Below, one piece after another: positions 1-64,000 of a stretch of 64,000 bases of DNA (position 1 is the stretch's first letter; every line of letters starts with the position of its first letter). Below the pieces are notes generated by a model. It searched no databases. It saw only the letters and a list, made by a program, of their open reading frames with translations, and had not been told where the DNA came from. The stretch comes from Kofleriaceae bacterium (GTDB lineage: Bacteria > Myxococcota_A > Polyangia > Haliangiales > Haliangiaceae), in NCBI GenBank assembly GCA_965215005.1, contig CBDCCZ010000010.1, positions 156,063-220,062 of the forward strand, written 5' to 3'. The translations under genes and the position numbers were made by a program.

Positions 1-1076
1 ATACCGTCACCGATGCCCGCTTCGCGACGCTCGGCTTCGCTCAGGGACGCATGGGATGAGCTGGCCGGGTGCGATGCGGTGGTGGTGACGCCCCCGAGAC
101 TCGGCGACAACGTGATCAGCTCGAACGCGGCCACCACCCTTTCGGCAGCGACGCGAGACCCGAGGTCGAAGCTCACGAGTGCACAGCGATCGCTGCTGTA
201 GACGTTCTCGAGCCGCCGGCTGTCACCGAGCCGCGCGTCGTGAAGGCGCTGCGCGAGCACGGCGGCGCTGCGCCAGGCGTGCTGCATCCGCAGCGCGAGC
301 GTGCGGATCCCGCGAACGGCAAGCCAGGCCTCGAGCGGCGCGGCGTGCAGTCCCATGCGCCGAATCACGCCACGCGCGGCGTTCACCAGCTCGCTCGCGC
401 CGACCACGGCGCCGGCGCAGAGATCGTGATGACCGCCGAGAAACTTGGTGGCCGAGTGGATCACCAGGTCGGCACCGCTCGTGATGGGTCGATCGCGCAG
501 CGGCGTCGCGAAGGTGTTGTCGACGATGACCTTGGCGTTTGCCTGATGTGCCCGATCAACGATTGCAGCGAGGTCGATGCAGCGAAGCAGCGGATTGGAC
601 ACCGTCTCCACCAGCGCGACCGCTGCGCCATCGATGGCTCGTGCGAACGCGGCCTGATCGTAGACATCAACGTAGTCAATAGCGACCCCGAGCCGAGCGA
701 GGTCGGCATCGAAGAACCCACGCGTGCCGCCATAGGCGTCGCGTTGACAGACGATGCGGTCGCCGGCTCGGACAATCGATAGCACCGCCGCCGCAATCGC
801 GCCCATCCCCGAGCCCGTGGCCACGCCAGCGGGCGCCTCTTCGAGAGCGGCGATGGCCTCGCCGAGCTCGTCGGTATTGGGGACGCCGTAGCGGCGATAG
901 GCATACCCCTGTCCCGCCAACGCCGGCAGCGATTCTTCGATAGACGCGAAATCGAACACCGACACCTGATACAGCGGCGTCACGTGCGAATGCGGCGCCG
1001 CGCCTGCGGTAGGACGACGCGGCAAGCCCGCGTGGGCGCAGAGAGTATCGAGCTCGAGACGACGGGTCTGAGGCAT
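1..1076 (-). CDS. Cys/Met metabolism PLP-dependent enzyme (cystathionine gamma-synthase/lyase or methionine gamma-lyase family); runs off the left edge
   Basis: Not in the ORF track because no stop lies in the window. Manual translation from ATG at 1076 gives [17 protein letters not shown]...TPLYQVS...YRRYGVPN...GSGMGAI...YGGT, the PLP-lysine motif [14 protein letters not shown] and SLGGVTT. Confidence 0.9.
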
Positions 1077-1087
1077 GCGCCGATGAT

Positions 1088-2215
1088 ATGATGACCGCCG
1101 TGTCCGAGGGCTTTTCATCGGCGAGTGTCGCAAAGCAGCTGGATTACTGCACCTATTGCCCCAAGATGTGCAGGCATTCGTGTCCCGTCTCGGCGGCAAC
1201 TGGCAAGGAAACGTACATTCCTCAAGCCAAGATGGATCGCCTCAACCAGCTGCGAAAAGCCACCGAGCCGTGGTCCCCGGCGAGCGCCGAACCGCTGTGG
1301 GCGTGCACCGGCTGTCGGCAGTGCACGACGTATTGCAATCACGGAAATGAGCCCGGCCTGGTGCTGTTTAGCGGCCGTGCCGCGGCGACCTCCCGCGGCG
1401 CCGGTCATCCCAATCTCGCCAGCTATCCCGATCGGTTTCGCAACCGAGAAGATCGGCTGGTCGAACAGGCCCGGGCGGCGTTCGAGCCGGCTTGCTTCAG
1501 CGCTGACGCCGAAGTGGGTTTCTGGCCCGGATGCGATGGCATCGATAAAGGTCTCGATGACGTGCGCGCGAGTCTCGAGCTGTTTGCGCGGATCGGCGAG
1601 CAAGACGTACGGCTCGTCGATGCGCGGCAAGCCTGCGCCGGCTATCCGCTGTTGGCGGCGGGGTATCCCGACATGTTTCGCTGGCACGCCGGCAAGGTCG
1701 CAACGGCGCTGAAGCGATTTCGCACGGTCGTCATCAACTGCTCCGCGTGCCTTTACACCATGCGCGCGCAGTACCCCGCCGAAGGCGTGACGTTGGTCCC
1801 TTCGGTGGTCTCCCTGGCCGAGTTTCTGGCTCGAGCGGCGATCCGGCTACCCGACATCGAGCGCAAGCCGGTGGTCTACTACCACGATCCCTGTTATCTG
1901 GCCCGCTACGAAGGCGTTCTCGAAGAACCCCGACGGGTCTTACGCCAAGTGGCCGAGGTGCGCGAGCTGGCTTGGTCTGGCACCGATACCGAGTGCTGCG
2001 GCGGCGCGGGCGTTTTGCCCAAGACCATGCCGGACGTCGCCGATGCGATGGCGCGTCGCCGCCTCGAAGAGGTTGCAACGCACGGCGGCGGCACCGTGGT
2101 GACCTCGTGCGCCACGTGCGCATTCATGCTGCGACGCAACGCTCCCAGCGGCGTCGAGGTCAAAGACCTGCCCACCGCGGTGATCGACCTCGTCCGCAAC
2201 CTCGCCACCGCGTGA
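1088..2215 (+). CDS. Fe-S oxidoreductase (GlpC/HdrD-like, 4Fe-4S plus CCG domains)
   Basis: [13 protein letters not shown] and [11 protein letters not shown] ferredoxin motifs; YHDPC, CCGGAG and SCATC CCG motifs. Confidence 0.85.
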
Positions 2216-2219
2216 TTTC

Positions 2220-3914
2220 CTAGCCTGTTTTCCCGCCGCTGCTGCCCACCATCGCAGTCCAGTCGCTGCGCTCCACACCATACGCCCGACGGATCGCCTC
2301 CATCGTGGGCTGCTCGCCGATGCCCAACGGAATCGGCAGGCTGCTCAGATACGCGGTCTTCATGCGCATGTAGCCGCCGCGGAGCGGGATGCCGGTCTCG
2401 CTCAGCCACAAGCTCACCGCCGGCGACCGCAGCACCGCCGCGATCAGCGGCAGTGGAATGTCGTTGGTCGCGCGAAGCGCGTACGCCGAATCGAGAATCA
2501 AGCCCCCACTGCAGTCGATCCCAACGCGCGGGACCCGCACCACATCGGGAACAATGAGCTTGGCAGCGGTGTCACGCAGAAATACGAGATTCTGCGGACG
2601 CCCAAAACGATAGAAGCGGGCATCGCGGTACTTGCCGCCCTCGCGCTCTTCTAGCAGCGCTCGAGTCGCGGCGAAATACGCCGCCGCGCAAGGAAAGTAG
2701 CGTGCGAGCGTCTCGGGGGCGATGAGCTGCGCGTTGACGTACGGAGTGATGCAACGGCGTCGCGAATCGATGGCCGCGTTGTCGCGAATATCGCGGCCGC
2801 GGGCACAGGGAACAGCTAGCGCCGATTCGATAGCCACCTCGCGTTCGAGCGCGTTCGAGTAGCCGCGCACCAGCTCGCCGTGCTCCTCGCAGCGCTCGAG
2901 CAAATACACGCGGTCCGCGTTGGTGCCGGTGCCCTTGGCGATGCGAGCAACGCTGCCGAGCGGCGGTCCAGCTCGCCGCATGGTCTCGATGAGGGTGCGC
3001 CGGGTACCGATTGAGAGCCGCCACGGCTCGGCGCCTAGCGACGATGCCGAGACACAACCAACCGACCACTGGCCGCCTGCGGCACGCGCGATTGCCACCG
3101 CAGATGTCGGTGCGCGCGACAAAACGATCAGCGATGCATACGTCGTAGCGCCCGCGAACAGCTGCTTGGCACCGAAGTCGACGATTGCCTCCACGCTCCG
3201 CGCCGCTGCCAACAGCGCGCGCAGCGGCGCCGCAGCTTGCGCCGTGAGCCAGCGCGATGGCACCACCAAACCCACGCCGCCGCTGGGGCGCGCCCACTGC
3301 AGTGATTGCTCGAGAAACGCCGCATAGAGGTCCCATTCGCCGTGTGAGGTCGCTGCGTAGCGGCCACGGAGTTGGCGCCAGAGTGCAGGGTCGGTGCGCG
3401 CCAAGTGCACGCTGCGCTGATATGGCGGGTTGCCGACCACCACGTCGAACTTGCCAAGACCAGCGGGTCCGTCGCTGAGCGCTTCACAACAGTGGACGCT
3501 TGTGAGCGACTCGAGAGCCGCGGCGGCGACCGCAGCAAATCTCGGCGCTCGCTCGAGGCCCACGATGCAGGTAGCGGCGATGGCAGCGCGCGCTCGCGAC
3601 CGCTCAAAGCCACGGCTAACGGCGGCATTGGTCATTCTCTCGCGTGCCGCTAACAAGAAGCGCCCGTCACCGCACGCCGGATCGAGCACGCGGATGGATG
3701 GCGCCCCGGCGGCGCTCCATTGCACCTCCGCCGCGGTAAGCCGCGGCTCGAGAACTTGCTCGAGGATCAACTCGACCAGCGGCACGGGCGTGAAATAGGC
3801 GCCGCGCGCGCGGCGACTCGCCCGCGAGGACGCCGCATCGATAGCGGCAACGTCACCAGCCGCACTAGCAGCAAGTTGTCGATCGAGCTTCGCGAGCCGC
3901 TCTACCGTCAGCAC
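2220..3914 (-). CDS. N6-adenine DNA methyltransferase (Eco57I/TaqI-like with C-terminal target recognition domain)
   Basis: [17 protein letters not shown] (motif I), VVGNPPY (motif IV), [11 protein letters not shown] at 3914 chosen to avoid overlap with the divergent gene. Confidence 0.85.
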
Positions 3915-3971
3915 CGAATGAAGGTAGCAGTCGTGTCTGAAGAGCGGGTGTCGGCGGTATAGTGGCAGCGC

Positions 3972-4916
3972 ATGGGCGAGCCGCGAACGGTCTTGGTGGT
4001 GAATCCGCAGTCGCAACAGGGGGCGCTGGGGCAGCGATGGCCGCAGCTGTCACGACAGATTCGCCGTCACTTGGTGTTCGATGAGGTGCACACCCGCGGT
4101 CCAGGCGATGCAACGCGTCTCGCTCGCGAGGCGCTCGAGGCAGGCGCCGAGCAAGTGGTCGCGATCGGCGGCGACGGCACCATCAATGAAGTCGTCAATG
4201 GCTTTTTCAAAGATGGTCGGCCGGTGGCGCCAGAGGCGGCGCTCGGGCTGCTGCCGTTTGGCACCGGCGGCGACTTCCGCAAAACCGTCCACGTACCCAA
4301 AGATGTCGAACGAGCCGCGGCAATCTTAGCGAGCGGCCGCCGCCGGCGGATCGACCTCGGCATGCTCGAATACACCACCGACGATGGTGGTCGCGCTCGG
4401 CGGATATTCGCCAACATCGCCTCGTTTGGGATCAGCGGCGTCGTTGATCGGCTCGTCAACGAGTCGTCCAAGAGGCTCGGCGGCCGCCTCTCGTTCATGG
4501 TGGGAACCGCCAAAGCGACGATGAGCTACACCAACCAGCGAGTCCGGCTCGTCTTTGATAACGACTCCGGCAGCGCCGTTGAGATGCTGATCAACACGGT
4601 TGCAATCGCCAATGGCCGCTACTTCGGCGGCGGCATGCGCATCGCGCCCCACGCCGAGCTCGATGATGGCCTGTTCGACGTCGTCGCGCTCGGCGACCTC
4701 GGGCTGCGCGACTTCGTGCTGCACGGCCGCCGCATCTACGCAGGGACGCATCTCGGCATGGACAAGATCAGTCACCGCCGCGCGCGGCGAATCGACGCCG
4801 AGCCGATCGGCAGCGACCGCGTCGAGCTCGACGTCGACGGCGAAACGCCAGGACGTCTACCGGCGACGTTCCAGGTCGTCCCGCAGGCATTGAATCTGGT
4901 CATTCCTACAGCCTGA
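3972..4916 (+). CDS. Diacylglycerol/lipid kinase family protein (YegS/DagK-like)
   Basis: VVNPQS, GGDGTINEVVNG, LPFGTGGDF, NGRYFGGG and DVDGE motifs. Confidence 0.92.
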   Translation: MGEPRTVLVVNPQSQQGALGQRWPQLSRQIRRHLVFDEVHTRGPGDATRLAREALEAGAEQVVAIGGDGTINEVVNGFFKDGRPVAPEAALGLLPFGTGGDFRKTVHVPKDVERAAAILASGRRRRIDLGMLEYTTDDGGRARRIFANIASFGISGVVDRLVNESSKRLGGRLSFMVGTAKATMSYTNQRVRLVFDNDSGSAVEMLINTVAIANGRYFGGGMRIAPHAELDDGLFDVVALGDLGLRDFVLHGRRIYAGTHLGMDKISHRRARRIDAEPIGSDRVELDVDGETPGRLPATFQVVPQALNLVIPTA

Positions 4917-6372
4917 CGCCAGCGAGGATCTGATCGTAATCGAGGCTGCCGTCGGGCTTGAGGAACCGCACGCGAACCGTATCGCTCAGCGGGTCGAACG
5001 TGAGCAGACATCCGCGTGGCGCGGTTTGGCTGTACTCGAAGTTCGAGCCGTACGCCCCGACTCCGAGATTGCCGCCGGTCACCGCGATTTCCCGACAGCG
5101 ATCGGCGAGAGAGTCGCTGGTGCCAACCCGCGACACGAAGTTGACGTGCAGGTCGCCACTTAGAAACCAGGCGTTTTCGATGCCGCGGTTGTTGATGTGC
5201 TCGAGCAGCTCGGTCCGCGCAGCGCGATAGCCCTCCCAGCGGTCATTCCGAACGATGTCGAAATAGAACGGCATGTCGGTAATTGGCACCGAGTTGGCGA
5301 CGACTTTGAATTGGCAGGGGCTATCGGCGAGCCGCTGTTTGAGAAAGTCCATCTGCGGCCGACTCAAGTATTCGCCTGTGATGGGCGGATTTCGCTCATA
5401 GCGACAATCGAGAATGATGATCTCTGCGGTCATGCCCCACCGAAAGCTGCGCCATAGCTGAAACGGATCCGGCAACGGCGCGATCGGCATGGCTCGGAAG
5501 TACGCTTCACGGCCATTGTCGATGCGTTCGATGTCGCGCTCGTCCATCGACCACGGGTCGACAGCGCTGTTATCGGTGATCTCGTGGTCATCCCAGGTCG
5601 CGTACAGGCCCGCCTTGGCGTAGCAGCGCCGCATCCCTTCAGAGCCGAGGTAGTAGCGCCAGGCATCGAGATATTGCGCTTTGCTGCCGCCGGCAGCGAA
5701 AACTCGATCCATATATGCCGCATCACCGAGATGCAGAAACATGTCGTAGTCGTTCTGCGCGGTGACCTCGAGCGCCGGGTAGCGAAACGGTGCCGCGGGT
5801 GGCGCAGCAGGATCGACGTACCCGCCATTGCACGCGCTGATCGCGACGGTCAGCGGCGCGACCATGCCGTCGGCCAGCGCGGTCCGCACCGTGCCAATGA
5901 GGCTGCGAGAAGCGAATTCTCCTGCTCGTCCCGCGCCCATCGCTGGCGAGAAATAGCCGTAGCGATATGAGGCTCCTGGCATCAGTCCCGAGACGGCCGT
6001 CTGCATGTAGCCCGCCGCATCGGGCGTGACCTCATGCTCGGCAACGAGCTCGACGGTGCCCGGTAGCAGCCCCTCCTGCCACACGCGCAGAAGCTTGTCG
6101 CCGCCATCGGCAGCGAAACCGGCGATCACCATGGAGCTCGGCATCATCTCGCCGGCCATGCACGCGCTGGGAAAGATCGCATCATTCTGCGGCACCGCCA
6201 GTGGGTCGAAGTCGATCGGCTGGGCGGCATCTGGAGTCGGCGCGTCGGGCGCGGCGTCGGCGCCCGCGCCGGCATCGACGAGGCCGTCGTCCATCGCCGG
6301 ACTATCGCAAGCGCCCAGCGCACGAGCTGCCGCTACCGATGCCGTCAAGCGCAAAAAGTCGCGGCGCTTCAC
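4906..6372 (-). CDS. phoD: Alkaline phosphatase D family protein with Tat signal/lipobox
   Basis: MKRRDFL twin-arginine signal and LGAC lipobox; HLGDAAY, TWDDHE, LDCR, DRWEGY and SGDLH PhoD motifs. Confidence 0.88.
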   Translation of the reverse strand: MKRRDFLRLTASVAAARALGACDSPAMDDGLVDAGAGADAAPDAPTPDAAQPIDFDPLAVPQNDAIFPSACMAGEMMPSSMVIAGFAADGGDKLLRVWQEGLLPGTVELVAEHEVTPDAAGYMQTAVSGLMPGASYRYGYFSPAMGAGRAGEFASRSLIGTVRTALADGMVAPLTVAISACNGGYVDPAAPPAAPFRYPALEVTAQNDYDMFLHLGDAAYMDRVFAAGGSKAQYLDAWRYYLGSEGMRRCYAKAGLYATWDDHEITDNSAVDPWSMDERDIERIDNGREAYFRAMPIAPLPDPFQLWRSFRWGMTAEIIILDCRYERNPPITGEYLSRPQMDFLKQRLADSPCQFKVVANSVPITDMPFYFDIVRNDRWEGYRAARTELLEHINNRGIENAWFLSGDLHVNFVSRVGTSDSLADRCREIAVTGGNLGVGAYGSNFEYSQTAPRGCLLTFDPLSDTVRVRFLKPDGSLDYDQILAGVRL

Positions 6373-7484
6373 GGCGCGACCTCGGCCTCGCGAGCGCCAG
6401 AGAATCGCGCCTCGGGCCGCTGCACCTGACGCGAAAACTCGATAGCGCCGTTGCTGTCATAGAAGCGTCCCGTCATCGCCGCGTCGTCGATCTCTACATA
6501 GAGAAACCCGACCTTGGAGTCGTCTTGCCAGTGCACGCGGTTGCCGCGGTCTTTGAGCGGGCGCAACTTGCTGCCGGCGCCACTCACGATCAGCTCGGCA
6601 CCACACAGCGCCGCCGGCTCATCGAGCCACTCGCGGTCGTGATCGTGCCCCGACAGATACACATCGACGGTTCCACACACCTGCTCGTCGAAGAACCGCC
6701 GCAGTCGCACGCCGCTCAGCTCCGGGATTGGGATGGGCAATTCGACGCCGCCGAGCTCCAGAGCATCGTAGCTGCCGGCGTTGCCATGCGAGCCATTGGA
6801 ACGGTACGGGTGGTGCCCCGCTGCGAAAATCCACTCCACGCCCTGCGCCTGCAGGTCGGCAACCGCCGCCGGATACCACTGCGCTTGATCACCGTGGGTG
6901 GTGCTGTCCCAGACGATGCTGTTGGTGTCGAGCACGATGAAGCCGACGCGCCCCCACGTGAAGGTGTAGTGGGTCGCGGGCATCACCCACTTATCCGAGC
7001 GTTCGCTGTACTGAACCTCGAGCGGTCCCTTCCACCACTCGTTGCCGAGCCCGGGCACATCGAAGCCGAGCTGGCCACCGTAATCGTGGTTGCCAAGCAC
7101 CGCGAAGAACGGTGCGTCGACGTCGGCGTAGGGAATCTCGAACTTGTAGCGCCACTGCGGGTCGTCAACCGAGTCGACGCCATCGTCATAGATGTTGTCG
7201 CCAAGCAGCAGGACGAAATCGCAACCCTGCGTCGCACACACCGCAGAGACGGCCTGCGCGACCTCGAGCTGCGCTTGATTGCCCTCCCCGGTGTCGCCCA
7301 TGACCACGAAGCGGACCGGCGGCGGTCCCGCGTCGGGCTCCGCATCGGGCATGCTTTGCGCCCCATCGCCGGGTGGCCCGGCGTCCGCGAGCGCACCAAC
7401 CTCATCGGAGGAGGAGCAGCCAATTATCGAAAGCAGTGCGAGACAACAACCGAGCTTCGACAACACGAGCGCATTGTAAGGCAA
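6369..7484 (-). CDS. Calcineurin-like metallophosphoesterase (purple/tartrate-resistant acid phosphatase-like lipoprotein)
   Basis: GDTG, LGDNIY, GNHDY, GHHP and SGHDH motifs; lipoprotein-like N-terminus (IIGC). Confidence 0.9.
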   Translation of the reverse strand: MPYNALVLSKLGCCLALLSIIGCSSSDEVGALADAGPPGDGAQSMPDAEPDAGPPPVRFVVMGDTGEGNQAQLEVAQAVSAVCATQGCDFVLLLGDNIYDDGVDSVDDPQWRYKFEIPYADVDAPFFAVLGNHDYGGQLGFDVPGLGNEWWKGPLEVQYSERSDKWVMPATHYTFTWGRVGFIVLDTNSIVWDSTTHGDQAQWYPAAVADLQAQGVEWIFAAGHHPYRSNGSHGNAGSYDALELGGVELPIPIPELSGVRLRRFFDEQVCGTVDVYLSGHDHDREWLDEPAALCGAELIVSGAGSKLRPLKDRGNRVHWQDDSKVGFLYVEIDDAAMTGRFYDSNGAIEFSRQVQRPEARFSGAREAEVAP

Positions 7485-7612
7485 TGGCTAGACCAGCGGG
7501 TCACACAATCGCTGCACCTGCGGGTCGAAGTGGGTACACGCGAAGCGCCGCTCGGGCACAACCCGCCGACGCTCGAACGGCTCTGAGGCCCCAAGCCGCT
7601 CGCGTTGACGCG

Positions 7613-9002
7613 CTACGCCAACATCGCGGGGATGATGCCGCCTGCGACGTTATCAGCTCCGAAAGAATCGTAGTAGCCGCCGTTGCCATTGGTGAGCCCA
7701 ACGGCGCTGAGGATCGTGTTTAGCAACTTGTTGTGGGTGACGTCGCCAGCGTCAATGTACTGCCCGGTTCGCAAGAAGCCACCGGCACCGCCGGCCAGGA
7801 CCTGCGGCAGATTGAGATGTGAGTGGCCCGGGGCCGGTCGCGAGGTCGTTGGTCCACAACGCGACGGTATCGTCGAGCAGTGGACCACCGCTCGGGCCCG
7901 CATACATCGCCAGTCGATCGAGGAGATGACGGAACAGGCGCGCATGCAGGCGATCGATCTTGTGATGTAAGAGATCTGCCCCGGCGATGGGCGTGCCCTC
8001 GATGCCGTCGCCGTCGATGCGGTGGCTAATGCGATGATAGGAGCTCTGCAGCTGACCATCGATGTAGTAGCGGGTGCCGTCGTTGCCGCTGCCCATCTGC
8101 ATGGTCGCGGTCCGGTTCAAATCGGTCGCAAACGCCAGCGCGATGATGTTCATGTGCATCCGCGCGACCGCAACGCGGTTGGCGTTGTCCGCGGCGGCGC
8201 CTTGGATGTCTTTCATCGCCTGAACTTCGCTATCCGCCAAGGTATCAGTGATTCCCAGCTCGAGATCGCGGATGGCTGCAAAGTGCAGCTCGAGCCGCTG
8301 GCGATCGTCGGCGGATAGATCGGCTTTGCCGAGCAGCTCCTGCATGTCATCGCGGACCAAGTCGTTGACGCTGGTGCGCCGCGCGGCGATGGCCGCTCGG
8401 ACCTCTTCGTTGCCTTCGGCGAGCCCCACCATGCCGGTGTAGACGTCGAACGGGTTGCTTTGCGCGCCTCGCAGCTGCCGGGGGCCACTATAGGAGAGAC
8501 CGGCGCCGTGGTAGGCCCGCTGCGGACCGCTCATGAGAGTGAGGGGGTCAACTCCCACGGGATTGCACTCCTGCGCGATGCGCCAGTCAATCGACTCGTG
8601 ATCCGAGAGCGACTCCCTGCCCTCTCCGGTGACTTTGCCAGCCGTAAGGCATTGGTTGATGCCGCCGGAGTGAGCACAGCCGTTACCGCGTTGGGCGTGG
8701 CGGGTCCCGCGCACCAAGAGCAGCTTGTCGGCATACGCCGCTAGCTCGCTCACGGCCCGATCGCCATCGATCGCCGATAGGGATTCCTTTGTGAGCTGGC
8801 CGAGCTTGCGCGGCCAGAAGCGCTCGGGCTCATTGCCGGAGCGCTGCTGACAACCATTGCCTTGCTTCATGAACACCGAGTACACGATGCGCTCGTTGCC
8901 CGCCGCTTGGGCGCGACGGTCGGTGAAGCGAACACTCTCGAGAAACGGCAGCGCCAGTACCGCGCTGCCGAGACCTTGCAGGAACCGTCGACGAAGAATC
9001 AT
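7613..9002 (-). CDS. DUF1552 family Tat-exported protein, tandem copy 2, with a +1 frameshift near 7827-7833
   Basis: Near-identical to 9012-10400 along its whole length. The C-terminus (HSHLNLPQVLAGGAGG...PAMLA) continues in another frame; there is one extra base relative to copy 1. Confidence 0.82.
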
Positions 9003-9011
9003 GGTGACGCG

Positions 9012-10400
9012 CTACGCCAACATCGCCGGGATGATGCCGCCTTCGAGGTCATCGGCCCCGAAGGAATCGTAGTAGCCGCCGTTGCCATTGGTGAGCCCCA
9101 CAGCGCTGAGGATCGTGTTCAGCAGCTTGTTGTGAGTGACGTTGCCCGCGTCGATGTACTGGCCGGTTCGCAAGAAGCCACCGGCACCGCCGGCCAAGAC
9201 CTGCGGCAGGTTTTGGTAGGAGTGCGGCGGTCCATTGGCGAGGTCGTTGGTCCACAGCGCAACGGTGTCATCGAGCAGCGGCCCACCGCTCGGGCCGGTG
9301 TACATCGCCAGTCGATCGAGGAGATGGCGGAACACGCGCGCATGAAGGCGATCGATCTTGTGATGGAGGAGATCCGCCCCAGCGATGGCCGTGCCCTCGC
9401 CGCCGTCGCTGTCGATGCGGTGGCTAATCCGATGATAGGAGTTCTGCAGCTGGCCATCGATGTAGTAGCGGGTGCCGTCGTTGCCGCTGCCCATCTGCAT
9501 GGTCGCGGTCCGGTTCAAGTCGGTCGCAAAGGCCAGCGCGATGATGTTCATGTGCATCTCGGCGACCCGGACGCGGTTGGCGTTGTCCGCGGCGGCGCCT
9601 TGGATGTCTTTCATCGCCTGGATCTCGCTTTCCGCCAGGGTGCCAGTCATTCCCAGCTCGAGATCGCGGATGGCCGCAAAGTGCATCTCGAGCCGCTGGC
9701 GGTCATCGGCGGATAAATCGGCTTTGCCGAGCAGCTCTTGCATGTCATCGCGCACCAAGTCGTTGACGCTGGTGCGCCGCGCTGCAATGGCCGCTCGGAC
9801 TTCTTCATTGCCTTCGGCGATGCCCACCATACCGGTGTAGACGTCGAACGGATTGTTTTGCGCGCCGCGAAGCTGCCGCGGTCCACTGTAGGAAAGACCG
9901 GCGCCGATGTAAGCCTGCTGCGGGCCGCTCATGAGAGTGAGCGGCTCCACGCCCACGGGGTTGCACTCCTGCGCGATCCGCCAGTCAATCGACTCGTGAT
10001 CCGAGAGCGAGTCTTTGCCCTGTCCGGTGACCTTGCCGGCCGTGAGACACTGGTTGAGACCGCCGGAGTGACCGCAGCCGTTACCGCCTTGAGCGTGGCG
10101 GGTTCCGCGCACTAGCAGCAGCTTATCGGCGTACGCGGCGAGCTCGCTCACGGCGCGATCGCCGTTGACCGAGGTTAGTGACTCGCTGGTGAGCTGACCG
10201 AGCTCGCGCGGCCAGAAGCGCTCGGGCTCGTTGCCAAGCTGCTGTTGGCAGCCATTTCCTTGCTTCATGAACACCGAGTACACGATGCGCTCGTTGCCCG
10301 CTGCTTGGGCGCGACGGTCGGTGAAGCGAACACTCTCGAGAAACGGCAGCGCCAGCACCGCGCCGCCAAGACCTTGCAAGAATCGTCGACGAAGAATCAT
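9012..10400 (-). CDS. DUF1552 family Tat-exported protein, tandem copy 1
   Basis: RRRFLQG...LALPFLES Tat signal, SIDW..A, YHRISH, LLDDT, H...NLP.VLAGGAGG and HNKLL; lies directly downstream of a DUF1592 gene as is typical. Confidence 0.88.
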   Translation of the reverse strand: MILRRRFLQGLGGAVLALPFLESVRFTDRRAQAAGNERIVYSVFMKQGNGCQQQLGNEPERFWPRELGQLTSESLTSVNGDRAVSELAAYADKLLLVRGTRHAQGGNGCGHSGGLNQCLTAGKVTGQGKDSLSDHESIDWRIAQECNPVGVEPLTLMSGPQQAYIGAGLSYSGPRQLRGAQNNPFDVYTGMVGIAEGNEEVRAAIAARRTSVNDLVRDDMQELLGKADLSADDRQRLEMHFAAIRDLELGMTGTLAESEIQAMKDIQGAAADNANRVRVAEMHMNIIALAFATDLNRTATMQMGSGNDGTRYYIDGQLQNSYHRISHRIDSDGGEGTAIAGADLLHHKIDRLHARVFRHLLDRLAMYTGPSGGPLLDDTVALWTNDLANGPPHSYQNLPQVLAGGAGGFLRTGQYIDAGNVTHNKLLNTILSAVGLTNGNGGYYDSFGADDLEGGIIPAMLA

Positions 10401-10402
10401 GT

Positions 10403-12070
10403 TTAGGCTCCAGTCTTGGGGGCGGCGCGAAAGCGAAATACTCGGCTCTGAACCAATCGCTCGACCAGCTCGCGAATCGGAGCACCGTCGAGCGATGCTT
10501 GCGTCAGCTCGTCTACAAACGGCGCATCGGTGGCAGCGACGCCGCGACCAGTGGCGTACTCGAAGAGGTGCGAGATGTAACAGGAGTGCACCTCGGGCGC
10601 CTCGGCGAGCTGCCAGCTCAAGTCGACGCCGTCTTGGAAGCTAATGCTGCGGCCATCGGCGAATTCGTAGGTGTCGGCAGCGTTTACCGGCAGTCCGCTC
10701 TCTTCGGTGCGGAATCTACCAACCGCGTCGTAGCCTTCGAGCGCAAAGCCTACGGGATTGATCATGCTGCCGTGGCACGCCTCGCCGCAGGTGCCTGGAC
10801 CGGTGAGGCTGTTGACCCGTTCGCGATTGGTATCGCCAACCGCCATCAGGTCGTCGGGCAGATTCGGTACCGCAGAGAGCGGTCGGCAGAGAATGTTGAG
10901 ATTGATGAACACACCGCGGTGGATGGGATCGGATTCACGAGCGGTTGCGTTCTTGGCGAGAAATCCGAGCCGGGTGAGAATGCCCGCTCGCTGCAAGCCA
11001 TCGAGCTCCACCTCCACCAGCTCGTCGCCGAAGTCGCCTTCGAGACCGTAGAGCGGCGCCAGGTCGGCATTCACAAACGCGGTCGTCGAGGTGAGGATGT
11101 CGGCAATGCTGCCTTCGCTGTCGAAGATGATGTTTTCGAGGAACCTCTGCGCCTCGTCCTGCATCGACTCGCCAATCTGCCGACGCCACGACTCGTACAC
11201 CTCGTCGCTCTTGTCGAGGTCGGCGTAGTCGCGCATCTCGTAGGCTTGGAAGTGAAAGCCGGCGAAGGCGCGCCGGGTGCGCGGGTCATCGAGCATCCGC
11301 CGCGTTTGCGCTTGCACGCCCTCGGCGGTCTCTAGAGCGCCCTCGGCGGCCGCCGCAAACAGCGCATCGTCGGGCATGGTGTTCCAGAGCAGGTACGCGA
11401 GCCGGGTGGCGACCTCATAGCCCGAAAGCGCAACGGCGCCGTCCTTCACGTCGCTCGAAAGCTCGGCGCGATAGATGAAGAACGGCGACTGCAGCATCGA
11501 GGCGACGACGTGCCGAACTCCGGCAACGCTTGCGTCGAGCTCGGGATAATGCGCCGTGCCCGCCTCGAATTGCGCCACGTAGCGCTCAATCTCAGCGGCC
11601 GCGAGCGGACGACGGAACGCGCGCATGCCGAAGCGCTCCACGAAGGCGCTGGCGCGCGCCTCACCCTCCGGAAGATCGGCCGTGAGCGCGGCGCGCAGCG
11701 ACTCGTCTTCGGTCACGCGCGCGGCCATCTGCTCGGCCGCCACTTGATAGTCCCGCCACTGACCGGAGCTGACCTTGAGCCGGTCGATGTTGTTCTCGAA
11801 TCGGCCTAGCGGCGGATCGGCATCGAAGGAACCGGCCAACCCTGGCGCCTGGGGCAAGCCGAACAGGTCTTGTACGGTGTTCTCCCACTGCGCGTGAGTG
11901 AGACGCGGAAACCGGCTCAGCTCGGCAACGACGGTGTCACGGTCGGCCTCGCCACCGCTACCGCTACCGCCCGGCCCCTCGCCAGGTCCAAAGATGCGGC
12001 CGTCGCAGCCAGCGCCAGTCGCCAGGAGCGCACCGAGGAGAACGGATGCCAGATGTTGCTTTAAATCCAT
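10403..12070 (-). CDS. DUF1592/DUF1588/DUF1595/DUF1585 multidomain lipoprotein
   Basis: RLT..QWENTVQDL, AFRRPL, LQSPFFIYR, LSGYEVATRLAYLLWNTMPDDAL, RAGILT, PIHRG, CH..INPVGFALEGYDAVGRFR. Start at MDLKQ is supported by the upstream sigma-54 motif. Confidence 0.9.
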   Translation of the reverse strand: MDLKQHLASVLLGALLATGAGCDGRIFGPGEGPGGSGSGGEADRDTVVAELSRFPRLTHAQWENTVQDLFGLPQAPGLAGSFDADPPLGRFENNIDRLKVSSGQWRDYQVAAEQMAARVTEDESLRAALTADLPEGEARASAFVERFGMRAFRRPLAAAEIERYVAQFEAGTAHYPELDASVAGVRHVVASMLQSPFFIYRAELSSDVKDGAVALSGYEVATRLAYLLWNTMPDDALFAAAAEGALETAEGVQAQTRRMLDDPRTRRAFAGFHFQAYEMRDYADLDKSDEVYESWRRQIGESMQDEAQRFLENIIFDSEGSIADILTSTTAFVNADLAPLYGLEGDFGDELVEVELDGLQRAGILTRLGFLAKNATARESDPIHRGVFINLNILCRPLSAVPNLPDDLMAVGDTNRERVNSLTGPGTCGEACHGSMINPVGFALEGYDAVGRFRTEESGLPVNAADTYEFADGRSISFQDGVDLSWQLAEAPEVHSCYISHLFEYATGRGVAATDAPFVDELTQASLDGAPIRELVERLVQSRVFRFRAAPKTGA

Positions 12071-12105
12071 GGGAGCTCGCACCTCTTGGTTCGGCGTCCC
12101 TAATG

Positions 12106-12120
12106 GCAAGCGCGGTGCCA
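12106..12120 (-). promoter_or_regulatory. Sigma-54 (-24/-12) promoter for the DUF1592-DUF1552 operon
   Basis: Minus strand reads TGGCACCGCGCTTGC (GG-N10-GC, near-consensus), 36 nt before ATG 12070. Confidence 0.7.
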
Positions 12121-12281
12121 GCGGCTTCACGCCCGCAACTACACGGCTTTTGCGCTGCTAGTCGCGTACCCGTGGGAGAATGCACCCCCCATGCGAGGGG
12201 TGCGGCCCCAGAGCCGAGGTGAGCGCAGCGGGGCGCGGGGCAGCGCCGCTCCGCCAACCGCGCCCTTGGCGGCAACAGCGG

Positions 12282-13619
12282 CTACGGCTGGCGGCGATCG
12301 CCGTGGAACGTCGCGCCCTCGAGCGGCGCGCCCTGCCCGGCTACCCGCACCTGTCCTTCCCAGCTACCACGACGAAGTACATCGACCTGGCGATCGCCAT
12401 CGTCGTCGAGCACCTCGGCCTTACCCGCGATGGCCAGCTCGATCCCGGCAGCATCGAGGCTGGCGATGCGCTCGTGAACCGTCGCTGCTGCGGCATCGAG
12501 AGCTAGCGTGCAAGCGCCGGCATACAGGCGTGGAGAGCCGATCCCGAGCTGATCGGCGATCGCCTGGCCCACTTGCTGGCAATTGATTAGCGACGCAAGC
12601 AGGCTGGGGAGATCGGAAGCGCGGTCGTCGATGCGCGGGATGATGACATCCTCGAGCGCGGCTAGCAGCAGCGCTCCGTACGACAGCGACAGCGAATGGT
12701 CATCGAGGTGGACGCGCGCTTCCTCTTCCAGCATGCAGCCGATGCCTTCACTGCTCACCTCGCCCATGCCGAGCTCGCTGGCGGCGTAGCGATGCATCAC
12801 GCCGTCGAGCTCGAAGTGGGCGCCGGTGATCGCGTGACTTGCAGTAAGACCGTCGTCGACCGCGGCGATGGTGAGCGCCGAGTCGGTTCCGAAGCGCCGA
12901 GCCACCTGCCCCAAGTCGTCGCCAAGCGCCACGAGATGGGCGATTGCATCGGGCGCCACCGATAGCAGCACTTCATTGAGAATCGCATCGAGCGCTGGCC
13001 GGGCAGCCCGCAACAGCTGCTCGATCGCGCGGTTGTTGATCTGACTCTGGGTGACGTCTAGCAGCCAGGTTGCCGGATCGTACGGATCGTCGGTCATCTC
13101 AAGGAAGCCGTTGATGACGTCGCCGGCAGCGCCTGGAATGCCGCTAACCAGATCGAGCTCGCTCGCTACCTCATACGTCCCCACCACCGAGAGCGGCACC
13201 GGCACGGTCACCGCGACCGTCCATTCGACCTCGGCGGCTTCGGCGGCGGAGGCGCGCACGCGGAAGGCGGCCTCTTGCATATCGCCGGCGGCGAGCTGCA
13301 CGGTGGCCACGCCATCGGCTCCCGTGACCGCGCTCGCGGCACCTAAAGTGGCCCCGCCGGCGGCACCTACCAGCTCGAAGCTGACCTCGCCCGCGAGCGG
13401 CCCGCCGTCGCCAGAGTGATAGCGAACCGACAGCTGGTGGGCCGAGCCGGCGTCGAGGAAGACGTTGGCGTCGCCGACGATGGTGAGGCTTGCAGTCCCT
13501 GGCTCTGCACCAGAGCCTCCCGCATCGCCATCGGCGTGGCTGTCGGAGTCGCCGCAGCCGCTTGCCAGCAGCAACGTGAACAGAATCGCAAAGGAAGAGG
13601 AAAAGGAATAGGATTTCAT
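12282..13619 (-). CDS. Secreted lipoprotein with Ig-like (Big_1-type) domain
   Basis: Signal peptide and LASGC lipobox; VSFELVG...AVTGADGVATVQL Ig-like pattern. Confidence 0.65.
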   Translation of the reverse strand: MKSYSFSSSFAILFTLLLASGCGDSDSHADGDAGGSGAEPGTASLTIVGDANVFLDAGSAHQLSVRYHSGDGGPLAGEVSFELVGAAGGATLGAASAVTGADGVATVQLAAGDMQEAAFRVRASAAEAAEVEWTVAVTVPVPLSVVGTYEVASELDLVSGIPGAAGDVINGFLEMTDDPYDPATWLLDVTQSQINNRAIEQLLRAARPALDAILNEVLLSVAPDAIAHLVALGDDLGQVARRFGTDSALTIAAVDDGLTASHAITGAHFELDGVMHRYAASELGMGEVSSEGIGCMLEEEARVHLDDHSLSLSYGALLLAALEDVIIPRIDDRASDLPSLLASLINCQQVGQAIADQLGIGSPRLYAGACTLALDAAAATVHERIASLDAAGIELAIAGKAEVLDDDGDRQVDVLRRGSWEGQVRVAGQGAPLEGATFHGDRRQP

Positions 13620-13653
13620 AGCGCTGCCCCCTGTTGGTTGCGAGGCGCACACT

Positions 13654-13668
13654 GCAGCCGGTATGCCA
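13654..13668 (-). promoter_or_regulatory. Candidate sigma-54 promoter for the Ig-like lipoprotein
   Basis: Minus strand reads TGGCATACCGGCTGC (GG-N10-GC), ~35 nt before ATG 13619. Confidence 0.5.
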
Positions 13669-13788
13669 CACCGGCCTACAACAATGCCGCGGACTTACAC
13701 CGACCCTCCCACTAGCCGGGGACAGAAGACCCGGATGGAGGAGCAGCCGCTACGGAGAAGGTGGGGTCTTCACACCGATGCGCGCTCC

Positions 13789-14340
13789 TCAGCGTTTGGC
13801 GAGCAGCTCGTCGAGCCTGAGCACCGGCCGCAGCGGCTTCGCCAAACGGAGGATCTCGACCGCCACGCCATCGAAGCGCTCGATTCGCTGGCCACCGTCG
13901 GCGACCAAGCCAAGGGTTTCATAAAAGCGCCGCGCGGGGGCGTTGCCGGCAACCACCCAGAGAACCAGCCATCGCCAGCCCTGCCGCTCGAGCGCGGCAC
14001 ACGCCGTTTGCATCAGCTGGCGGCCTGCGCCCCGCTGCGTCGCCTGTGGATGAACGTACAGCATGCGGATCTCACCGGCGAAGTCCGCATGCGCCCGCTC
14101 GTGACAGGGCCCAAAGGTCACGAACCCAACCAGCTCGTCATCGAGCATCGCCACCCGAACGCTGCTGCAGCCGGCCGCCGAGGACAATCGCTGTCGCCAC
14201 GTCCGCGCCAGCTCCGAGGCGGAGAGTCGCGCTAGATAGGTTGCCGGCAGCAGCCCGCGGCCATAGGCAGCGCGCCAGCTCGCCACGTGCACCCGTGCAA
14301 GCGCCTCTGCGGCGCTCTCATTGGGCACACCTACAATCAT
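13789..14340 (-). CDS. GNAT family N-acetyltransferase
   Basis: VHVASWRAAY, LYVHPQATQRGAGRQL (motif A) and LWV..GN.PARRFYE.LG. Confidence 0.9.
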   Translation of the reverse strand: MIVGVPNESAAEALARVHVASWRAAYGRGLLPATYLARLSASELARTWRQRLSSAAGCSSVRVAMLDDELVGFVTFGPCHERAHADFAGEIRMLYVHPQATQRGAGRQLMQTACAALERQGWRWLVLWVVAGNAPARRFYETLGLVADGGQRIERFDGVAVEILRLAKPLRPVLRLDELLAKR

Positions 14341-14391
14341 GAGGAACGCTAGCGCAACCCGCGGCTCGCGCCCAGCCGCGCCAGGCGTCTG

Positions 14392-14540
14392 CTAGTGATT
14401 CACGGCGGAAGTCGTGAACCGCTAGCAAAACAACAATCGCTTTGGTAGCCGCCGAGGGGGCGTGTGAGGAGCAGAAATATGCGCCCTTGCCCCGCATCGG
14501 GGCGGCGGATTTCTGCATCATCAATCCCGCGGCGTACTAG
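14392..14540 (+). repeat. ~150-bp structured repeat, copy A (MITE/REP-like or ncRNA)
   Basis: Inverted homolog of 16207-16359; bounded by CTAG...CTAG; contains two long hairpins. Confidence 0.85.
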
Positions 14541-14552
14541 TGTCGCCTGCTG

Positions 14553-15086
14553 ATGGCTGTCGACTGGACTGGCTACCGCCCATTCGATCCCGGCGTCTAC
14601 GAGCCACTCAAGCGGGTTCCCCGCGAGCAAGCGCAAGCGCATTTCGAGCGGCTGATGGCGGCGCGGAGCGAGCGGCGTCAAGCCCTGGCGGCGCTGGTGC
14701 TGCGCGCCGGCGTTGCCCTTGGCCCCACCGACGTCGACCTCGCCGCCTTGTGCGCGTGGTTCATCGACGAGGTTGAGCATCTACCGAGTGAGCCCGACAG
14801 CCCGACTCCCATCTGGCAAGCGGTGATCGTCGACATTGCCCTGCACTTGGGCGAGATCCTCATCGAGCGCCAGCCTCACCTTCGTTGGCAGCTCTACACC
14901 CACCTGGCGAAAGCTCATGGCTACCAGCGGCCCACCATCGTCGGGTTTCGCGGCGTGACCGACCCGTTCTATTACGTCGATCCGGGGCATCTCGTCGCCG
15001 CCTTCGCCGCGCTCGTCGCCCGCAAGCGGCCGGTCAAGCGCGACTACTTCGCCTATCTGGTGCGGCGCGCTGCGCAAGCCGCATAA
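14553..15086 (+). CDS. Hypothetical protein
   Basis: Clean ORF with coding-like composition; 9 nt upstream of the next gene. Confidence 0.65.
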   Translation: MAVDWTGYRPFDPGVYEPLKRVPREQAQAHFERLMAARSERRQALAALVLRAGVALGPTDVDLAALCAWFIDEVEHLPSEPDSPTPIWQAVIVDIALHLGEILIERQPHLRWQLYTHLAKAHGYQRPTIVGFRGVTDPFYYVDPGHLVAAFAALVARKRPVKRDYFAYLVRRAAQAA

Positions 15087-15095
15087 TCTGCCGGC

Positions 15096-15371
15096 ATGGA
15101 CTGGAAGCTGTTCTTCACCACCTTTGGCACCATATTTTTGGCGGAGATGGGCGACAAGACGCAGCTTGCCGCCATGGGATTTGCCGCGGGAAATTCGTCG
15201 CGCTGGGTCGTCTTCGCAGCCGCGGCGCTCGCGCTCGTCGCAACCACCGCACTCGCCGTGCTCACCGGCGATTTCGTCGCGCGACACGTCCCACCGCTGT
15301 GGATCAAGCGCGGCGCCGGGGCGTTGTTCGTAATTCTCGGGGTCCTGCTGCTTGCGTCGTCCGAAGCCTAA
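15096..15371 (+). CDS. TMEM165/GDT1 (UPF0016) family Mn2+/Ca2+ transporter half-protein
   Basis: IFLAEMGDKTQL signature (E-x-G-D-K-T); three hydrophobic helices. Confidence 0.93.
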   Translation: MDWKLFFTTFGTIFLAEMGDKTQLAAMGFAAGNSSRWVVFAAAALALVATTALAVLTGDFVARHVPPLWIKRGAGALFVILGVLLLASSEA

Positions 15372-15451
15372 TCGCTCGTGACTTGCAGTAGCGGCACTGA
15401 AGCGTGCGCACAAGCGCTCAAGTTTCATGAGCAGAGTGCTAAAACCGGCGC

Positions 15452-16210
15452 ATGTGGGACCTGTCGATCTTCGCCTCCGCCGATACCTGGATTGCGCTGC
15501 TGACTCTGGCGGCGCTCGAAATCGTCCTCGGCATCGACAACATCGTTTTCATCTCGATTCTCACCGACAAACTGCCCGTCGAGCAGCAGCCCCGCGCCCG
15601 CTCGATCGGGTTGATGCTTGCGCTCGGGAGTCGGCTCGGTCTGCTGTTTGCGATCAACTGGGTCATGGGCTTGACTGCGCCGCTCTTCTCCCTCTTCGCG
15701 CAGGAAATCAGCGGCCGCGATTTGATCCTCGGCATCGGCGGACTGTTCCTCATCGGCAAGGCGACGCATGAAATCTTTGCCAAGCTCGAGGTCTCCGACG
15801 AGGACCAGACCGTCCGCCCCCGCGCCTCGTATGGGCTGGTCCTGGCGCAGATCATCCTCCTCGACGTCGTCTTCTCCCTCGACTCGGTCATCACCGCGGT
15901 GGGCATGGCCGAAGAGCTCCTCGTCATGGTTCTGGCGATGGTCGCTGCCGTGGGCGTGATGCTGGCCTTCGCAGGCGCCATTGCCGGTTTCGTCAACCGT
16001 CACCCGAGCATGAAGATCCTCGCGCTCAGCTTCCTCTTAATGATCGGCGTGATGCTTTGTGCCGAGTCGCTTGGGCAGCACATCAACAAAGGCTACATCT
16101 ACTTTGCGATGGGCTTCTCACTGTTGGTCGAGATCGTCAACCTGCGACTGCGGAAGAAACAGCTTGCGGTCAAGCTCCATCAAGGATCACCGCGGCCCTC
16201 CGCTAACTAG
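15452..16210 (+). CDS. TerC family membrane protein
   Basis: LEIVLGIDN, DVVFSLDSVITAVGM and KGYIYFAMGFS signatures. Confidence 0.95.
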   Translation: MWDLSIFASADTWIALLTLAALEIVLGIDNIVFISILTDKLPVEQQPRARSIGLMLALGSRLGLLFAINWVMGLTAPLFSLFAQEISGRDLILGIGGLFLIGKATHEIFAKLEVSDEDQTVRPRASYGLVLAQIILLDVVFSLDSVITAVGMAEELLVMVLAMVAAVGVMLAFAGAIAGFVNRHPSMKILALSFLLMIGVMLCAESLGQHINKGYIYFAMGFSLLVEIVNLRLRKKQLAVKLHQGSPRPSAN

Positions 16211-16359
16211 TACGCCGCCGCGGGACTTATGGCGCAGAAATCCGCCGCCCGGATGCGGGCAAGGGCGGCAGATTTCCGCTACTCACGCGCCCCATTCGGC
16301 GTCTTCCCAAGCGATTGTTGCTTTGCTAGCGGTTCACGACTTCCGCCGTGAACCACTAA
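16207..16359 (-). repeat. ~150-bp structured repeat, copy B (inverted relative to copy A)
   Basis: Reverse complement aligns to 14392-14540, including a 31-nt identical block TTCACGGCGGAAGTCGTGAACCGCTAGCAAA. Confidence 0.85.
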
Positions 16360-16491
16360 GCGGCCGTGCCGAACCGTCACGACGAGTTGCAAAAGGCAAC
16401 GTCGAGTCGGCGATCAGCGGCCAAAGAAGCCGCAGCGCTGTTGTTTCCGCGTGCTTGGACGGGGCACGCAACTTGAACCACCTCGCCTTCG

Positions 16492-19002
16492 GTGATGAAC
16501 GGGAACGCAACAGTCGGTTGGCTTTTTCCTCTGCTGGCAGGCGCAATGGCTTGTGATCCCCAAGAGCCGCGCGGCACGTCCAGCCCCGACGACGCAGAGC
16601 CAACGGCCTGCGTCGTCGCGGATACCAATGCGCTGCGCTACGACGAGCACCTCGTATCGGTGGCGATCAGCGGCGGCAGCCAACGCACGTATTCGCTGCA
16701 AAGCACAGCGCCGCAACGCGATGACGCCGCCTCCGCTCGCACCGTAGCAGAGCCGCGCGGAGCGATGCGCCTGCGCAGCGGCCACGTGCTCTTCGACGCC
16801 CTATTCGCGTTGGCCTTGCACGAAAGCCGTGAAGCGAGCGTCGCCTTCATCAACGACGGCAGCTTTGCGAATAATGATGCCATCGCCTGTGAATGCTTCG
16901 AAACCGGCGAGCAGTGGACCTACGTGTGGACGCGCGACACCGCGTACTCGGTCGACCTCGGCCTCGCCCTCACCGATCCGCAGCGCGCAGCAAACTCGCT
17001 GCTATTTAAGCTCTCCCGCCCCAAAGGCGGCGGCGAGCGCGCGATCGTTCAGGATACTGGCACCGGCGGCAGCTGGCCGGTTTCGACCGACCGGGCCATT
17101 TGGGCGCTAGGAGCACGCGCCGTGCTGGCCACCTTGGATGCTCCAGAACGGCAGCGTTTTCGCGACGCCGCGCTCGAAGCGCTGCGAACCACCATCGCCG
17201 AGGATCGCCGTTACGTATTTGATGAGCACGACGGTCTCTATCGCGGCGAGCAGTCGTTTCTCGATTGGCGCGAGCAGAGCTATCCACGCTGGACGGCAAC
17301 CGACCCGGTGCACATCGCGATGTCGAAGTCGCTTTCCACCAACGTCGCGCACCTGATTCTTCTCGAGCTAGCCGCTGCGTTGGCCGACGAGACCAGTGCC
17401 ACCAGCGAGGCCGCTCGCTACCGCGACTGGGCACAGGCACTGCGTACCGCGATTGTCGGCGGGCTATGGCAAGGGGATCATTTTTCCGCGCTACTGACGA
17501 CCTGGCTCGATCCCGCTCCAGTGGGCCGGCTCGATCTGCTCGGCAGCTCACTCGCCGTCCTCGAAGGCGTCGGCGACGCCAACATGGCGCGCCAGGCAAT
17601 CGCACAGCATCCGCACAGCCTCGGCGGCCCGCCAGTGCTGTGGCCCCAGCAGCCCGACGTGCCCATCTATCACAATCGCGCCGCATGGCCGTTCGTCACC
17701 GCCTATGCGCTGCTCGCCGCGCGCCAAGCCGAAAATCCAGCCGTGTTTACTGCCGCCGCCCGAGCGTTGGTACGCGGCGCAGCGCTCAATCTGAGCAATA
17801 TGGAAAATCTCGAGCATCGAAGCGGCGCACCTTGGGTGGACGATGGACCGCTGTCGGGCCCGGTGGTGAACTCGCGACGGCAGCTGTGGTCAGTGGCTGG
17901 ATACGTCGGCATGGTCGCGCGCGGCCTGTTCGGCATCGAGCTCGCTCCAAGCCACCTCACCGTGCGGCCGTTCGTGCCGTTTGCACTGCGACGGCAGTGG
18001 TTTGGCGCGGCTTCCGAGCTCACCCTGTACGCGCTGCCCTATCACGGCCGCCGGATCGATATCACTCTCGAGCTGCCGCCGTGCGCAGCGGGCGAGGGCT
18101 ACTACGCGTTCGACCATGCCGTCCTCGATGGAGCGCCCGTCGATGGGCCGGTGTTTCCGCGCGATGCACTGCACGACGGCAGCACGCTGCGTATCGTCCT
18201 CCGTTCTGTGCCCACCGAGGCGACGCCGGTTCGTACTACACCAACCGATCGGCAAGGCGCGTTCGCACCGCGTGAGCCGCTCCTGCGCCCGGTGTGGCGT
18301 GACGGGGATGATCTCGTCCTCGAGTGGCAGGCGAGCGAGGACCGCGGGCTTGGCTACCACGTCTATCGCGATGGAGTGCAGGTCGCAGAGCTTGGCGCTA
18401 CGAGCTGGCGTGACGTTGGAGCCGCCACAGCCGGTGCCCCGTGTTATGTCGTCGAAGCCGAATTTCTGGCCAGCGGCAATCGTTCCCATCACTCGCGACC
18501 GCAGTGCTATTGGGGAGAGCGCGGCGAGCGCGTCATGGAAGTGGATGCCCGCGCCTTCAGCGCCACCGGCGGCACGCTGTCGCAGCAATATGGGCGCTGG
18601 CATTATCAGCAATGGGGCGCGCCGCAAGACGCCCTCACCGCCAGCGTTGCGGCGACTAGCAGCGGCGAGCACCTCGTGCAAGCGGTCTACGGCAATGGCG
18701 CCGGATCAGTGACCACCGGCATCACCACCGCGGTGAAGTGGCTGCGCGTCATCGACGACGACAGCGGCGAGCTTGCCGGCGAAGGGCCGCTGATCATGCC
18801 GCAGCTCGGCAGCTGGGACCTTTGGGCGGAGTCGAGCTTCGTGCGCGCCTCGCTCCTCGCCGGGCGCCGCTATCGCCTCGAGCTCACCGACGGCCGCAAC
18901 ATGTCCTATCTCGACCACTTCACCCGTTACAACGGCGCGGGCGGCGGATCTAGCCCCTACAACCAGGTCAACGTCGCCGCCTTGCGAGTCCTCGCCCGCT
19001 GA
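16492..19002 (+). CDS. Six-hairpin glycosidase-like (MGH1/GDE-like) secreted lipoprotein
   Basis: AMAC lipobox; W.YVWTRD.AY, DTGTGGSWPVSTDR, GEQSFLDWREQSYP, YHNRAAWPFV and NSRRQLWS. Confidence 0.75.
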   Translation: MMNGNATVGWLFPLLAGAMACDPQEPRGTSSPDDAEPTACVVADTNALRYDEHLVSVAISGGSQRTYSLQSTAPQRDDAASARTVAEPRGAMRLRSGHVLFDALFALALHESREASVAFINDGSFANNDAIACECFETGEQWTYVWTRDTAYSVDLGLALTDPQRAANSLLFKLSRPKGGGERAIVQDTGTGGSWPVSTDRAIWALGARAVLATLDAPERQRFRDAALEALRTTIAEDRRYVFDEHDGLYRGEQSFLDWREQSYPRWTATDPVHIAMSKSLSTNVAHLILLELAAALADETSATSEAARYRDWAQALRTAIVGGLWQGDHFSALLTTWLDPAPVGRLDLLGSSLAVLEGVGDANMARQAIAQHPHSLGGPPVLWPQQPDVPIYHNRAAWPFVTAYALLAARQAENPAVFTAAARALVRGAALNLSNMENLEHRSGAPWVDDGPLSGPVVNSRRQLWSVAGYVGMVARGLFGIELAPSHLTVRPFVPFALRRQWFGAASELTLYALPYHGRRIDITLELPPCAAGEGYYAFDHAVLDGAPVDGPVFPRDALHDGSTLRIVLRSVPTEATPVRTTPTDRQGAFAPREPLLRPVWRDGDDLVLEWQASEDRGLGYHVYRDGVQVAELGATSWRDVGAATAGAPCYVVEAEFLASGNRSHHSRPQCYWGERGERVMEVDARAFSATGGTLSQQYGRWHYQQWGAPQDALTASVAATSSGEHLVQAVYGNGAGSVTTGITTAVKWLRVIDDDSGELAGEGPLIMPQLGSWDLWAESSFVRASLLAGRRYRLELTDGRNMSYLDHFTRYNGAGGGSSPYNQVNVAALRVLAR

Positions 19003-19122
19003 TCTTTGGACAACTTTCCCCGGTGGGCGCTTTTGCGCACGCTAGCGAGCCCGCCGAAGCCGGCGCCTCGGCCTCGCGCGGCGTTCCCGCACGCGTACGC
19101 AGCGGCTGTTCGCGGAAGCGAC

Positions 19123-19137
19123 TGGCATGTCACTTGC
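19123..19137 (+). promoter_or_regulatory. Sigma-54 promoter
   Basis: TGGCATGTCACTTGC (GG-N10-GC, near-consensus), ending 13 nt before ATG 19151. Confidence 0.6.
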
Positions 19138-19150
19138 GAGCGTTCGCTTC

Positions 19151-19339
19151 ATGCATTGGATCTTCTGGCTCGCCCTCGCCGTTGTCTTGGCTGCCTTCGC
19201 GGCACTTACCGGCGTCAAGCCGAGCGACACCAAACCCGTTGCGCGTACGAGTCTTATGCACGCCGGCCGCATCGTCTTGCTCATCGCCGCGGCGTTGGTG
19301 GCCGTATTCGCCTTGATCAGCGCGTTCGCAGCGGCATAG
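19151..19339 (+). CDS. Small two-helix membrane protein
   Basis: MHWIFWLALAVVLAAFAALTG...GRIVLLIAAALVAVFALISAF; two hydrophobic segments; sits between the promoter and the PRODH gene. Confidence 0.6.
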   Translation: MHWIFWLALAVVLAAFAALTGVKPSDTKPVARTSLMHAGRIVLLIAAALVAVFALISAFAAA

Positions 19340-19380
19340 CGGCACGCCACGCGATCTGTCGTAGAGTGCCCGCCCAAGCC

Positions 19381-20613
19381 ATGGCTGACCCTAACCCTGC
19401 CCTGCACCTCAGCGCCGCCGGTGCCACCACCATGCCGGCGATCGACTTCGACGACTACGAAGCGAGTCTGCGCGGCAAAACCACCGCAGAGCTTCGCGCC
19501 GCGAGCCTGGTGTTGCGAACCATCGAAAGCCCTTGGCTGATGCGTGTGGGCACGACGCTGGCCCGTCTCGGCCTCGCGTTGCACGTACCCGGCACCGAAC
19601 GCGCCATCGAAGCCACCGTGTTTCAGCAATTCTGCGGCGGCACCAGCCTTACGGCTGCGTTTGGCACCGCCGAGCGTCTCGCGGCGCGTGAAGTACGCAC
19701 CATCCTCGACTACGCCGTCGAATGCGAGCACAGCGAGGCCGGCTTCGATCGCGTTCGAGAGCAGCTCCTCGACATGATCGAGCGCGCCGCCACGCGATCG
19801 GAGGTCGCCTTCTGCGCGGTCAAGATTTCCGGCCTCTGCTCCACGTCGCTGCTCGCCAAACGCTCCGCGGGCGCCTCCTTGAGCGCCATGGAATCGGCGG
19901 CTCTCGAGCGCGCCAACGCACGTCTGGAAGCCGTCGTTGCCAGTGCGCGCCATCGCCAGATGCCAGTGTTCATCGATGCGGAGCACTCGTGGGTGCAGCC
20001 GGCGATCGATGAGATGGTGCTAGCGCAGATGCGGCGTCACAACCGCGGCGTCGCAACCGTGCATACCACTGTGCAGCTCTATCTTCACGATCGCCTCGCC
20101 TACCTCGATGAGCTCATCGCCGACGCCCGCGATCGCGGTTACGTCTTGGGCGTCAAGCTGGTGCGCGGAGCGTATCTCGAGCAGGAAGCGGAGCGCGCCG
20201 CTGAGCGCGGCTACCCCTCCCCGTTGCATCCATCCAAAGCCGCTACCGATGCAGCGTTTGATAGCGCCATCGACCACTGTCTGGATGCCATCGACACCGT
20301 CGAAGCGTGCGTCGCGACCCATAACGCCGCCAGCGTGCGCCATTTACTCGCCGAGATGAGCCATCGCCAGCTCGCCCGCGGCGACCGCCGGATCACGATC
20401 TCGCAGCTCCTGGGCATGCTCGATCGCATCACCTTCCCACTCGCCGCGCATGGCTACAACGCGCTCAAGTATGTGCCCTATGGCGAGGTACGCAGCGCGT
20501 TCCCGTATCTGTTGCGCCGCGCCGATGAAAATCGCTCGGTCGCCAGCCAGATCGAGCCTGAGCTGAAGGCAATCCGCGCCGAGCTCGAGCGGCGTGGGAA
20601 ACACGCCTTGTGA
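19381..20613 (+). CDS. Monofunctional proline dehydrogenase
   Basis: FQQFCGG, VKISGL, FIDAE, VQLYL, GVKLVRGAY, ATHN, QLLGM and KYVPYG...YLLRRADEN. The ORF extension upstream of 19381 is spurious. Confidence 0.92.
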   Translation: MADPNPALHLSAAGATTMPAIDFDDYEASLRGKTTAELRAASLVLRTIESPWLMRVGTTLARLGLALHVPGTERAIEATVFQQFCGGTSLTAAFGTAERLAAREVRTILDYAVECEHSEAGFDRVREQLLDMIERAATRSEVAFCAVKISGLCSTSLLAKRSAGASLSAMESAALERANARLEAVVASARHRQMPVFIDAEHSWVQPAIDEMVLAQMRRHNRGVATVHTTVQLYLHDRLAYLDELIADARDRGYVLGVKLVRGAYLEQEAERAAERGYPSPLHPSKAATDAAFDSAIDHCLDAIDTVEACVATHNAASVRHLLAEMSHRQLARGDRRITISQLLGMLDRITFPLAAHGYNALKYVPYGEVRSAFPYLLRRADENRSVASQIEPELKAIRAELERRGKHAL

Positions 20614-20686
20614 CATTCGCAGACCAAATCCCGAGCCTGCGGTAGCTCTACCGACAAACCGCCGCTAAGCTTGCCGGCAAGAAGAC

Positions 20687-21409
20687 ATGGTCATGAAAGC
20701 ACTTACGACAATTCTGCTCGCAGCGCTGCTAGGCGCCCTTACCGGCCTCAGCGGCTGCAACCCCGGCGATTCCCGCGGCACCGAGCGCTGGGTCACCACG
20801 GAAGACACCAACGTCGAGATCGATTGGGACGCAGTAGGCAAAGCCTATAAAGAGGCGGAAGGCCCCGAGGACTTCGAGCGCCGCATCAACGAGATCTACG
20901 CCGGCGACGAGGTAGTGAGCGTCGCCGTCAAAGATCAAGACGAGAAAACTCAGGTCGTCACCGGCTTCTTTGACAAGAACAAAAGCGGCAGCGTCGACGA
21001 AGGCGAACAGATCTTCACGCTGCAACGCGAAATCACTGGCGAGAACAGCGGCAACTACCAGGTGATGGGCCATGGTCCCTACGCCGGCTATCGCTCGCCC
21101 ATGTGGGACATCGCGGCGGGCATGGTCATGGGCTCTATGATCAGCCGCGCCTTGATGCCCGGCTACTCGCCGCTCTACACCCGGGGCTACACCACCTCGC
21201 CGTCGCGCATGAGCACCTTGCGTAGTCAACGCAGTGGGTTCCGCGCCGCCAATCCGGGCAAGTTCAAAAAATCCAACACCGGACGCAGCTACGGCAGCAA
21301 GGGCAACAAGTGGGGCAGTCGCCCGCGTCCGGCACGGCGCTTCGGCGGCGGTGGACGCTTCGGCGTTCGCAGCAAGCCCAAGCGCCAGCGGGTGCGGTTG
21401 GCGAGCTGA
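20687..21409 (+). CDS. Hypothetical lipoprotein with a Gly/Arg/Ser-rich C-terminal tail
   Basis: LSGC lipobox; low-complexity RGG-like tail. Confidence 0.7.
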   Translation: MVMKALTTILLAALLGALTGLSGCNPGDSRGTERWVTTEDTNVEIDWDAVGKAYKEAEGPEDFERRINEIYAGDEVVSVAVKDQDEKTQVVTGFFDKNKSGSVDEGEQIFTLQREITGENSGNYQVMGHGPYAGYRSPMWDIAAGMVMGSMISRALMPGYSPLYTRGYTTSPSRMSTLRSQRSGFRAANPGKFKKSNTGRSYGSKGNKWGSRPRPARRFGGGGRFGVRSKPKRQRVRLAS

Positions 21410-21424
21410 GCGGCGGCGATCGCC

Positions 21425-21946
21425 ATGATTCGCTCCGTCCTCGAGCTACCGGTCCTGGAACGCGACCCGGTCGAGCTGCTCGGCATCACCAGCGGCGGAT
21501 TCGTCAACGCCGACTACGACCGCTTCGGCTTCGCTCGCGTCGCCGGGCTGGTGCTCGCCGATTTCGAGCAGCGGCAACCGATCGAGCTCGACGAGGCGTT
21601 GCTGCTCGCGGTCCACACCGCCGACGACGCCGAGCCGCTCGCCGATGATCTCGACCTCGAGTTTTGGCTGACCGATGAGCGTGATGAGCAGCTGGCGTTT
21701 CAAGCGACCTTGTCGCTGTTTCTCGAGCGCTGGCTTCCGCGCCTTCCGCAAGAGCCGAGCGCCCTGGTGCTCGCGGTGTGCAATCCCGCGAGCACCGAGC
21801 TCCCCCGGCCTCCAGGGCTCGCGCGCAATCGGCAGTTTTACTACCCTCACGGCGACGTCACCGCCTGGTTCGAAGACTCCGCCAATCCCATTGCCCTCGC
21901 CACCGGCACCCTCGGCCTCAGCGCCGATGCCTGGCGCTGCCAGTGA
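21425..21946 (+). CDS. Hypothetical protein
   Basis: Acidic ORF in operon spacing. Confidence 0.65.
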   Translation: MIRSVLELPVLERDPVELLGITSGGFVNADYDRFGFARVAGLVLADFEQRQPIELDEALLLAVHTADDAEPLADDLDLEFWLTDERDEQLAFQATLSLFLERWLPRLPQEPSALVLAVCNPASTELPRPPGLARNRQFYYPHGDVTAWFEDSANPIALATGTLGLSADAWRCQ

Positions 21947-21951
21947 ACCCC

Positions 21952-22434
<483 letters not shown>

Positions 22435-22452
22435 CGGTTCCCGCGCCCCGGC

Positions 22453-22486
22453 AAAAAACCCCTGAGTCGCTAGGACTCAGGGGTTT

Positions 22487-22487
<1 letters not shown>
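22453..22487. terminator. Bidirectional rho-independent terminator
   Basis: AAAACCCCTGAGTC-gctag-GACTCAGGGGTTTT perfect stem with A/T tails between the convergent CDS and tRNA. Confidence 0.85.
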
Positions 22488-22562
<75 letters not shown>

Positions 22563-22719
22563 AAGAAACGTCGGCGGATGTGGGCTCAGGACACTACACG
22601 CGGCTCCAGCACCTGTCCAGAGGCTGTGCACCAATGTTTTTCGCGAGTCGCGCCGCGGCATTCGAGCAGGGGATCGGTAAGGCCCCCTACGTGAGGTTAA
22701 ATTCGCGGGATCACGGGGC

Positions 22720-24750
<2,031 letters not shown>

Positions 24751-24845
24751 CGCGGGAGCTGTCCCGCACGACTTCCGGGCACCTCTGCCCACACCGATGG
24801 ATCTGCAGCCTAGACAGGCAGCAATAACCGCGCGCATGATCGAGT

Positions 24846-25736
24846 ATGCGTCTTACGATGTGGTTGATTGTGAGCTTATCGCTCCTTCTGGCAAGCAGCT
24901 CGTGCACGACGGACGATGCCAGTCCCTCCGCAGGCAACAACGACGACACTCCTGATCGCCCCGCGCCAACTGATGGCACGACGGGCGGCGACTGCAAGCA
25001 ACTGGTCAACACTGGCGTGGAGTATTGCCTCCGAGCCAATGCCACGTGCACCACCGCCGGTGCCGGATGCGCCCTACTGGTCGTCCACAACACCGACGCT
25101 CCTCTGAGCTGGGTCGACGACACCAGCGTTCCGCTCGTGGTCGCCCGCTCCCTTGGAGGCTTCGACGGCAACAGTGTCAAGGACTGGATGGCGGAGCTGG
25201 CGACAACGCTCGTAGATGACTATCCGGGTATCGATAGCAACCGCGTCTTCTTTCTCGGTTGGTCCGCTGGCGCCGGTGCGGCACACCGCGGCATGTGCCA
25301 CACCTCGAAAGGCTCGGGACAGTCGGAGTATGGCAGTAACCCCGACCTCTATGCCGCAATGATCACTCTCGGCGGCTGCCCGGCGTGCTCCGCTGGCTGG
25401 AGTCCCTCGAGCCCAATGCACGTGCTCGCCGTCAACGGTCAAGAAGACCCCTTCGGAGGCGGTGGGTGCGAAGAGAACCTTCGTGAATGGGCTCGTGACA
25501 ACGGGTGCCAAGACCCCGATCGTGCATGGCAGAACGTCACCGAAGATGATTTGATGTCAGGCGGCGACGGCTCGGATATCGTGCAAAAACTGGATTTCAC
25601 GAGCTGCAGCAACGGTCGTGTCATCGGCTATCGCTTCCGCGACGAGGAACACACACTCTCATTCAAGAAACATTTTGATCCCAAAGTTTCCGCTCTTGAG
25701 ATGGCCCGCCAGTTCCTAACTGACAAGCGGAAATAG
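24846..25736 (+). CDS. Secreted alpha/beta-hydrolase (esterase/PHB-depolymerase-like) lipoprotein
   Basis: Signal peptide with Cys; IDSNRVFFLGWSAG nucleophile elbow; NGQED and a C-terminal His. Confidence 0.7.
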   Translation: MRLTMWLIVSLSLLLASSSCTTDDASPSAGNNDDTPDRPAPTDGTTGGDCKQLVNTGVEYCLRANATCTTAGAGCALLVVHNTDAPLSWVDDTSVPLVVARSLGGFDGNSVKDWMAELATTLVDDYPGIDSNRVFFLGWSAGAGAAHRGMCHTSKGSGQSEYGSNPDLYAAMITLGGCPACSAGWSPSSPMHVLAVNGQEDPFGGGGCEENLREWARDNGCQDPDRAWQNVTEDDLMSGGDGSDIVQKLDFTSCSNGRVIGYRFRDEEHTLSFKKHFDPKVSALEMARQFLTDKRK

Positions 25737-25988
25737 GCTACGCAGCGGCCACGATGTAGCGGCGCGCTCGCGCCTCGGCGAGGAGCTGATCGCGAACTCC
25801 CGAGTGCGCGATGTCGATGAGCGCCTGCGCGCGATGCCGAACGGCGCCGCGGATGAAGTCGACCTACGTCTGTCTAGCCATGCGAACCCGTCGCTACGCA
25901 AGCAACACGCCGTCTATCGCGGCCGGCGCAACTTGCAATGGTATTCATTTCATCTACACCATGAGCGAAGGCCTGATACAAAGCATGC

Positions 25989-27036
<1,048 letters not shown>

Positions 27037-27104
27037 GACGCGCCAGGCAGACACGAGGAGCACGCCGCATCCACGCGCGCTGCATGAACCGATTCGCGCG
27101 CTTG

Positions 27105-28596
<1,492 letters not shown>

Positions 28597-28612
28597 CGTC
28601 GGCCCCTCCATA

Positions 28613-28627
28613 GCGGATTTCATGCCA
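28613..28627 (-). promoter_or_regulatory. Candidate sigma-54 promoter for the response regulator
   Basis: Minus strand reads TGGCATGAAATCCGC (GG-N10-GC) just upstream of the GGAGG RBS and ATG 28596. Confidence 0.5.
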
Positions 28628-28737
28628 GCAAGCGCGATGGAGCAGGTCTGCCCAACCACGGCTCGCCCTCCTGCGTCGATTCCGTCGAGTCCGACGTCCG
28701 CAGCATTCGCTGGCGCAGCGGCTTGTTCTGAGCATCG

Positions 28738-28779
28738 CGCAGAATTTGCGCAAGGAGCAATCGACCCGCAGAATCTGCG
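28738..28779. promoter_or_regulatory. Paired palindromes CGCAG-AAT-(T/C)TGCG, candidate enhancer (bEBP) sites
   Basis: CGCAGAATTTGCG (28738-28750) and CGCAGAATCTGCG (28767-28779), ~110-150 bp upstream of the sigma-54 motif. Confidence 0.5.
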
Positions 28780-28783
28780 GCTC

Positions 28784-30353
28784 TCAGCTGCGACCGAGAA
28801 GGGGAAGACAGACGGTGAAGACAGTGGAGTTGGGACGAGACCTGGCGTCAACGGTACCGGCGTGAGCGGTGACGATGCGATGAACGATCGCGAGCCCTAG
28901 GCCGGTCCCGGATTCCTTGGTCGTATAGAACGGCTCGAAGATAGGCCCATCGTGCGGAATCCCCGGCCCATCGTCCTCGACCTCGAGCACGGCCTCGTCG
29001 CGCCGCGCTTCCACGCGCACCCGCACGCAGCCCCCGGCACCAGTCGCCTCCACCGCGTTGCGCACCAAGTTGTGAAGGACCTGCTTGATCTTCTCGTCGT
29101 CGTACTGCGTGCGCACCGAGTCCCCAGGCTCCAGCACCAGGTCGACCCCGCCGACCTCGGCCTCGGGACGGATCAGCGCGACGATCACCTTGGCGGTTTG
29201 GCGCAAATCACCGCTCGCTCGACCGAGCGGCTGCGGGCGCGCGAAGTCGAGGAACTCGCCCACCAGCGTTGCCAGCCGCTTTATCTCGCCCACTGCCAAC
29301 ACCGCCGCTTGCCGCGCACCAGGCACGTCTGGCTGATCGCGGCCGAGTCGGCGATCGAGCAACGTGAGCTGCAGGTGCGCCGAGTTGAGCGGATTGCGGA
29401 TCTCGTGCGCGAGTCCTGCGGCCATGGTGCCGAGGGAAGCCAACCGTTCGGCGCGGCGGGTGCGGACCGCCAGCTCGTGCTCCTCGGTGACGTCGAGGCC
29501 GATCGCGCAGAGAATGGTGCGCTCCGGCTCCGTCAAGGTAGTCAGCTGCCAACGCACTCGGTGCTCACGACCCTGGGGATCGCGCACTGGAGTCTCGAAG
29601 GGCGGCAGGTGCTTACCCGCGAGAAGCTCGCGTTCATGCGCAGACCAGCGATTGCCGTCGGTGCCGAAAAGCTCGTACCAGGTGCTGTGGCGCGCCTCTG
29701 CCCTAGCAATTCCCCGTGAGCTCTTCGCAACGGCGGTTGAATAGCAGAATCGGTCGACCCGGCTCCCACGTAACGATCAGGGCCTCGCCCGTCTCGACGA
29801 TCTCTTGGTAACGCGCCTCGCTTAGAGCGAGCTGGCGCACGAGGAGCTCTTTCTCGACGCGCTCGAGATGTTGAAGCCGCGCCAGCGACGCTTCTGCGTA
29901 CGTCTCGAGCATGATCGCGAGCTCGAGATCGAGGATCTTATGCAGCGCCGTTGACACTGCCACTTGCTCAGCCGGCTCAGCGATGGCCTCGCGCGCGATG
30001 CGCAGCAGCGAGCGGCGAACCACGTCCATTGCACCGAACATGTAGCGCTGCGGCAGGGCGATTTCGACGTGGCGGCGACCGATGCGAGCCCGCCGCTCGA
30101 AATACCGCTGATCCCACGGTCCCTCGAGGAGCTCGCGCATCCATACCTGCAGCGTGCCTTTGAGACGATCGATCTGCGCATCGTCCACGAACACCCGCCG
30201 TGCGTCTTCGTGGTGCGCTAGACGCGCGTAGAACTGTTCGGCGATGGCCGCGAAATGCGGAGCCGCAAGCGGCGCCAAGCGCTGAAGAACACGCTCATCC
30301 GCGGCACCGAATTCCATGTAGCGCCGCATCTCTTCGAAGAAGACCTCCGCCAC
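28784..30353 (-). CDS. Globin-coupled (protoglobin) PAS sensor histidine kinase, +1 frameshift near 29712-29715
   Basis: Globin part: AEQFYARL (B10 Tyr), [18 protein letters not shown] (F8 His), [30 protein letters not shown]. Kinase: [37 protein letters not shown]. Confidence 0.9.
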
Positions 30354-30432
30354 CGCACGACGTCTTACCACATGGCTGGCGGATGCTCCGCCGGCCACCG
30401 CGCCGACAAGAAACTGCGACCCCGGAGTTGAG

Positions 30433-30520
30433 CGCAAACGTTGCGTGACTGCAACGCAAGAATCTCGCTGAACGCAAAGCTTGCGCGCCTCACGCGCCGC
30501 AGAGCGGGCACACGACTTGC
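30433..30520 (+). promoter_or_regulatory. cco promoter region: two CGCAA-N3-TTGCG palindromes plus a sigma-54 motif
   Basis: CGCAAACGTTGCG (30433-30445), CGCAAAGCTTGCG (30473-30485) and GGCACACGACTTGC (30507-30520, GG-N10-GC). Confidence 0.55.
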
Positions 30521-30539
30521 GATGCAGCGCGGCAACGTC

Positions 30540-32705
30540 ATGCAACCCTCATCGACTTTTCGCTACGACGACAAGAGCACGCGGATGTTCGTCGTCGCCA
30601 CCTTGTTCTGGGGCGCCGTCGGCATGCTGGTGGGTCTGCTATTGGCCCTTCAGCTGGCACTCCCGGAGCTAAACCTGCCGCCGTACTTCACCTTCGGGCG
30701 GCTACGACCGCTGCACACCAATGCGGTGATCTTTGCCTTCGCCGGCAACGCGGTGTTCGCAGCGATGTACTACTCGAGCCAACGGCTGCTACGCACGAGG
30801 ATGTGGTCCGATAGGCTGAGCAAGTTCCACTTCTGGGGCTGGCAGGCGATCATCGTCGCGGCCGCCATCACGCTGCCCCTCGGCTTTACCCAGGGCAAAG
30901 AGTACGCCGAGCTCGAGTGGCCGATTGATATCGCCATTGCAGTGGTTTGGGTGGCGTTCGCGATCAACTACTTCGCGACTCTGGCGATTCGCCGCGAGCG
31001 CCATATGTACGTCGCGATTTGGTTCTACATCGCGACCATCGTCACCGTTGCCATCCTGCACATCTTCAACAACCTGGTGATGCCCGCTGGCATTCTGAAG
31101 AGCTACTCGCTGTATGCCGGTGTTCAAGACGCCTTCATGCAGTGGTGGTACGGGCACAACGCGGTGGCATTCGTCCTCACGACCCCGTTTCTCGGCATGA
31201 TGTACTACTTCCTGCCCAAGGCGGCCGAACGACCCGTATTCTCGTATCGGCTTTCGATCATCCACTTTTGGACCTTGGTGTTCATCTACATCTGGGCGGG
31301 CCCGCATCACCTGCACTACACCGCGCTGCCCGGTTGGGCTTCTGCGCTCGGCGTGATCTTCTCGGTGATGCTGTGGATGCCGTCCTGGGGCGGCATGATC
31401 AACGGCTTGCTCACCTTACGCGGCGCCTGGAACAAGGTCGCCCAGGATCCGGTGCTCAAGTTCTTCGTCGTTGCCATCACCTTCTACGGCATGGCGACGT
31501 TCGAAGGCCCGATGATGTCGGTCAAAAGCGTCAACTCGCTGTCGCACTACACCGACTGGACCATCGCCCACGTTCACGCCGGCGCTCTCGGCTGGGTCGG
31601 GTTCATGACCTTCGGCATGATCTATTGGCTGGCGCCGCGCTTGTTTCAAGTCGAGCTGTATTCCAAGCGACTCGCCACCGCGCACTTCTGGATAGCCACC
31701 ATCGGTATCGTTGTCTACGTCGTCGCTATGTGGTCGGCCGGCATCACGCAGGGCCTAATGTGGCGCACCTTCGACGAAACCGGCCGCCTGCAGTACCCGG
31801 ACTTCCTGCAGACTGTTGTCGAGTTGATCCCAATGTATTGGGTTCGCGCTATCGGCGGCGGCATGTACGTCATTGGCGCGCTGATGTGCGGGTACAACGT
31901 CTTCCGAACCTGGAAGGCGCGTCCCGCCAAGTACGATGAGCCAGAAATCAACGTCCCGCCACTGCAGCCGGTCGAAGCCGCCGAGTTGGTCACTGGCGAA
32001 GACGTGAAGGTGGTCAAGGAGAGCTTCCATCGCCGCTGGGAGCGGCTGCCGCGCCTGTTCACCATCCTCACCGTTGGTGCCGTGGTGATCGCGTCGCTGT
32101 TCGAGATCATCCCAACCTTCGTCATCGGCTCGAACGTCCCGCGAATCGCCTCGGTGAAGCCGTACACACCACTCGAGCTGTACGGCCGCGACATCTACAT
32201 CGCCGAGGGTTGTTACAACTGCCACTCGCAGATGGTGCGCCCGTTCGTAGACGAGGTCGTTCGCTACGGCGAGTACTCTAAGCCAGGCGAGTTCGTCTAT
32301 GACCACCCCCATCAGTGGGGCAGCAAGCGAACCGGACCAGACCTGCATCGTGAGGGCGGGCGCCGCAACCACCTCTGGCACGTTCACCACTTTGCGAATC
32401 CGCGGTCGACCTCGCCCGGGTCCATCATGCCGCCGTACCCGCATCTCTTCGCAAGCGAGATCCCGTGGGACGACGTGCAAACGCGCGTCGACGCGATGGC
32501 CATGCTCGGGGTCCCTTATGGCGCTAACGAGCTACAGCAAGCGGCCCAGGTGGCAAAAGCGCAAGCGAAGGAGATTGCCGCCGAGATCGCGGTGCAGGGC
32601 GGTCCCGCTGGTCTCGATAGTAAGCAAGTCATCGCGCTCATCGCATACATGCAGCGGCTCGGCACCGATATCACCGCCGACCATCCCGCAGATTCGAGGA
32701 GATGA
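30540..32705 (+). CDS. ccoN: cbb3-type cytochrome c oxidase, fused subunits I and II (CcoN-CcoO)
   Basis: FGRLRPLHTNAVIFAF, WWYGHNAV, WAGPHHLHY and HVH; C-terminal GRDIYIAEGCYNCHSQMVRP and WGSKRTGPDL. Confidence 0.97.
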   Translation: MQPSSTFRYDDKSTRMFVVATLFWGAVGMLVGLLLALQLALPELNLPPYFTFGRLRPLHTNAVIFAFAGNAVFAAMYYSSQRLLRTRMWSDRLSKFHFWGWQAIIVAAAITLPLGFTQGKEYAELEWPIDIAIAVVWVAFAINYFATLAIRRERHMYVAIWFYIATIVTVAILHIFNNLVMPAGILKSYSLYAGVQDAFMQWWYGHNAVAFVLTTPFLGMMYYFLPKAAERPVFSYRLSIIHFWTLVFIYIWAGPHHLHYTALPGWASALGVIFSVMLWMPSWGGMINGLLTLRGAWNKVAQDPVLKFFVVAITFYGMATFEGPMMSVKSVNSLSHYTDWTIAHVHAGALGWVGFMTFGMIYWLAPRLFQVELYSKRLATAHFWIATIGIVVYVVAMWSAGITQGLMWRTFDETGRLQYPDFLQTVVELIPMYWVRAIGGGMYVIGALMCGYNVFRTWKARPAKYDEPEINVPPLQPVEAAELVTGEDVKVVKESFHRRWERLPRLFTILTVGAVVIASLFEIIPTFVIGSNVPRIASVKPYTPLELYGRDIYIAEGCYNCHSQMVRPFVDEVVRYGEYSKPGEFVYDHPHQWGSKRTGPDLHREGGRRNHLWHVHHFANPRSTSPGSIMPPYPHLFASEIPWDDVQTRVDAMAMLGVPYGANELQQAAQVAKAQAKEIAAEIAVQGGPAGLDSKQVIALIAYMQRLGTDITADHPADSRR

Positions 32706-32710
32706 GACCA

Positions 32711-32890
32711 ATGAGACTCGCCGATCTGGTCAGCAACATGACCCCGAGCACGTTCACCATCATCGCGACGATCATCTTCGTCACCGTCTTCGTCGCCGTC
32801 GTCGTTCGCGCACTATCGCCGAGCGCACGTGCCGAGCACCAGCGCGCCCTGCAGCTGCCGCTCGACGACGAGCTCAAAGGTAGCAAATGA
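32711..32890 (+). CDS. ccoQ: cbb3-type oxidase small subunit CcoQ
   Basis: Single TM helix and C-terminal LPLDD; located between ccoO and ccoP. Confidence 0.85.
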   Translation: MRLADLVSNMTPSTFTIIATIIFVTVFVAVVVRALSPSARAEHQRALQLPLDDELKGSK

Positions 32891-33546
32891 ATCAGAAGCC
32901 ACCCTCAGCACCGAGCAGCGATACACCGCACTTCGATAGCGGCCCCGGCACCGACCTAGTCACAGATGGTCCCGGCGACCCACTGCTACTCGAGCACGAG
33001 TACGACGGCATTCTCGAATATGACAATCCGTTGCCTGGCTGGTGGTCCGGGATCTTCATCCTGACCATCATGTTCTCGATTGGGTATTGGGTGTGGTTCT
33101 CGTTCGGTGGCCCTGGCGCAGACGACGAAGCGTCGTTCGACCGCGCCTGGGCCGTCTACTCGGAGCAAAAGGCGCGACTCGAGCGAGACAACAGCTTCAC
33201 GGTCAATGAACAAGTGCTCGCGCGCATGGCCGCCGACCCGCACGCGGTCAACGTCGGTCAGTACATCTTCGCTCAGCACTGCGTAGGCTGCCATCTCGCC
33301 GATGGCAGCGGCATCGTCGGGCCCAATCTCACCGATGAGTTTCAAATTCACGGAACCACCGGTCTCGACCTCTACGAAACCATCCGCGACGGTGTTCCCG
33401 ACAAGGGCATGATTGCCTGGGGCGTCACGCTCTCGGAAAAAGACATGGCCAGCGTCGCCGCGTACGTGTGGACGCTTCGGGGCAAAAACCTATCCGGCAA
33501 GGAGCCGCAAGGGGAGCGCATCGCGGACGCCGCCGAGTCGCCCTAG
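32887..33546 (+). CDS. ccoP: cbb3-type oxidase subunit III CcoP (monoheme)
   Basis: HEYDGILEYDNPLPGWW, CVGCH, GPNLTD and KGMIAWG. Confidence 0.95.
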   Translation: MNQKPPSAPSSDTPHFDSGPGTDLVTDGPGDPLLLEHEYDGILEYDNPLPGWWSGIFILTIMFSIGYWVWFSFGGPGADDEASFDRAWAVYSEQKARLERDNSFTVNEQVLARMAADPHAVNVGQYIFAQHCVGCHLADGSGIVGPNLTDEFQIHGTTGLDLYETIRDGVPDKGMIAWGVTLSEKDMASVAAYVWTLRGKNLSGKEPQGERIADAAESP

Positions 33547-33573
33547 CGATGACCCTGCCAAAGGGTTTGCATC

Positions 33574-34992
33574 ATGAACAACAAGACTGTTGTCGTCCCC
33601 AAGGCCCCAGGCCCGGTTCTCTCCACTCTCAACTCAGATGGCACTCGCCATAAGATTCGCCCAAAGGTGTCGCGTGGGCGCTTCTGGAAGCGACGCGGTG
33701 TGCTCGCCTATGCCTTGATCGCGCTGTTCATCGGGCTACCGCTTCTCGAGATCAACGGCCATCCAGCGCTGCTCTTGGATGTTGCAGGGGCGCAGCTGTT
33801 CGTATTCGGCCTGGTGTTTCGCCCCAGCGATGGCGTCTTGTTGATGCTCTTGGGACTAACGCTCGTGCTCGCGGTGTTTCTGATAACTGCGCTACTCGGG
33901 CGAGCCTGGTGTGGTTGGGCGTGCCCCCAAACGATCTATCTCGAATGGGTGTACCGGCCGATCGAGCGCCTCATCGAAGGCACGCCCAAGCAACAGCGAG
34001 AGCTGGACGCTAGCCCCGGCATGCCGAAGCGTCGTCTGCTGACCTACGCGGTGTTCGCGGTGCTGTCGTTCTTCGTAGGCAACATCTTTCTGGCCTACTT
34101 CGTTGGTGTGCAGACGCTGCTCACCTGGATCCAGAGCTCGCCCCTGCAGCATCCGGGAGGGTTTACGGTAATGGCCCTGGTCGGCAGCTTGATGTTCCTC
34201 GACTTCGCCTGGTTCCGCGAACAAACGTGCATTCTGGCCTGTCCCTACGGCCGCCTGCAGACCGTGCTCCTCGATCAGAGCTCAACCATCGTTGGCTACG
34301 ATCCAGCGCGCGGCGAGCCGCGCGGCAAGCCGGGCAAGCTGACACACGCCGCGCCGCGCAACCTCGGTGACTGCATCGACTGCCATGCATGCGTTGCGAC
34401 CTGCCCCACCGGCATTGATATCCGCGACGGTCTGCAGATGGAGTGCGTGAGCTGCACGCAGTGCATTGACGCGTGCGACGCCATCATGGACAAGGTTGGG
34501 CGTCCGCGCGGACTGATTCGCTACTCCTCGCAAGAGGAGCTAGCGGGCAAGCCAAACCGCATTCTGCGCACCCGCACCATCGTCTATCCTGCGCTGCTCG
34601 CGCTGGTCGTAATCCTGCTCATCTGGCAGCTTGGAGATCGGCCGACCACCGAGGTGTGGCCTCTGCGGGCGCAGGCGCAGTCTTTCGCGGTGCTCGCCGA
34701 TGGTCGGGTGTCATCGCAGACGCCGCTGCGCGTCGAGAATCGGCAAGACGAGATCCGCCGGTACACCGTTGAGCTCCACGATGCCGGTGACGTCACGGTC
34801 GCTGCGCCGCGAGCGCCAATCCAGATCGACCCGGGCGCCTCGAGCATCATCAACGTCATCACGCTTGCGCCTCGCAGCAGCTTCGCCGGTGGTGAACGCC
34901 GCGCCACCATCGTAGTGCGCGACGACAGCGGTTGGCAGAAGCGCCTGCACGTAACCCTCATGGGTCCGACGACCCAAGGAGCCTCGCGATGA
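33574..34992 (+). CDS. ccoG: Cytochrome c oxidase accessory protein CcoG
   Basis: GRAWCGWACPQT, REQTCILACPYGRLQ, DCIDCHACVATCPTGIDIRDGLQMECVSCTQCIDAC. Confidence 0.96.
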   Translation: MNNKTVVVPKAPGPVLSTLNSDGTRHKIRPKVSRGRFWKRRGVLAYALIALFIGLPLLEINGHPALLLDVAGAQLFVFGLVFRPSDGVLLMLLGLTLVLAVFLITALLGRAWCGWACPQTIYLEWVYRPIERLIEGTPKQQRELDASPGMPKRRLLTYAVFAVLSFFVGNIFLAYFVGVQTLLTWIQSSPLQHPGGFTVMALVGSLMFLDFAWFREQTCILACPYGRLQTVLLDQSSTIVGYDPARGEPRGKPGKLTHAAPRNLGDCIDCHACVATCPTGIDIRDGLQMECVSCTQCIDACDAIMDKVGRPRGLIRYSSQEELAGKPNRILRTRTIVYPALLALVVILLIWQLGDRPTTEVWPLRAQAQSFAVLADGRVSSQTPLRVENRQDEIRRYTVELHDAGDVTVAAPRAPIQIDPGASSIINVITLAPRSSFAGGERRATIVVRDDSGWQKRLHVTLMGPTTQGASR

Positions 34993-35435
34993 GTGGACGT
35001 CTCTGGATTGGGTTGGTCATCGGGCTCTTGCTCGGCAACGCCGCAGCAATGGGCGTGCTGTTGGCCAAAGCCGGCGATACCAGCCAGCGCGTGTTGCCCG
35101 ATTACTATCGCCGCGCAGTGGCCTGGGACGAGACCGCCGCAGCCCGTCGCGCCAGCGCCGCGCTCGGCTGGTCGGTGGAGGCCAGTCTCGACGGTGTCGG
35201 TGCCCTCGTGAGTCTCGTAGATGCCACCGGCGCGCCAATACGCAACGCCCACGTTGCGGTCGCGGTGCGGCCGCGCAGCCGCGCTGACCACGTCCGCTCC
35301 GCGCGCTTGCAGGAGATTAGCGCAGGCCACTACCAAGGCGCGCTGCCGCTGGCGCAACCGGGGCTGCAAGAGCTCGAGCTGACCGCCAAACGCGGCGCCG
35401 ATACCTTTCTCTACACCACGGTCATCCAGCCATGA
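34989..35435 (+). CDS. ccoH: FixH/CcoH family protein
   Basis: N-terminal TM, PDYYRRAVAWD...ASAALGW; position after ccoG with ATGA overlap. Confidence 0.8.
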   Translation: MSGRLWIGLVIGLLLGNAAAMGVLLAKAGDTSQRVLPDYYRRAVAWDETAAARRASAALGWSVEASLDGVGALVSLVDATGAPIRNAHVAVAVRPRSRADHVRSARLQEISAGHYQGALPLAQPGLQELELTAKRGADTFLYTTVIQP

Positions 35436-36106
35436 TGGCGCTGCTCATCGGTGTGCTGATCGCCGGCGTCACCGCCAGTCTGCACTGCGCGGCCATGTGC
35501 GGCCCGTTTGCGGCGCTGTCGCAGCATCAATTCGGCTTCGCGCTCGGCCGCCTCGGCTCCTATATCGCGCTCGGCGCAGTCGCTGGAACGGTTGGCGCCG
35601 CGGTCAACGTGGCTGGAAATCTGGCCACCATAGGCCCGGTGGCGATGGCCCTCGCGGGCGCCGCAATGGTCGCATGGGGCGCCGCATCGATGGCTCGCGC
35701 GCTTGGCTGGCGTCGCAAGAGCGAGGGCACCGGAGCCACCCAGCCGATGCTGTTTGCGATTCGCCGCCGCCGAGGGGCCTGGCGCGGCGCGCTCATCGGA
35801 GCGTTCACCGTGGTTCTTCCGTGCGGTTGGTTGTGGGCCTTCGTGGTTATCGCCGCCGGCACCGGCGCGCCGCATACCGGCGCCGCTGTGATGGCAGCGC
35901 TATGGCTCGGCTCAACGCCTGCGCTGCTCGGCGCCGGCGCGACGTTGCGAGTGCTCGGACGGCGGCTGGGACCCCGATTGCCGATTCTCGTGGCCTCGCT
36001 GCAGCTCGCCATCGGCATCCTGGCGCTGGCAATGCGCGCCCCCATGCTCGACGCACCACCGCAAGCGGCCACCGCCGAAATTCCCACCGAGGCGTCGTGT
36101 CACTAG
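35432..36106 (+). CDS. Sulfite exporter TauE/SafE (DsbD_2) family cbb3 assembly membrane protein
   Basis: SLHCAAMCGP, GRLGSY, LPCGWLW and LGSTPAL. Confidence 0.9.
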   Translation: MMALLIGVLIAGVTASLHCAAMCGPFAALSQHQFGFALGRLGSYIALGAVAGTVGAAVNVAGNLATIGPVAMALAGAAMVAWGAASMARALGWRRKSEGTGATQPMLFAIRRRRGAWRGALIGAFTVVLPCGWLWAFVVIAAGTGAPHTGAAVMAALWLGSTPALLGAGATLRVLGRRLGPRLPILVASLQLAIGILALAMRAPMLDAPPQAATAEIPTEASCH

Positions 36107-38586
36107 AGTTGCTCCGAACGGCCGAGGAGACGCCGCGATGGCGGCCGCCACGCGCAGGTGCTGTCGACGTCGCGTGCGGTCACTGCCGCCTGCCGGTACC
36201 GATCTCGTTGCGCCGCCAGGAGGGCCCGTCGTTTTGCTGCCAAGGCTGCCGCACCGCACACGAGATCCTCCGCGGCGCGGGCTTCGATCAGTTCTATGAG
36301 CTTGCAGGTGACGAGCTCCGCGCTGTGCGCTCGACGGGACGTTCCTACGTCGAGCTCGATGATCCCGCGTTCCACGAGTTGAACGTGCACCGCCGCACCG
36401 ACGGCTACGCCGAGATCGCGCTGCTCCTCGAAGGCATCCACTGTGCCGCGTGCATTTGGCTCATCGAGAGCATTCCGAGCGCGTTGCGAGGTTTGCGCGA
36501 GATTCGCCTCGACATCGGCCGTGCCCGCGCCGATGTCACCTTCGACCCCGACGCGGTGTCGCTATCGATCATCGCGCGCTTCCTCGATTCCCTGGGCTAC
36601 CTCGTGCATCCGTTCCGCGGCGCCGACCGCGAGCGCATGTGCCGTCGCCAGGATCGCGCGCTGCTCATCAAGATCGCTGTCGCTGGCGCTGCCGCCGGCA
36701 ACATCATGCTGCTAGCCGCGGCGCTCTACGCCGGCATGTTCACGGACATGGCCACCGACGAGACGCGCCTCTTTCGCTGGGCGTCCATGCTGCTATCGCT
36801 GCCATCGCTCGCGTTCGCCGGACAGCCGTTCTTTCGCGGCGCGTGGGCAGCGTTGAAGATGCGCGTCATCCACCTCGACGTGCCGATCGCCCTCGGCATC
36901 CTAGTTGGCGCCGGCTGGGGCGCAGCCAACACCCTCCGCAACACCGGCGAGGTCTACTTTGACTCCATCGCCATGTTGGTGTTTCTGCTCTTGGTCGCCC
37001 GGCTGATGCAATCGCGTCAGCAGCGGCGTGCCGCTAGCGCCGCCGAGCTGCTGCTAGCGTTGACCCCTGGCGTCGCTCGTCGGGTCGAGGAAGGCGAAGT
37101 TCGCGACGTGTCGCTCGCCGCGCTGCAGGTCGGGGATATCGTCGAGGTGCGCGCCGCCGATACCTTTCCGGTCGATGGCGTCATCATCGAGGGGCGGTCC
37201 GCGGTGGATCTCGGTCTGCTTACCGGAGAGTCGCGGCCGATCGACGTCGACGTCGGCGACACCGTCGCTGCCGGCACCGTCAACCTCGGGGCGCGCTTGC
37301 TGGTGCGTGCCGCCGCCACCGGCGAAAGCACGCGCATCGGCCGCATCGCGCGCACCGTGGAGGAGCAATCGCGCCGCCGCCCCGCCATCGTTCACTTCGC
37401 CGATCGCGTGGCGGCACGCTTCGTGGTCGGCGCCATCGGACTTGCCGCGCTAACCGCTTTGCTATGGGCGACTGTCGATGTGCAGCGTGGCATCGAGAAC
37501 GCAATGGCACTCCTCATCGTTACCTGCCCGTGTGCTCTTGGGTTGGCAACACCGATGACGTTCGCGGTTGCGATCGGCCGCGCCGCGCGCCGCGGCATCC
37601 TCATCAAAGGCGGCGATGCACTCGAGCGCCTGGCTCGCCCGGGATGGGTGTTCCTCGATAAAACCGGCACCCTCACCCAAGGCGCGATGCAGCTCGTGCA
37701 GTGGCACGGCGATCGCGCCGCGCAGTCGCTAGCGCTCTCGCTCGAGCGCCATAGCGCTCATCCGCTGGCGCGCGCCCTCGTCGAGGGGCTCACCGCCGCC
37801 GGCGTCGAGGCCGACGAAGCCGAGGATGTGCGGGAAACACTGGGCGGCGGCGTGACCGGCTCCATTCGCGGCAGCGAACTCATCATCGGCTCACCCAGCT
37901 TCGTTTTCGACCGCGTCGGCACCCTCGGCGACGTTGGACGACAGGTCGATGCGCTTGCTGCCGATGGCGTGACGCCGGTCGTGATCGCCGTCGCGGGCGT
38001 CGTCGTGGCCGTGGCGGGGCTCGCCGACCGGCTGCGCACCGACGCTGGCGAGACAGTGTCACGCTTGCGCGCGGCCGGCTGGGAGGTTGCGATTCTATCG
38101 GGCGACGATCCTCGCGTCGTCGCTCGCGTGGCACGCGAGGTGGGCATCGATCCCCGGCGCTGCCGCGGCGGCGTGACGCCGGAGGAAAAGTTAGCGGCGG
38201 TGCGCGCGGCGCGGCTTCAGCAACCGGTCGTCATGGTAGGCGACGGCGTCAACGACGCCGCTGCGTTGGCCGCGGCCAACTGCGGTATCGCCGTCCACGG
38301 CGGCGCCGAGGCAGCCACCAGTGTCGCCGATGTCGTTATTACCGCTCGCAGCCAAAATTCTGGCCTCAGCCCGGTGGCCGACGTCATCGAAGGCGCGCGC
38401 ATGACGCTGCACGTGATCCATCGAGCCCTGGGCATCTCGCTCGCGTACAACCTGTTTGGTGCGGCACTCGCCATCGCCGGCGTCATTCACCCACTCATCG
38501 CAGCTCTGATGATGCCGGTCAGCTCGCTATCGGTGGTGTCGAGCGCTGCTTGGACTCGAGCGTTTCGTGGAAAGCGTGCGTCATGA
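36097..38586 (+). CDS. ccoI: Copper-translocating P1B-type ATPase CcoI
   Basis: CGHC...FCCQGC, IHCAAC, LTGES, TCPCALG, DKTGTLT, HP, GDGVNDA, YN and M..SS. Confidence 0.95.
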
Positions 38587-38765
38587 GCATCCTCTACCTG
38601 ATTCTTCCTCTGATGCTATCGATCGCCGGCACGGCCGTCGCCGCCTTCATTTGGGCGGCGCGACGCGGACAGCTCGACGATCTCGACACGCCACCGCTTC
38701 GCATGCTCGGCGATGAGCCGCGCGTGACGCGATCGGAGACGGGCAGACGTGGCACCTCGTCGTGA
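38583..38765 (+). CDS. ccoS: cbb3 oxidase maturation protein CcoS
   Basis: MSILYLILP...[21 protein letters not shown] signature. Confidence 0.93.
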
Positions 38766-38848
38766 GGCGCCAGCTCGACGCGCCACTGCATCCGCAATCT
38801 CTGCTCGCGCCATTGACCAGAGCAACCCGCGCATGCTTTCAAGCAAGC

Positions 38849-40135
38849 ATGCAGCGCGTACCTCTGCTTTGCCTTCCCTTCTTGGTCAGCTGTGTCGCCG
38901 AGCCATCGGACCGATCCGCCAACGACGCGGAAACGGAACGCGTTGCCGATGTCGCAACCGAAGCAGCGCCTAACCAGCTCCTCCAGGACCAGCCGCTCGG
39001 CGCGAGCGACGTCGCCATCCTTCTGCCCATGGACGACGCCGTGGTCATCGCCGCCAGTGATCGCCCCGGAGGCACCGCGCTGCTAGCGCGCAGCTGGATT
39101 GAAGAGGTCGCGGCTGCCTTTGCAAGAACCTCGGTCGGCGACGCTTTCGAGCTCGAGAACTATTACGAGGACTGGCGGCTGGTGAGCCTCCGCGTGAGCC
39201 CGTGCGCCCCGCTGGGAGTGTTTCCGGGGCACGAGCCCGACGCGCTGTGCTGGCCGCAAGTGCGCCTGGTCTGGCAGCCGGTCCTCGCCGACCTCGACGT
39301 CGGCTGGACCATCTTCGACTTCTACGGCGATGATCGCGCGATTCACACCCTCTATGACTGGTCGAGCGCCAACGCGCCAACCGGTTTGGCGATGGCACGC
39401 GCGATTCGCAGTACCCTCGCCAGCGGCGGCTCATCCACCAACCTGCCCGCCGAGCTGCGCGCCGACTTCGAAGCAGCGCGCGACGTTGCCGCCGGCGAGG
39501 TCATCACCGAGCTCCTCGCCTTGCGCGGCGCGCTCTCCGCCGATGCGTGGGATGCACTCGACCTCCGGCCCGAGCTGCTCGCCAGTGCCGATGAGGCCGC
39601 CGCATTCGGCACTCGCCTGCGCGCATGGCTCGGCATCCGCGCCCAGCCGCAACGACTCACCGAGCTGACCTCGTTCTCACTGCCCGCGGGCCGCGTTCCC
39701 GCCCTTCTCGATCAATGGGCGTTCATCGCCTTCACAGCCAATGATGGTGTGCTCTCGCAGCGCGACCTCGAGATCCGCAGTCGCCAAACCGGCGCCGTGC
39801 TCGCTGCGCTGCCCGGCGCTCAAGTCGTCGATACCTCCGCGGAAGATCCGCGCCTCGTCGATGCATTGGCCGGAGCCGCCGGTTCCGAGCTCGCCGAGCA
39901 AGTCATCTTTAGCCCCGCCGACGCCGCTCGACTCGGCGACACCATCACCGATCCCCGCCAGACCCTAATCCCGAACACCAGCTGCGCATCCTGCCATCGC
40001 TTCGGTCAGCTGCGCTTCGACTTCCACAACCTCTCCCACTTGGAAGAGCGCGAGCACACCATCTCGCCGCGCGTAAACCGCGACGTCGAGCGCGATCTTG
40101 ATTGGCTAATGGACTGGCAAGCACGCCAGGAGTGA
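38849..40135 (+). CDS. Hypothetical lipoprotein with a C-terminal CxxCH heme-c motif
   Basis: LVSC lipobox; PNTSCASCH near the C-terminus. Confidence 0.7.
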   Translation: MQRVPLLCLPFLVSCVAEPSDRSANDAETERVADVATEAAPNQLLQDQPLGASDVAILLPMDDAVVIAASDRPGGTALLARSWIEEVAAAFARTSVGDAFELENYYEDWRLVSLRVSPCAPLGVFPGHEPDALCWPQVRLVWQPVLADLDVGWTIFDFYGDDRAIHTLYDWSSANAPTGLAMARAIRSTLASGGSSTNLPAELRADFEAARDVAAGEVITELLALRGALSADAWDALDLRPELLASADEAAAFGTRLRAWLGIRAQPQRLTELTSFSLPAGRVPALLDQWAFIAFTANDGVLSQRDLEIRSRQTGAVLAALPGAQVVDTSAEDPRLVDALAGAAGSELAEQVIFSPADAARLGDTITDPRQTLIPNTSCASCHRFGQLRFDFHNLSHLEEREHTISPRVNRDVERDLDWLMDWQARQE

Positions 40136-40138
40136 TCA
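40040..40138 (+). repeat. ~100-bp direct repeat, copy 1 (3' end of the CxxCH gene)
   Basis: TTGGAAGAGCGCGAGCACACCATCTCGCCGCGCGT...GCCAGGAGTGATCA recurs at 43295-43394. Confidence 0.92.
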
Positions 40139-40335
40139 TAGTTAATCAGTCCGCTGATTCAACACCGGCTGTGAAGGGGAAGGGTTACACGCCTATTGTC
40201 GAGCCAGCCACTTTCGGCCTCCTGCGCTCCAGCCTCGCATTCATGTGAGGGTGCCTCGAGGGAGGGTGCATCTAGACTGAAAGACGAATCGCAACGAGGC
40301 AGACAGCGGCCTCTTGCGACCGTAGAATCGTCCGT

Positions 40336-40698
40336 ATGGCGAAGCCGGCATCACCCATCCACGGCGCCACATTTGAGCTTGGCGCAATCGCAGACGAGCT
40401 CCGACAAGAACCCACCTACGCAAGCGAAGGCCAAGCCGCGCGTACGCTGGTGCGGGAACCGGACCTGCGTATCGTCCTGGTCGCGCTGAAGAACGGACGT
40501 CGCATGGCCGAACACCATGCCGAGGTAACCGCTACCGTGCACACGCTCTCCGGGCAGGTCCGCCTGCGCCTGCCGGAGCGCGCGGTGGAGCTGCCGGCCG
40601 GGCAACTTCTCGTACTTGGACGAGGCCTGCGGCACGATGTGGAGGCTCAGGCGGACAGCCTCCTCTTGCTCACCCTCGGCTGGACCACCGACGCTTGA
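40336..40698 (+). CDS. Cupin domain protein
   Basis: ARTLV..PDLRIVLVAL, MAEHHA, TLSG, G.LLVL..GLRHDVEA. Confidence 0.85.
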   Translation: MAKPASPIHGATFELGAIADELRQEPTYASEGQAARTLVREPDLRIVLVALKNGRRMAEHHAEVTATVHTLSGQVRLRLPERAVELPAGQLLVLGRGLRHDVEAQADSLLLLTLGWTTDA

Positions 40699-40714
40699 AA
40701 GCCGCAGCTGCGCT

Positions 40715-40885
40715 CACTTTCGTCTTGTCTGCGTGTGGCACATAGGTCGGGTTCGGCGCGGTATGTTCCCTCGAGCACCGGAAGCGCCACCTTGAGCACT
40801 ACCGTGTAGACCAAGAGACCAAAGGCCCACACGCCGGCGGTGACCTTCCATTCTGCGAGGGTTGGGAAGTACTCCACCAGTTCTC
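40715..40885 (-). pseudogene. C-terminal remnant of an NrfD/DsrP-like membrane subunit
   Basis: ELVEYFPTLAEWKVTAGVWAFGLLVYTVVLKVALPV resembles the last helix (EY.P...EW) of NrfD-family proteins; no upstream part is present. Confidence 0.5.
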
Positions 40886-41153
40886 GGATAGCGCGGGCAA
40901 GGACACGTTCACCGGCGCCATTGGGGTTCGCTACCATCACCAGCTCGCTAGTGGCGCTTGGCTGCGCCCCGGCATTGCCTACGCGACGGCGCTAGACGAC
41001 CCATGGCCGCGTCCTCCTATCACATCCTGTTCGTGGACGTTCCCCTCGCGTTCTAGAGAAGATGACGTCATAAAACACTCCGCACCCAAACCTCCCAGCG
41101 TCACTTGGATCCAACCGCTGCTCGAGGAGGACGGCTAGAGCCGCGAACACGTC

Positions 41154-41660
41154 ATGCGCGCCGCCTACCTATTCTCGGTATGGGTCCACATTCTCGCGGC
41201 CATCACTTGGATTGGCGGAATCCTGTTTCTCGTCCTGGTGGTGGTGCCCTGGCTCCGCGGCGGCAATCAGGAGCAGGGGGCAAGGTTTCTGCGCGAAACG
41301 GGGATCCGCTTCCGCACCGTGGGTTGGTGCTGCTTCGCGGTGCTCGTCGTTACGGGTAGCTTCAACCTGTGGATGCGTGGTGTGCGTCCGGGACATTTCA
41401 CCGACCCCGGCTGGCTCACGTCGTCGTTCGGCAAGGCCGTGACGCTGAAAATCGGGCTCTTCATGCTGGTGCTCGCCGTCAGCGCGGTGCACGACTTCGT
41501 CTTGGGTCCGCGGGCGGCCGCGCTCCTCGAGACGAACGCCTCGTCGCCCGAGGCGCAAAACATGCGCCGAGCCGCGTCTCGCTTGGGGCGCGCCAATGCG
41601 CTCCTGGCCCTGCTCCTGGTGGCCGTCGGCGTCGTTCTGGTCCGCGGGTGGCCGTGGTGA
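41154..41660 (+). CDS. CopD/DUF4149-like membrane protein
   Basis: VHILAAITWIGGILF, VVTG, LKIGL and VHDFVLGP. Confidence 0.8.
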   Translation: MRAAYLFSVWVHILAAITWIGGILFLVLVVVPWLRGGNQEQGARFLRETGIRFRTVGWCCFAVLVVTGSFNLWMRGVRPGHFTDPGWLTSSFGKAVTLKIGLFMLVLAVSAVHDFVLGPRAAALLETNASSPEAQNMRRAASRLGRANALLALLLVAVGVVLVRGWPW

Positions 41661-41679
41661 GCGCAGGAGAACACGCAGA

Positions 41680-42855
41680 ATGAAATCCGAGCCGATCCAG
41701 GCGCGTCTGTCCGCCGCGGTGTGGGAGCTACCCTTCCGCCCCTTCTTCCTGGGCGGGACGGCCTTCGCCGCCCTGCTCGTACCGCTGTGGATCGCCGTGC
41801 TCCTCGGTGCCTTGCCGTGGATCCTGCCGGCAGGCGTCAACCCCCTCCTTTGGCACGGACACGAGATGGTGTTCGGCTTCGGCCTAGCCATCATCGTCGG
41901 TTTTCTCGGTACGGCGAGCCAGACGTGGTCGGGACAGCGCGGGCTGCACGGCTCTCGCCTGGTCCTGCTGTTTTCGGTGTGGCTCGTGGGCCGTTTGGCC
42001 TTCGTCATCCCTGGCCTGTCCGTGGCCTGGCGTCTGGCGCTGGAGCTGCCCTGGCTGCCGCTCGCGGGCTGGTGCCTGTTCCCGCACCTCCGCGCGGCGG
42101 GCCGGCGCAACCTGGTATTCCTCGCCCTGCTCGGCGTGTTCTTCGTCCTCGACCTGGTGGTTCACCTGGACATGCTGGCGATCGTCATCGGCCACGGACG
42201 CCATGCTCTGTACCTCGCCGTATACGTCATCGTCCTCATGGTGTCGCTCATCGCCGGTCGGGTCGTTCCGTTCTTCGTCGCGAAGGGCCTCGGCTTCCCC
42301 GACCAGCGGCGTCCGCCGGCGATCCTCGACGGGGCTTGCACGCTCGGCCTCGTGCCGGTGGCGATCGTCGCCACATACGGGCCAGAGGGGCTGGCAGCGG
42401 CGACACTGGCCTTCGTCTTCGCTGCGCTTCACCTGTGGCGGCTCGTCTCCTGGTTCCGCCCTAACATTCTGCGCAACCCCATGCTGGCCATCCTCGTGGC
42501 CGCATACGCCTGGATGCCAGTTGCGCTGGTGCTCACGGGGCTGGCGCTGATGGGCATGGTGGTGCCGTGGCTCGCCTTGCACGCCTTCACCGCCGGCGTC
42601 ATGTCCGTCATGATTTACGGCATGGTGTCGCGAGTGTCGCTCGGACACACCGGACGCGCCATTCGCGCCGACGCGTGGCTCGTCGGTGGATTCGTCGCCA
42701 TTAACGCCGCCGCGACGGCGCGCGTGCTCGTGCCGCTGTTAGCTAGCCAGTTCTATGTGGCTGGGCTCATCTCGTCCGCAATTCTGTGGAGCGGCGCCTT
42801 CGGCCTGCTCTTCGTCCGCCTGCTTCCCCTGCTCCTTCGCCCCCGGCCATCATGA
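41680..42855 (+). CDS. nnrS: NnrS family protein (nitrosative stress)
   Basis: FRPFFLGG, WHGHEMVFGF, GFL.TA..TW, AGRVVPFF, ALHAFTAG and SRVSLGHTGR. Confidence 0.93.
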   Translation: MKSEPIQARLSAAVWELPFRPFFLGGTAFAALLVPLWIAVLLGALPWILPAGVNPLLWHGHEMVFGFGLAIIVGFLGTASQTWSGQRGLHGSRLVLLFSVWLVGRLAFVIPGLSVAWRLALELPWLPLAGWCLFPHLRAAGRRNLVFLALLGVFFVLDLVVHLDMLAIVIGHGRHALYLAVYVIVLMVSLIAGRVVPFFVAKGLGFPDQRRPPAILDGACTLGLVPVAIVATYGPEGLAAATLAFVFAALHLWRLVSWFRPNILRNPMLAILVAAYAWMPVALVLTGLALMGMVVPWLALHAFTAGVMSVMIYGMVSRVSLGHTGRAIRADAWLVGGFVAINAAATARVLVPLLASQFYVAGLISSAILWSGAFGLLFVRLLPLLLRPRPS

Positions 42856-42865
42856 GGAGGACGCC

Positions 42866-43357
42866 ATGATTACGACCATCGGACGCACTAGCTCATCCCC
42901 TGGCGAGCTGGTGGACCTTCTACTCGCGAGTCACGAACGCATCAGGAGGTTCATCGGAATGGCTCGCGCCGCTGCCGGAGCCTAGGATGTCGCCGATAGC
43001 GAGGTGATAGACACCTGCGCCCGCGTCGAGCGCTACTTCGTCGAATCACTGCCCCTGCACGTGGAGGACGAGGAGGCCCGTATCCTGCCTCGCCTCGAGG
43101 GCCGCTCCGCCGAGGTCGACCAAGCGCTGGCGCGCATGCACGGCGCCCATCCGCAGCACCAGCAAGCAGTCGACGCCCTCATCGCCGCTTCGAGCGCCGT
43201 GCGCGCCGCTCCCCGGGACGCGGCATCGCGCGCCGCGCTCCACGATGCAGCGGACGCTCTTGCCGACATTCTGCTGCCGCACCTCGTGCTCGAGTTGGAA
43301 GAGCGCGAGCACACCATCTCGCCGCGCGTGAACCGCGATGTCGGGCGCGACTCTTGA
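42866..43357 (+). pseudogene. Hemerythrin-domain protein with an in-frame TAG (42983-42985) and a replaced C-terminus
   Basis: LLASHERIRRF, YF...LPLHVEDEE, H..H and LPHL..LEE; both halves share one frame; the tail comes from the direct repeat. Confidence 0.8.
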
Positions 43358-43394
43358 TTGGCTAACAGACTGGCAAGCTCGCCAGGAGTGATCA
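43295..43394 (+). repeat. ~100-bp direct repeat, copy 2
   Basis: Diverged copy of 40040-40138 (a few substitutions and one inserted base). Confidence 0.92.
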
Positions 43395-43414
43395 GCGGGC
43401 CGCCACACTTGCTG

Positions 43415-45049
43415 CTAGCGCGATTCGCTCAAGCAGGCGCGCAGGCGATAGAGGGCGCGCGCGGCGTCGGCGCGCGTAGTCGGCTGGTTGGGAGAAAAGC
43501 GCAGCGCTCCGCTGTCGTCGGGGCGCTGGAAGGCGATGCGGCAGTACTCGGTCATGTTGGCGATGCGGGCTTCGGCCCAGTGACCGATCGTATCGTCATA
43601 GACGGTGGCCAGACGCGAATCGCGCGGGTCGCTCGCGCCGGCGACGTGTGCCACGAAGTAATCAATGGCTTCCTCGAAAATCACCACGAGCTCGGCGCGT
43701 GTGACCGGATCGCGTGGGCGGAAGCGGCGCGCCTGGCTGGTGATGAGGCCAGCCTCCCGGGCCCACTGCACGCGCGGGGCAAACCAATCGCTAAGCGCGA
43801 CATCCTCATAGAACGGATTGGTCGCCGCGCTCGGCATCTCAATGGCGCCGCCGCTGGCGTCGGCAAGGGCGCCACCCACGATATGAACGAGCTGTGCGCG
43901 GGTGAGCGGACGGGATGGACAAAACTTGCCACCGCCACAGCCAGCCAGCGCGCCGTCGCGAGCGAGCTCGAGGATCTCGAACAACTCATCGTAAGGAGCG
44001 CCGTAGGTCGACTCGGTGAGATCAGAAAACGCGACCGGAGGCGCATCGAGCGGCGCGTTCAAAACCGTGCTGTCGAGCGATCGAATGCCGGTCTGCGGGT
44101 CCATCTGGTAAGGCACCGAGCGCTGCAGGAAGTACGTGTACCAACCTTCAGTGCCCTGGGTGAAGTCGAGCACCCAGCGAGGGTCGGGCAACGGCGCATC
44201 GCTCACGCGACGGCGCGCCGAGAAGCGGCGGTCGCTGTAGTACCAAAGCTCGACGAAGTCGGTCATCGCGGCCAAGCGATACACGTCGGTGGCGGTGGCG
44301 CCGCCCGTGCGCTCGAAGACCAGGCCGCGGTCCACGACCACGGCTGCGTGCACGGCTTCGCAGTAGCTGTTCTCGGGATCGTAGCAATCCGAGGCTACGA
44401 CGACGTCGCCCTGCGCTAGCGTCTCGATGGCCGTGGCGAGCTCTGCGGCGCTGGCGAAGGTTCGGGTATCGGCCCATGTCGGCACCTGAGCCCAAAACAT
44501 CTCATCGTCGAACCAGGCGAGGACGTCGTCGACCGAGTTCTGAAACACGCGCAGCGCATCCGGGGCAGCGCGGAAGATCTCGTACACGGTCGACCAGCAG
44601 TTGGTCTGCAAGCTGAAGTTGGCCGGCAGCCCTTCGATGTCTTCAGAGGAGAAGCCAATATTTTGATCGATGGTGGCCTGTGCAACGGGCCATAAGAAGT
44701 CGCTCAGGCGGTAGCTGTGCGTTGCCGAGAAGCGCACGTCGGAAACGTTGCCGTACGCGCGGCGCACAGCCGCATGCTGCGCTTCGGTAAGAGCGGGCAG
44801 CTCGATCCGCACCACCGATTTATCGAACTCGTCACCGACGATCGGGCGGCGCGTCGCAACGTAGTTGACCCCAAGTGCATCCAGCGACGAGACGCGAACG
44901 TCCGGGGCCGGGATGGGCGCACCAAGAGCGAGCTCGGCCGTGTCTCTCGCCGCCTCGTTTTCTGCCAGAGGCCCCGCCGGAGCCCCTGGCGAATCGGCGC
45001 AGGCAGTAACGAGGACGACAGCGATTGCGATGACAGTGGTGCGTGACAC
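43415..45049 (-). CDS. Lipoprotein with C-terminal S-layer homology (SLH) domains
   Basis: VTAC lipobox; FCPSRPLTRAQL, FRPRDPVTRAEL, FSPNQPTTRADAA and D..GHWA. Confidence 0.82.
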   Translation of the reverse strand: MSRTTVIAIAVVLVTACADSPGAPAGPLAENEAARDTAELALGAPIPAPDVRVSSLDALGVNYVATRRPIVGDEFDKSVVRIELPALTEAQHAAVRRAYGNVSDVRFSATHSYRLSDFLWPVAQATIDQNIGFSSEDIEGLPANFSLQTNCWSTVYEIFRAAPDALRVFQNSVDDVLAWFDDEMFWAQVPTWADTRTFASAAELATAIETLAQGDVVVASDCYDPENSYCEAVHAAVVVDRGLVFERTGGATATDVYRLAAMTDFVELWYYSDRRFSARRRVSDAPLPDPRWVLDFTQGTEGWYTYFLQRSVPYQMDPQTGIRSLDSTVLNAPLDAPPVAFSDLTESTYGAPYDELFEILELARDGALAGCGGGKFCPSRPLTRAQLVHIVGGALADASGGAIEMPSAATNPFYEDVALSDWFAPRVQWAREAGLITSQARRFRPRDPVTRAELVVIFEEAIDYFVAHVAGASDPRDSRLATVYDDTIGHWAEARIANMTEYCRIAFQRPDDSGALRFSPNQPTTRADAARALYRLRACLSESR

Positions 45050-45408
45050 GTCAAATGACGCATTGCAAACGCGGCGCCGCTCACGCTGCCTCCGCTCGCG
45101 GGCCGCGGCGCCGGCTGCAGCTACGCGAGATCACGCACCAGCGCCGCTCCCCGCCAGCGCCAGCGGCTGTCGAGCAGACGCCACCAACGGCTCCGCACGC
45201 CCCGACGGCAACCGCACTGTCCGGCGCTCGCAGTTGCGCCTTCCACCAGCCGACACCTCGCCACCCGAGCAGCCAACCACCCTCCGCGCATGCGGTCGGC
45301 GAGCCTTAGCCGAACGTAAGCTCATCGGCCGAGCAAATGCTGCTCGAGGAACTGGACCGTGAGGAGCTGATAGATGTCTCGGTTCTTCTTCTATGCTCGA
45401 GCAGCCGC

Positions 45409-46275
45409 TCACTCGCCGACGCTGAGGCGGCGCAGCTCGATGGTCGCGGCAATCCGATCGACACCGAGCAGGATTGACTCGAGGAGCTCACTACCCTCGG
45501 CGAAGCTCGCTGGCGCCAGGTTGTCGACGCGGCGGCCGCGGCCGATTGCTCCCTCCACCTGCCAATGCGCCGGCTCGCTGCCCGATACCACACCGATGGC
45601 GATTCCGCGGTGGCTGTTCATCAAGCTGAAGCAAGGCACATCGCTGTAGCCATCGCCGACATAGATCATCTGGCTGAACGGAATCGCGACGTCGTCATCA
45701 CTCAGCGGGCTGTGCAGGTCGGGTACGAAGTCGCCGTCGTCGTTGCCATGCACGCCGCGGGCAATCTGCAGCAGGTAACGAGTCTTCTCGGTGTGACTGA
45801 TGGTGCGCTTGGGAAAACAGATGACGCCGTCATCGTCGAAGGCGAAGCGGCTGGCATAAATGGCGTCGAGCTGCTGGGCCAACGCAGCATGTTCGATGAT
45901 GTCGCCGATGCCGGCGCTCACGATGTAGAGCTCGACCGCGGCACTGCAGCCCTGCTGCTTCAGTCGATCACGAACGCGGTCGAATAGCTCGATCGCGCCC
46001 GCATGCAGCGTCAGCTCGCGACCGTGCGCCGCTAATCGCTCGCGCGTAACCGGCCCGCCGAGAGCGCCGCTGCGGCTCATCTGCACCAGTACCCACATGC
46101 GCGCCAGGATCGGACTCCAGCCGCCGTCAATCAGCGGCTGCGTCTCGTCGTCGAATTCGCTCATGCTCGAGCCGTTGGCCCGCAAAAATGACTTCAGGCA
46201 GTCTGGCGCCAGCGTGTCATCGAAATCGAACACCAGCGCCAAGCGATCGTAGAGTCGAAGCGTGGAAGACGGCAC
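45409..46275 (-). CDS. HAD superfamily hydrolase
   Basis: FDFDDTL (motif I), YIVSAG (II), K (III) and YVGDGYSDVPCF (IV). Confidence 0.9.
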   Translation of the reverse strand: MPSSTLRLYDRLALVFDFDDTLAPDCLKSFLRANGSSMSEFDDETQPLIDGGWSPILARMWVLVQMSRSGALGGPVTRERLAAHGRELTLHAGAIELFDRVRDRLKQQGCSAAVELYIVSAGIGDIIEHAALAQQLDAIYASRFAFDDDGVICFPKRTISHTEKTRYLLQIARGVHGNDDGDFVPDLHSPLSDDDVAIPFSQMIYVGDGYSDVPCFSLMNSHRGIAIGVVSGSEPAHWQVEGAIGRGRRVDNLAPASFAEGSELLESILLGVDRIAATIELRRLSVGE

Positions 46276-47083
46276 GAGCCGAGAGTAGCGGCGCCACGTC
46301 TCGACGGCCAGTCCACCGGTTCAACTGGTCCGAAGGCTGAGGCGAACCGCGCCTAGTGGCGCATGAGGATCTGTTGCCGGTAGGTAGCAAGCCGTTGCCA
46401 AGCGGTGACAGTAAGGCGTCGCAATCACGTGCAATGGGGGCGCTGCGGCCTGGTCCAGCGCTTGCTGCAAGGGGTTGCATGGAGCCTTCAGCGAAAGAAG
46501 TATGCGGCTACTCGCAGCGCGTGTTGATCGACGCGCATCTGCCGGGGGTTCGCGGCGGCAACGCCATCAACCGGCCGGCCGTGGCGGCGGGAGTTTTCGC
46601 GTGGGCCTTGCAGACGGCTAGCCCGACGCAGTCGGCGCCACCGGCTATAGAAAGCGTTAGCGACACGATGTCGCGACTTACGGTGAACAGGGTACTGCAC
46701 CGGATCTCTCCTGATAGGCAGATCGGGTCGTTGATGTCGCGAGCTGTCGTCAATCGCTTCGCCTGATTCCTCGGAGCTCGGCTGCGTTTGCGTCACATCG
46801 CGGAGATGCTGTTCGGCAGGCAACTTTTAGCCGCGACCAGTAATGCGATTTGAACGTCAGCAAGTCCGGCCAGGTCGCACCGGATTGGCAGGTTGCCACT
46901 TGCTAATTCCAGAAGAAACGCAGCATCGCATGATGATCGTGCTGCTCCCATTGAGCGCGCCGGTCTGGGAAGCAGGACCGCAACCAGCTGGCCGAGGGTT
47001 CCATAAGCAGCCAAGGCCGCTCCTTGGGAAACACTGCAATGGGCCGGCGAGCGTTCTGAATTCCGTCTTGAGCGAGGTGTGTC

Positions 47084-48073
47084 GTGATCGATAGAAGTAA
47101 CGAAGTCTACGCTGAACTGATCGACGTCACACTGCGCGATGGCGGTTACCTAAACCAGCACGAATTCGCGGCAGACGACATCGACGGGATCGCCGGCGGT
47201 ATTAGCGCAGCCAGAATTCGATATGCGGAGATTGGCTATTACCGGCCTAGTTACGGCCCACACGCGCTGGCGGCGCCCGCGCGCTGTGACGCCCAGTATC
47301 TTCATCGCCTCCGTCGGCACCTCCCTGAGGCGAAGCTCGTGTGCATGGTACATCCGTCGCAGGTGCCTGCCGAGAGCTTGGACGAGCTCGCCGATCAGGG
47401 AGCGGACGTCGTACGTCTGGCGGTAACGCCGAAGACGCTCGTTGGGGCCCGTGCACACGTCCAGGCCGCCCGAGCTGCTGGCCTGATCGGCTCGGTCAAC
47501 TTGATACGAGCCAGCGAGCTGCCCGTGCAGTCCATTCTCGATACCGCGGCGCAAGCCGAGGATGCGGGAGCGCACTGGTTCTACGTTGCCGACTCCAACT
47601 CCGGCATGCACCCGGACGGCGTAGCACGCATCTTTGATGCGCTGCGCGCTAGATCTACGTTGCGCATCGGCTTTCATGCGCATAACGCCCTTCAGCTCGC
47701 GCTCGCCAATAGCCTAAGCGCCATTCGGTCGGGTGCCACACTGATAGACGGATCTCTTGGCGGCATGGGTAAGGGTGGCGGCAACTTACCTACCGAGCTG
47801 ACCGCCGCGGTTCTGAACGCCATGGGTGTGACCGAGTACCGGCTCGGGCCTCTCGCGGCGGTCGTCGAGCGACACATTCGCAAGTGGACGTCGGGGGTAA
47901 GCGCCTACGAGCGCTCGATTAGCGCGTTGTTGAATCTCAATCTCGAGCAGTACGAAGCATTCGAGCGCGAGTCCCGCGCTACGCATCAACCGCTGCTCTC
48001 GCTCCTGGAAGAAGCCCTCCGCACCGGCGATCGAGATCGGGCGGCTCCTGGAATCAAAACCGCGACCCTGTAG
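47084..48073 (+). CDS. DRE-TIM metalloaldolase, 4-hydroxy-2-oxovalerate aldolase (DmpG/NikB/RhiG)-like
   Basis: [61 protein letters not shown] upstream. Confidence 0.88.
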
Positions 48074-48855
48074 TGAGCTTTACGATGAACACACACGAAT
48101 TCCTCCGGTCCCTTGACGAGCAAATCGGCTCGCGGAAGAAGATGACGAGCCCGCTCTACCAGATCATCATGAGCGGCAAGGCCACGCCGCGACTGCTGAA
48201 GAACATGGTGCTGCAGCGGTGGCCCATCAAGAGCTTCTGGACCCGCAACATCCTCGGCATCGCGTCGCGCGTCGAAAACTACGAGCTTCGCAAGAGCCTG
48301 GTCGAGAACATCTACGAAGAGGAGACCGGCGCAATGTCGCGCTCTCGCCGCCACCTCGAGACCTTCGCCGACTTTGGCGCCTGCGTTGGCGTCGAGCGGG
48401 CGGCGCTCGACACCGTCGAGCCGTTGCCCGAGACCCGGGCGGTAGTCGACCACAACGTTGCCGTATGCAACACCGAGATTCACTTTACGGCCGGCGTGGC
48501 CTCCGTCTTGCTGCTGATGGAGGGCCAGCCGCCGATCGTCCGCAGCGACGGTCAGAGCATGGAGGCGGTGATGCGCGACGTCTACGAGCTGCCGCCGCAA
48601 GGCGTCGAGTATTTCACCCATCACGCCTCGTCCACGGCGGAGGACGAGCACGTGAGCGAGCTCGAAGACGACCACGCCCGCGCCGCGCGCGAGCTCCTCG
48701 CGCGCTACTGCGATACGCCCGAGCTGCGCGCCCTGGCCTCAGATAGCCTGCGCCGAGCCATCGAGCTGCGTCACCGCCACTTCGAAGCACTCGTCCACCA
48801 CTACTTCGACGAGTCCGAGCGGCCCTTCCGGTGGAGCGAGCGAGGCGCATCATGA
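48073..48855 (+). CDS. Heme-oxygenase-like diiron oxidase (HDO; CADD/PqqC/TenA-like fold)
   Basis: ENIYEEETG...HLETF..F, MEGQ and YFTHH...EDDH match the E/H/E/H/D-E/H metal-ligand pattern. Confidence 0.8.
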
Positions 48856-49772
48856 GCGGCGCTTCGCGACCACGCGTCGTCTATCACGACGGCGCGTACG
48901 TGGCTGAATCCGCCGCCGTTGTCCCGGTGGCGTCGCAGGCGATGCGCTATGCGTTGTCGGTCTTCGAGGGCGTTCGCATGTATACGCGATCGGCCCAGGA
49001 GCGGCCGCGTGCGTTTCGCCTCGAGGACCATCTTCGGCGCCTGCGCCAGTCCCTGCGGGTCATGCAGATGCCCTGCGACGACCTCGACACCCTCCCTGCG
49101 ATCATCGAGCGTCTCGTCGATGACAACGCGATCGATCACGACTGCTACGTCCGCATCGCGGTCAGCGTGGTGTCGCCCGGAACCATGCGCGAGCTAGCGA
49201 TTCGCACCGCGACTACCGTCAGTGTGACGTCGATGGGCCGTAAGTCATGGCTCGCCGAAGGGCGGGCCATGCGGGTCTGTATCGGCCCCTGGCAACAACC
49301 GGCCGCTCTCGCCTTCCCACCCGAAGTCAAGTGCATCGCGCGCTACGCCGGGGCTCGCATGGCATCGCTGCAGGCGCGCCGATCCGGCTACGACGAGATC
49401 ATTCTGTTGGGTGCAAACGGTCACCTCACGGAAGCCCCCACGGCAAACCTGTTCCTGGTGCGCGACGGCATCGTATGGACACCGCCGGTGCGCGATGGCG
49501 CTCTTCCGGGCATCACGCGGGCGACCCTGCTCGAGCTAGCGGCGTCTCGCGGGCTCACGGCACGGATCGAGTCCCTGAGCCGCGACGACGCCTATGGTGC
49601 CGACGAAGCGTTTGTGTGCGGCACCGGGCTCGAGCTCGCACCGATCGAGTCATTCGATGGCCTGCCCGTCAGCTGCCAAGGCCTGGGGCCTATCACCAAA
49701 TCGCTCATCGGCGCCTACTTCGAGACCGTTCGGTCGTCGACTGACGGTCGCGCAGCCTTGGGGGCACTGTGA
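48852..49772 (+). CDS. Class IV PLP aminotransferase (branched-chain/D-amino acid type)
   Basis: [25 protein letters not shown] (PLP lysine), [14 protein letters not shown] and [10 protein letters not shown]. Confidence 0.92.
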
Positions 49773-51145
49773 TCGATTGGCCGACTACCGCAAACGTGTT
49801 GGCGTGCCTCGAGCCGACCGCCGCCGCGGCCTTGGCCGAGCAAGTTGCCACGACGCTCCGCGAGGCGCCGGTGTTTCGCAACACCGACTATCCATTCACG
49901 CCGGTCCCGATGTTCGTCGAGAGCCGCGCCTTGAGTGCGCTCATCGAACGGACGCAAACGTACGTCGCGCTGCTCGAGAAGGTCATTCGGCTGTACCGCG
50001 AGCACGGAGATGTCCGGCGCTTCTTCGGCCTCGATCCCGCGGCCGAGGGGCTGGTGGCCACCCGTTCCGGTCTAGCTCGCGAGATCGCCATCTGCCGGCT
50101 TGACGGCTATTTAACGGCCGGCGAATCGCAGCTCTGCGTGCTCGAGAACAACTCGGACTGTCCGGCGGGCACGCTGTTCACCCAGCGCTTGAACGCCGCC
50201 ACGGATCACGTCATCTCGGCCACCCTGTCATCGCTCGGGTTGATGAGCCGAGCGATGCCCGCCGATGTGCCGGGCGCCATGCTCGAGGCGCTGCTGTCGA
50301 GCTATCGCGCATGGGGCGGCGGAGCGTCGAGCCCCCGGCTCGCGATCCTCCAGCTGGCCGGCCGATCAAACGTCGAAAGCCATGAGATGGCCGCCGAGTT
50401 CACGCGCCTCGGAGTCGCGGCGGTCGTGCTCGATCCGCGCGAGGCAACCTTCACCCTGGGCGGCGTGCACCACGAGGGCGAACGGATAGACCTCGTGTGG
50501 AACAAAATCAACACCGCGAGCTTTCGCGACCTGCTCGCGGAGTATCCAGACGCGGTCGAGCAGTGGCGACGCTGCATCGACACCGGCGCCATCTGCCACC
50601 TCAACGGGTTCGGCGCCCGCTATGTCACCGAGAGCAAGCTGTGCACCGCGTTCGTTCAGGAAGAAGCCTTCGCGCCGCTCTTCGACGACGCCGAGCGCGA
50701 GCTCGTGGCCACGCTCTTGCCCTGGGCGCGCAAGGTCGAGGCTGACCGCTCCGTCGATTGGCGCGGTGACCGCGTCGATTTCGTGTCGCTGCTTCTCGCC
50801 CGCCAGATGGACTTCGTCCTCAAGCAGCCCTATGACATCCGCGGTGACGGCGTCACGGTTGGGCGAGGTGTCGACCGAGACACCTGGTGCGCGGCGGTGG
50901 CCAGCGCTGTCCGCGATGGACACGTCGCGCAAGCCTACGTGCGTCCCACGACCGTCCCGATCGTGACCGACCTAACGCCGCGGATCACACCGATGCCCGC
51001 CAGCCTGGACACCTTCTTGTTCGAGGGCCGGTTTCAGCTACTCGGCAGCAAGGCAAGCTTTCACGACAAGCTGAACCTCTTCCAGGGCGGGCGAAAGATC
51101 GCCGTGCGCGTTGCCGCGCCCATCCCCGCCGCTGACGGCTCATGA
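49769..51145 (+). CDS. Circularly permuted ATP-grasp ligase (glutathionylspermidine-synthase-like fold), #1
   Basis: RLDGY, VLENNSDCPAG, ESK, FVLKQPYDIRGDGVTVGR and VAQAYV. Confidence 0.8.
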   Translation: MIDWPTTANVLACLEPTAAAALAEQVATTLREAPVFRNTDYPFTPVPMFVESRALSALIERTQTYVALLEKVIRLYREHGDVRRFFGLDPAAEGLVATRSGLAREIAICRLDGYLTAGESQLCVLENNSDCPAGTLFTQRLNAATDHVISATLSSLGLMSRAMPADVPGAMLEALLSSYRAWGGGASSPRLAILQLAGRSNVESHEMAAEFTRLGVAAVVLDPREATFTLGGVHHEGERIDLVWNKINTASFRDLLAEYPDAVEQWRRCIDTGAICHLNGFGARYVTESKLCTAFVQEEAFAPLFDDAERELVATLLPWARKVEADRSVDWRGDRVDFVSLLLARQMDFVLKQPYDIRGDGVTVGRGVDRDTWCAAVASAVRDGHVAQAYVRPTTVPIVTDLTPRITPMPASLDTFLFEGRFQLLGSKASFHDKLNLFQGGRKIAVRVAAPIPAADGS

Positions 51146-52164
51146 GGGAGATCCGTGTTCATGGCGACGCCTTCCAGCGCGGCGTTCAGCATGGCCGCCA
51201 AGCCGGCGCCGCGATCCGCGCGTTCGTCGCCGATCGCATGGCACGCGTCAATGCGCTCCGGCCGCGGCCGCTGGAGCCGAGGCACGTGGTCGCCCGGTGC
51301 CGAGAACATGCAGCCATCGTCCGTGAATGCCTTCCGGCGCTCGACCGCGAGATTCGCGGCTTGGCAGCCGGCGCCGAGATTTCCGCCGACGATGCCTACC
51401 TCCTTCAGCTACGCCGGGAGCTCATCGCCTTCGACCGCGACTGTAGCTCGCTCGCCTACGTGGATCCCGAGGCCGGGCCGGTCATCGCTCAAAACGTGGA
51501 TCTACCCGGAGGCATGGCGCCCCTAGCCACCATCCTCCGTGTCGACGATCCGTTGGCGCCGCGGCACTGCCTGGTCACCTTCGCCGGCCTTCTCGGATAT
51601 CTGGGCATCAACGAAGCCGGCGTGGCCATCGGCATCAACATGGTGCTCTCGGACGACTGGCAGGTCGGCGTTCCGCCGTATCTGCTCGTGCGCCACTGCC
51701 TAACCCTCACTAGCATCGACGACATCATCCACGAGCTGCAGCGCATCCCCCGCGCCAGCTCGCGGAGCTTTTTGGTGGCCGACGCGCATGAGGTCGTTAA
51801 CATCGAGATGACCGCGCGTGAGCTGCGGGTGCTGCGCAGCCCGCTGCACGTGCACACCAATCACTTCCTTCACCCAGAGCTCGCCGTTCACGAGACGCTC
51901 GACGCCGACGCGCGGGCGCGCTCGAAAACGCGCCTCGAGCGTCTGCGATCGCTGGTCGACGGCGGCGCTCTCACCGTCGATGGCGTCGGTGACTTCCTCG
52001 CCGACCATGGCCCCGAGGGGGCCAGCATTTGCGCTCACACCGACGGCGACCTTCGTCGCGGCGAGACCGTCGCCTCGGTGGTCCTGACACCCGGGCGGCG
52101 CTCACTTCGGGCGCTCGCCGGCCACCCTTGCCAGAACTCTTATCGAACATTTTCTCTGTCATGA
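51142..52164 (+). CDS. C45 family autoproteolytic acyltransferase/hydrolase (Ntn hydrolase, IAT-like)
   Basis: RGVQHG, EIRGLAAGA, D-C-S-S autocleavage Cys, AQNVD, GINEAGVAIGIN and HTNHF. Confidence 0.88.
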   Translation: MREIRVHGDAFQRGVQHGRQAGAAIRAFVADRMARVNALRPRPLEPRHVVARCREHAAIVRECLPALDREIRGLAAGAEISADDAYLLQLRRELIAFDRDCSSLAYVDPEAGPVIAQNVDLPGGMAPLATILRVDDPLAPRHCLVTFAGLLGYLGINEAGVAIGINMVLSDDWQVGVPPYLLVRHCLTLTSIDDIIHELQRIPRASSRSFLVADAHEVVNIEMTARELRVLRSPLHVHTNHFLHPELAVHETLDADARARSKTRLERLRSLVDGGALTVDGVGDFLADHGPEGASICAHTDGDLRRGETVASVVLTPGRRSLRALAGHPCQNSYRTFSLS

Positions 52165-52982
52165 CGCAACGAATTCAGCACTACAACGTATTCGGCGCCG
52201 ACGACGCGTCGGGCAACACGGCGGCGGTCCTGCCGCAAGACGATCGCGATGACCAGGCCATGCGACAAGTCGCGGCGTCGGTCTCGGCGGTCACCACGGT
52301 CTTCGTCGCCCCCGCCAGCGATGCGGCGGCCGCGGTTCGCTTCTTCACCGCCACGTCCGAGCTGTCGCTGTGCTTCCACGGCCTCTTGGCCGCCAGCGCC
52401 TGGGTGCTCGATGAGCGCGGAGCCGATGCCGTAGCGCTCCGCATCGGCGATCGGCGATTCCGCGTCCAACGGCAGGACCGCGTGCATTATGTCGAGGCGG
52501 GTGAGTATCGCGAGGCCCCGTCGCCCCTTGCCGAGGCCGACGCACTCGCGCTGCTTGGCCTCGACGTCGACGACCGCGGCGACGGCCCCCTCTGCGTCGC
52601 CTCGATCGGCAGCCCCAAGCTCCTCGTCTCCGTCGCGGATCCGCGTCGCTTAGCCGCGGCTCGACCGAATCTAGCGGCCATGGCCGATGCCAGCAAGATG
52701 CACTCCTTCAATGGCGTTTACGCCTACGCCGCTGCCTCGGCTGCTGATCCGGTGCAGATCGACGCGCGCGGCTTCAATCCCCTGCACGGCGTCGATGAGG
52801 ATCCGGCCACCGGTGTCGCCGCCGGCGCTCTTGGAGCGGCACTGTCTAGGCGCGGAAGACTGCGCGGCGGGTGCGAAATCTCGCAAGGCACGGCGCTGGG
52901 GCAACGAAACCGCATTTACGTCGCTGTCGGCGACACGGTTCGCGTCGGCGGCACCGTTAGGAACAGCGAGGTGGCGAGATGA
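52161..52982 (+). CDS. PhzF family isomerase/epimerase
   Basis: NVF....GNTAAV, VRFFT..SELSLCFH, SIGSP, EDPATG.AAGAL and QG..LG. Confidence 0.88.
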   Translation: MTQRIQHYNVFGADDASGNTAAVLPQDDRDDQAMRQVAASVSAVTTVFVAPASDAAAAVRFFTATSELSLCFHGLLAASAWVLDERGADAVALRIGDRRFRVQRQDRVHYVEAGEYREAPSPLAEADALALLGLDVDDRGDGPLCVASIGSPKLLVSVADPRRLAAARPNLAAMADASKMHSFNGVYAYAAASAADPVQIDARGFNPLHGVDEDPATGVAAGALGAALSRRGRLRGGCEISQGTALGQRNRIYVAVGDTVRVGGTVRNSEVAR

Positions 52983-53650
52983 ACGCGCTCACAGTCGAAG
53001 TCGTCGATCAATTCGGTCGGCTCAGCACCGCAACGATCTCCGACGCCATGGACACCCTCGGGCTCCCCGCCGGCTGCCATGGAATTCGCCCGATGATCGC
53101 AGCTCGATCCTTCGTGGGATTGGCCCATACGATTCTCTACGCGCCCGCGCGCGCCGGGCAGAAGTCTCCCGCGCCCAACTACCTCAACGACATCGCAGCC
53201 GGGTCCGTCGTCGTGATCGACAACGGCGGGCGCACCGAGTGCACAGCGTGGGGCGATCTGCTGTCTCTAGCGGCATTGCAACGAGGCATCGCCGCCACGG
53301 TCATCGACGGCGCCTGCCGTGACGTCGACGCGATCGAGGCCATCGGCTACCCGGTGTTCGCCAAAGCTGCCTTCATGATGTCGGGAAAGAATCGCAACCA
53401 AATGGTCGCGGCGCAGGTCCCCGTGACCATCGGCGAGCGCGAGGTCACCCCCGGCGACATTCTCCGCGGCGACGGCAGTGGCGTGGTCGCGGTGCCGAGC
53501 GCGCGAGCGCGCGAGGTGCTCGACATCGCCCTGCGTATCGAGGAGGTCGAAGGCTACATTCGCGACGACGTCAGCCGCGGCGGCTCGCTCGCCGAGTCCC
53601 GCAAGCGGCATGGGTACAACGCGTTTGGCTGGCGCGGGGAGCCGCGATGA
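52979..53650 (+). CDS. RraA-like / 4-hydroxy-4-methyl-2-oxoglutarate (HMG) aldolase family protein
   Basis: STATISDAMD, VVVIDNGG, WGDL, DGACRDVD and PGDILRGDGSGVV. Confidence 0.9.
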   Translation: MNALTVEVVDQFGRLSTATISDAMDTLGLPAGCHGIRPMIAARSFVGLAHTILYAPARAGQKSPAPNYLNDIAAGSVVVIDNGGRTECTAWGDLLSLAALQRGIAATVIDGACRDVDAIEAIGYPVFAKAAFMMSGKNRNQMVAAQVPVTIGEREVTPGDILRGDGSGVVAVPSARAREVLDIALRIEEVEGYIRDDVSRGGSLAESRKRHGYNAFGWRGEPR

Positions 53651-54873
53651 GCGACGCCAAGGCGGCCATGGCCGTCACCGCGCGGCGCGAGGGCATCGTC
53701 GGCTCCGGCGCGTCGATCATCGTCGACGGTGCTGAGCTCGCCGCCGACGAGCTCGCAGCGCTGAGCGTGCGTCTGCGTGAGCTCCTGGCCCTGCTCTGCG
53801 ATTTACCCGAGCGTCACGCGCCGCGCGGCCGCGGGCCGCTGGCGCTCTCCTTGGGACATCGCACCGATGAGCTGCCGCTGATCACCGCCGACGCGGCGCC
53901 CTTGGACCCAAACGCGCTCTTTCGCGTGGATCTAGTGCACAGCGGCGGCCGCTGGCGGGTCCTGGAGGTCAACGCCGACAGCACCGTTGGCGGCTTGACG
54001 TACGCAGCGCTGCCCCGTTTGACCGGCGCGCGCCGTTGCCAAGACGCCCTGTCGCGCTGGGCTGACGCGGTCGCTAAGCGATGCGCGGAGCGCGGCCGCG
54101 GCGCGATTATCGAGGACGAAGCGTGCGTCGCGGCCATGCGTCCAACCCTCGAGCGGATGGCAGCGGAGCTTGAGCAGCGCCTTCGCGTGCCGGTTCCAGT
54201 CATCGGCCACCGCGCCGCGCGCGCGGTCGGCACCGAGCTGCACGGCCCGCACGGCGCGCTCGGCTGGATCTATCGGTTGTTCTGTCTCGACGATATCCGC
54301 CGCGATCCGACCGGCTACGCCGGCCTTCGTGAGGCCCTCACCACCGGCCGAATTGCCGCGCCGTTCGGCTTCGAGTACCGCGTGGCCGGCAACAAAGCGG
54401 CTCTGGCTAAAGCTTGGCAGCTCCGCGACGACGGGCAGCTGAGCGCTAGCGAGGCTCGCGCGGTCGAAGAGCTGGTGCCGCGCACTAAGCTGGTGACGCG
54501 CTCGGCGATGGATGAGCTGGTCGCGCGTCGAGGCGAGCTCGTGCTCAAGCCCGCCGAAGGCTACGGCGGCATCGATGTCGTCATCGGCCGCGAGCACGCG
54601 GCGAGCGCGTGGAAGGCCAAGCTCGTCGAGCTCGTCGAGCCTGGTGCGCCACGCTTCGTCGTCCAGGACTACGTCCAGCCGCAGAAGCGCCCAGTCGTCA
54701 TCTCGCGCCCGGACGGTCAGCTCCTGTCCGGGCTCGCGCATCCGGTGTGGGGCGTGTTCGTGACCGAGGGTGAGGCGACCGGAGCAATTCTCCGCGCGAG
54801 CCTGGCCGACGGCGCCGCGGTGGTCAACGTTCGCGCCGGGGCCGCGGCGGGCCCGGTCGAGGTCGTGGCATGA
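53647..54873 (+). CDS. Circularly permuted ATP-grasp ligase, #2
   Basis: FRVDL, VLEVNADSTVGG, GNKAALA, LVLKPAEGYGGIDVVIG and VVQDYV. Confidence 0.8.
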   Translation: MSDAKAAMAVTARREGIVGSGASIIVDGAELAADELAALSVRLRELLALLCDLPERHAPRGRGPLALSLGHRTDELPLITADAAPLDPNALFRVDLVHSGGRWRVLEVNADSTVGGLTYAALPRLTGARRCQDALSRWADAVAKRCAERGRGAIIEDEACVAAMRPTLERMAAELEQRLRVPVPVIGHRAARAVGTELHGPHGALGWIYRLFCLDDIRRDPTGYAGLREALTTGRIAAPFGFEYRVAGNKAALAKAWQLRDDGQLSASEARAVEELVPRTKLVTRSAMDELVARRGELVLKPAEGYGGIDVVIGREHAASAWKAKLVELVEPGAPRFVVQDYVQPQKRPVVISRPDGQLLSGLAHPVWGVFVTEGEATGAILRASLADGAAVVNVRAGAAAGPVEVVA

Positions 54874-55760
54874 CCATCCTCATCCTGTGCCGCGAGCCAA
54901 CGCTCGACGTCACCGCGCTGGCTGCCGAGCTCGAACGGCGAGGCCACCAGGTGCTCGTTGCAGTCCCTGACCAAGTGGCCGTGGCCATGAACGAGCGACA
55001 GGTCGCCGTGCGAGTCGCCGGCCGGCAGGTCGACGTCGACGTCGTCTTCGGCTGGGTGTCGCTGCACGAGCGCGTGCGCGGCACCTGGCTCCTGCAAGCC
55101 TTCCGCGAGCTCGGTGTTTTGGTCATCAACGGCGCCGCCGTGCTCGACCTTGGCCAGAACAAGTTCCTGGCGTCTGTGCGAATGGCGCGGCTCGGCATCC
55201 CGCACATCCGCTCGGCCATCGCGTCATCGCACGCCGATGTGCAGCACTTCGCGCAAGTGTTGGGCTTGCCGATCGTCGTCAAGCCGATCGTCGGTGCCAA
55301 GGGGGACGGGGTGCAGCTCGTGCACGACGCGACCGAGCTGGCGGCGATCGCCGAGTCCTACTTTGCGCGTCGCGAGCCAGTGTACTTGCAGGAGCCGATC
55401 GACAAGCCGAGCCGCGACATTCGCGTGCGCGTCATCGACTATCGCGCCGAGCTGGCGTTCTACCGCTATGCGGCGCCCGGCCAGTTCGTCACCAACCTGG
55501 CCCTCGGCGGCCGCTGGGAGCCGTGTCCGCTCACCGAGCCGCTGAGTGCGCTCGCCGAGCAGTGCGCGCGCGCGTTCGACGCCCCAGTTGCCGGCGTCGA
55601 CGTCCTCGAGGACCCGGCCGGCGCGCTGCGAGTCATCGAAATCAACGTTACCCCGGCCATCACCTGGCCGGACGCGTCCACCGTTCAGTCGGTGTGCACC
55701 CTGCTCGAGGGAGCCGCCCGAGGAGATGCCAAAGATGGCCATCTTGATCTTCAACCGTAG
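54870..55760 (+). CDS. RimK/LysX family ATP-grasp ligase
   Basis: VINGA, NKFL, GIPH, PIVVKPIVGAKGDGV, YLQEPI, RDIRV, TNLALGG, GVDVL and IEINVTP. Confidence 0.92.
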   Translation: MTILILCREPTLDVTALAAELERRGHQVLVAVPDQVAVAMNERQVAVRVAGRQVDVDVVFGWVSLHERVRGTWLLQAFRELGVLVINGAAVLDLGQNKFLASVRMARLGIPHIRSAIASSHADVQHFAQVLGLPIVVKPIVGAKGDGVQLVHDATELAAIAESYFARREPVYLQEPIDKPSRDIRVRVIDYRAELAFYRYAAPGQFVTNLALGGRWEPCPLTEPLSALAEQCARAFDAPVAGVDVLEDPAGALRVIEINVTPAITWPDASTVQSVCTLLEGAARGDAKDGHLDLQP

Positions 55761-56937
55761 CTCCGTCTTCGATTATCCGAGCTGGCTCGCCGACAGCGAT
55801 CAAGAGCTGGTCGTGTTCACGCAGCGCGAGATCCCGACGAGCGAGGCTTACGCGGCGCTCGAGACCTTCGATAGCTTCGACCGATCGGGTCGCGCAGAGC
55901 TCCGCGCGCTCGAGCTGCGCGAGCGCTACCAGTGGCGCCACGTGTTTGGGCACTCCGAGTACGATCTGGTGCGCGCTGCGCGCTTGCGCGAGCGGCTGTC
56001 GCTGCCGGGCCAGAGCGTCGAGAGCGCCCAAGCGTACCGCGACAAGGCGCGGATGAAGGAACACGCCAGCGCGAGCGGCATCGCGGTACCCGCATTCCGC
56101 CGCTTGTCTTCGCCCCTCGATCTCGTCGATTTCGCCGACGCGCACGGCTATCCGGTGGTCGTCAAGCCGATCGACGGCGGCGGCTCGCGCGGAGTCTCGG
56201 TCTTGCGCGACGCCGCGGCGGTCGGCCAGTTCCTCGAGATGCTGCCCGATCGCCCTTACATAATCGAGTCGTTCGTCGCCGGCGAGATGTATCACGTCGA
56301 CGGCGTTTGGCACGAAGACCGGATGCTGTTCGCGGCAGCCTCGCGCTATTTGGCGGGGTGTCTCGCCTACCAGCGTGGCGACAGCCTCGGCAGCATGATT
56401 CTGCCGCCGCAAAGCGCGCTCCATGGCCGCCTCGTCGACGAGACGACGGCCATCATCCGCGCTCTGCCCAGGAGCCCGCTGGTGGCCTTCCACGCCGAAA
56501 TCTTCGTCACCGACGACGGCCGCATGGTCCTGTGTGAGATCGCCAGCCGCACCGGCGGCGCGCTGGTCGCTGAGACCCTCGAGGTCGCCTACGGCGTCAA
56601 CATCAACCGGCTGTGGACGCGTCTGGCCTGTGGCCTGCCGGCCGATAGCGAGCCGCGTTCCGCGCCCGCGCCCTACGCCGGCTGGCTGGTGATCCCACCG
56701 TGCAAGGGGGAGCTCCTCGACGCTCCGCAACAGGCGCCGTTCGAGTGGTGCGAGCGCTTCCTTGTGCCTGCCAAGGCCGGCGACCGATGCACCGCGCCGG
56801 TCGCCAGCGTCGATCACGTCGCCATGGCGATCGTCACCGGCGACAACGAAACCGAGGTCGAGGAACGACTGCGCCGGGTCGATCGCTGGTTCGCCGACAC
56901 CGTGGTCTGGAACGAGCATGCCGACGAAGCCGCATAG
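55735..56937 (+). CDS. ATP-grasp L-amino-acid-ligase-type protein (NikS/RhiM/BacD-like)
   Basis: SEYDL..AARLRE, RDKARMK, GYPVVVKPIDGGGSRGV, ESFVAGEMYHVDG, FHAEIF and CEIASRTGG. Confidence 0.9.
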   Translation: MAILIFNRSSVFDYPSWLADSDQELVVFTQREIPTSEAYAALETFDSFDRSGRAELRALELRERYQWRHVFGHSEYDLVRAARLRERLSLPGQSVESAQAYRDKARMKEHASASGIAVPAFRRLSSPLDLVDFADAHGYPVVVKPIDGGGSRGVSVLRDAAAVGQFLEMLPDRPYIIESFVAGEMYHVDGVWHEDRMLFAAASRYLAGCLAYQRGDSLGSMILPPQSALHGRLVDETTAIIRALPRSPLVAFHAEIFVTDDGRMVLCEIASRTGGALVAETLEVAYGVNINRLWTRLACGLPADSEPRSAPAPYAGWLVIPPCKGELLDAPQQAPFEWCERFLVPAKAGDRCTAPVASVDHVAMAIVTGDNETEVEERLRRVDRWFADTVVWNEHADEAA

Positions 56938-58147
56938 CACCGTCCTTCGCGCCTACGTCGCGGCGACGGCGACCAACTTCCTCGGCACTGGAGTGCAGGG
57001 AGTCGCGGTGCCGTGGCTCCTGTTGGAGCTCACCGGCTCGGCGGCCGCCGTTGGCATCCTGCTCGTGCTCCGCGCGGTGCCAAACATCGTGCTTTCGTCC
57101 TACGCCGGCGTGTTGGCCGACAGCACCAGCCGCCGGCGCATCGCCGTGTGGGCCAGCACCATCCAGGGCTGCGCAGTCTCGCTCGTGGCTGCGGCCGTCG
57201 CCCTGGGCCATCGCGACCCGCTGCTCTTGTACGCAATGACCGCGGTGGTCGGCGTAGGCAACACGTTCTTCTTTCCCGCGACGCGCGCTTTTATGCAGAG
57301 CGCCGTCGATCGCCGCGCGTACGTCGGCCTCGCGTCGATGACTGAAACCGCCATGCAGCTGGGGATGATCGCTGGGACCGCGCTCGCCGGTCCGCTGATC
57401 GTCGGCGTCGGTGCGGCGGGGGCGCTGGCCGTCGACGCGCTGTCGTTCTTGGTCGCCGCGGCGATCTTTGCACGGATGCCGGAGCAGGCCCCGATCGAAC
57501 CCCAATCCCGTGCGCCACGGCGCACGAGCCTAGCGCAGCCCCTCGAGGGCCTGCGCTACATCTATGGACGACCGCACCTGCTCGTCGCGGTCTTGCTCAG
57601 CATGATCCCGCTCGTCTGCGTGCAGGTCGACAACGTCCTGGTCGCCGCGTTCACCCGCGATGTGCTCGGCCTGGGCGCGCAAGGTTTCAGCTTGATCAAC
57701 CTCACCTATGCGGTCGGAGCGATGACCGCCGGTGCAACGATCGCCAGCTGGGCCAAGAGGTCCGCCGACCGCCCGGCATTCATCGTCGTCGCATTGGCGG
57801 CGCTCGGGGCCGCGCACGTGAGCTTCGGCATAAGTCGAACCGGGCTGGTGGCGGTGCTCGCCATGCTCGCGATTGGCCTCACGGTGGTGGCCGCGCGATC
57901 GCACCTGGCGGCGCTGGTGATGCACGCGACCGACACCAAGTTGGCCGGTCGTGTCCAGGCAAGCGTGCAGCTGCTCTCAGGTTTGCTGGTGATGGCGATC
58001 GGTCTGTCGGTCGGCGGGCTGGCCGAGGTCACCGGCTATGCCGCAGTGTTCGGCGCGCTCGGCGCTTTGTGCGCCGGCGCCGCGATAGCGGCCGCCGCCT
58101 GCCACCGCCGCGACGCCGCCCGCGCGATGACACGCGGGAGCATCTAA
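56918..58147 (+). CDS. MFS transporter (probable exporter)
   Basis: About 12 hydrophobic helices; GVLADSTSRRR motif A; AGRVQA in the C-terminal half. Confidence 0.9.
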   Translation: MPTKPHSTVLRAYVAATATNFLGTGVQGVAVPWLLLELTGSAAAVGILLVLRAVPNIVLSSYAGVLADSTSRRRIAVWASTIQGCAVSLVAAAVALGHRDPLLLYAMTAVVGVGNTFFFPATRAFMQSAVDRRAYVGLASMTETAMQLGMIAGTALAGPLIVGVGAAGALAVDALSFLVAAAIFARMPEQAPIEPQSRAPRRTSLAQPLEGLRYIYGRPHLLVAVLLSMIPLVCVQVDNVLVAAFTRDVLGLGAQGFSLINLTYAVGAMTAGATIASWAKRSADRPAFIVVALAALGAAHVSFGISRTGLVAVLAMLAIGLTVVAARSHLAALVMHATDTKLAGRVQASVQLLSGLLVMAIGLSVGGLAEVTGYAAVFGALGALCAGAAIAAAACHRRDAARAMTRGSI

Positions 58148-58149
58148 AC

Positions 58150-60645
58150 GTGCGCCTTCTCGTCGCGCTCGCGGCGACCGCGCTCGTCTGCCTCGGCGTC
58201 AGCAGCGGTGCACGAGCCGAGGTTAAACAGGCGAAGGTCCAGCGCATCATCTCGCCACCTGTGATCGATGGAGCCCTCGACGACGAAGCGTGGCTGCCAC
58301 TGACCGAGCACGGCGAATTCGTACAGCGGCAGCCGCAGAGCGGAGCGCCGCTGCGCGACCAATCTCGCTTCCGGGTCGGCTTCGATGAGCAGGCCCTCTA
58401 CGTTGCGGTGCGGGCTCATGATGTCCAGGCCGATCGCATTGACAAGCCGTTGGCGCGCCGGGACGCGGAGCCGACCTCTGACTGGATTCACGTCGCCATC
58501 GACACCGACGTCGACGGCCAGAGTGCTCTCGAGTTCGCCGTCAACCCAGCAGGTGTGCTCGTCGACGCGCTGTGGACGAGAGACAACCGGCGCGATGTCA
58601 CCTGGGACGGTCAGTGGACGGCAGCGGCCGACGTCGACGACGGCGGCTGGAGCGCCGAGTTCCGCATACCCCTCGCTTCGCTGCGCTTGCCCACCGCCGG
58701 CACCGAGCTCGGCTTTCAGGTGTGGCGACGGACCAATCGCACCGGCGAAGTCTCCTATTGGTCGACGACGCCGGCCCAGGACCCGCACATCGTTCGCCAC
58801 TTCGGCCGTATCGCTGGCCTCACCGTGCCGGCCGCCGAGCAGCGCCTCTCAGCTCGACAGCACGTCCTGCTCGTCGGCGAGCATGTTGCCGGCGCGCGCG
58901 ACGCGGCGCTCGAACTGTCGCTCGATGTCGAGTATGCCCTGTCCGAGGATATCGTCATCGAGGCGAGCCTCAACCCCGACTTCGGTTTCGTGGAGGCGGA
59001 TCCGGCGGAGATCCATCTCAGCGCCCTCGAACGATTCGTCGTCGAGCGGCGGCAGTTCTTCAACAGCGGCCGCGAGCTGTTCCTCGTGCCCCTGGGCACC
59101 GGCGTCGATACGCTGCTGTACTCGCGGCGCATCGGTCGGCCGCCGCAGGGTCGCGTGAGCCCAGCTGATGGCGCGAGCGCGCAGGTCCCGGCGGCAACCG
59201 ACGTACTCGCCGCCGGCAAGCTCCTCGGACGCGTGGCGGATCGGCTGCGGGTTGGCGCCATCCTAGCGACCACCGACCAAGCGCGGGCGCGCGTGTCGAC
59301 GAACGGCGTTACCAGCCAACGGATCGTCGAGCCGCTGACGCAATACGCGGCTGTACGCGTCGTCGATGCGCCAAGCGACGCGAGCCGCCGCATCGGCGGG
59401 CTGCTCACGGCCGTACACCGCCTTGGCGATGACACGGCTGGTCTGCATCGCACCGCCGTCACCGGCGCCGTCGACGGCTCGTGGCAGCTCGGCGCGCAGC
59501 ATCGCGCCGACGTGGTGCTACTCGGATCGTGGCTCCACGGCAGCGCCGAATCGATCGACCGCGTGATGCGCTCCCCGGTGCATTACTTCCAGCGTCCGGA
59601 CGCCGATCACCTGCAGGTTTCGGGCGTGTCGACCTCGCTCGGCGGCTACGGCGGTTACCTTCGCATTGCCAAGACGGGTGGTGTGCCGGTGCGCTACGGC
59701 GCCGATCTCGCCGTGTTCGGTCCCGGCCTCGAGCTTGGCGACCTCGGCTTCCTCAGCCGCGCCGACACCGCGCGCGCGCAGATGTCCGTTAGCCATCACG
59801 TCGTCGGTGACGGCGGGGCAGTCAGCGCCGTGGACACCGACCTGGCCGCGCGCGTAGCCTCCACCTTCGGCGGGGAGATCACCGACGCCGCGCTCATCTT
59901 GCAGTCGTCACTGCGTCTGCGCAATCAATGGACGATGACCGGCAGCGGGCGTCTGACTGCCAGAGTTCTCGATCCCACCATCTTGCGCGGTGGCCCGGCG
60001 CTGCGGACCGAGCCGTCGGGGCTGCTCGCAGCCACTGTCATCACCGATGAGCGAAAGCGAGCGCGGGGAGCGCTGACGCTGCGCGCCGCCGCCGACACCG
60101 AAGCGGCATGGGCAGTGCGAGCGATCCCGGAGCTCATGCTGCAACCGTCGCCCCGGCTGCAGGTCGACCTCGGCCTCAACGCAAGCAGGAGCATGCTCGA
60201 TCATCAGTTCGTGGCCGCCGGCGACGACCGCATGGGCGCCACGGTGGGCGCGGTCGCCGTCGACTCACTGGCAGTCACCGTGCGGTTATCACTGGCCTTC
60301 ACGCGCCGGCTGAGCGTGCAGTACTACGCGCAGGCGTTCTTGTCGGGCGCCAACTATCACGACTTCCGCGCCGTAACGATGCCCAACGCGGAGCGATATG
60401 CGACCCGTTACGCGCCCACAGTAGTCGCCGATGAGCCTGACTTCGCCGCCCACGAGCTCCACGGCAACCTCGCGCTTCGCTGGGAGATCCGCGAGGCGAT
60501 TACATTGCTCGTGCTCTGGAGCCACGAGCGCCAGCGTCGCAGCGATGATGGCCGCCTCGCCGTAGACGATGGCGTCGTCGAGCTGTGGGAAACCGCCGCC
60601 GAAGACACCATCCTCATCAAGCTCAGCAGTTGGTTCTCGCACTGA
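58150..60645 (+). CDS. CBM9-like plus DUF5916 outer-membrane protein
   Basis: Signal peptide; PVIDGALDDEAW, FAVNPAG, WDGQW, GWSAEFRIP, NPDFGFVEAD, ERRQFF, LLYSRRIG and terminal IKLSSWF. Confidence 0.85.
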   Translation: MRLLVALAATALVCLGVSSGARAEVKQAKVQRIISPPVIDGALDDEAWLPLTEHGEFVQRQPQSGAPLRDQSRFRVGFDEQALYVAVRAHDVQADRIDKPLARRDAEPTSDWIHVAIDTDVDGQSALEFAVNPAGVLVDALWTRDNRRDVTWDGQWTAAADVDDGGWSAEFRIPLASLRLPTAGTELGFQVWRRTNRTGEVSYWSTTPAQDPHIVRHFGRIAGLTVPAAEQRLSARQHVLLVGEHVAGARDAALELSLDVEYALSEDIVIEASLNPDFGFVEADPAEIHLSALERFVVERRQFFNSGRELFLVPLGTGVDTLLYSRRIGRPPQGRVSPADGASAQVPAATDVLAAGKLLGRVADRLRVGAILATTDQARARVSTNGVTSQRIVEPLTQYAAVRVVDAPSDASRRIGGLLTAVHRLGDDTAGLHRTAVTGAVDGSWQLGAQHRADVVLLGSWLHGSAESIDRVMRSPVHYFQRPDADHLQVSGVSTSLGGYGGYLRIAKTGGVPVRYGADLAVFGPGLELGDLGFLSRADTARAQMSVSHHVVGDGGAVSAVDTDLAARVASTFGGEITDAALILQSSLRLRNQWTMTGSGRLTARVLDPTILRGGPALRTEPSGLLAATVITDERKRARGALTLRAAADTEAAWAVRAIPELMLQPSPRLQVDLGLNASRSMLDHQFVAAGDDRMGATVGAVAVDSLAVTVRLSLAFTRRLSVQYYAQAFLSGANYHDFRAVTMPNAERYATRYAPTVVADEPDFAAHELHGNLALRWEIREAITLLVLWSHERQRRSDDGRLAVDDGVVELWETAAEDTILIKLSSWFSH

Positions 60646-60767
60646 GGCGGCCGGGGCTGGATCCAACGAGCCTTGCATAAGCAAGTCGATCGAGGCGCCT
60701 GCAAAGAAAAAGCTAACCGTTCACTGCCGGTGTTGAATCAACGGGCTGCCGGTGCGAATTCGTCGGC

Positions 60768-61100
60768 ATGAATCAATCAAATCGAGCGCTGGTCGAGCAG
60801 ATTGAGCAGTTGGTGCGCGAGCATTTGGAGGTGACGCGGCGCGCGGTGGCGGCGGCGGTCGAGCAGGCGTTTTCGCCGATGCCGGAGGCGTCGCGGGGAC
60901 GCACTCGCAGCGAGGTGTCGCGGGTGAGGCGGACAGCGAGTCGCGGTCGGCGGTCGAAGACCGAGTTCTTGGCGCTTACTGAGCGCTTACACGAAGCCAT
61001 GTGCGCGCATCCCGGCGAGACGATGTCGGTGTTGGCGCCAATATTCGGCACGACAGCGCGCGAAATGGAGGGGCCGGTGAAGGCACTCAAGCGGGCAACT
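60768..61100 (+). pseudogene. Truncated putative DNA-binding accessory protein
   Basis: IEQLVREHL...RRSKTE..ALTERL.EA.CAHPGETM.VLA; the sequence turns to antisense of the transposase fragment afterwards. Confidence 0.5.
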
Positions 61101-61149
61101 GCGCTTGCGCCACAGCACGAAATCGCGCCAGCTCGAGCTCGCCATCGTT

Positions 61150-61348
61150 GTTTGTTCTTTGAGTTGCGGCCGACGAGCTCGGTGAGCTTCGCGACTTGCT
61201 CGGCCAGCGCCGCGATCTGGGCGTCGCGCTCGGCTAATTGGGTGTCGCGCTCAGCTAGCTGGGCGTCGCGCTCGGCTAGCGTCGTCTCGAGCGACGTTAT
61301 CCGCGCCTCGAGATTGCGCGGGTCATCAAGCTCGTCGCCAGCCGCCAC
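61150..61348 (-). pseudogene. IS66-family transposase N-terminal fragment (coiled coil, DUF6444-like)
   Basis: LAERDAQ heptad repeats followed by VAKLTELVGRNSKN, then abrupt loss of homology. Confidence 0.7.
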
Positions 61349-61423
61349 GTCGACGTTAGATCATGATCGGATCCGCCCGTCGATCCCCTCCGCGACGGAA
61401 AAAGCAGGGGCGTGAACGGATAC
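61267..61423 (+). repeat. 157-bp direct repeat, copy 1 (IS66-like end)
   Basis: Matches 63666-63822 with three substitutions seen. Confidence 0.95.
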
Positions 61424-61442
61424 GTCGGAACAGCGCCCGAGC

Positions 61443-61895
61443 ATGGCGGCCCATCTGGTGGGCAACGTGAAGATGACGCTGCGGCTGCTCAGCTTCGACG
61501 CCGATGCCACGTCGAATCGGCAGTCGTTCTTCTCGCAGATGCTCGATGAGGTGAAGCGGGCCAAGCAGCGCAAGGACCTCGAGGTGGCGGGGGCCGCATC
61601 GGTGGGGTTCGGGGAGCTGCCGGCGCCGATCATCCGGCGCATCTCCAATCCTGCTAACGTCAACCGGGTGGCCAATGCGCTCGTCTCCTCGCTCCGCATC
61701 GACCCGGAGGAGGTGGCGGTCGACGGCGTCGCTCCGGTCGGCATGCTGTGCTTCGGCGCGATCGAAAACGGCCTTAGCTGGGTAGTCGTGCCGCTGCGTA
61801 CGCCGGACGCGGTGTACGTCTCGTTCACGGCCGACGCGGCTCTGGAAGGCGAAGTCAGCCGTTTGCGTGCCGGTCTCGAAGAGGTGCTCACATGA
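61443..61895 (+). CDS. Hypothetical protein, probably 5'-truncated by the IS end
   Basis: Begins 20 nt after the IS terminus; ATGA overlap with the next gene. Confidence 0.55.
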   Translation: MAAHLVGNVKMTLRLLSFDADATSNRQSFFSQMLDEVKRAKQRKDLEVAGAASVGFGELPAPIIRRISNPANVNRVANALVSSLRIDPEEVAVDGVAPVGMLCFGAIENGLSWVVVPLRTPDAVYVSFTADAALEGEVSRLRAGLEEVLT

Positions 61896-63177
61896 CACAG
61901 TCACTCCAGGTTCTCGTGGTCGCGCCAGCGCTGCCGCCGACGATCGGCGGTGCCGAAACCATCGCCGAAGTGCTGACACTCGGACTGTGCCGGCGCGCTG
62001 ACACGAGAGTTCATCTCTTGACCAGTGAGGCACCCAGGCCGGTCGTCGAGCAGGCCCTGTCGCGCAATGGCGGCACACTGACGCTGGTTCCAAACGAGCT
62101 GCGAGCCAGGGATGGCTTCGTCGGCTGGGAGTGGGCGACGTTTGCGCGCGCGGAAGCGATCTACCGTATCTGCGCCGAGCAGCGGATCGACGTCGTGCAC
62201 GCGATGAGCCATGACACTTGTCTCGCCGCGGGCATTGCGCTGGCGGGGACCGAGCTAAAGGGGAAGTACCGGCACTCGTCGCCACCTACTCGGAGATGTC
62301 GACGGAGGACTCGCCGTTCGGAAGAGCGCGGTCGGCTCATGTGTACCGGCAGCCGGTAAGCGGGCTGATCCACCTCAGCGATTACTACCGAGCCGTCGCG
62401 GTGCGGCACGGCTGCGCTGCCAGCCGTCAAATCGTGGCGGCCGCGGTCGATCCGCGGTTCTTCACGCCGGGTAACGCTGCGGCGGCGCGCGAGCGGTTGC
62501 GCCTCGGCGCCAACCGCTTCGTCCTATTGTGCCCGAGCCGGTTCTCACCTCGGAAGGGCCAGCTCGACCTGCTGGACGCACTCGAGCGGTTGCCGCCGGC
62601 GCTGGCTGGGCGCCTGGTCGTGCTGTTGGCAGGCAGCGTCAACTCGGCGTCATCGGCGTTTCTAGGGCAGGTGCGCGACCGCGTGCATGGGCTGGCCATC
62701 GACACTCGCATCATCGAGGTGTCTCGGGACGAGATGCCCGATCTGTTGGCGGCCTCCGACCTGGTCATTCTCCCAAGCCACGTCGAGGGGCTCGGCTTCG
62801 CGGCCATTGAGGCCATGGCCGCAGGACGGCCGGTCCTGCTCACGAGGGTGCCTGGCTTCACCGAGGTCGCGGACGCGGACGGTCAGCTCGCCTACACGGC
62901 CGCGGGAGATCCTAGTCGTCTCGCCCTCGATCTCGTCCAGCTGATCGAAAGTCCAGCACTGCGCGACGCGCTGGCAACGCGCGGCCGCCGACGCGCCGAG
63001 ACCGGCTTCGGCGTCGACAATTTCGCCGAAAAGGTGACGGCGATTGTACCGCGCGACCTCGACGCCAGCCGCCGAGGCTGGCCTAGCGACCGGCAAGGTG
63101 AACGTCCGGCCCCTTCGGGTTACCGACCGGAACTCGCTGCGGATGGCGACCTTGGCCAACATGAATTGGACCGGTGA
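61892..63177 (+). CDS. Glycosyltransferase family 4, frameshift in the G run at 62260-62263; 3' end uncertain
   Basis: PPTIGGAET and DVVHA in the first frame; SRFSPRKG, SDLVILPSHVEGLGFAAIEAMAAGRPV in the second frame. Confidence 0.85.
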
Positions 63178-63571
63178 ACAACGCTTCACCTACCATGACA
63201 TCGACACCAATCCCGCCTTCCGTCACTACTTCGAGTTTCGGCCGGAACGGGGGGATTTGGGCGTCGTCGCCGAACAAGAAGGCCTCGTCATCGGAGTTGT
63301 TTGGCTCCTATTCCTCAGCGGTGAGGACGCCGGTTACGGCTTCGTTGCCGAAGGGGTTCCGGAGCTCAGCATCAGTGTCTGGCTGGGCTATCGGGGCCAG
63401 GGAATCGGAAAGCTCCTGATGCGCCAGGTCCTCGGCGAGGCCCGCAGTCGCGGCCTTGACCGCGTAAGTCTCAGCGTCGAGATTGAAAACCCTTCGTTGC
63501 ATCTCTATCGCCAGATGGGCTTCGAGCCCGCCGCTCCCGATACGATCGGCACCTACGTCCTCGACCTGTAG
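63098..63571 (+). CDS. GNAT family N-acetyltransferase
   Basis: GYGFVAEGVPELSISV..GYRGQGIG, LSVEIENPSLHLYRQMGF. Confidence 0.88.
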   Translation: MNVRPLRVTDRNSLRMATLANMNWTGEQRFTYHDIDTNPAFRHYFEFRPERGDLGVVAEQEGLVIGVVWLLFLSGEDAGYGFVAEGVPELSISVWLGYRGQGIGKLLMRQVLGEARSRGLDRVSLSVEIENPSLHLYRQMGFEPAAPDTIGTYVLDL

Positions 63572-63665
63572 TTCTGTGCCCACCCAGCTTCCGGCTTTGG
63601 TCACCCGTCCATTCCCGTCTTCCTCGAACAATCCAGGTCCGGGGTGAACGTAGCGTCGCAGCCGG

Positions 63666-63822
63666 CGCGCTCGGCTAGCGTCGTCTCGAGCGACGTTATC
63701 CGCGTCTCGAGATTGCGCGGGTCATCAAGCTCGTCGCCAACCGCCACGTCGACGTTAGATCATGATCGGATCCGCTCGTCGATCCCCTCCGCGACGGAAA
63801 AAGCAGGGGCGTGAACGGATAC
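63666..63822 (+). repeat. 157-bp direct repeat, copy 2 (IS66-like end)
   Basis: Matches 61267-61423 and ends in GTGAACGGATAC. Confidence 0.95.
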
Positions 63823-63823
63823 C

Positions 63824-64000
63824 CCGATGACCACCACCCTGCTCGAGGCGCTCTTCCGGCTCGGTCCGAAGCGCAGCGGCTTCGTCGTGCGCGACCCCGA
63901 TGGGTCGCAGAAGTCAGACGGTCAAGCCGACCAGGCGATCGAACGGATCTGTCGCCGGGCTGGACTACCGATGCGGCGCTGGCACGTCCTGCGCCACACC
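63824..64000 (+). pseudogene. Tyrosine recombinase/integrase C-terminal portion, cut at its 5' side by the IS end; runs off the right edge
   Basis: Manual translation PMTTTLLEAL...IERICRRAGLPMRRWHVLRHT contains the H-x-L-R-H box II motif. Confidence 0.8.

Follow-up and report, generated by a model that had tools for sequence, protein, structure and literature searches.

The locus described here raises the question of what a bacterium makes from two aldolases, an HDO, an aminotransferase and four ATP-grasp ligases encoded side by side. The genes lie in a 64,000-nucleotide stretch of a Kofleriaceae bacterium (GCA_965215005.1 CBDCCZ010000010.1:156063-220062; hereafter, the window). Our analysis indicates that the operon probably makes an unusual amino acid, which is exported as a short peptide. 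A preliminary description had not recognised the gene combination from any characterised cluster, and our literature search likewise found no paper describing it, in a field where much work sits in poorly covered subscription journals.

Organization of the operon

ORF analysis identified 12 stop-free ORFs between positions 47084 and 60645, all on the + strand and in the order first described. With starts refined for the HDO (48085), aminotransferase (48852), PhzF (52161), LAL (55735), MFS (56918) and DUF5916 (58150) genes, the 11 junctions measure +11, −4 (seven times), −26, −20 and +2 nt, so that the genes do overlap or abut as had been claimed. GC3 is 0.78–0.88 in 11 of the genes and 0.70 in the first, an aldolase. 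All 12 family labels given earlier hold; ten score above a curated Pfam or NCBIfam cut-off, whilst genes 4 and 8, the two circularly permuted (cp) ATP-grasp genes, fall below such cut-offs and were settled by fold and homology instead.

No A-domain, PKS or carrier-protein match was obtained when the 17 window ORFs from 47084 onwards were scanned, and the junctions are so tight that they leave no space for a small carrier gene. The window thus displays the traits of an NRPS-independent ATP-grasp peptide cluster: free-standing ligases, an exporter and no A or T domains. A 17.5-kb contig from one sequencing run covers 46000–60823 with zero differences; as it probably derives from the source sample, it is not independent confirmation. 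There were no Rfam matches in 40000–64000, promoter and terminator scans remained at chance level, and no plasmid match was found for the HDO. Genes beyond 60645 were rejected as cluster members, since they are missing from the 63 loci described below and are bracketed by IS-like repeats.

A conserved five-gene core

The first gene (47084..48073, +; 329 aa) encodes an HMGL-like class II pyruvate aldolase of the RDGGY type (PF00682, E 6e-27). Its best PDB profile matches are 3dxi (E 3e-62) and DmpG (1nvm), and it retains H198 and H200, with Tyr22 standing where DmpG has His. It scores below cut-off against the HOA model (159 bits vs 229) and the DmpG/MhpE 4-hydroxy-2-oxovalerate aldolase equivalog (144 vs 286), and the operon holds no DmpF-type dehydrogenase partner. 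In 59 of the 60 loci holding both, it adjoins the HDO, a CADD-like, predicted diiron enzyme (48085..48855, +; PF14518, E 1e-25). The predicted HDO model (pLDDT 90.3) is a heme-oxygenase-like helical bundle; its best Foldseek match is CADD (1rcw, TM 0.74), and PqqC, FlcD, BesC and UndA are also matched. Aligned to CADD, E79, H90, E146, H180, E194 and H197 form a 3-His/3-carboxylate dimetal set that is invariant in 59 of 59 sequences. Five orthologs of the window HDO appear in the input table of PMC13185094, whose supplement gives them 5.6–6.0 of 6 metal positions. The enzyme reaches neither the BesC model (18.9 bits vs 500) nor the CADD pABA synthase model TIGR04305 (55.8 vs 200).

The third core gene (48852..49772, +; 306 aa) encodes a class IV PLP aminotransferase (PF01063) that is IlvE-like (216 bits vs 61–93 for PabC models). 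Its residues K160, Y33, Y99, R101, Y165, R130 and K131, including the clade-specific R130–K131 pair, are invariant in all 56 sequences, and it adjoins the cpATP-grasp ligase cp1, the fourth core gene, in 57 of 57 loci. The fifth core member is an RraA-like HMG/CHA-type aldolase (52979..53650, +; 223 aa; PF03737, E 6e-37) that keeps W91-G92-D93 and R114-D115. It meets the RraA-like Pfam cut-off, but not that of the HMG/CHA aldolase (LigK) model TIGR02798 (90 bits vs 304). Present in 53 of 63 loci, it has been cleanly deleted from L011 relative to L007. Neither locus of the L021/L038 genome has it, nor does that genome hold a close ortholog elsewhere. Its best PDB profile match, 3k4i (E 8e-77), was dropped as a pointer to a known cluster because the subfamily turns up in an unrelated locus as well. 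The same subfamily is carried by L101, a catabolic-looking locus.

The full five-gene core is found in 50 of the 63 loci with a close HDO ortholog (50/56 after removal of seven loci cut by contig ends), and in none of 16 with a distant HDO, where no other core gene was seen. The operon is real and its neighbourhood is conserved, although the conserved unit is this cassette and not the 12 genes. Four Bacillota loci retain the first ten families plus a transporter, and one metagenome contig repeats the 3′ half of the operon, DUF5916 included. According to the sequence records, carriers include actinobacteria, myxobacteria, cyanobacteria, Bacillota, gammaproteobacteria, acidobacteria and a spirochaete. 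Its occurrence is sparse and scattered (1/401 genomes of the genus of L033, 5/401 of the genus of L011 and 3/401 of the host's class). Present in many phyla, the cassette has probably spread horizontally.

What follows the cassette varies. Output is by an ACP and AMP ligase in four of 63 loci (L023, L027, L036, L053), NRPS A-domains lie within the available flanking DNA of 16, and no downstream ligase is in view at 21. Consequently, the NRPS independence first noted stands for the window ORFs scanned, but not for the cassette as a whole. Codes were motif-readable in 9 of 22 extracted A-domain segments, and gave no substrate.

Proposed capping and uncapping enzymes

The cp1 protein (49769..51145, +; 458 aa) has no Pfam match, and a single-sequence PDB search was also empty. 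Its model (pLDDT 93.9) matches the fold of Cp1B (9cjn) and of eukaryotic glutathione synthetases (E 8e-16). Cp1B, which amidates a dicarboxylic acid with L-amino acids (PMC12568646), is the best match by both sequence profile and structure. R110, D112, E126 and N128 are invariant in 57 of 57 sequences and repeat the pattern of R139/D141/E163/N165 in Cp1B (PMC12568646). We propose that cp1 may be a dicarboxylate (succinyl-like) capping ligase; at only 14% identity to Cp1B, and with glutathione synthetases scoring almost as well, it could also attach a glutamyl cap or form a permanent peptide bond.

Directly downstream is a C45 autoproteolytic Ntn amidase/acyltransferase (51142..52164, +; 340 aa), assigned by NF040521 (219 bits vs 85) and PDB 2x1c (E 7e-21), with its nucleophilic Cys101 present. 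We propose it as the putative uncapping enzyme. Across the loci this slot is taken by one of four unrelated families: C45, a DapE-type desuccinylase, M81 or penicillin amidase. Exactly one family occurs in 49 of 63 loci and two in one locus, against 11.4 expected from shuffles, a comparison in which kin are not independent. The amidase label changes six times on a 51-tip core tree, and also six times on an IQ-TREE topology without supports. All 19 M20 genes score above the DapE cut-off; 5/5 genomes carry the cluster DapE as an additional copy that has diverged, and three genomes with a DapE-less cassette have one DapE copy each. No amidase is in view at 13 loci; of these, five are cut by contig ends, L027 has a C45 gene beyond the flank, and L019, L024 and L035 are complete-looking five-gene operons without amidase, downstream ligase or exporter.

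The next slot holds an isomerase, either PhzF, as in the window (52161..52982, +; 273 aa; PF02567, and TIGR00654 above cut-off), or an N-succinyl-amino-acid-racemase-type enzyme; 20 of 24 enolase-family genes tested exceed TIGR01928, an OSBS/N-succinyl-racemase-type model. PhzF accompanies C45 in 10 of 11 loci and the racemase-type enzyme accompanies M81 in 17 of 17, whilst 13 of 19 DapE loci have no racemase. A natural cp1–PhzF fusion also exists (P0140).

The catalytic motifs of the operon ligases are intact. Of the four, at least cp1 probably serves to cap, in partnership with the C45 amidase, instead of building the peptide. The strongest competing explanation, which we regard as unlikely but serious, is a permanent-amide route like those of E-64, dapdiamide and mangotoxin: the ligases would first build the final pseudopeptide, the HDO would then install the warhead, and the amidase would serve in prodrug release, transacylation or self-protection, with the extra DapE possibly a resistant target copy. 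Cp1B makes a permanent epoxysuccinyl amide (PMC12568646), MboA is described in PMC13185094 as acting on an ATP-grasp-made tripeptide, C45 enzymes include acyltransferases, and the second DapE is indeed diverged. A target copy, however, would not be swapped one-for-one among four unrelated amidase families, and the amidase persists where cp2, RimK and LAL are missing (cp2 is in 0/17 M81 loci). The constant pairing of M81 with the racemase-type enzyme also speaks against a permanent amide.

Downstream ligases and probable export

The second cpATP-grasp ligase, cp2 (53647..54873, +; 408 aa), falls short of CP_ATPgrasp_2 (PF14403; 27 bits vs 32), but is homologous to cp1 (hhalign, 99.9%), with R93, D95, E107 and N109 invariant across 21 aligned sequences. 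An ortholog (L063) passes the cpATP-grasp Pfam cut-off that the window proteins do not. The permuted fold and the R-x-D...E-x-N tetrad of cpATP-grasp enzymes of the GSH synthetase/Gsp/Cp1B type are present. The cp2 gene occurs in 22 of 63 loci and the next gene, a RimK-family alpha-glutamate-ligase-like ATP-grasp (54870..55760, +; 296 aa), in five. The latter exceeds TIGR00768 (163 bits vs 143) and is below the cut-offs of the MptN and LysX models (LysX, 140 vs 276); no LysW carrier was found in the host genome, G000 (92.8% complete; control positive in 4/14). The LAL-type ligase (55735..56937, +; 400 aa; ATP-grasp_4 above cut-off) has as its best PDB profile matches the L-amino acid ligases 4wd3 (E 2e-32), BacD and BL00235.

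An MFS transporter closest by profile to the exporter families TIGR00900 and EntS (56918..58147, +; 409 aa) follows LAL, as it does in L059, L061, L063, L066 and L105. The last gene (58150..60645, +; 831 aa) encodes a DUF5916 protein (PF19313, E 1e-33; PF06452) with a CBM9-like N-terminus and a signal-peptide-like start, an assignment on which Atlas and Pfam agree. It is absent from the 63 genome loci, and occupies the same position in metagenome contig L105 (48% identity). It is a possible outer-membrane partner.

Proposed pathway

We consider it very likely that the cassette is biosynthetic. Our preferred reading, which has a somewhat better than even chance, is that the cassette builds a non-proteinogenic amino acid through capping, modification and uncapping, and that the operon then ligates and exports it; the cap-uncap logic taken by itself has a similar chance. 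Gene content, folds, intact catalytic motifs and co-occurrence are established; the order of steps is inferred. Besides the recurring core, the pathway is favoured by the near one-for-one exchange of amidases, the DapE-type and N-succinyl-racemase-type assignments, the extra DapE copy, the likeness of cp1 to Cp1B and the cp1–PhzF fusion. Weighing against it are the 13 loci with no amidase in view, the 21 without a downstream ligase, the absence of RraA from some loci, the many DapE loci that have no racemase and the low identity of cp1 to Cp1B. Two pyruvate aldolases would form the carbon skeleton, a 4-hydroxy-2-oxo acid that is probably a di-acid. For the RDGGY aldolase next to it, the HDO would either supply the partner or oxidise it, by a reaction not readable from the fold. 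The aminotransferase would add an L-amine, and cp1 would attach succinate or a related dicarboxylate to an amine. This cap could prevent cyclisation of an amino-oxo intermediate, which is the role of succinylation in the diaminopimelate (DAP) pathway. PhzF would epimerise or isomerise the capped intermediate, C45 would take off the cap, cp2, RimK-like and LAL would add one to three residues, and the MFS protein, perhaps with the DUF5916 protein, would export a small polar peptide. The likeliest product class would be a hydroxylated glutamate- or DAP-like antimetabolite delivered as a peptide, antimetabolites being one of the classes suggested in the preliminary description alongside Trojan-horse antibiotics and metallophores; a DAP-like skeleton specifically is rather improbable. 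Somewhat more speculative, and doubtful, is a new DAP/glutamate mimic in which C–C scission by the HDO would leave an aldehyde on a succinyl-capped amino acid for a dedicated aldolase to re-extend with pyruvate, a reaction pair not yet described. The mimic would be delivered as a Trojan-horse peptide; producers of fosfomycin would then have a second cell-wall antibiotic, co-regulated and so far overlooked.

Could the same enzymes run in the opposite direction? In such a catabolic route, the cell would import a (D-)amino acid or peptide, acylate its nitrogen, racemise and deacylate it, and then, after transamination and hydroxylation by the HDO, cleave it to pyruvate by retro-aldol reactions. 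N-succinyl racemase and desuccinylase are known to act together in the use of D-amino acids, catabolic roles predominate in both aldolase families, L101 shares the RraA subfamily, the 21 loci without a downstream ligase fit, and L014 has ABC binding-protein genes just upstream. L014 is, however, the sole locus with binding proteins among 140 flanking ORFs scanned, which also contain no aldehyde dehydrogenase. Four ATP-consuming ligases and an exporter-type MFS in the window, the ACP, AMP-ligase and NRPS versions of the cassette, and its patchy rarity likewise speak for biosynthesis, and we judge catabolism improbable. Far less probable still is a folate- or pterin-like cofactor pathway with a CADD-type pABA synthase, a PabC-like lyase and an MptN/CofF-like glutamate ligase. 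CADD is the best HDO model and structure, and the RimK-like gene matches MptN at E 5e-39, yet the CADD model is missed by a wide margin, the class IV enzyme is IlvE-like and not PabC-like, RimK is confined to five loci, and LAL and an exporter are present. Two PabB/TrpE-like genes are present in the host genome, each scoring below the PabB cut-off.

Relation to known systems

Among the known systems nearest to the operon are the succinylase DAP route and the tabtoxin-type recruitment of paralogs. Cassette relatives share their DapE-type desuccinylases and PhzF, which has the DAP-epimerase fold, together with LAL and MFS output. PRK07777, which we take to be DapC-like, is the best model for the seven relatives' aminotransferases tested, two of which exceed its cut-off. 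In contrast to those routes, no DapD/TabB acyltransferase or TblS is seen here, capping would be ATP-grasp-driven, and an HDO and two aldolases are added. In the beta-ethynylserine pathway (BesC HDO, BesA ligase), the ligase caps an amino-acid intermediate; the CADD/BesC fold is shared (BesC is Foldseek rank 21), but the window lacks the halogenase and BesB-type PLP enzyme. Azomycin (RohR/RohS), guanitoxin (GntA/B/E/G), rhizocticin and nikkomycin combine HDO, aldolase and PLP enzymes, or aldolase, aminotransferase and ATP-grasp logic, with other aldolase or aminotransferase families than those found here. Compared with the rhizocticin and nikkomycin group, the operon has no nucleoside genes, NikA/DmpF-type dehydrogenase or PEP mutase. 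The E-64 pathway, whose Cp1B has the R-x-D...E-x-N tetrad in common with cp1, is fungal, yields a permanent epoxysuccinyl amide and uses an alpha-KG oxygenase instead of an HDO (PMC12568646). In PMC13185094, 1447 HDOs are reported close to ATP-grasp genes, spread over at least 25 BGC types. Mangotoxin mbo (MboA HDO, ATP-grasp MboC/D) shares a stand-alone HDO, ATP-grasp ligases and a transporter; its six-gene operon, as described there, includes no step by an aldolase, aminotransferase, amidase or isomerase, and the 12 window genes include no MboB-type reductase or MboE deiminase (PMC13185094).

The HDO superfamily has repeatedly been a source of new oxidation chemistry, and the analysis now delimits a compact clade within it, uncharacterised so far, whose partner enzymes form a fixed set. 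In cp1, bacteria would have an ATP-dependent dicarboxylate ligase. Assay priorities follow from what has been exchanged in nature: four amidases, two isomerase folds and three output systems. The product is directly testable because cultured, non-pathogenic carriers exist (Paenibacillus, Aneurinibacillus, Streptomyces, Micromonospora).

The cassette beside fosfomycin genes

An accessory role in fosfomycin or phosphonate metabolism is the least probable explanation: the cassette of L007 and L011 has HppE, a B12 radical SAM enzyme, FomD and PEP mutase as neighbours, but no PEP mutase was found in the host genome (92.8% complete), and of the five genomes with a cassette in the Streptomyces sample, four gave no match to HppE. 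In this version DapE and an Ala-Glu-epimerase-like enzyme replace the C45 and PhzF of the window, and RimK, LAL and DUF5916 are missing. The interval, presumably located between the minimal fom genes and fomR and inside the MIBiG entry, is reportedly dispensable for fosfomycin, and we know of no product for these flanking genes. A MIBiG search would therefore probably give a match without removing novelty, and the cassette product would also explain these orphan genes. The review PMC9088020 has no passage on fomR or fomE. In L011 (S. wedmorensis), the aldolase, HDO, aminotransferase, cp1, cp2 and MFS genes lie about 9 kb from HppE. The S. fradiae protein ACG70819.1, annotated as 'putative coenzyme PQQ synthesis protein c', shares 65% identity with the HDO of the window and 97% with that of L011.

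Structure of the operon and its gene labels

The operon comprises 12 stop-free open reading frames on the + strand (47084–60645), in the order set out in the preliminary description: aldolase, HDO, aminotransferase, cp1, C45, PhzF, RraA, cp2, RimK, LAL, MFS, and DUF5916. The overlapping or abutting layout was likewise borne out, with overlaps at nine of the 11 junctions and spacings of 11 and 2 nt at the other two. Ten of the 12 labels scored above curated Pfam or NCBIfam cut-offs, the exceptions being the two cpATP-grasp genes (gene 4, cp1, and gene 8, cp2). Those labels are upheld by structure comparison, in which the modelled fold of cp1 resembles Cp1B, the cpATP-grasp ligase of the E-64 pathway, and eukaryotic glutathione synthetases, and by the homology of cp1 and cp2 to each other. 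As had been claimed, no carrier, NRPS, or PKS domains were detected among the operon genes in a Pfam/NCBIfam profile scan. The GC3 of the first gene (aldolase, 47084–48073) is 0.70, and that of the other eleven is 0.78–0.88.

Conservation and spread of the five-gene core

At E ≤ 0.001, a search with the HDO gives 310 relatives; identity to the HDO among the 120 best (self excluded) runs from 57 to 76%. A GTDB scan with the HDO gave 271 confirmed stretches and 79 loci, which we divided by HDO identity into 63 close (42–76%) and 16 distant (20–34%) loci. The complete core (aldolase, HDO, aminotransferase, cp1, and RraA; here the cassette) is present in 50 of the 63 close loci, or 50/56 once seven loci truncated at contig ends are omitted, and at least four core genes occur in 56/63. 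No other core gene was found at any of the 16 distant-HDO loci. The preliminary description had raised the question of synteny across the operon; it is the five-gene core that recurs, not all 12 genes together. Within the cassette, the aldolase adjoins the HDO in 59/60 loci and the aminotransferase adjoins cp1 in 57/57.

Six uncut close loci fall short of the full core. RraA is missing from L011, L021, and L033; in L027, the aldolase, C45, and PhzF sit farther along the same contig; and L038 and L050 are each an incomplete second copy (aldolase, HDO, racemase, M81), found in genomes that also carry L021 and L054. L043 has two HDO genes, and the HDO match of L062 is split into two pieces.

The first ten families of the operon are jointly present in four Bacillota loci (L061, L063, L065, L066), and almost so in L059, which is truncated at RimK. 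Among 19 metagenome loci found with LAL, L105 reproduces PhzF-RraA-cp2-RimK-LAL-MFS-DUF5916 in the operon's order, L104 is like L066, and 17 have no cassette. On the core tree, the operon's core genes group most closely with those of L004 (Kofleriaceae) and L005 (Myxococcales), which makes a myxobacterial host probable. The cassette occurs in 2/41 near relatives and 3/401 members of the host class (the window's own genome counted in both), and in 1/401 and 5/401 within two genera. This rare and patchy occurrence, together with the lack of a close paralog of any window gene in the window's own genome, suggests horizontal spread.

Exchange of amidases and isomerases

The amidase slot is occupied by a single family in 49 of the 63 loci, by two in one, and by none in 13 (C45 in 11 loci, M20 in 19, M81 in 17, and penicillin amidase in 4). 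Shuffled data predict 11.4 loci with two families, versus the one observed; given the kinship among loci, a fairer count is that on a 51-tip tree, where the amidase label changes 6 times, versus 23 with shuffled labels. All 19 M20 proteins exceed the cut-off for the DapE succinyl-diaminopimelate desuccinylase. The cassette DapE-type gene is a second copy in 5/5 genomes checked, and three genomes whose cassette lacks one have a single DapE copy. Of 26 enolase-family neighbours, 24 were scanned (two broken genes were omitted): 20 pass TIGR01928, an o-succinylbenzoate-synthase model that also covers N-succinyl-amino-acid racemases, and four are like Ala-Glu epimerases. M81 is paired with the racemase-type enzyme in 17/17 loci and C45 with PhzF in 10/11, and 13/19 DapE loci have neither isomerase type. 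A natural cp1-PhzF fusion exists (protein P0140); in further cp1-family fusions the partner is a second cpATP-grasp (P0158) or a GNAT (P0176).

According to PMC12568646, Cp1B couples L-amino acids with a dicarboxylic acid, for which it depends on R139, D141, E163, and N165. The corresponding residues of cp1 (R110, D112, E126, N128) are alike and present in 57/57 sequences, but overall identity to Cp1B is only 14%. Taken together, the swaps, the DapE and TIGR01928 matches, the fusion, and the Cp1B-like residues point to an N-succinyl-like amide that would be formed by cp1, epimerised, and cleaved.

The other core enzymes

The first aldolase belongs with the RDGGY-type enzymes (like PDB 3dxi) and is not a DmpG. 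It has no dehydrogenase partner in the operon, so its carbonyl substrate would have to come from elsewhere, plausibly from the adjacent HDO. In structure comparison, the HDO model matches CADD, PqqC, FlcD, BesC, and UndA, several of which break C–C bonds. Six candidate metal ligands are invariant in the aligned HDO orthologs, and five orthologs listed in the PMC13185094 supplement score 5.6–6.0 of the six metal positions. A nitroreductase-family gene, which the window lacks, recurs in 20/63 loci (e.g., L040:14458-15012), and its product may work with the HDO as a redox partner. The aminotransferase retains IlvE-type residues and has an invariant R130-K131 pair, not present in three aligned PDB enzymes, which, judged from sequence, would suit an acidic substrate.

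Downstream ligases

Ligases found downstream among the 63 loci are cp2 (22), LAL (19), RimK (5), and glutamate-cysteine-ligase-like enzymes (4), with no downstream ligase in view in 21. An ACP with an acyl-AMP ligase occurs in 4/63, three of which also have a gene that is KAS-III-like by eye, with no family match. NRPS A-domains lie near the cassette in 16/63 loci, a nearness known from position only. Three operons of five genes (L019, L024, L035), which lack both an amidase and an exporter, nest within the DapE + cp2 + LAL clade of the core tree and look reduced. The ligase set is at its richest in the window, so the product here is probably the free building block with one to three added residues.

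Several neighbouring genes vary from locus to locus. A free ACP is found in L023, L027, L036, L053, and L058, four of which have the acyl-AMP ligase, and L023 and L053 have in common a pair of similar NRPS modules. The glutamate-cysteine-ligase-2 gene is in L006, L008, L010, and L015; cyanobacterial versions add an EamA transporter, and L006 and L010 also a penicillin amidase. Upstream of one cassette (L034:1-2410) are genes for an AurF N-oxygenase and TauD. A lone cp2 homolog (L102:8487-9737) is found elsewhere in the genome of L019, and a separate, catabolic-looking locus (L101:6400-9573) has three tandem RraA-family genes and an aminotransferase.

Proposed pathway and alternatives

The reading that we favour, somewhat better than evenly, is biosynthesis of a transiently capped amino acid followed by ligation and export, for which we infer the order of steps and all substrates. 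Aldol reactions would build the carbon skeleton, the aldol product would be transaminated, and cp1 would attach a succinyl-like cap; oxidation by the HDO, epimerisation, and cap removal would then yield a building block to be ligated and exported. Against this reading stand the loci without amidase (13/63) or downstream ligase (21/63), the dispensability of RraA, the binding-protein genes beside L014, and the low identity (14%) of cp1 to Cp1B. A permanent pseudopeptide, tailored late by the HDO, is a distinctly less probable product, and a catabolic role for the genes is doubtful. Membership of a cofactor pathway is very improbable, and a role as an accessory to phosphonate metabolism slightly more so.

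Relation to known systems and to the fosfomycin locus

The Streptomyces fradiae protein ACG70819.1 is a member of an HDO cluster, with 97% identity to the HDO of L011 and 65% to that of the window. The cassette in L011 (L011:1-16450) and L007 adjoins HppE of the fosfomycin pathway (PDB 1zz6, E 1e-131), a B12 radical SAM enzyme, and FomD, with an Asp/Glu racemase in the neighbourhood, PEP mutase just beyond, and a LuxR-like gene on the opposite side. In L011, RraA was lost via a deletion of ~560 bp, and L007 has it intact. The interval that carries the cassette there was reportedly included when the fosfomycin cluster was sequenced, and proved dispensable. PEP mutase had no match in the window's own genome and HppE none in four of the five cassette-bearing Streptomyces of the sample; the fosfomycin link is therefore a special case of the cassette. 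DUF6025 and TauD are also present in the L011/L007 neighbourhood.

The operon failed membership tests for the CADD, Bes, mbo, LysW-type, and phosphonate systems, and a literature search with thin coverage of subscription journals found no description of the gene combination. To that extent the earlier claim of an uncharacterised combination stands, but HDO + ATP-grasp clusters are already recognised as a kind; PMC13185094 counts 25 or more types of them, and the cassette may be among those drawn in its Fig. S2C.

Flanks of the operon

Upstream, the 40336–46275 region has cupin, CopD-like, and NnrS genes on the + strand, followed on the − strand by genes for an SLH-domain protein and a HAD-like phosphatase, which diverge from the operon; the Pfam scan of this flank found no regulator gene adjoining the operon. 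Downstream, the window ends with its contig, and 60700–64000 holds IS-like remnants that recur on other contigs, together with a direct repeat of 160 bp (97.5%; about 61263–61422 and 63662–63821). These enclose an uncharacterised 150-aa ORF, a split GT4 glycosyltransferase (61892–63177), and a GNAT whose match to ArsN1 is weak. Depth-2 contigs from the sequencing run are interrupted both where GT4 is split and where GT4 meets the GNAT; the split could thus be an artefact of assembly.

Follow-up and report, generated by a model that had tools for sequence, protein, structure and literature searches.

A Kofleriaceae operon combining four ATP-grasp ligases of three subfamilies, with a predicted role in peptide assembly without a ribosome or NRPS

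Related ligases and pathways

In beta-ethynylserine biosynthesis (BesA/BesC) and in the gamma-glutamylation of amines, an amide handle is added by a ligase; the resulting conjugate is the substrate of an oxidase, and a hydrolase can take the handle off again. The oxidase of the Bes pathway is a heme-oxygenase-like diiron oxidase (HDO). The fungal ligase Cp1B of the E-64 pathway (PDB 9cjn) takes as its acyl donor a dicarboxylic acid that has no amino group and couples it to an amino acid, and activity was lost or markedly reduced in alanine mutants of R139, D141, E163 and N165, according to the available part of its description (PMC12568646). In the mangotoxin mbo cluster, as presented in excerpts of a second study (PMC13185094), an HDO and free-standing ATP-grasp amino acid ligases produce a short antimetabolite peptide. 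The same excerpts give 1447 HDOs adjoining ATP-grasp ligases, in at least 25 cluster types of which most are uncharacterised, and a word search of one supplementary file of that study returned no mention of aldolases.

The operon analysed here lies in a 64,000-nucleotide stretch of a Kofleriaceae bacterium contig (the window). Its 11 genes, all on the forward strand (47084-58147), overlap or abut, with the start and stop codons of the ORFs abutting or overlapping from 48073 to 56937. Besides four ATP-grasp ligases, they encode two aldolases, an HDO, a class IV aminotransferase, a C45 hydrolase/acyltransferase, a PhzF isomerase and an MFS transporter. No publications on this 11-gene cluster were found in a literature search. 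The operon resembles mbo in bringing an HDO together with free-standing ATP-grasp ligases. However, the mbo cluster of the excerpts has two ligases (MboC and MboD) alongside a deiminase and a dedicated reductase, and there the HDO acts on a tripeptide that is already complete. The operon instead has four ligases from three subfamilies, together with C45, PhzF, an aminotransferase and two aldolases. Cp1B shares a circularly permuted fold with ligases 1 and 2, is the solved protein that both family profiles match best by sequence, carries residues (R139/D141/E163/N165) that match their R-x-D ... E-x-N pattern and forms an amide in an NRPS-independent pathway, as is predicted here. It differs in being fungal, in its identity of only about 15% to the permuted ligases and, as far as the available text goes, in being the only ATP-grasp enzyme of the E-64 pathway, where it is partnered by an amide bond synthetase. 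The E-64 warhead is moreover described there as arising from fumarate via an Fe/2-oxoglutarate oxygenase, in contrast to the aldolases and HDO of this operon.

The four ligases

The earlier note had read this operon as holding four amide-bond ligases from three ATP-grasp subfamilies. Our results bear this out: the four ORFs are present exactly where they had been placed (49769-51145, 53647-54873, 54870-55760 and 55735-56937), and they comprise two circularly permuted enzymes, one RimK-family enzyme and one of the L-amino-acid-ligase type. Catalytic motifs are kept in all four, and the motif residues are invariant across the aligned orthologues (five each for ligases 1 and 2, seven for ligase 3 and six for ligase 4). 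On this sequence evidence, the four ligases are distinct and apparently active, and their staying together in other lineages argues against redundancy.

Ligases 1 and 2 are circularly permuted ATP-grasps as judged from profiles and predicted folds, by which alone this is visible. Ligase 1 (49769..51145; glutathione synthetase/Cp1B-like) matched no family at Pfam thresholds, while some of its 158 homologues carry PF14403 and one, of 800 amino acids, also has PF01063, an aminotransferase-domain fusion. Its AlphaFold model is confident (pLDDT 91) and was matched by Foldseek to 8fbz (E 3e-17), 9cjn (3e-15) and 3n6x (4e-15); R110, D112, E126, N128, K290, K352 and Q388 are invariant in five orthologues. 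Ligase 2 (53647..54873) is a second, divergent member of the class. It scores 27 bits against PF14403, below the cut-off of 32, although 28 of the 43 members of its family match that model; the family profile finds Cp1B (9.4e-9) and 3n6x (4.8e-6). Its model is likewise confident (pLDDT 95; Foldseek E 3e-16 for 5oes and 1.7e-14 for 9cjn), and R93, D95, E107, N109, K250, K301, Q340 and R383 are invariant in five orthologues. The two family profiles align with each other over 345 columns (hhalign probability 99.8%, E 3e-28). Near the N-terminus of both ligases is an R-x-D ... E-x-N motif, which aligns with 'RSD...EMN' of homoglutathione synthetase.

Both ligases had been called GspS-like. As a statement of fold and clade this is valid, given the confident models, the Foldseek matches, the profile-profile match and the PF14403 matches of the ligase 2 family; among solved proteins, however, glutathione synthetase and Cp1B are nearest and GspS is more distant. 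Across glutathione and homoglutathione synthetases, Cp1B, the putative GspS Mfla_0391 (3n6x), E. coli GspS and YgiC/YjfC, Foldseek E values for the two models range from 1e-17 to 1e-10, and the eukaryote-type glutathione synthetases and GspS with YgiC/YjfC are top fold matches of both. Identity to these is only 10-16%, the permuted ligases lack the GspS amidase domain, PF03738 matches 8 of the 43 ligase 2 family members but not ligase 2 itself, and the genomic context here is one of specialised metabolism.

The RimK-family assignment of ligase 3 (54870..55760) held, with PF08443 at 79.9 bits (cut-off 21), PF18030, the pre-ATP-grasp domain, at 36.5 (26.4) and TIGR00768 at 163.1 (143.4). Its closest solved relatives are LysX (3vpd, 8.5e-27) and RimK (4iwx, 1.4e-18), with which its ATP and Mg motifs align; K98, K138, D244, E257 and N259 are invariant in seven orthologues. 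It nevertheless lies outside every named equivalog, scoring 139.8 for LysX (cut-off 275.6), 134.2 for MptN (350) and 72.7 for RimK PRK10446 (331), and represents a separate subfamily (about 26 clusters at 44-60% identity), which sets it apart from RimK, LysX/ArgX and MptN/CofF. Of six loci found through ligase 3, five have the subfamily beside genes of this operon.

Ligase 4 (55735..56937) is a classical ATP-grasp and, as had been proposed, LAL-like: it passes PF02222 (34.1 against 27) and PF13535 (30 against 27), and its closest solved relative is the L-amino acid ligase 4wd3 (E 4.8e-13), followed by BL00235 (3vot) and BacD of bacilysin synthesis. These share with it the ATP-grasp core and an aligned E-x3-R-x2-G. 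Among 102 invariant positions of 400 (six orthologues) are K104, K144 and E268-x3-R272-x2-G275. The likeness is a distant one: the match to 4wd3 is weak (52 bits), the C-terminal LAL domain is below threshold (LAL_C2, 18.8 against 29.4), and the equivalog cut-offs for BacD (score 28.7) and DdaF (27.5) are missed by a wide margin.

The cassette, the hydrolase and the neighbouring genes

Five of the genes, encoding an HMGL-like aldolase, the HDO, the class IV aminotransferase, ligase 1 and an RraA-like aldolase, form a portable cassette that is present in most of 50 loci from several phyla. In this set, which was chosen through ligase 1 itself, the aminotransferase lies near the ligase 1 homologue in 48 of the 50 loci, the HDO in 45, the HMGL-like aldolase in 44 and the RraA-like aldolase in 43. 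First in both operon and cassette is the HMGL-like (DmpG-type) pyruvate aldolase (47084..48073; PF00682, 95.2 bits), whose closest solved relative is 4-hydroxy-2-oxovalerate aldolase (1nvm, E 3e-26). The HDO (48073..48855; PF14518, 91.1 bits) is distantly CADD-like, with CADD/pABA synthase as its sole solved sequence relative (E 1.6e-5) and no close characterised relative; E84, H94, E150, H184, E198 and H201 are invariant in 46 orthologues. The aminotransferase is of the branched-chain type (48831..49772; PF01063, 159.5 bits; NF005146, 216 bits, under the cut-off of 279), and its true start is possibly the ATG at 48852. The RraA-like class II aldolase/oxaloacetate decarboxylase (52979..53650; PF03737, 127.8 bits) closes the cassette; its family hits include NF006731 and TIGR02798, and its solved relatives are 3k4i (1.4e-48) and CHA aldolase (3noj, 9e-16). 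Elsewhere, the cassette is joined to NRPSs or other ligases, or is accompanied only by an epimerase and a peptidase. At three loci, it stands alongside C45, PhzF, a stand-alone adenylating enzyme and NRPS modules. In 16 of the 50 loci a ligase-2-type enzyme is present as well, and most of these also have a LAL, an MFS transporter and an M20 peptidase.

The C45-family autoproteolytic N-terminal-nucleophile hydrolase/acyltransferase (51142..52164; NF040521, 219.5 bits against 85; PF03417, 70 bits; Cys101 invariant in six orthologues) has a start that overlaps the stop codon of the ligase 1 gene. An amidohydrolase (C45, M20, M81 or penicillin-amidase) was found within 10 kb of ligase 1, usually directly downstream, in 33 of 38 loci of at least 16 kb and was absent from the other five, a count made without a background control and including the common M20 peptidases. 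Taken with the C45/ligase 1 overlap, this suggests that the ligase 1 amide may be a temporary handle rather than a product bond. The co-occurrence of ligase 1, HDO and amidohydrolase at these long loci is what recalls the Bes and gamma-glutamylation pathways, and we infer a ligate-modify-cleave analogy with them. Those pathways use ligases of the GCS2 or glutamine-synthetase type, in contrast to the permuted ATP-grasp here; a GCS2 gene was found at only two cassette loci, both cyanobacterial.

The PhzF-family isomerase/epimerase-fold protein (52161..52982; PF02567, 125.7 bits; TIGR00654, 108.3 against 76.2) keeps E67, H73 and D214 in five orthologues. An MFS_3/EntS-like transporter (56918..58147; PF07690, 88.7 bits; PF05977, 73.5 bits), likely an exporter, has an in-frame ATG at 56918 that overlaps the end of the ligase 4 gene; its orthologues, 54% identical, follow ligase 4 at loci L063 and L064. 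Beyond the 11 operon genes, a DUF5916/CBM9 protein (58069..60645; PF19313, 116.8 bits; PF06452, 30.2 bits; DUF5916 clusters only in the Atlas), possibly a member of the pathway, recurs as a downstream neighbour in the myxobacterial copies, with orthologues 48% identical immediately after the MFS gene at L063, L064 and L065.

The full gene set, including all four ligases, also occurs in two myxobacterial MAGs at 48-76% amino-acid identity, where L005/L007 carry the first half and L063/L064 the second (RraA, ligase 2, RimK, LAL, MFS and DUF5916). All 11 genes are present in a different order on a metagenome contig of 38% GC (L067), and another of 30% GC (L066) has 8 of the 11 with an M32 carboxypeptidase. 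L063 and L065 are one lineage (99.5% nucleotide identity), and genomes G401 and G402 are about 80% identical. The cluster was not found in six same-family genomes searched and appeared in 400 same-phylum genomes only as two weak hits; hence, its conservation rests on few lineages.

Readings of the pathway

Substrate assignments for all 11 proteins are by analogy. The explanation that we favour, at somewhat better than even confidence, is an NRPS-free peptide pathway in which a cassette-made building block receives a handle, is extended by ligases and is exported. The cassette would turn 2-oxo acids into an unusual amino or dicarboxylic acid; ligase 1 would attach an amide handle to the just-transaminated intermediate, which the HDO and the PhzF isomerase would alter before the C45 enzyme cleaved or exchanged the handle. 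Ordinary amino acids would be added to the building block by ligase 2, then by the adjacent RimK-type ligase, which would likely attach glutamate to a carboxylate, and by the L-amino-acid ligase. Each ATP-grasp would presumably act through an acyl-phosphate as in its family, and the MFS pump would export the product. Against this explanation stand the scores of both permuted ligases below Pfam thresholds, the distance of the HDO from any characterised relative, the five long loci that have no amidohydrolase and the small number of lineages in which the cluster is seen.

All four amide bonds may instead persist, giving a branched pseudo-tetra- or pentapeptide on a multi-handle cassette product, for instance with two carboxylates and one amine of an amino-dicarboxylic acid, one per ligase, and with C45 serving only as an acyltransferase or in self-protection. 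We regard this as a possible but distinctly less likely outcome. Four non-redundant ligases co-kept in several lineages favour it, as does the production of dicarboxylic 4-hydroxy-2-oxo acids by RraA-type aldolases. Amidation of dicarboxylic acids by Cp1B-type enzymes, in the available part of that work, points the same way. However, ligase 1 remains with the cassette even where NRPSs assemble or no other ligase exists, and an amidohydrolase stands beside it at most long loci. The note's template-free assembly line forming up to four amide bonds must be qualified on this point: the biosynthetic context with an exporter and the four distinct ligases sustain multi-ligase peptide assembly, and four bonds are still possible, but three are at least as likely, since one may be transient given that ligase 1 sits in a cassette with NRPSs or other ligases and an amidohydrolase nearby.

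A catabolic or salvage role of the operon seems very improbable to us. An amino acid or peptide, once imported, would be joined to a handle, undergo oxidation, hydrolysis and transamination, and be split to pyruvate by the aldolases, on the model of gamma-glutamylation pathways for amines. Aldolases of the HMGL/DmpG and RraA/CHA types are well-known catabolic enzymes, four peptidase families are found with the cassette, one copy has periplasmic binding proteins nearby, and the compatibility of aldolases, aminotransferase and peptidases with degradation counts against our favoured explanation. Set against this are four ATP-spending ligases and an EntS-like transporter in an operon without an uptake system. 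The cassette, patchy in its distribution, also shares operons with NRPS modules, an adenylating enzyme and a free carrier protein, and at one locus it adjoins a SARP regulator. Action of ligase 3 on a protein, either a LysW-like amino-group carrier or a ribosomal-protein tail, would make the pathway partly carrier-bound, and its closeness to LysX and RimK and its LysX_arch score speak for this. We nevertheless hold it to be very improbable, as both equivalog cut-offs are missed and the subfamily keeps company with the cluster genes. The carrier check that had been called for, run on a 6.2 Mb genome (92.8% complete, 8000 bases left out), agreed with the earlier failure to see a carrier: the best TIGR01206 match was 19.4 bits against a cut-off of 53.2, and a six-frame scan found no EDWGE-type tail. 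There is no conserved small ORF upstream, nor has the operon gaps able to hold one. CADD makes pABA, aminodeoxychorismate lyase is one of the class IV aminotransferases, and methanopterin and F420 are glutamylated by RimK relatives. Weak matches to the CADD folate-related family (55.7 bits against 200), aminodeoxychorismate lyases, MptN and CofF could thus hint at a glutamylated cofactor or other primary metabolite, but all are far under their cut-offs, the cluster was not found in the six same-family genomes searched and the cassette is linked elsewhere with NRPSs and exporters, which leaves this reading barely credible.

In summary, the cluster is a real variant of NRPS-independent peptide pathways that has not previously been characterised; the predicted outcome of its operon is a small, exported peptide-like metabolite, built with neither a ribosome nor an NRPS.

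Operon organization and surroundings

The operon comprises eleven genes on the + strand, from 47084 to 58147, whose neighbouring starts and stops abut or overlap. In order they encode an HMGL-like aldolase (47084-48073), a heme-oxygenase-like diiron oxidase (HDO; 48073-48855), a class IV aminotransferase (48831-49772), a circularly permuted ATP-grasp ligase (ligase 1; 49769-51145), a C45 autoproteolytic hydrolase/acyltransferase (51142-52164), a PhzF-family protein (52161-52982), an RraA-like aldolase (52979-53650), a second circularly permuted ATP-grasp ligase (ligase 2; 53647-54873), a RimK-family ligase (54870-55760), an L-amino-acid-ligase-type (LAL-type) ATP-grasp enzyme (55735-56937) and an EntS-like MFS transporter (56918-58147). 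An earlier note had proposed four ligases from three subfamilies in one operon; family models, profiles and predicted folds bear this out, and the coordinates it gave for all four were exact. A domain search found no condensation, adenylation or carrier domains in 47084-58147, and comparison of the frames upstream of the cluster with related contigs revealed no conserved small ORF accompanying the operon. Free-standing ligases, building-block enzymes and an exporter are combined in a single operon, without an NRPS or a precursor peptide. The cluster is single-copy within its own genome. Catalytic motif residues of ligase 1, ligase 2, the RimK-type and the LAL-type ligase are invariant in 5, 5, 7 and 6 aligned sequences, respectively. 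Cys101 of C45 is likewise invariant in its orthologues, PhzF retains E67/H73/D214, and three His and three Glu of the HDO are kept across 46 orthologues.

An 83-aa ORF at 46843-47094 was considered as a gene; neither it nor any other frame of at least 20 aa in 46200-47150 is conserved ahead of the cluster on related contigs, and all were treated as noncoding. Scans of 45300-61500 gave no signal for promoters (1 promoter-like site versus 1.5 expected) or terminators (9 terminator-like sites versus 7.8 expected). The MFS gene is followed by a gene for a DUF5916/CBM9 protein (58069-60645, + strand), whose true start probably lies after 58147. This protein holds the same position, with 48% identity, on the related myxobacterial contigs L063/L065 and L064. 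It may be part of the cluster, perhaps acting in the outer membrane or at the cell surface; an Atlas look-up returned DUF5916 clusters only. Further downstream, a 215-aa ORF (60768-61415, + strand) matched no family. Its partial paralogues on contig C14 of the same genome, at about 11,300-15,000, are 68-89% identical over 60-106 residues, and the gene may be mobile or present in repeated copies. On contig C1, at about 213,700-224,400, weak tblastn matches to the LAL-type ligase (29% identity) and to C45 (26% identity) lie about 10 kb apart and may mark another ligase-based cluster. Upstream of the operon, the region 33574-45049 has genes typical of cbb3-oxidase maturation and nitrosative stress, for a FixG-like ferredoxin, a copper/cation P-type ATPase, NnrS and hemerythrin. 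It also encodes a 544-aa SLH-domain protein on the - strand; none of these genes is related to the cluster.

Family relationships of the four ligases

Ligases 1 and 2 escape the standard family models. Ligase 1 (49769-51145) matched no Pfam or NCBIfam model, PF14403 included, and ligase 2 (53647-54873) reached 27 bits with PF14403, under the Pfam gathering cut-off of 32. Several of the 158 homologues of ligase 1 found in a word-indexed search do match PF14403. In the ligase 2 family, 28 of 43 members match it at E<=0.01, and the orthologue on contig L067 scores 36.6 bits. The word-indexed search gave only one close homologue of ligase 2; in an exhaustive search, 695 representatives reached E<=1e-3, and 36 reached E<=1e-30. 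BLASTP linked just 61 residues of the two ligases (E 8e-5); their family profiles match with a probability of 99.8% (E 3e-28, 345 columns), and the best solved relative of both profiles is the E-64 ligase Cp1B (E 7.8e-4 for ligase 1 and 9.4e-9 for ligase 2). The AlphaFold models are confident (pLDDT 91 and 95, respectively), and Foldseek matched both, with probability 1.00, E 1e-17 to 1e-10 and TM 0.55-0.70, to 8fbz, 3kal, 5oes, 9cjn, 3n6x, 2io8 and 7uk8. These matches are eukaryote-type glutathione and homoglutathione synthetases, Cp1B, the putative GspS Mfla_0391, E. coli GspS and YgiC/YjfC. Together, the profile-profile match, Cp1B as best relative and the predicted folds indicate that ligases 1 and 2 are circularly permuted ATP-grasp enzymes.

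The order of motifs agrees with this assignment. In both enzymes R-x-D ... E-x-N stands near the N terminus, before the conserved lysines and the glycine-rich loop: R110/D112/E126/N128 precede K290/K352 in ligase 1, R93/D95/E107/N109 precede K250/K301 in ligase 2, and all of these residues are invariant. The motifs align to each other and to the 'RSD...EMN' of homoglutathione synthetase. From pattern and fold, rather than from an alignment, we infer that they correspond residue by residue to R139/D141/E163/N165 of Cp1B, alanine mutants of which had lost or markedly reduced activity (PMC12568646). The label 'GspS-like' in the earlier note therefore holds for fold and clade, but not for GspS proper. 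Fold searches placed GspS chains below glutathione synthetases for both ligases, neither matched PF03738 of GspS proper, and lengths of 458 aa and 408 aa leave no space for the N-terminal amidase domain of GspS; both are nearer to glutathione synthetase and Cp1B than to GspS proper.

The other two ligases fit their broad families but none of the named equivalogs within them. The RimK-type ligase passed TIGR00768 (163.1 bits versus a cut-off of 143.4) and matched PF08443 (79.9 bits) and the pre-ATP-grasp domain PF18030 (36.5 versus 26.4). Its nearest solved relatives are LysX and RimK, with which its ATP and Mg residues, invariant in 7 orthologues, align. It falls short of the LysX_arch equivalog (139.8 bits, under 275.6) and of PRK10446, the equivalog for RimK acting on ribosomal protein S6 (72.7 bits versus 331), so that 'RimK/LysX-like' holds at the level of the family but not of either equivalog. 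About 26 clusters at 44-60% identity make up its subfamily, which includes members from named organisms of the genera Aneurinibacillus (A. thermoaerophilus), Paenibacillus (sp. DS2015) and Pectobacterium. The LAL-type ligase passed PF02222 and PF13535, its nearest solved relatives are the L-amino acid ligases 4wd3, 3vot and BacD, and it keeps the K...K...E-x3-R-x2-G pattern of 4wd3 and 3vot. These results uphold the LAL part of 'LAL/NikS-like' for the ATP-grasp core, but the C-terminal domain LAL_C2 stayed under its cut-off (18.8 versus 29.4 bits) and no named equivalog was reached (BacD 28.7, cut-off 850; DdaF 27.5, cut-off 840).

A recurring cassette and its partners

Fifty genome loci were collected via ligase 1, which is thus present in all of them by construction. 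Their gene counts rest on tblastn and hmmsearch over all frames, because the purpose-made high-GC gene caller misses or mis-starts genes; Pfam was applied to selected ORFs only. Of these loci, 48 have the aminotransferase, 45 the HDO, 44 the HMGL-like aldolase and 43 the RraA-like aldolase, in a mostly constant order, and one ligase 1 homologue (P0106) is fused to an aminotransferase domain. The loci are labelled as actinomycetes, cyanobacteria, myxobacteria, Acidobacteria, Chloroflexi, Eremiobacterota and, in one MAG, Alphaproteobacteria.

What follows this five-gene cassette varies. In 16 loci, chiefly of actinomycetes, it is followed by an MFS gene, an M20 peptidase, a ligase-2-type enzyme and usually an LAL; one locus (L032) also has a SARP regulator beside the cassette. 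In 15 it is followed by an MR_MLE enolase-superfamily protein and an M81/MlrC (microcystinase C-like) peptidase without a further ligase (L012 at 13130-14641, L021 at 12923-14062 and 13 more loci). The pathway may be reduced to its minimum in this compact arrangement, with a ligase, an epimerase-like protein and a peptidase. Two cyanobacterial loci, from Microcoleus (L001) and Argonema (L003), combine the cassette with penicillin amidase, MR_MLE, a GCS2-type carboxylate-amine ligase and an EamA transporter; in the former, an IS605 OrfB/TnpB gene is inserted directly after the ligase. Three loci (L008, L015 and L048) carry the cassette with C45, PhzF, a stand-alone adenylating enzyme and NRPS modules. 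The cluster studied here joins C45 and PhzF, as in the NRPS type, to ligase 2 and LAL, as in the actinomycete type, and has in addition the RimK-type ligase, which was found in none of the 50 loci. Among the 38 loci of at least 16 kb, an amidohydrolase lies within 10 kb of ligase 1 in 33, mainly directly downstream, a count taken without a background control, and the other 5 have no such hydrolase. The amidohydrolases belong to four unrelated families (M20 in 18 of the 50 loci, M81 in 15, C45 in 5 and penicillin amidase in 3). Loci with C45 lack MR_MLE, M20 and M81, and the converse is also true, which suggests that PhzF and C45 replace MR_MLE and the peptidase.

Ligase 1 has its closest relatives, at 59% and 54%, on contigs L005 and L007, which belong to MAGs labelled Kofleriaceae and Myxococcales, respectively. 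Both contigs end inside the cluster, and the missing half, (PhzF)-RraA-ligase 2-RimK-LAL-MFS-DUF5916, was found on other contigs of the two genomes at 48-60% identity. One of these, L063, represents the same lineage as L065, at 99.5% nucleotide identity. Between the two MAGs identity is about 80%, and with the window it is about 67%. Apart from the DUF5916 gene, the flanking genes of the window are not shared; a HAD-like gene directly upstream of the operon (45409-46275) has no counterpart on L005 or L007. A metagenome scan with ligase 2 alone returned no loci, and one with the RimK subfamily alignment reached further contigs. One of them, L067 (38% GC), has all eleven genes in the order ligase 2-RimK-HDO-HMGL-C45-aminotransferase-ligase 1-PhzF-RraA-LAL-MFS; another, L066 (30% GC), has RimK-HDO-HMGL-C45-aminotransferase-ligase 1-RraA-LAL and an M32 carboxypeptidase, with ligase 2 and PhzF absent; and L068 is a 2-kb fragment with ligase 2-RimK-HMGL. 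Ligase 2 and the RimK-type ligase adjoin in every copy that has both (the window, L063/L065, L064, L067 and L068). Retention of the same set despite a reshuffled order and differing base composition speaks against mutual redundancy of the four ligases. Ligase 2 was not found in 6 genomes of the same family and had only two weak matches among 400 genomes of the same phylum. The gene set is conserved, yet in few lineages.

A possible pathway and its significance

Our results suggest that ligase 1 is part of a building-block module and not of the assembly line, as it is retained where assembly falls to NRPSs and also where nothing further is joined. With an amidohydrolase near ligase 1 in most of the long loci, we think it most likely that ligase 1 installs an amide handle on the aminotransferase product. 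The HDO and the isomerase would then act on this conjugate, C45 would cleave or exchange the handle, ligase 2, the RimK-type ligase and the LAL would lengthen the building block, and the MFS transporter would export the product. A similar ligate-modify-cleave logic operates in beta-ethynylserine biosynthesis and in gamma-glutamylation pathways for amines. More broadly, we tentatively propose that the widespread and hitherto undescribed five-gene cassette produces a new amino-acid warhead, with the HDO acting on a ligase-installed amide handle, and that evolution has coupled this warhead to exchangeable assembly systems. These would be NRPSs in some phyla, a line of three ligases in actinomycetes and, in this cluster, the fullest template-free line known, with four ATP-grasp ligases of three subfamilies. 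Such a pathway would export a new class of antimetabolite peptides, possibly with a glutamate tail.

Several other readings can be weighed against this one. The earlier note had envisaged up to four amide bonds, and a product in which all four remain would agree with four non-redundant ligases; we regard this as doubtful, in view of the module membership of ligase 1. A catabolic operon is unlikely, since it would sit poorly with four ligases and an exporter here and with the links of the cassette to NRPSs and a SARP regulator elsewhere. We consider it unlikely, and slightly more so, that the RimK step takes place on a carrier or other protein, the kind of substrate that the earlier note had named for RimK/LysX enzymes. 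The same note saw no LysW-like carrier in the window, and this now holds for the whole assembly (92.8% complete, minus 8000 bases): the best TIGR01206 match, at 19.4 bits versus 53.2, lies within a 1556-aa frame and is irrelevant, a six-frame scan found no EDWGE-type tail, and the upstream frames contain no conserved small ORF. The idea of a LysW/AmCP carrier was set aside after these searches. By analogy with MptN or CofF, a small-molecule carboxylate would be the likelier acceptor; that the operon yields a glutamylated cofactor is, in our view, very unlikely.

Word searches of the literature returned no paper describing the 11-gene set. The mangotoxin paper reports 1447 HDOs that neighbour ATP-grasp ligases, spread over at least 25 cluster types (PMC13185094), and the type described here may be among those listed there without study; a word search of one supplementary file of that paper gave no mention of aldolase, aminotransferase or RraA. 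The same source gives two ATP-grasp ligases for mangotoxin, and E-64 is described with one and an amide bond synthetase (PMC12568646). A cluster with four ATP-grasp ligases has been described for the myxomiditides (PMC12848669); these are RiPPs, made by macrocyclising a ribosomal precursor, and so of a different class from the present cluster.

In summary, the sequence evidence indicates that the cluster is real and conserved and is a new variation on NRPS-independent ATP-grasp peptide pathways. ATP-grasp ligases are wanted as simple, protection-free catalysts of amide-bond formation, and the cluster supplies four predicted ligases that are co-conserved and apparently not redundant with one another: two are from the barely explored Cp1B/glutathione-synthetase-like clade, and the RimK-type enzyme represents a new RimK subfamily for which no carrier protein was found. 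Its HDO lacks close characterised relatives, and its cassette is found in several phyla, alongside varied assembly machinery. Elucidation of the product would give functions to several large families of unknown proteins, would be likely to reveal new HDO chemistry and would provide a natural test of how NRPS and ligase assembly lines come to replace one another.
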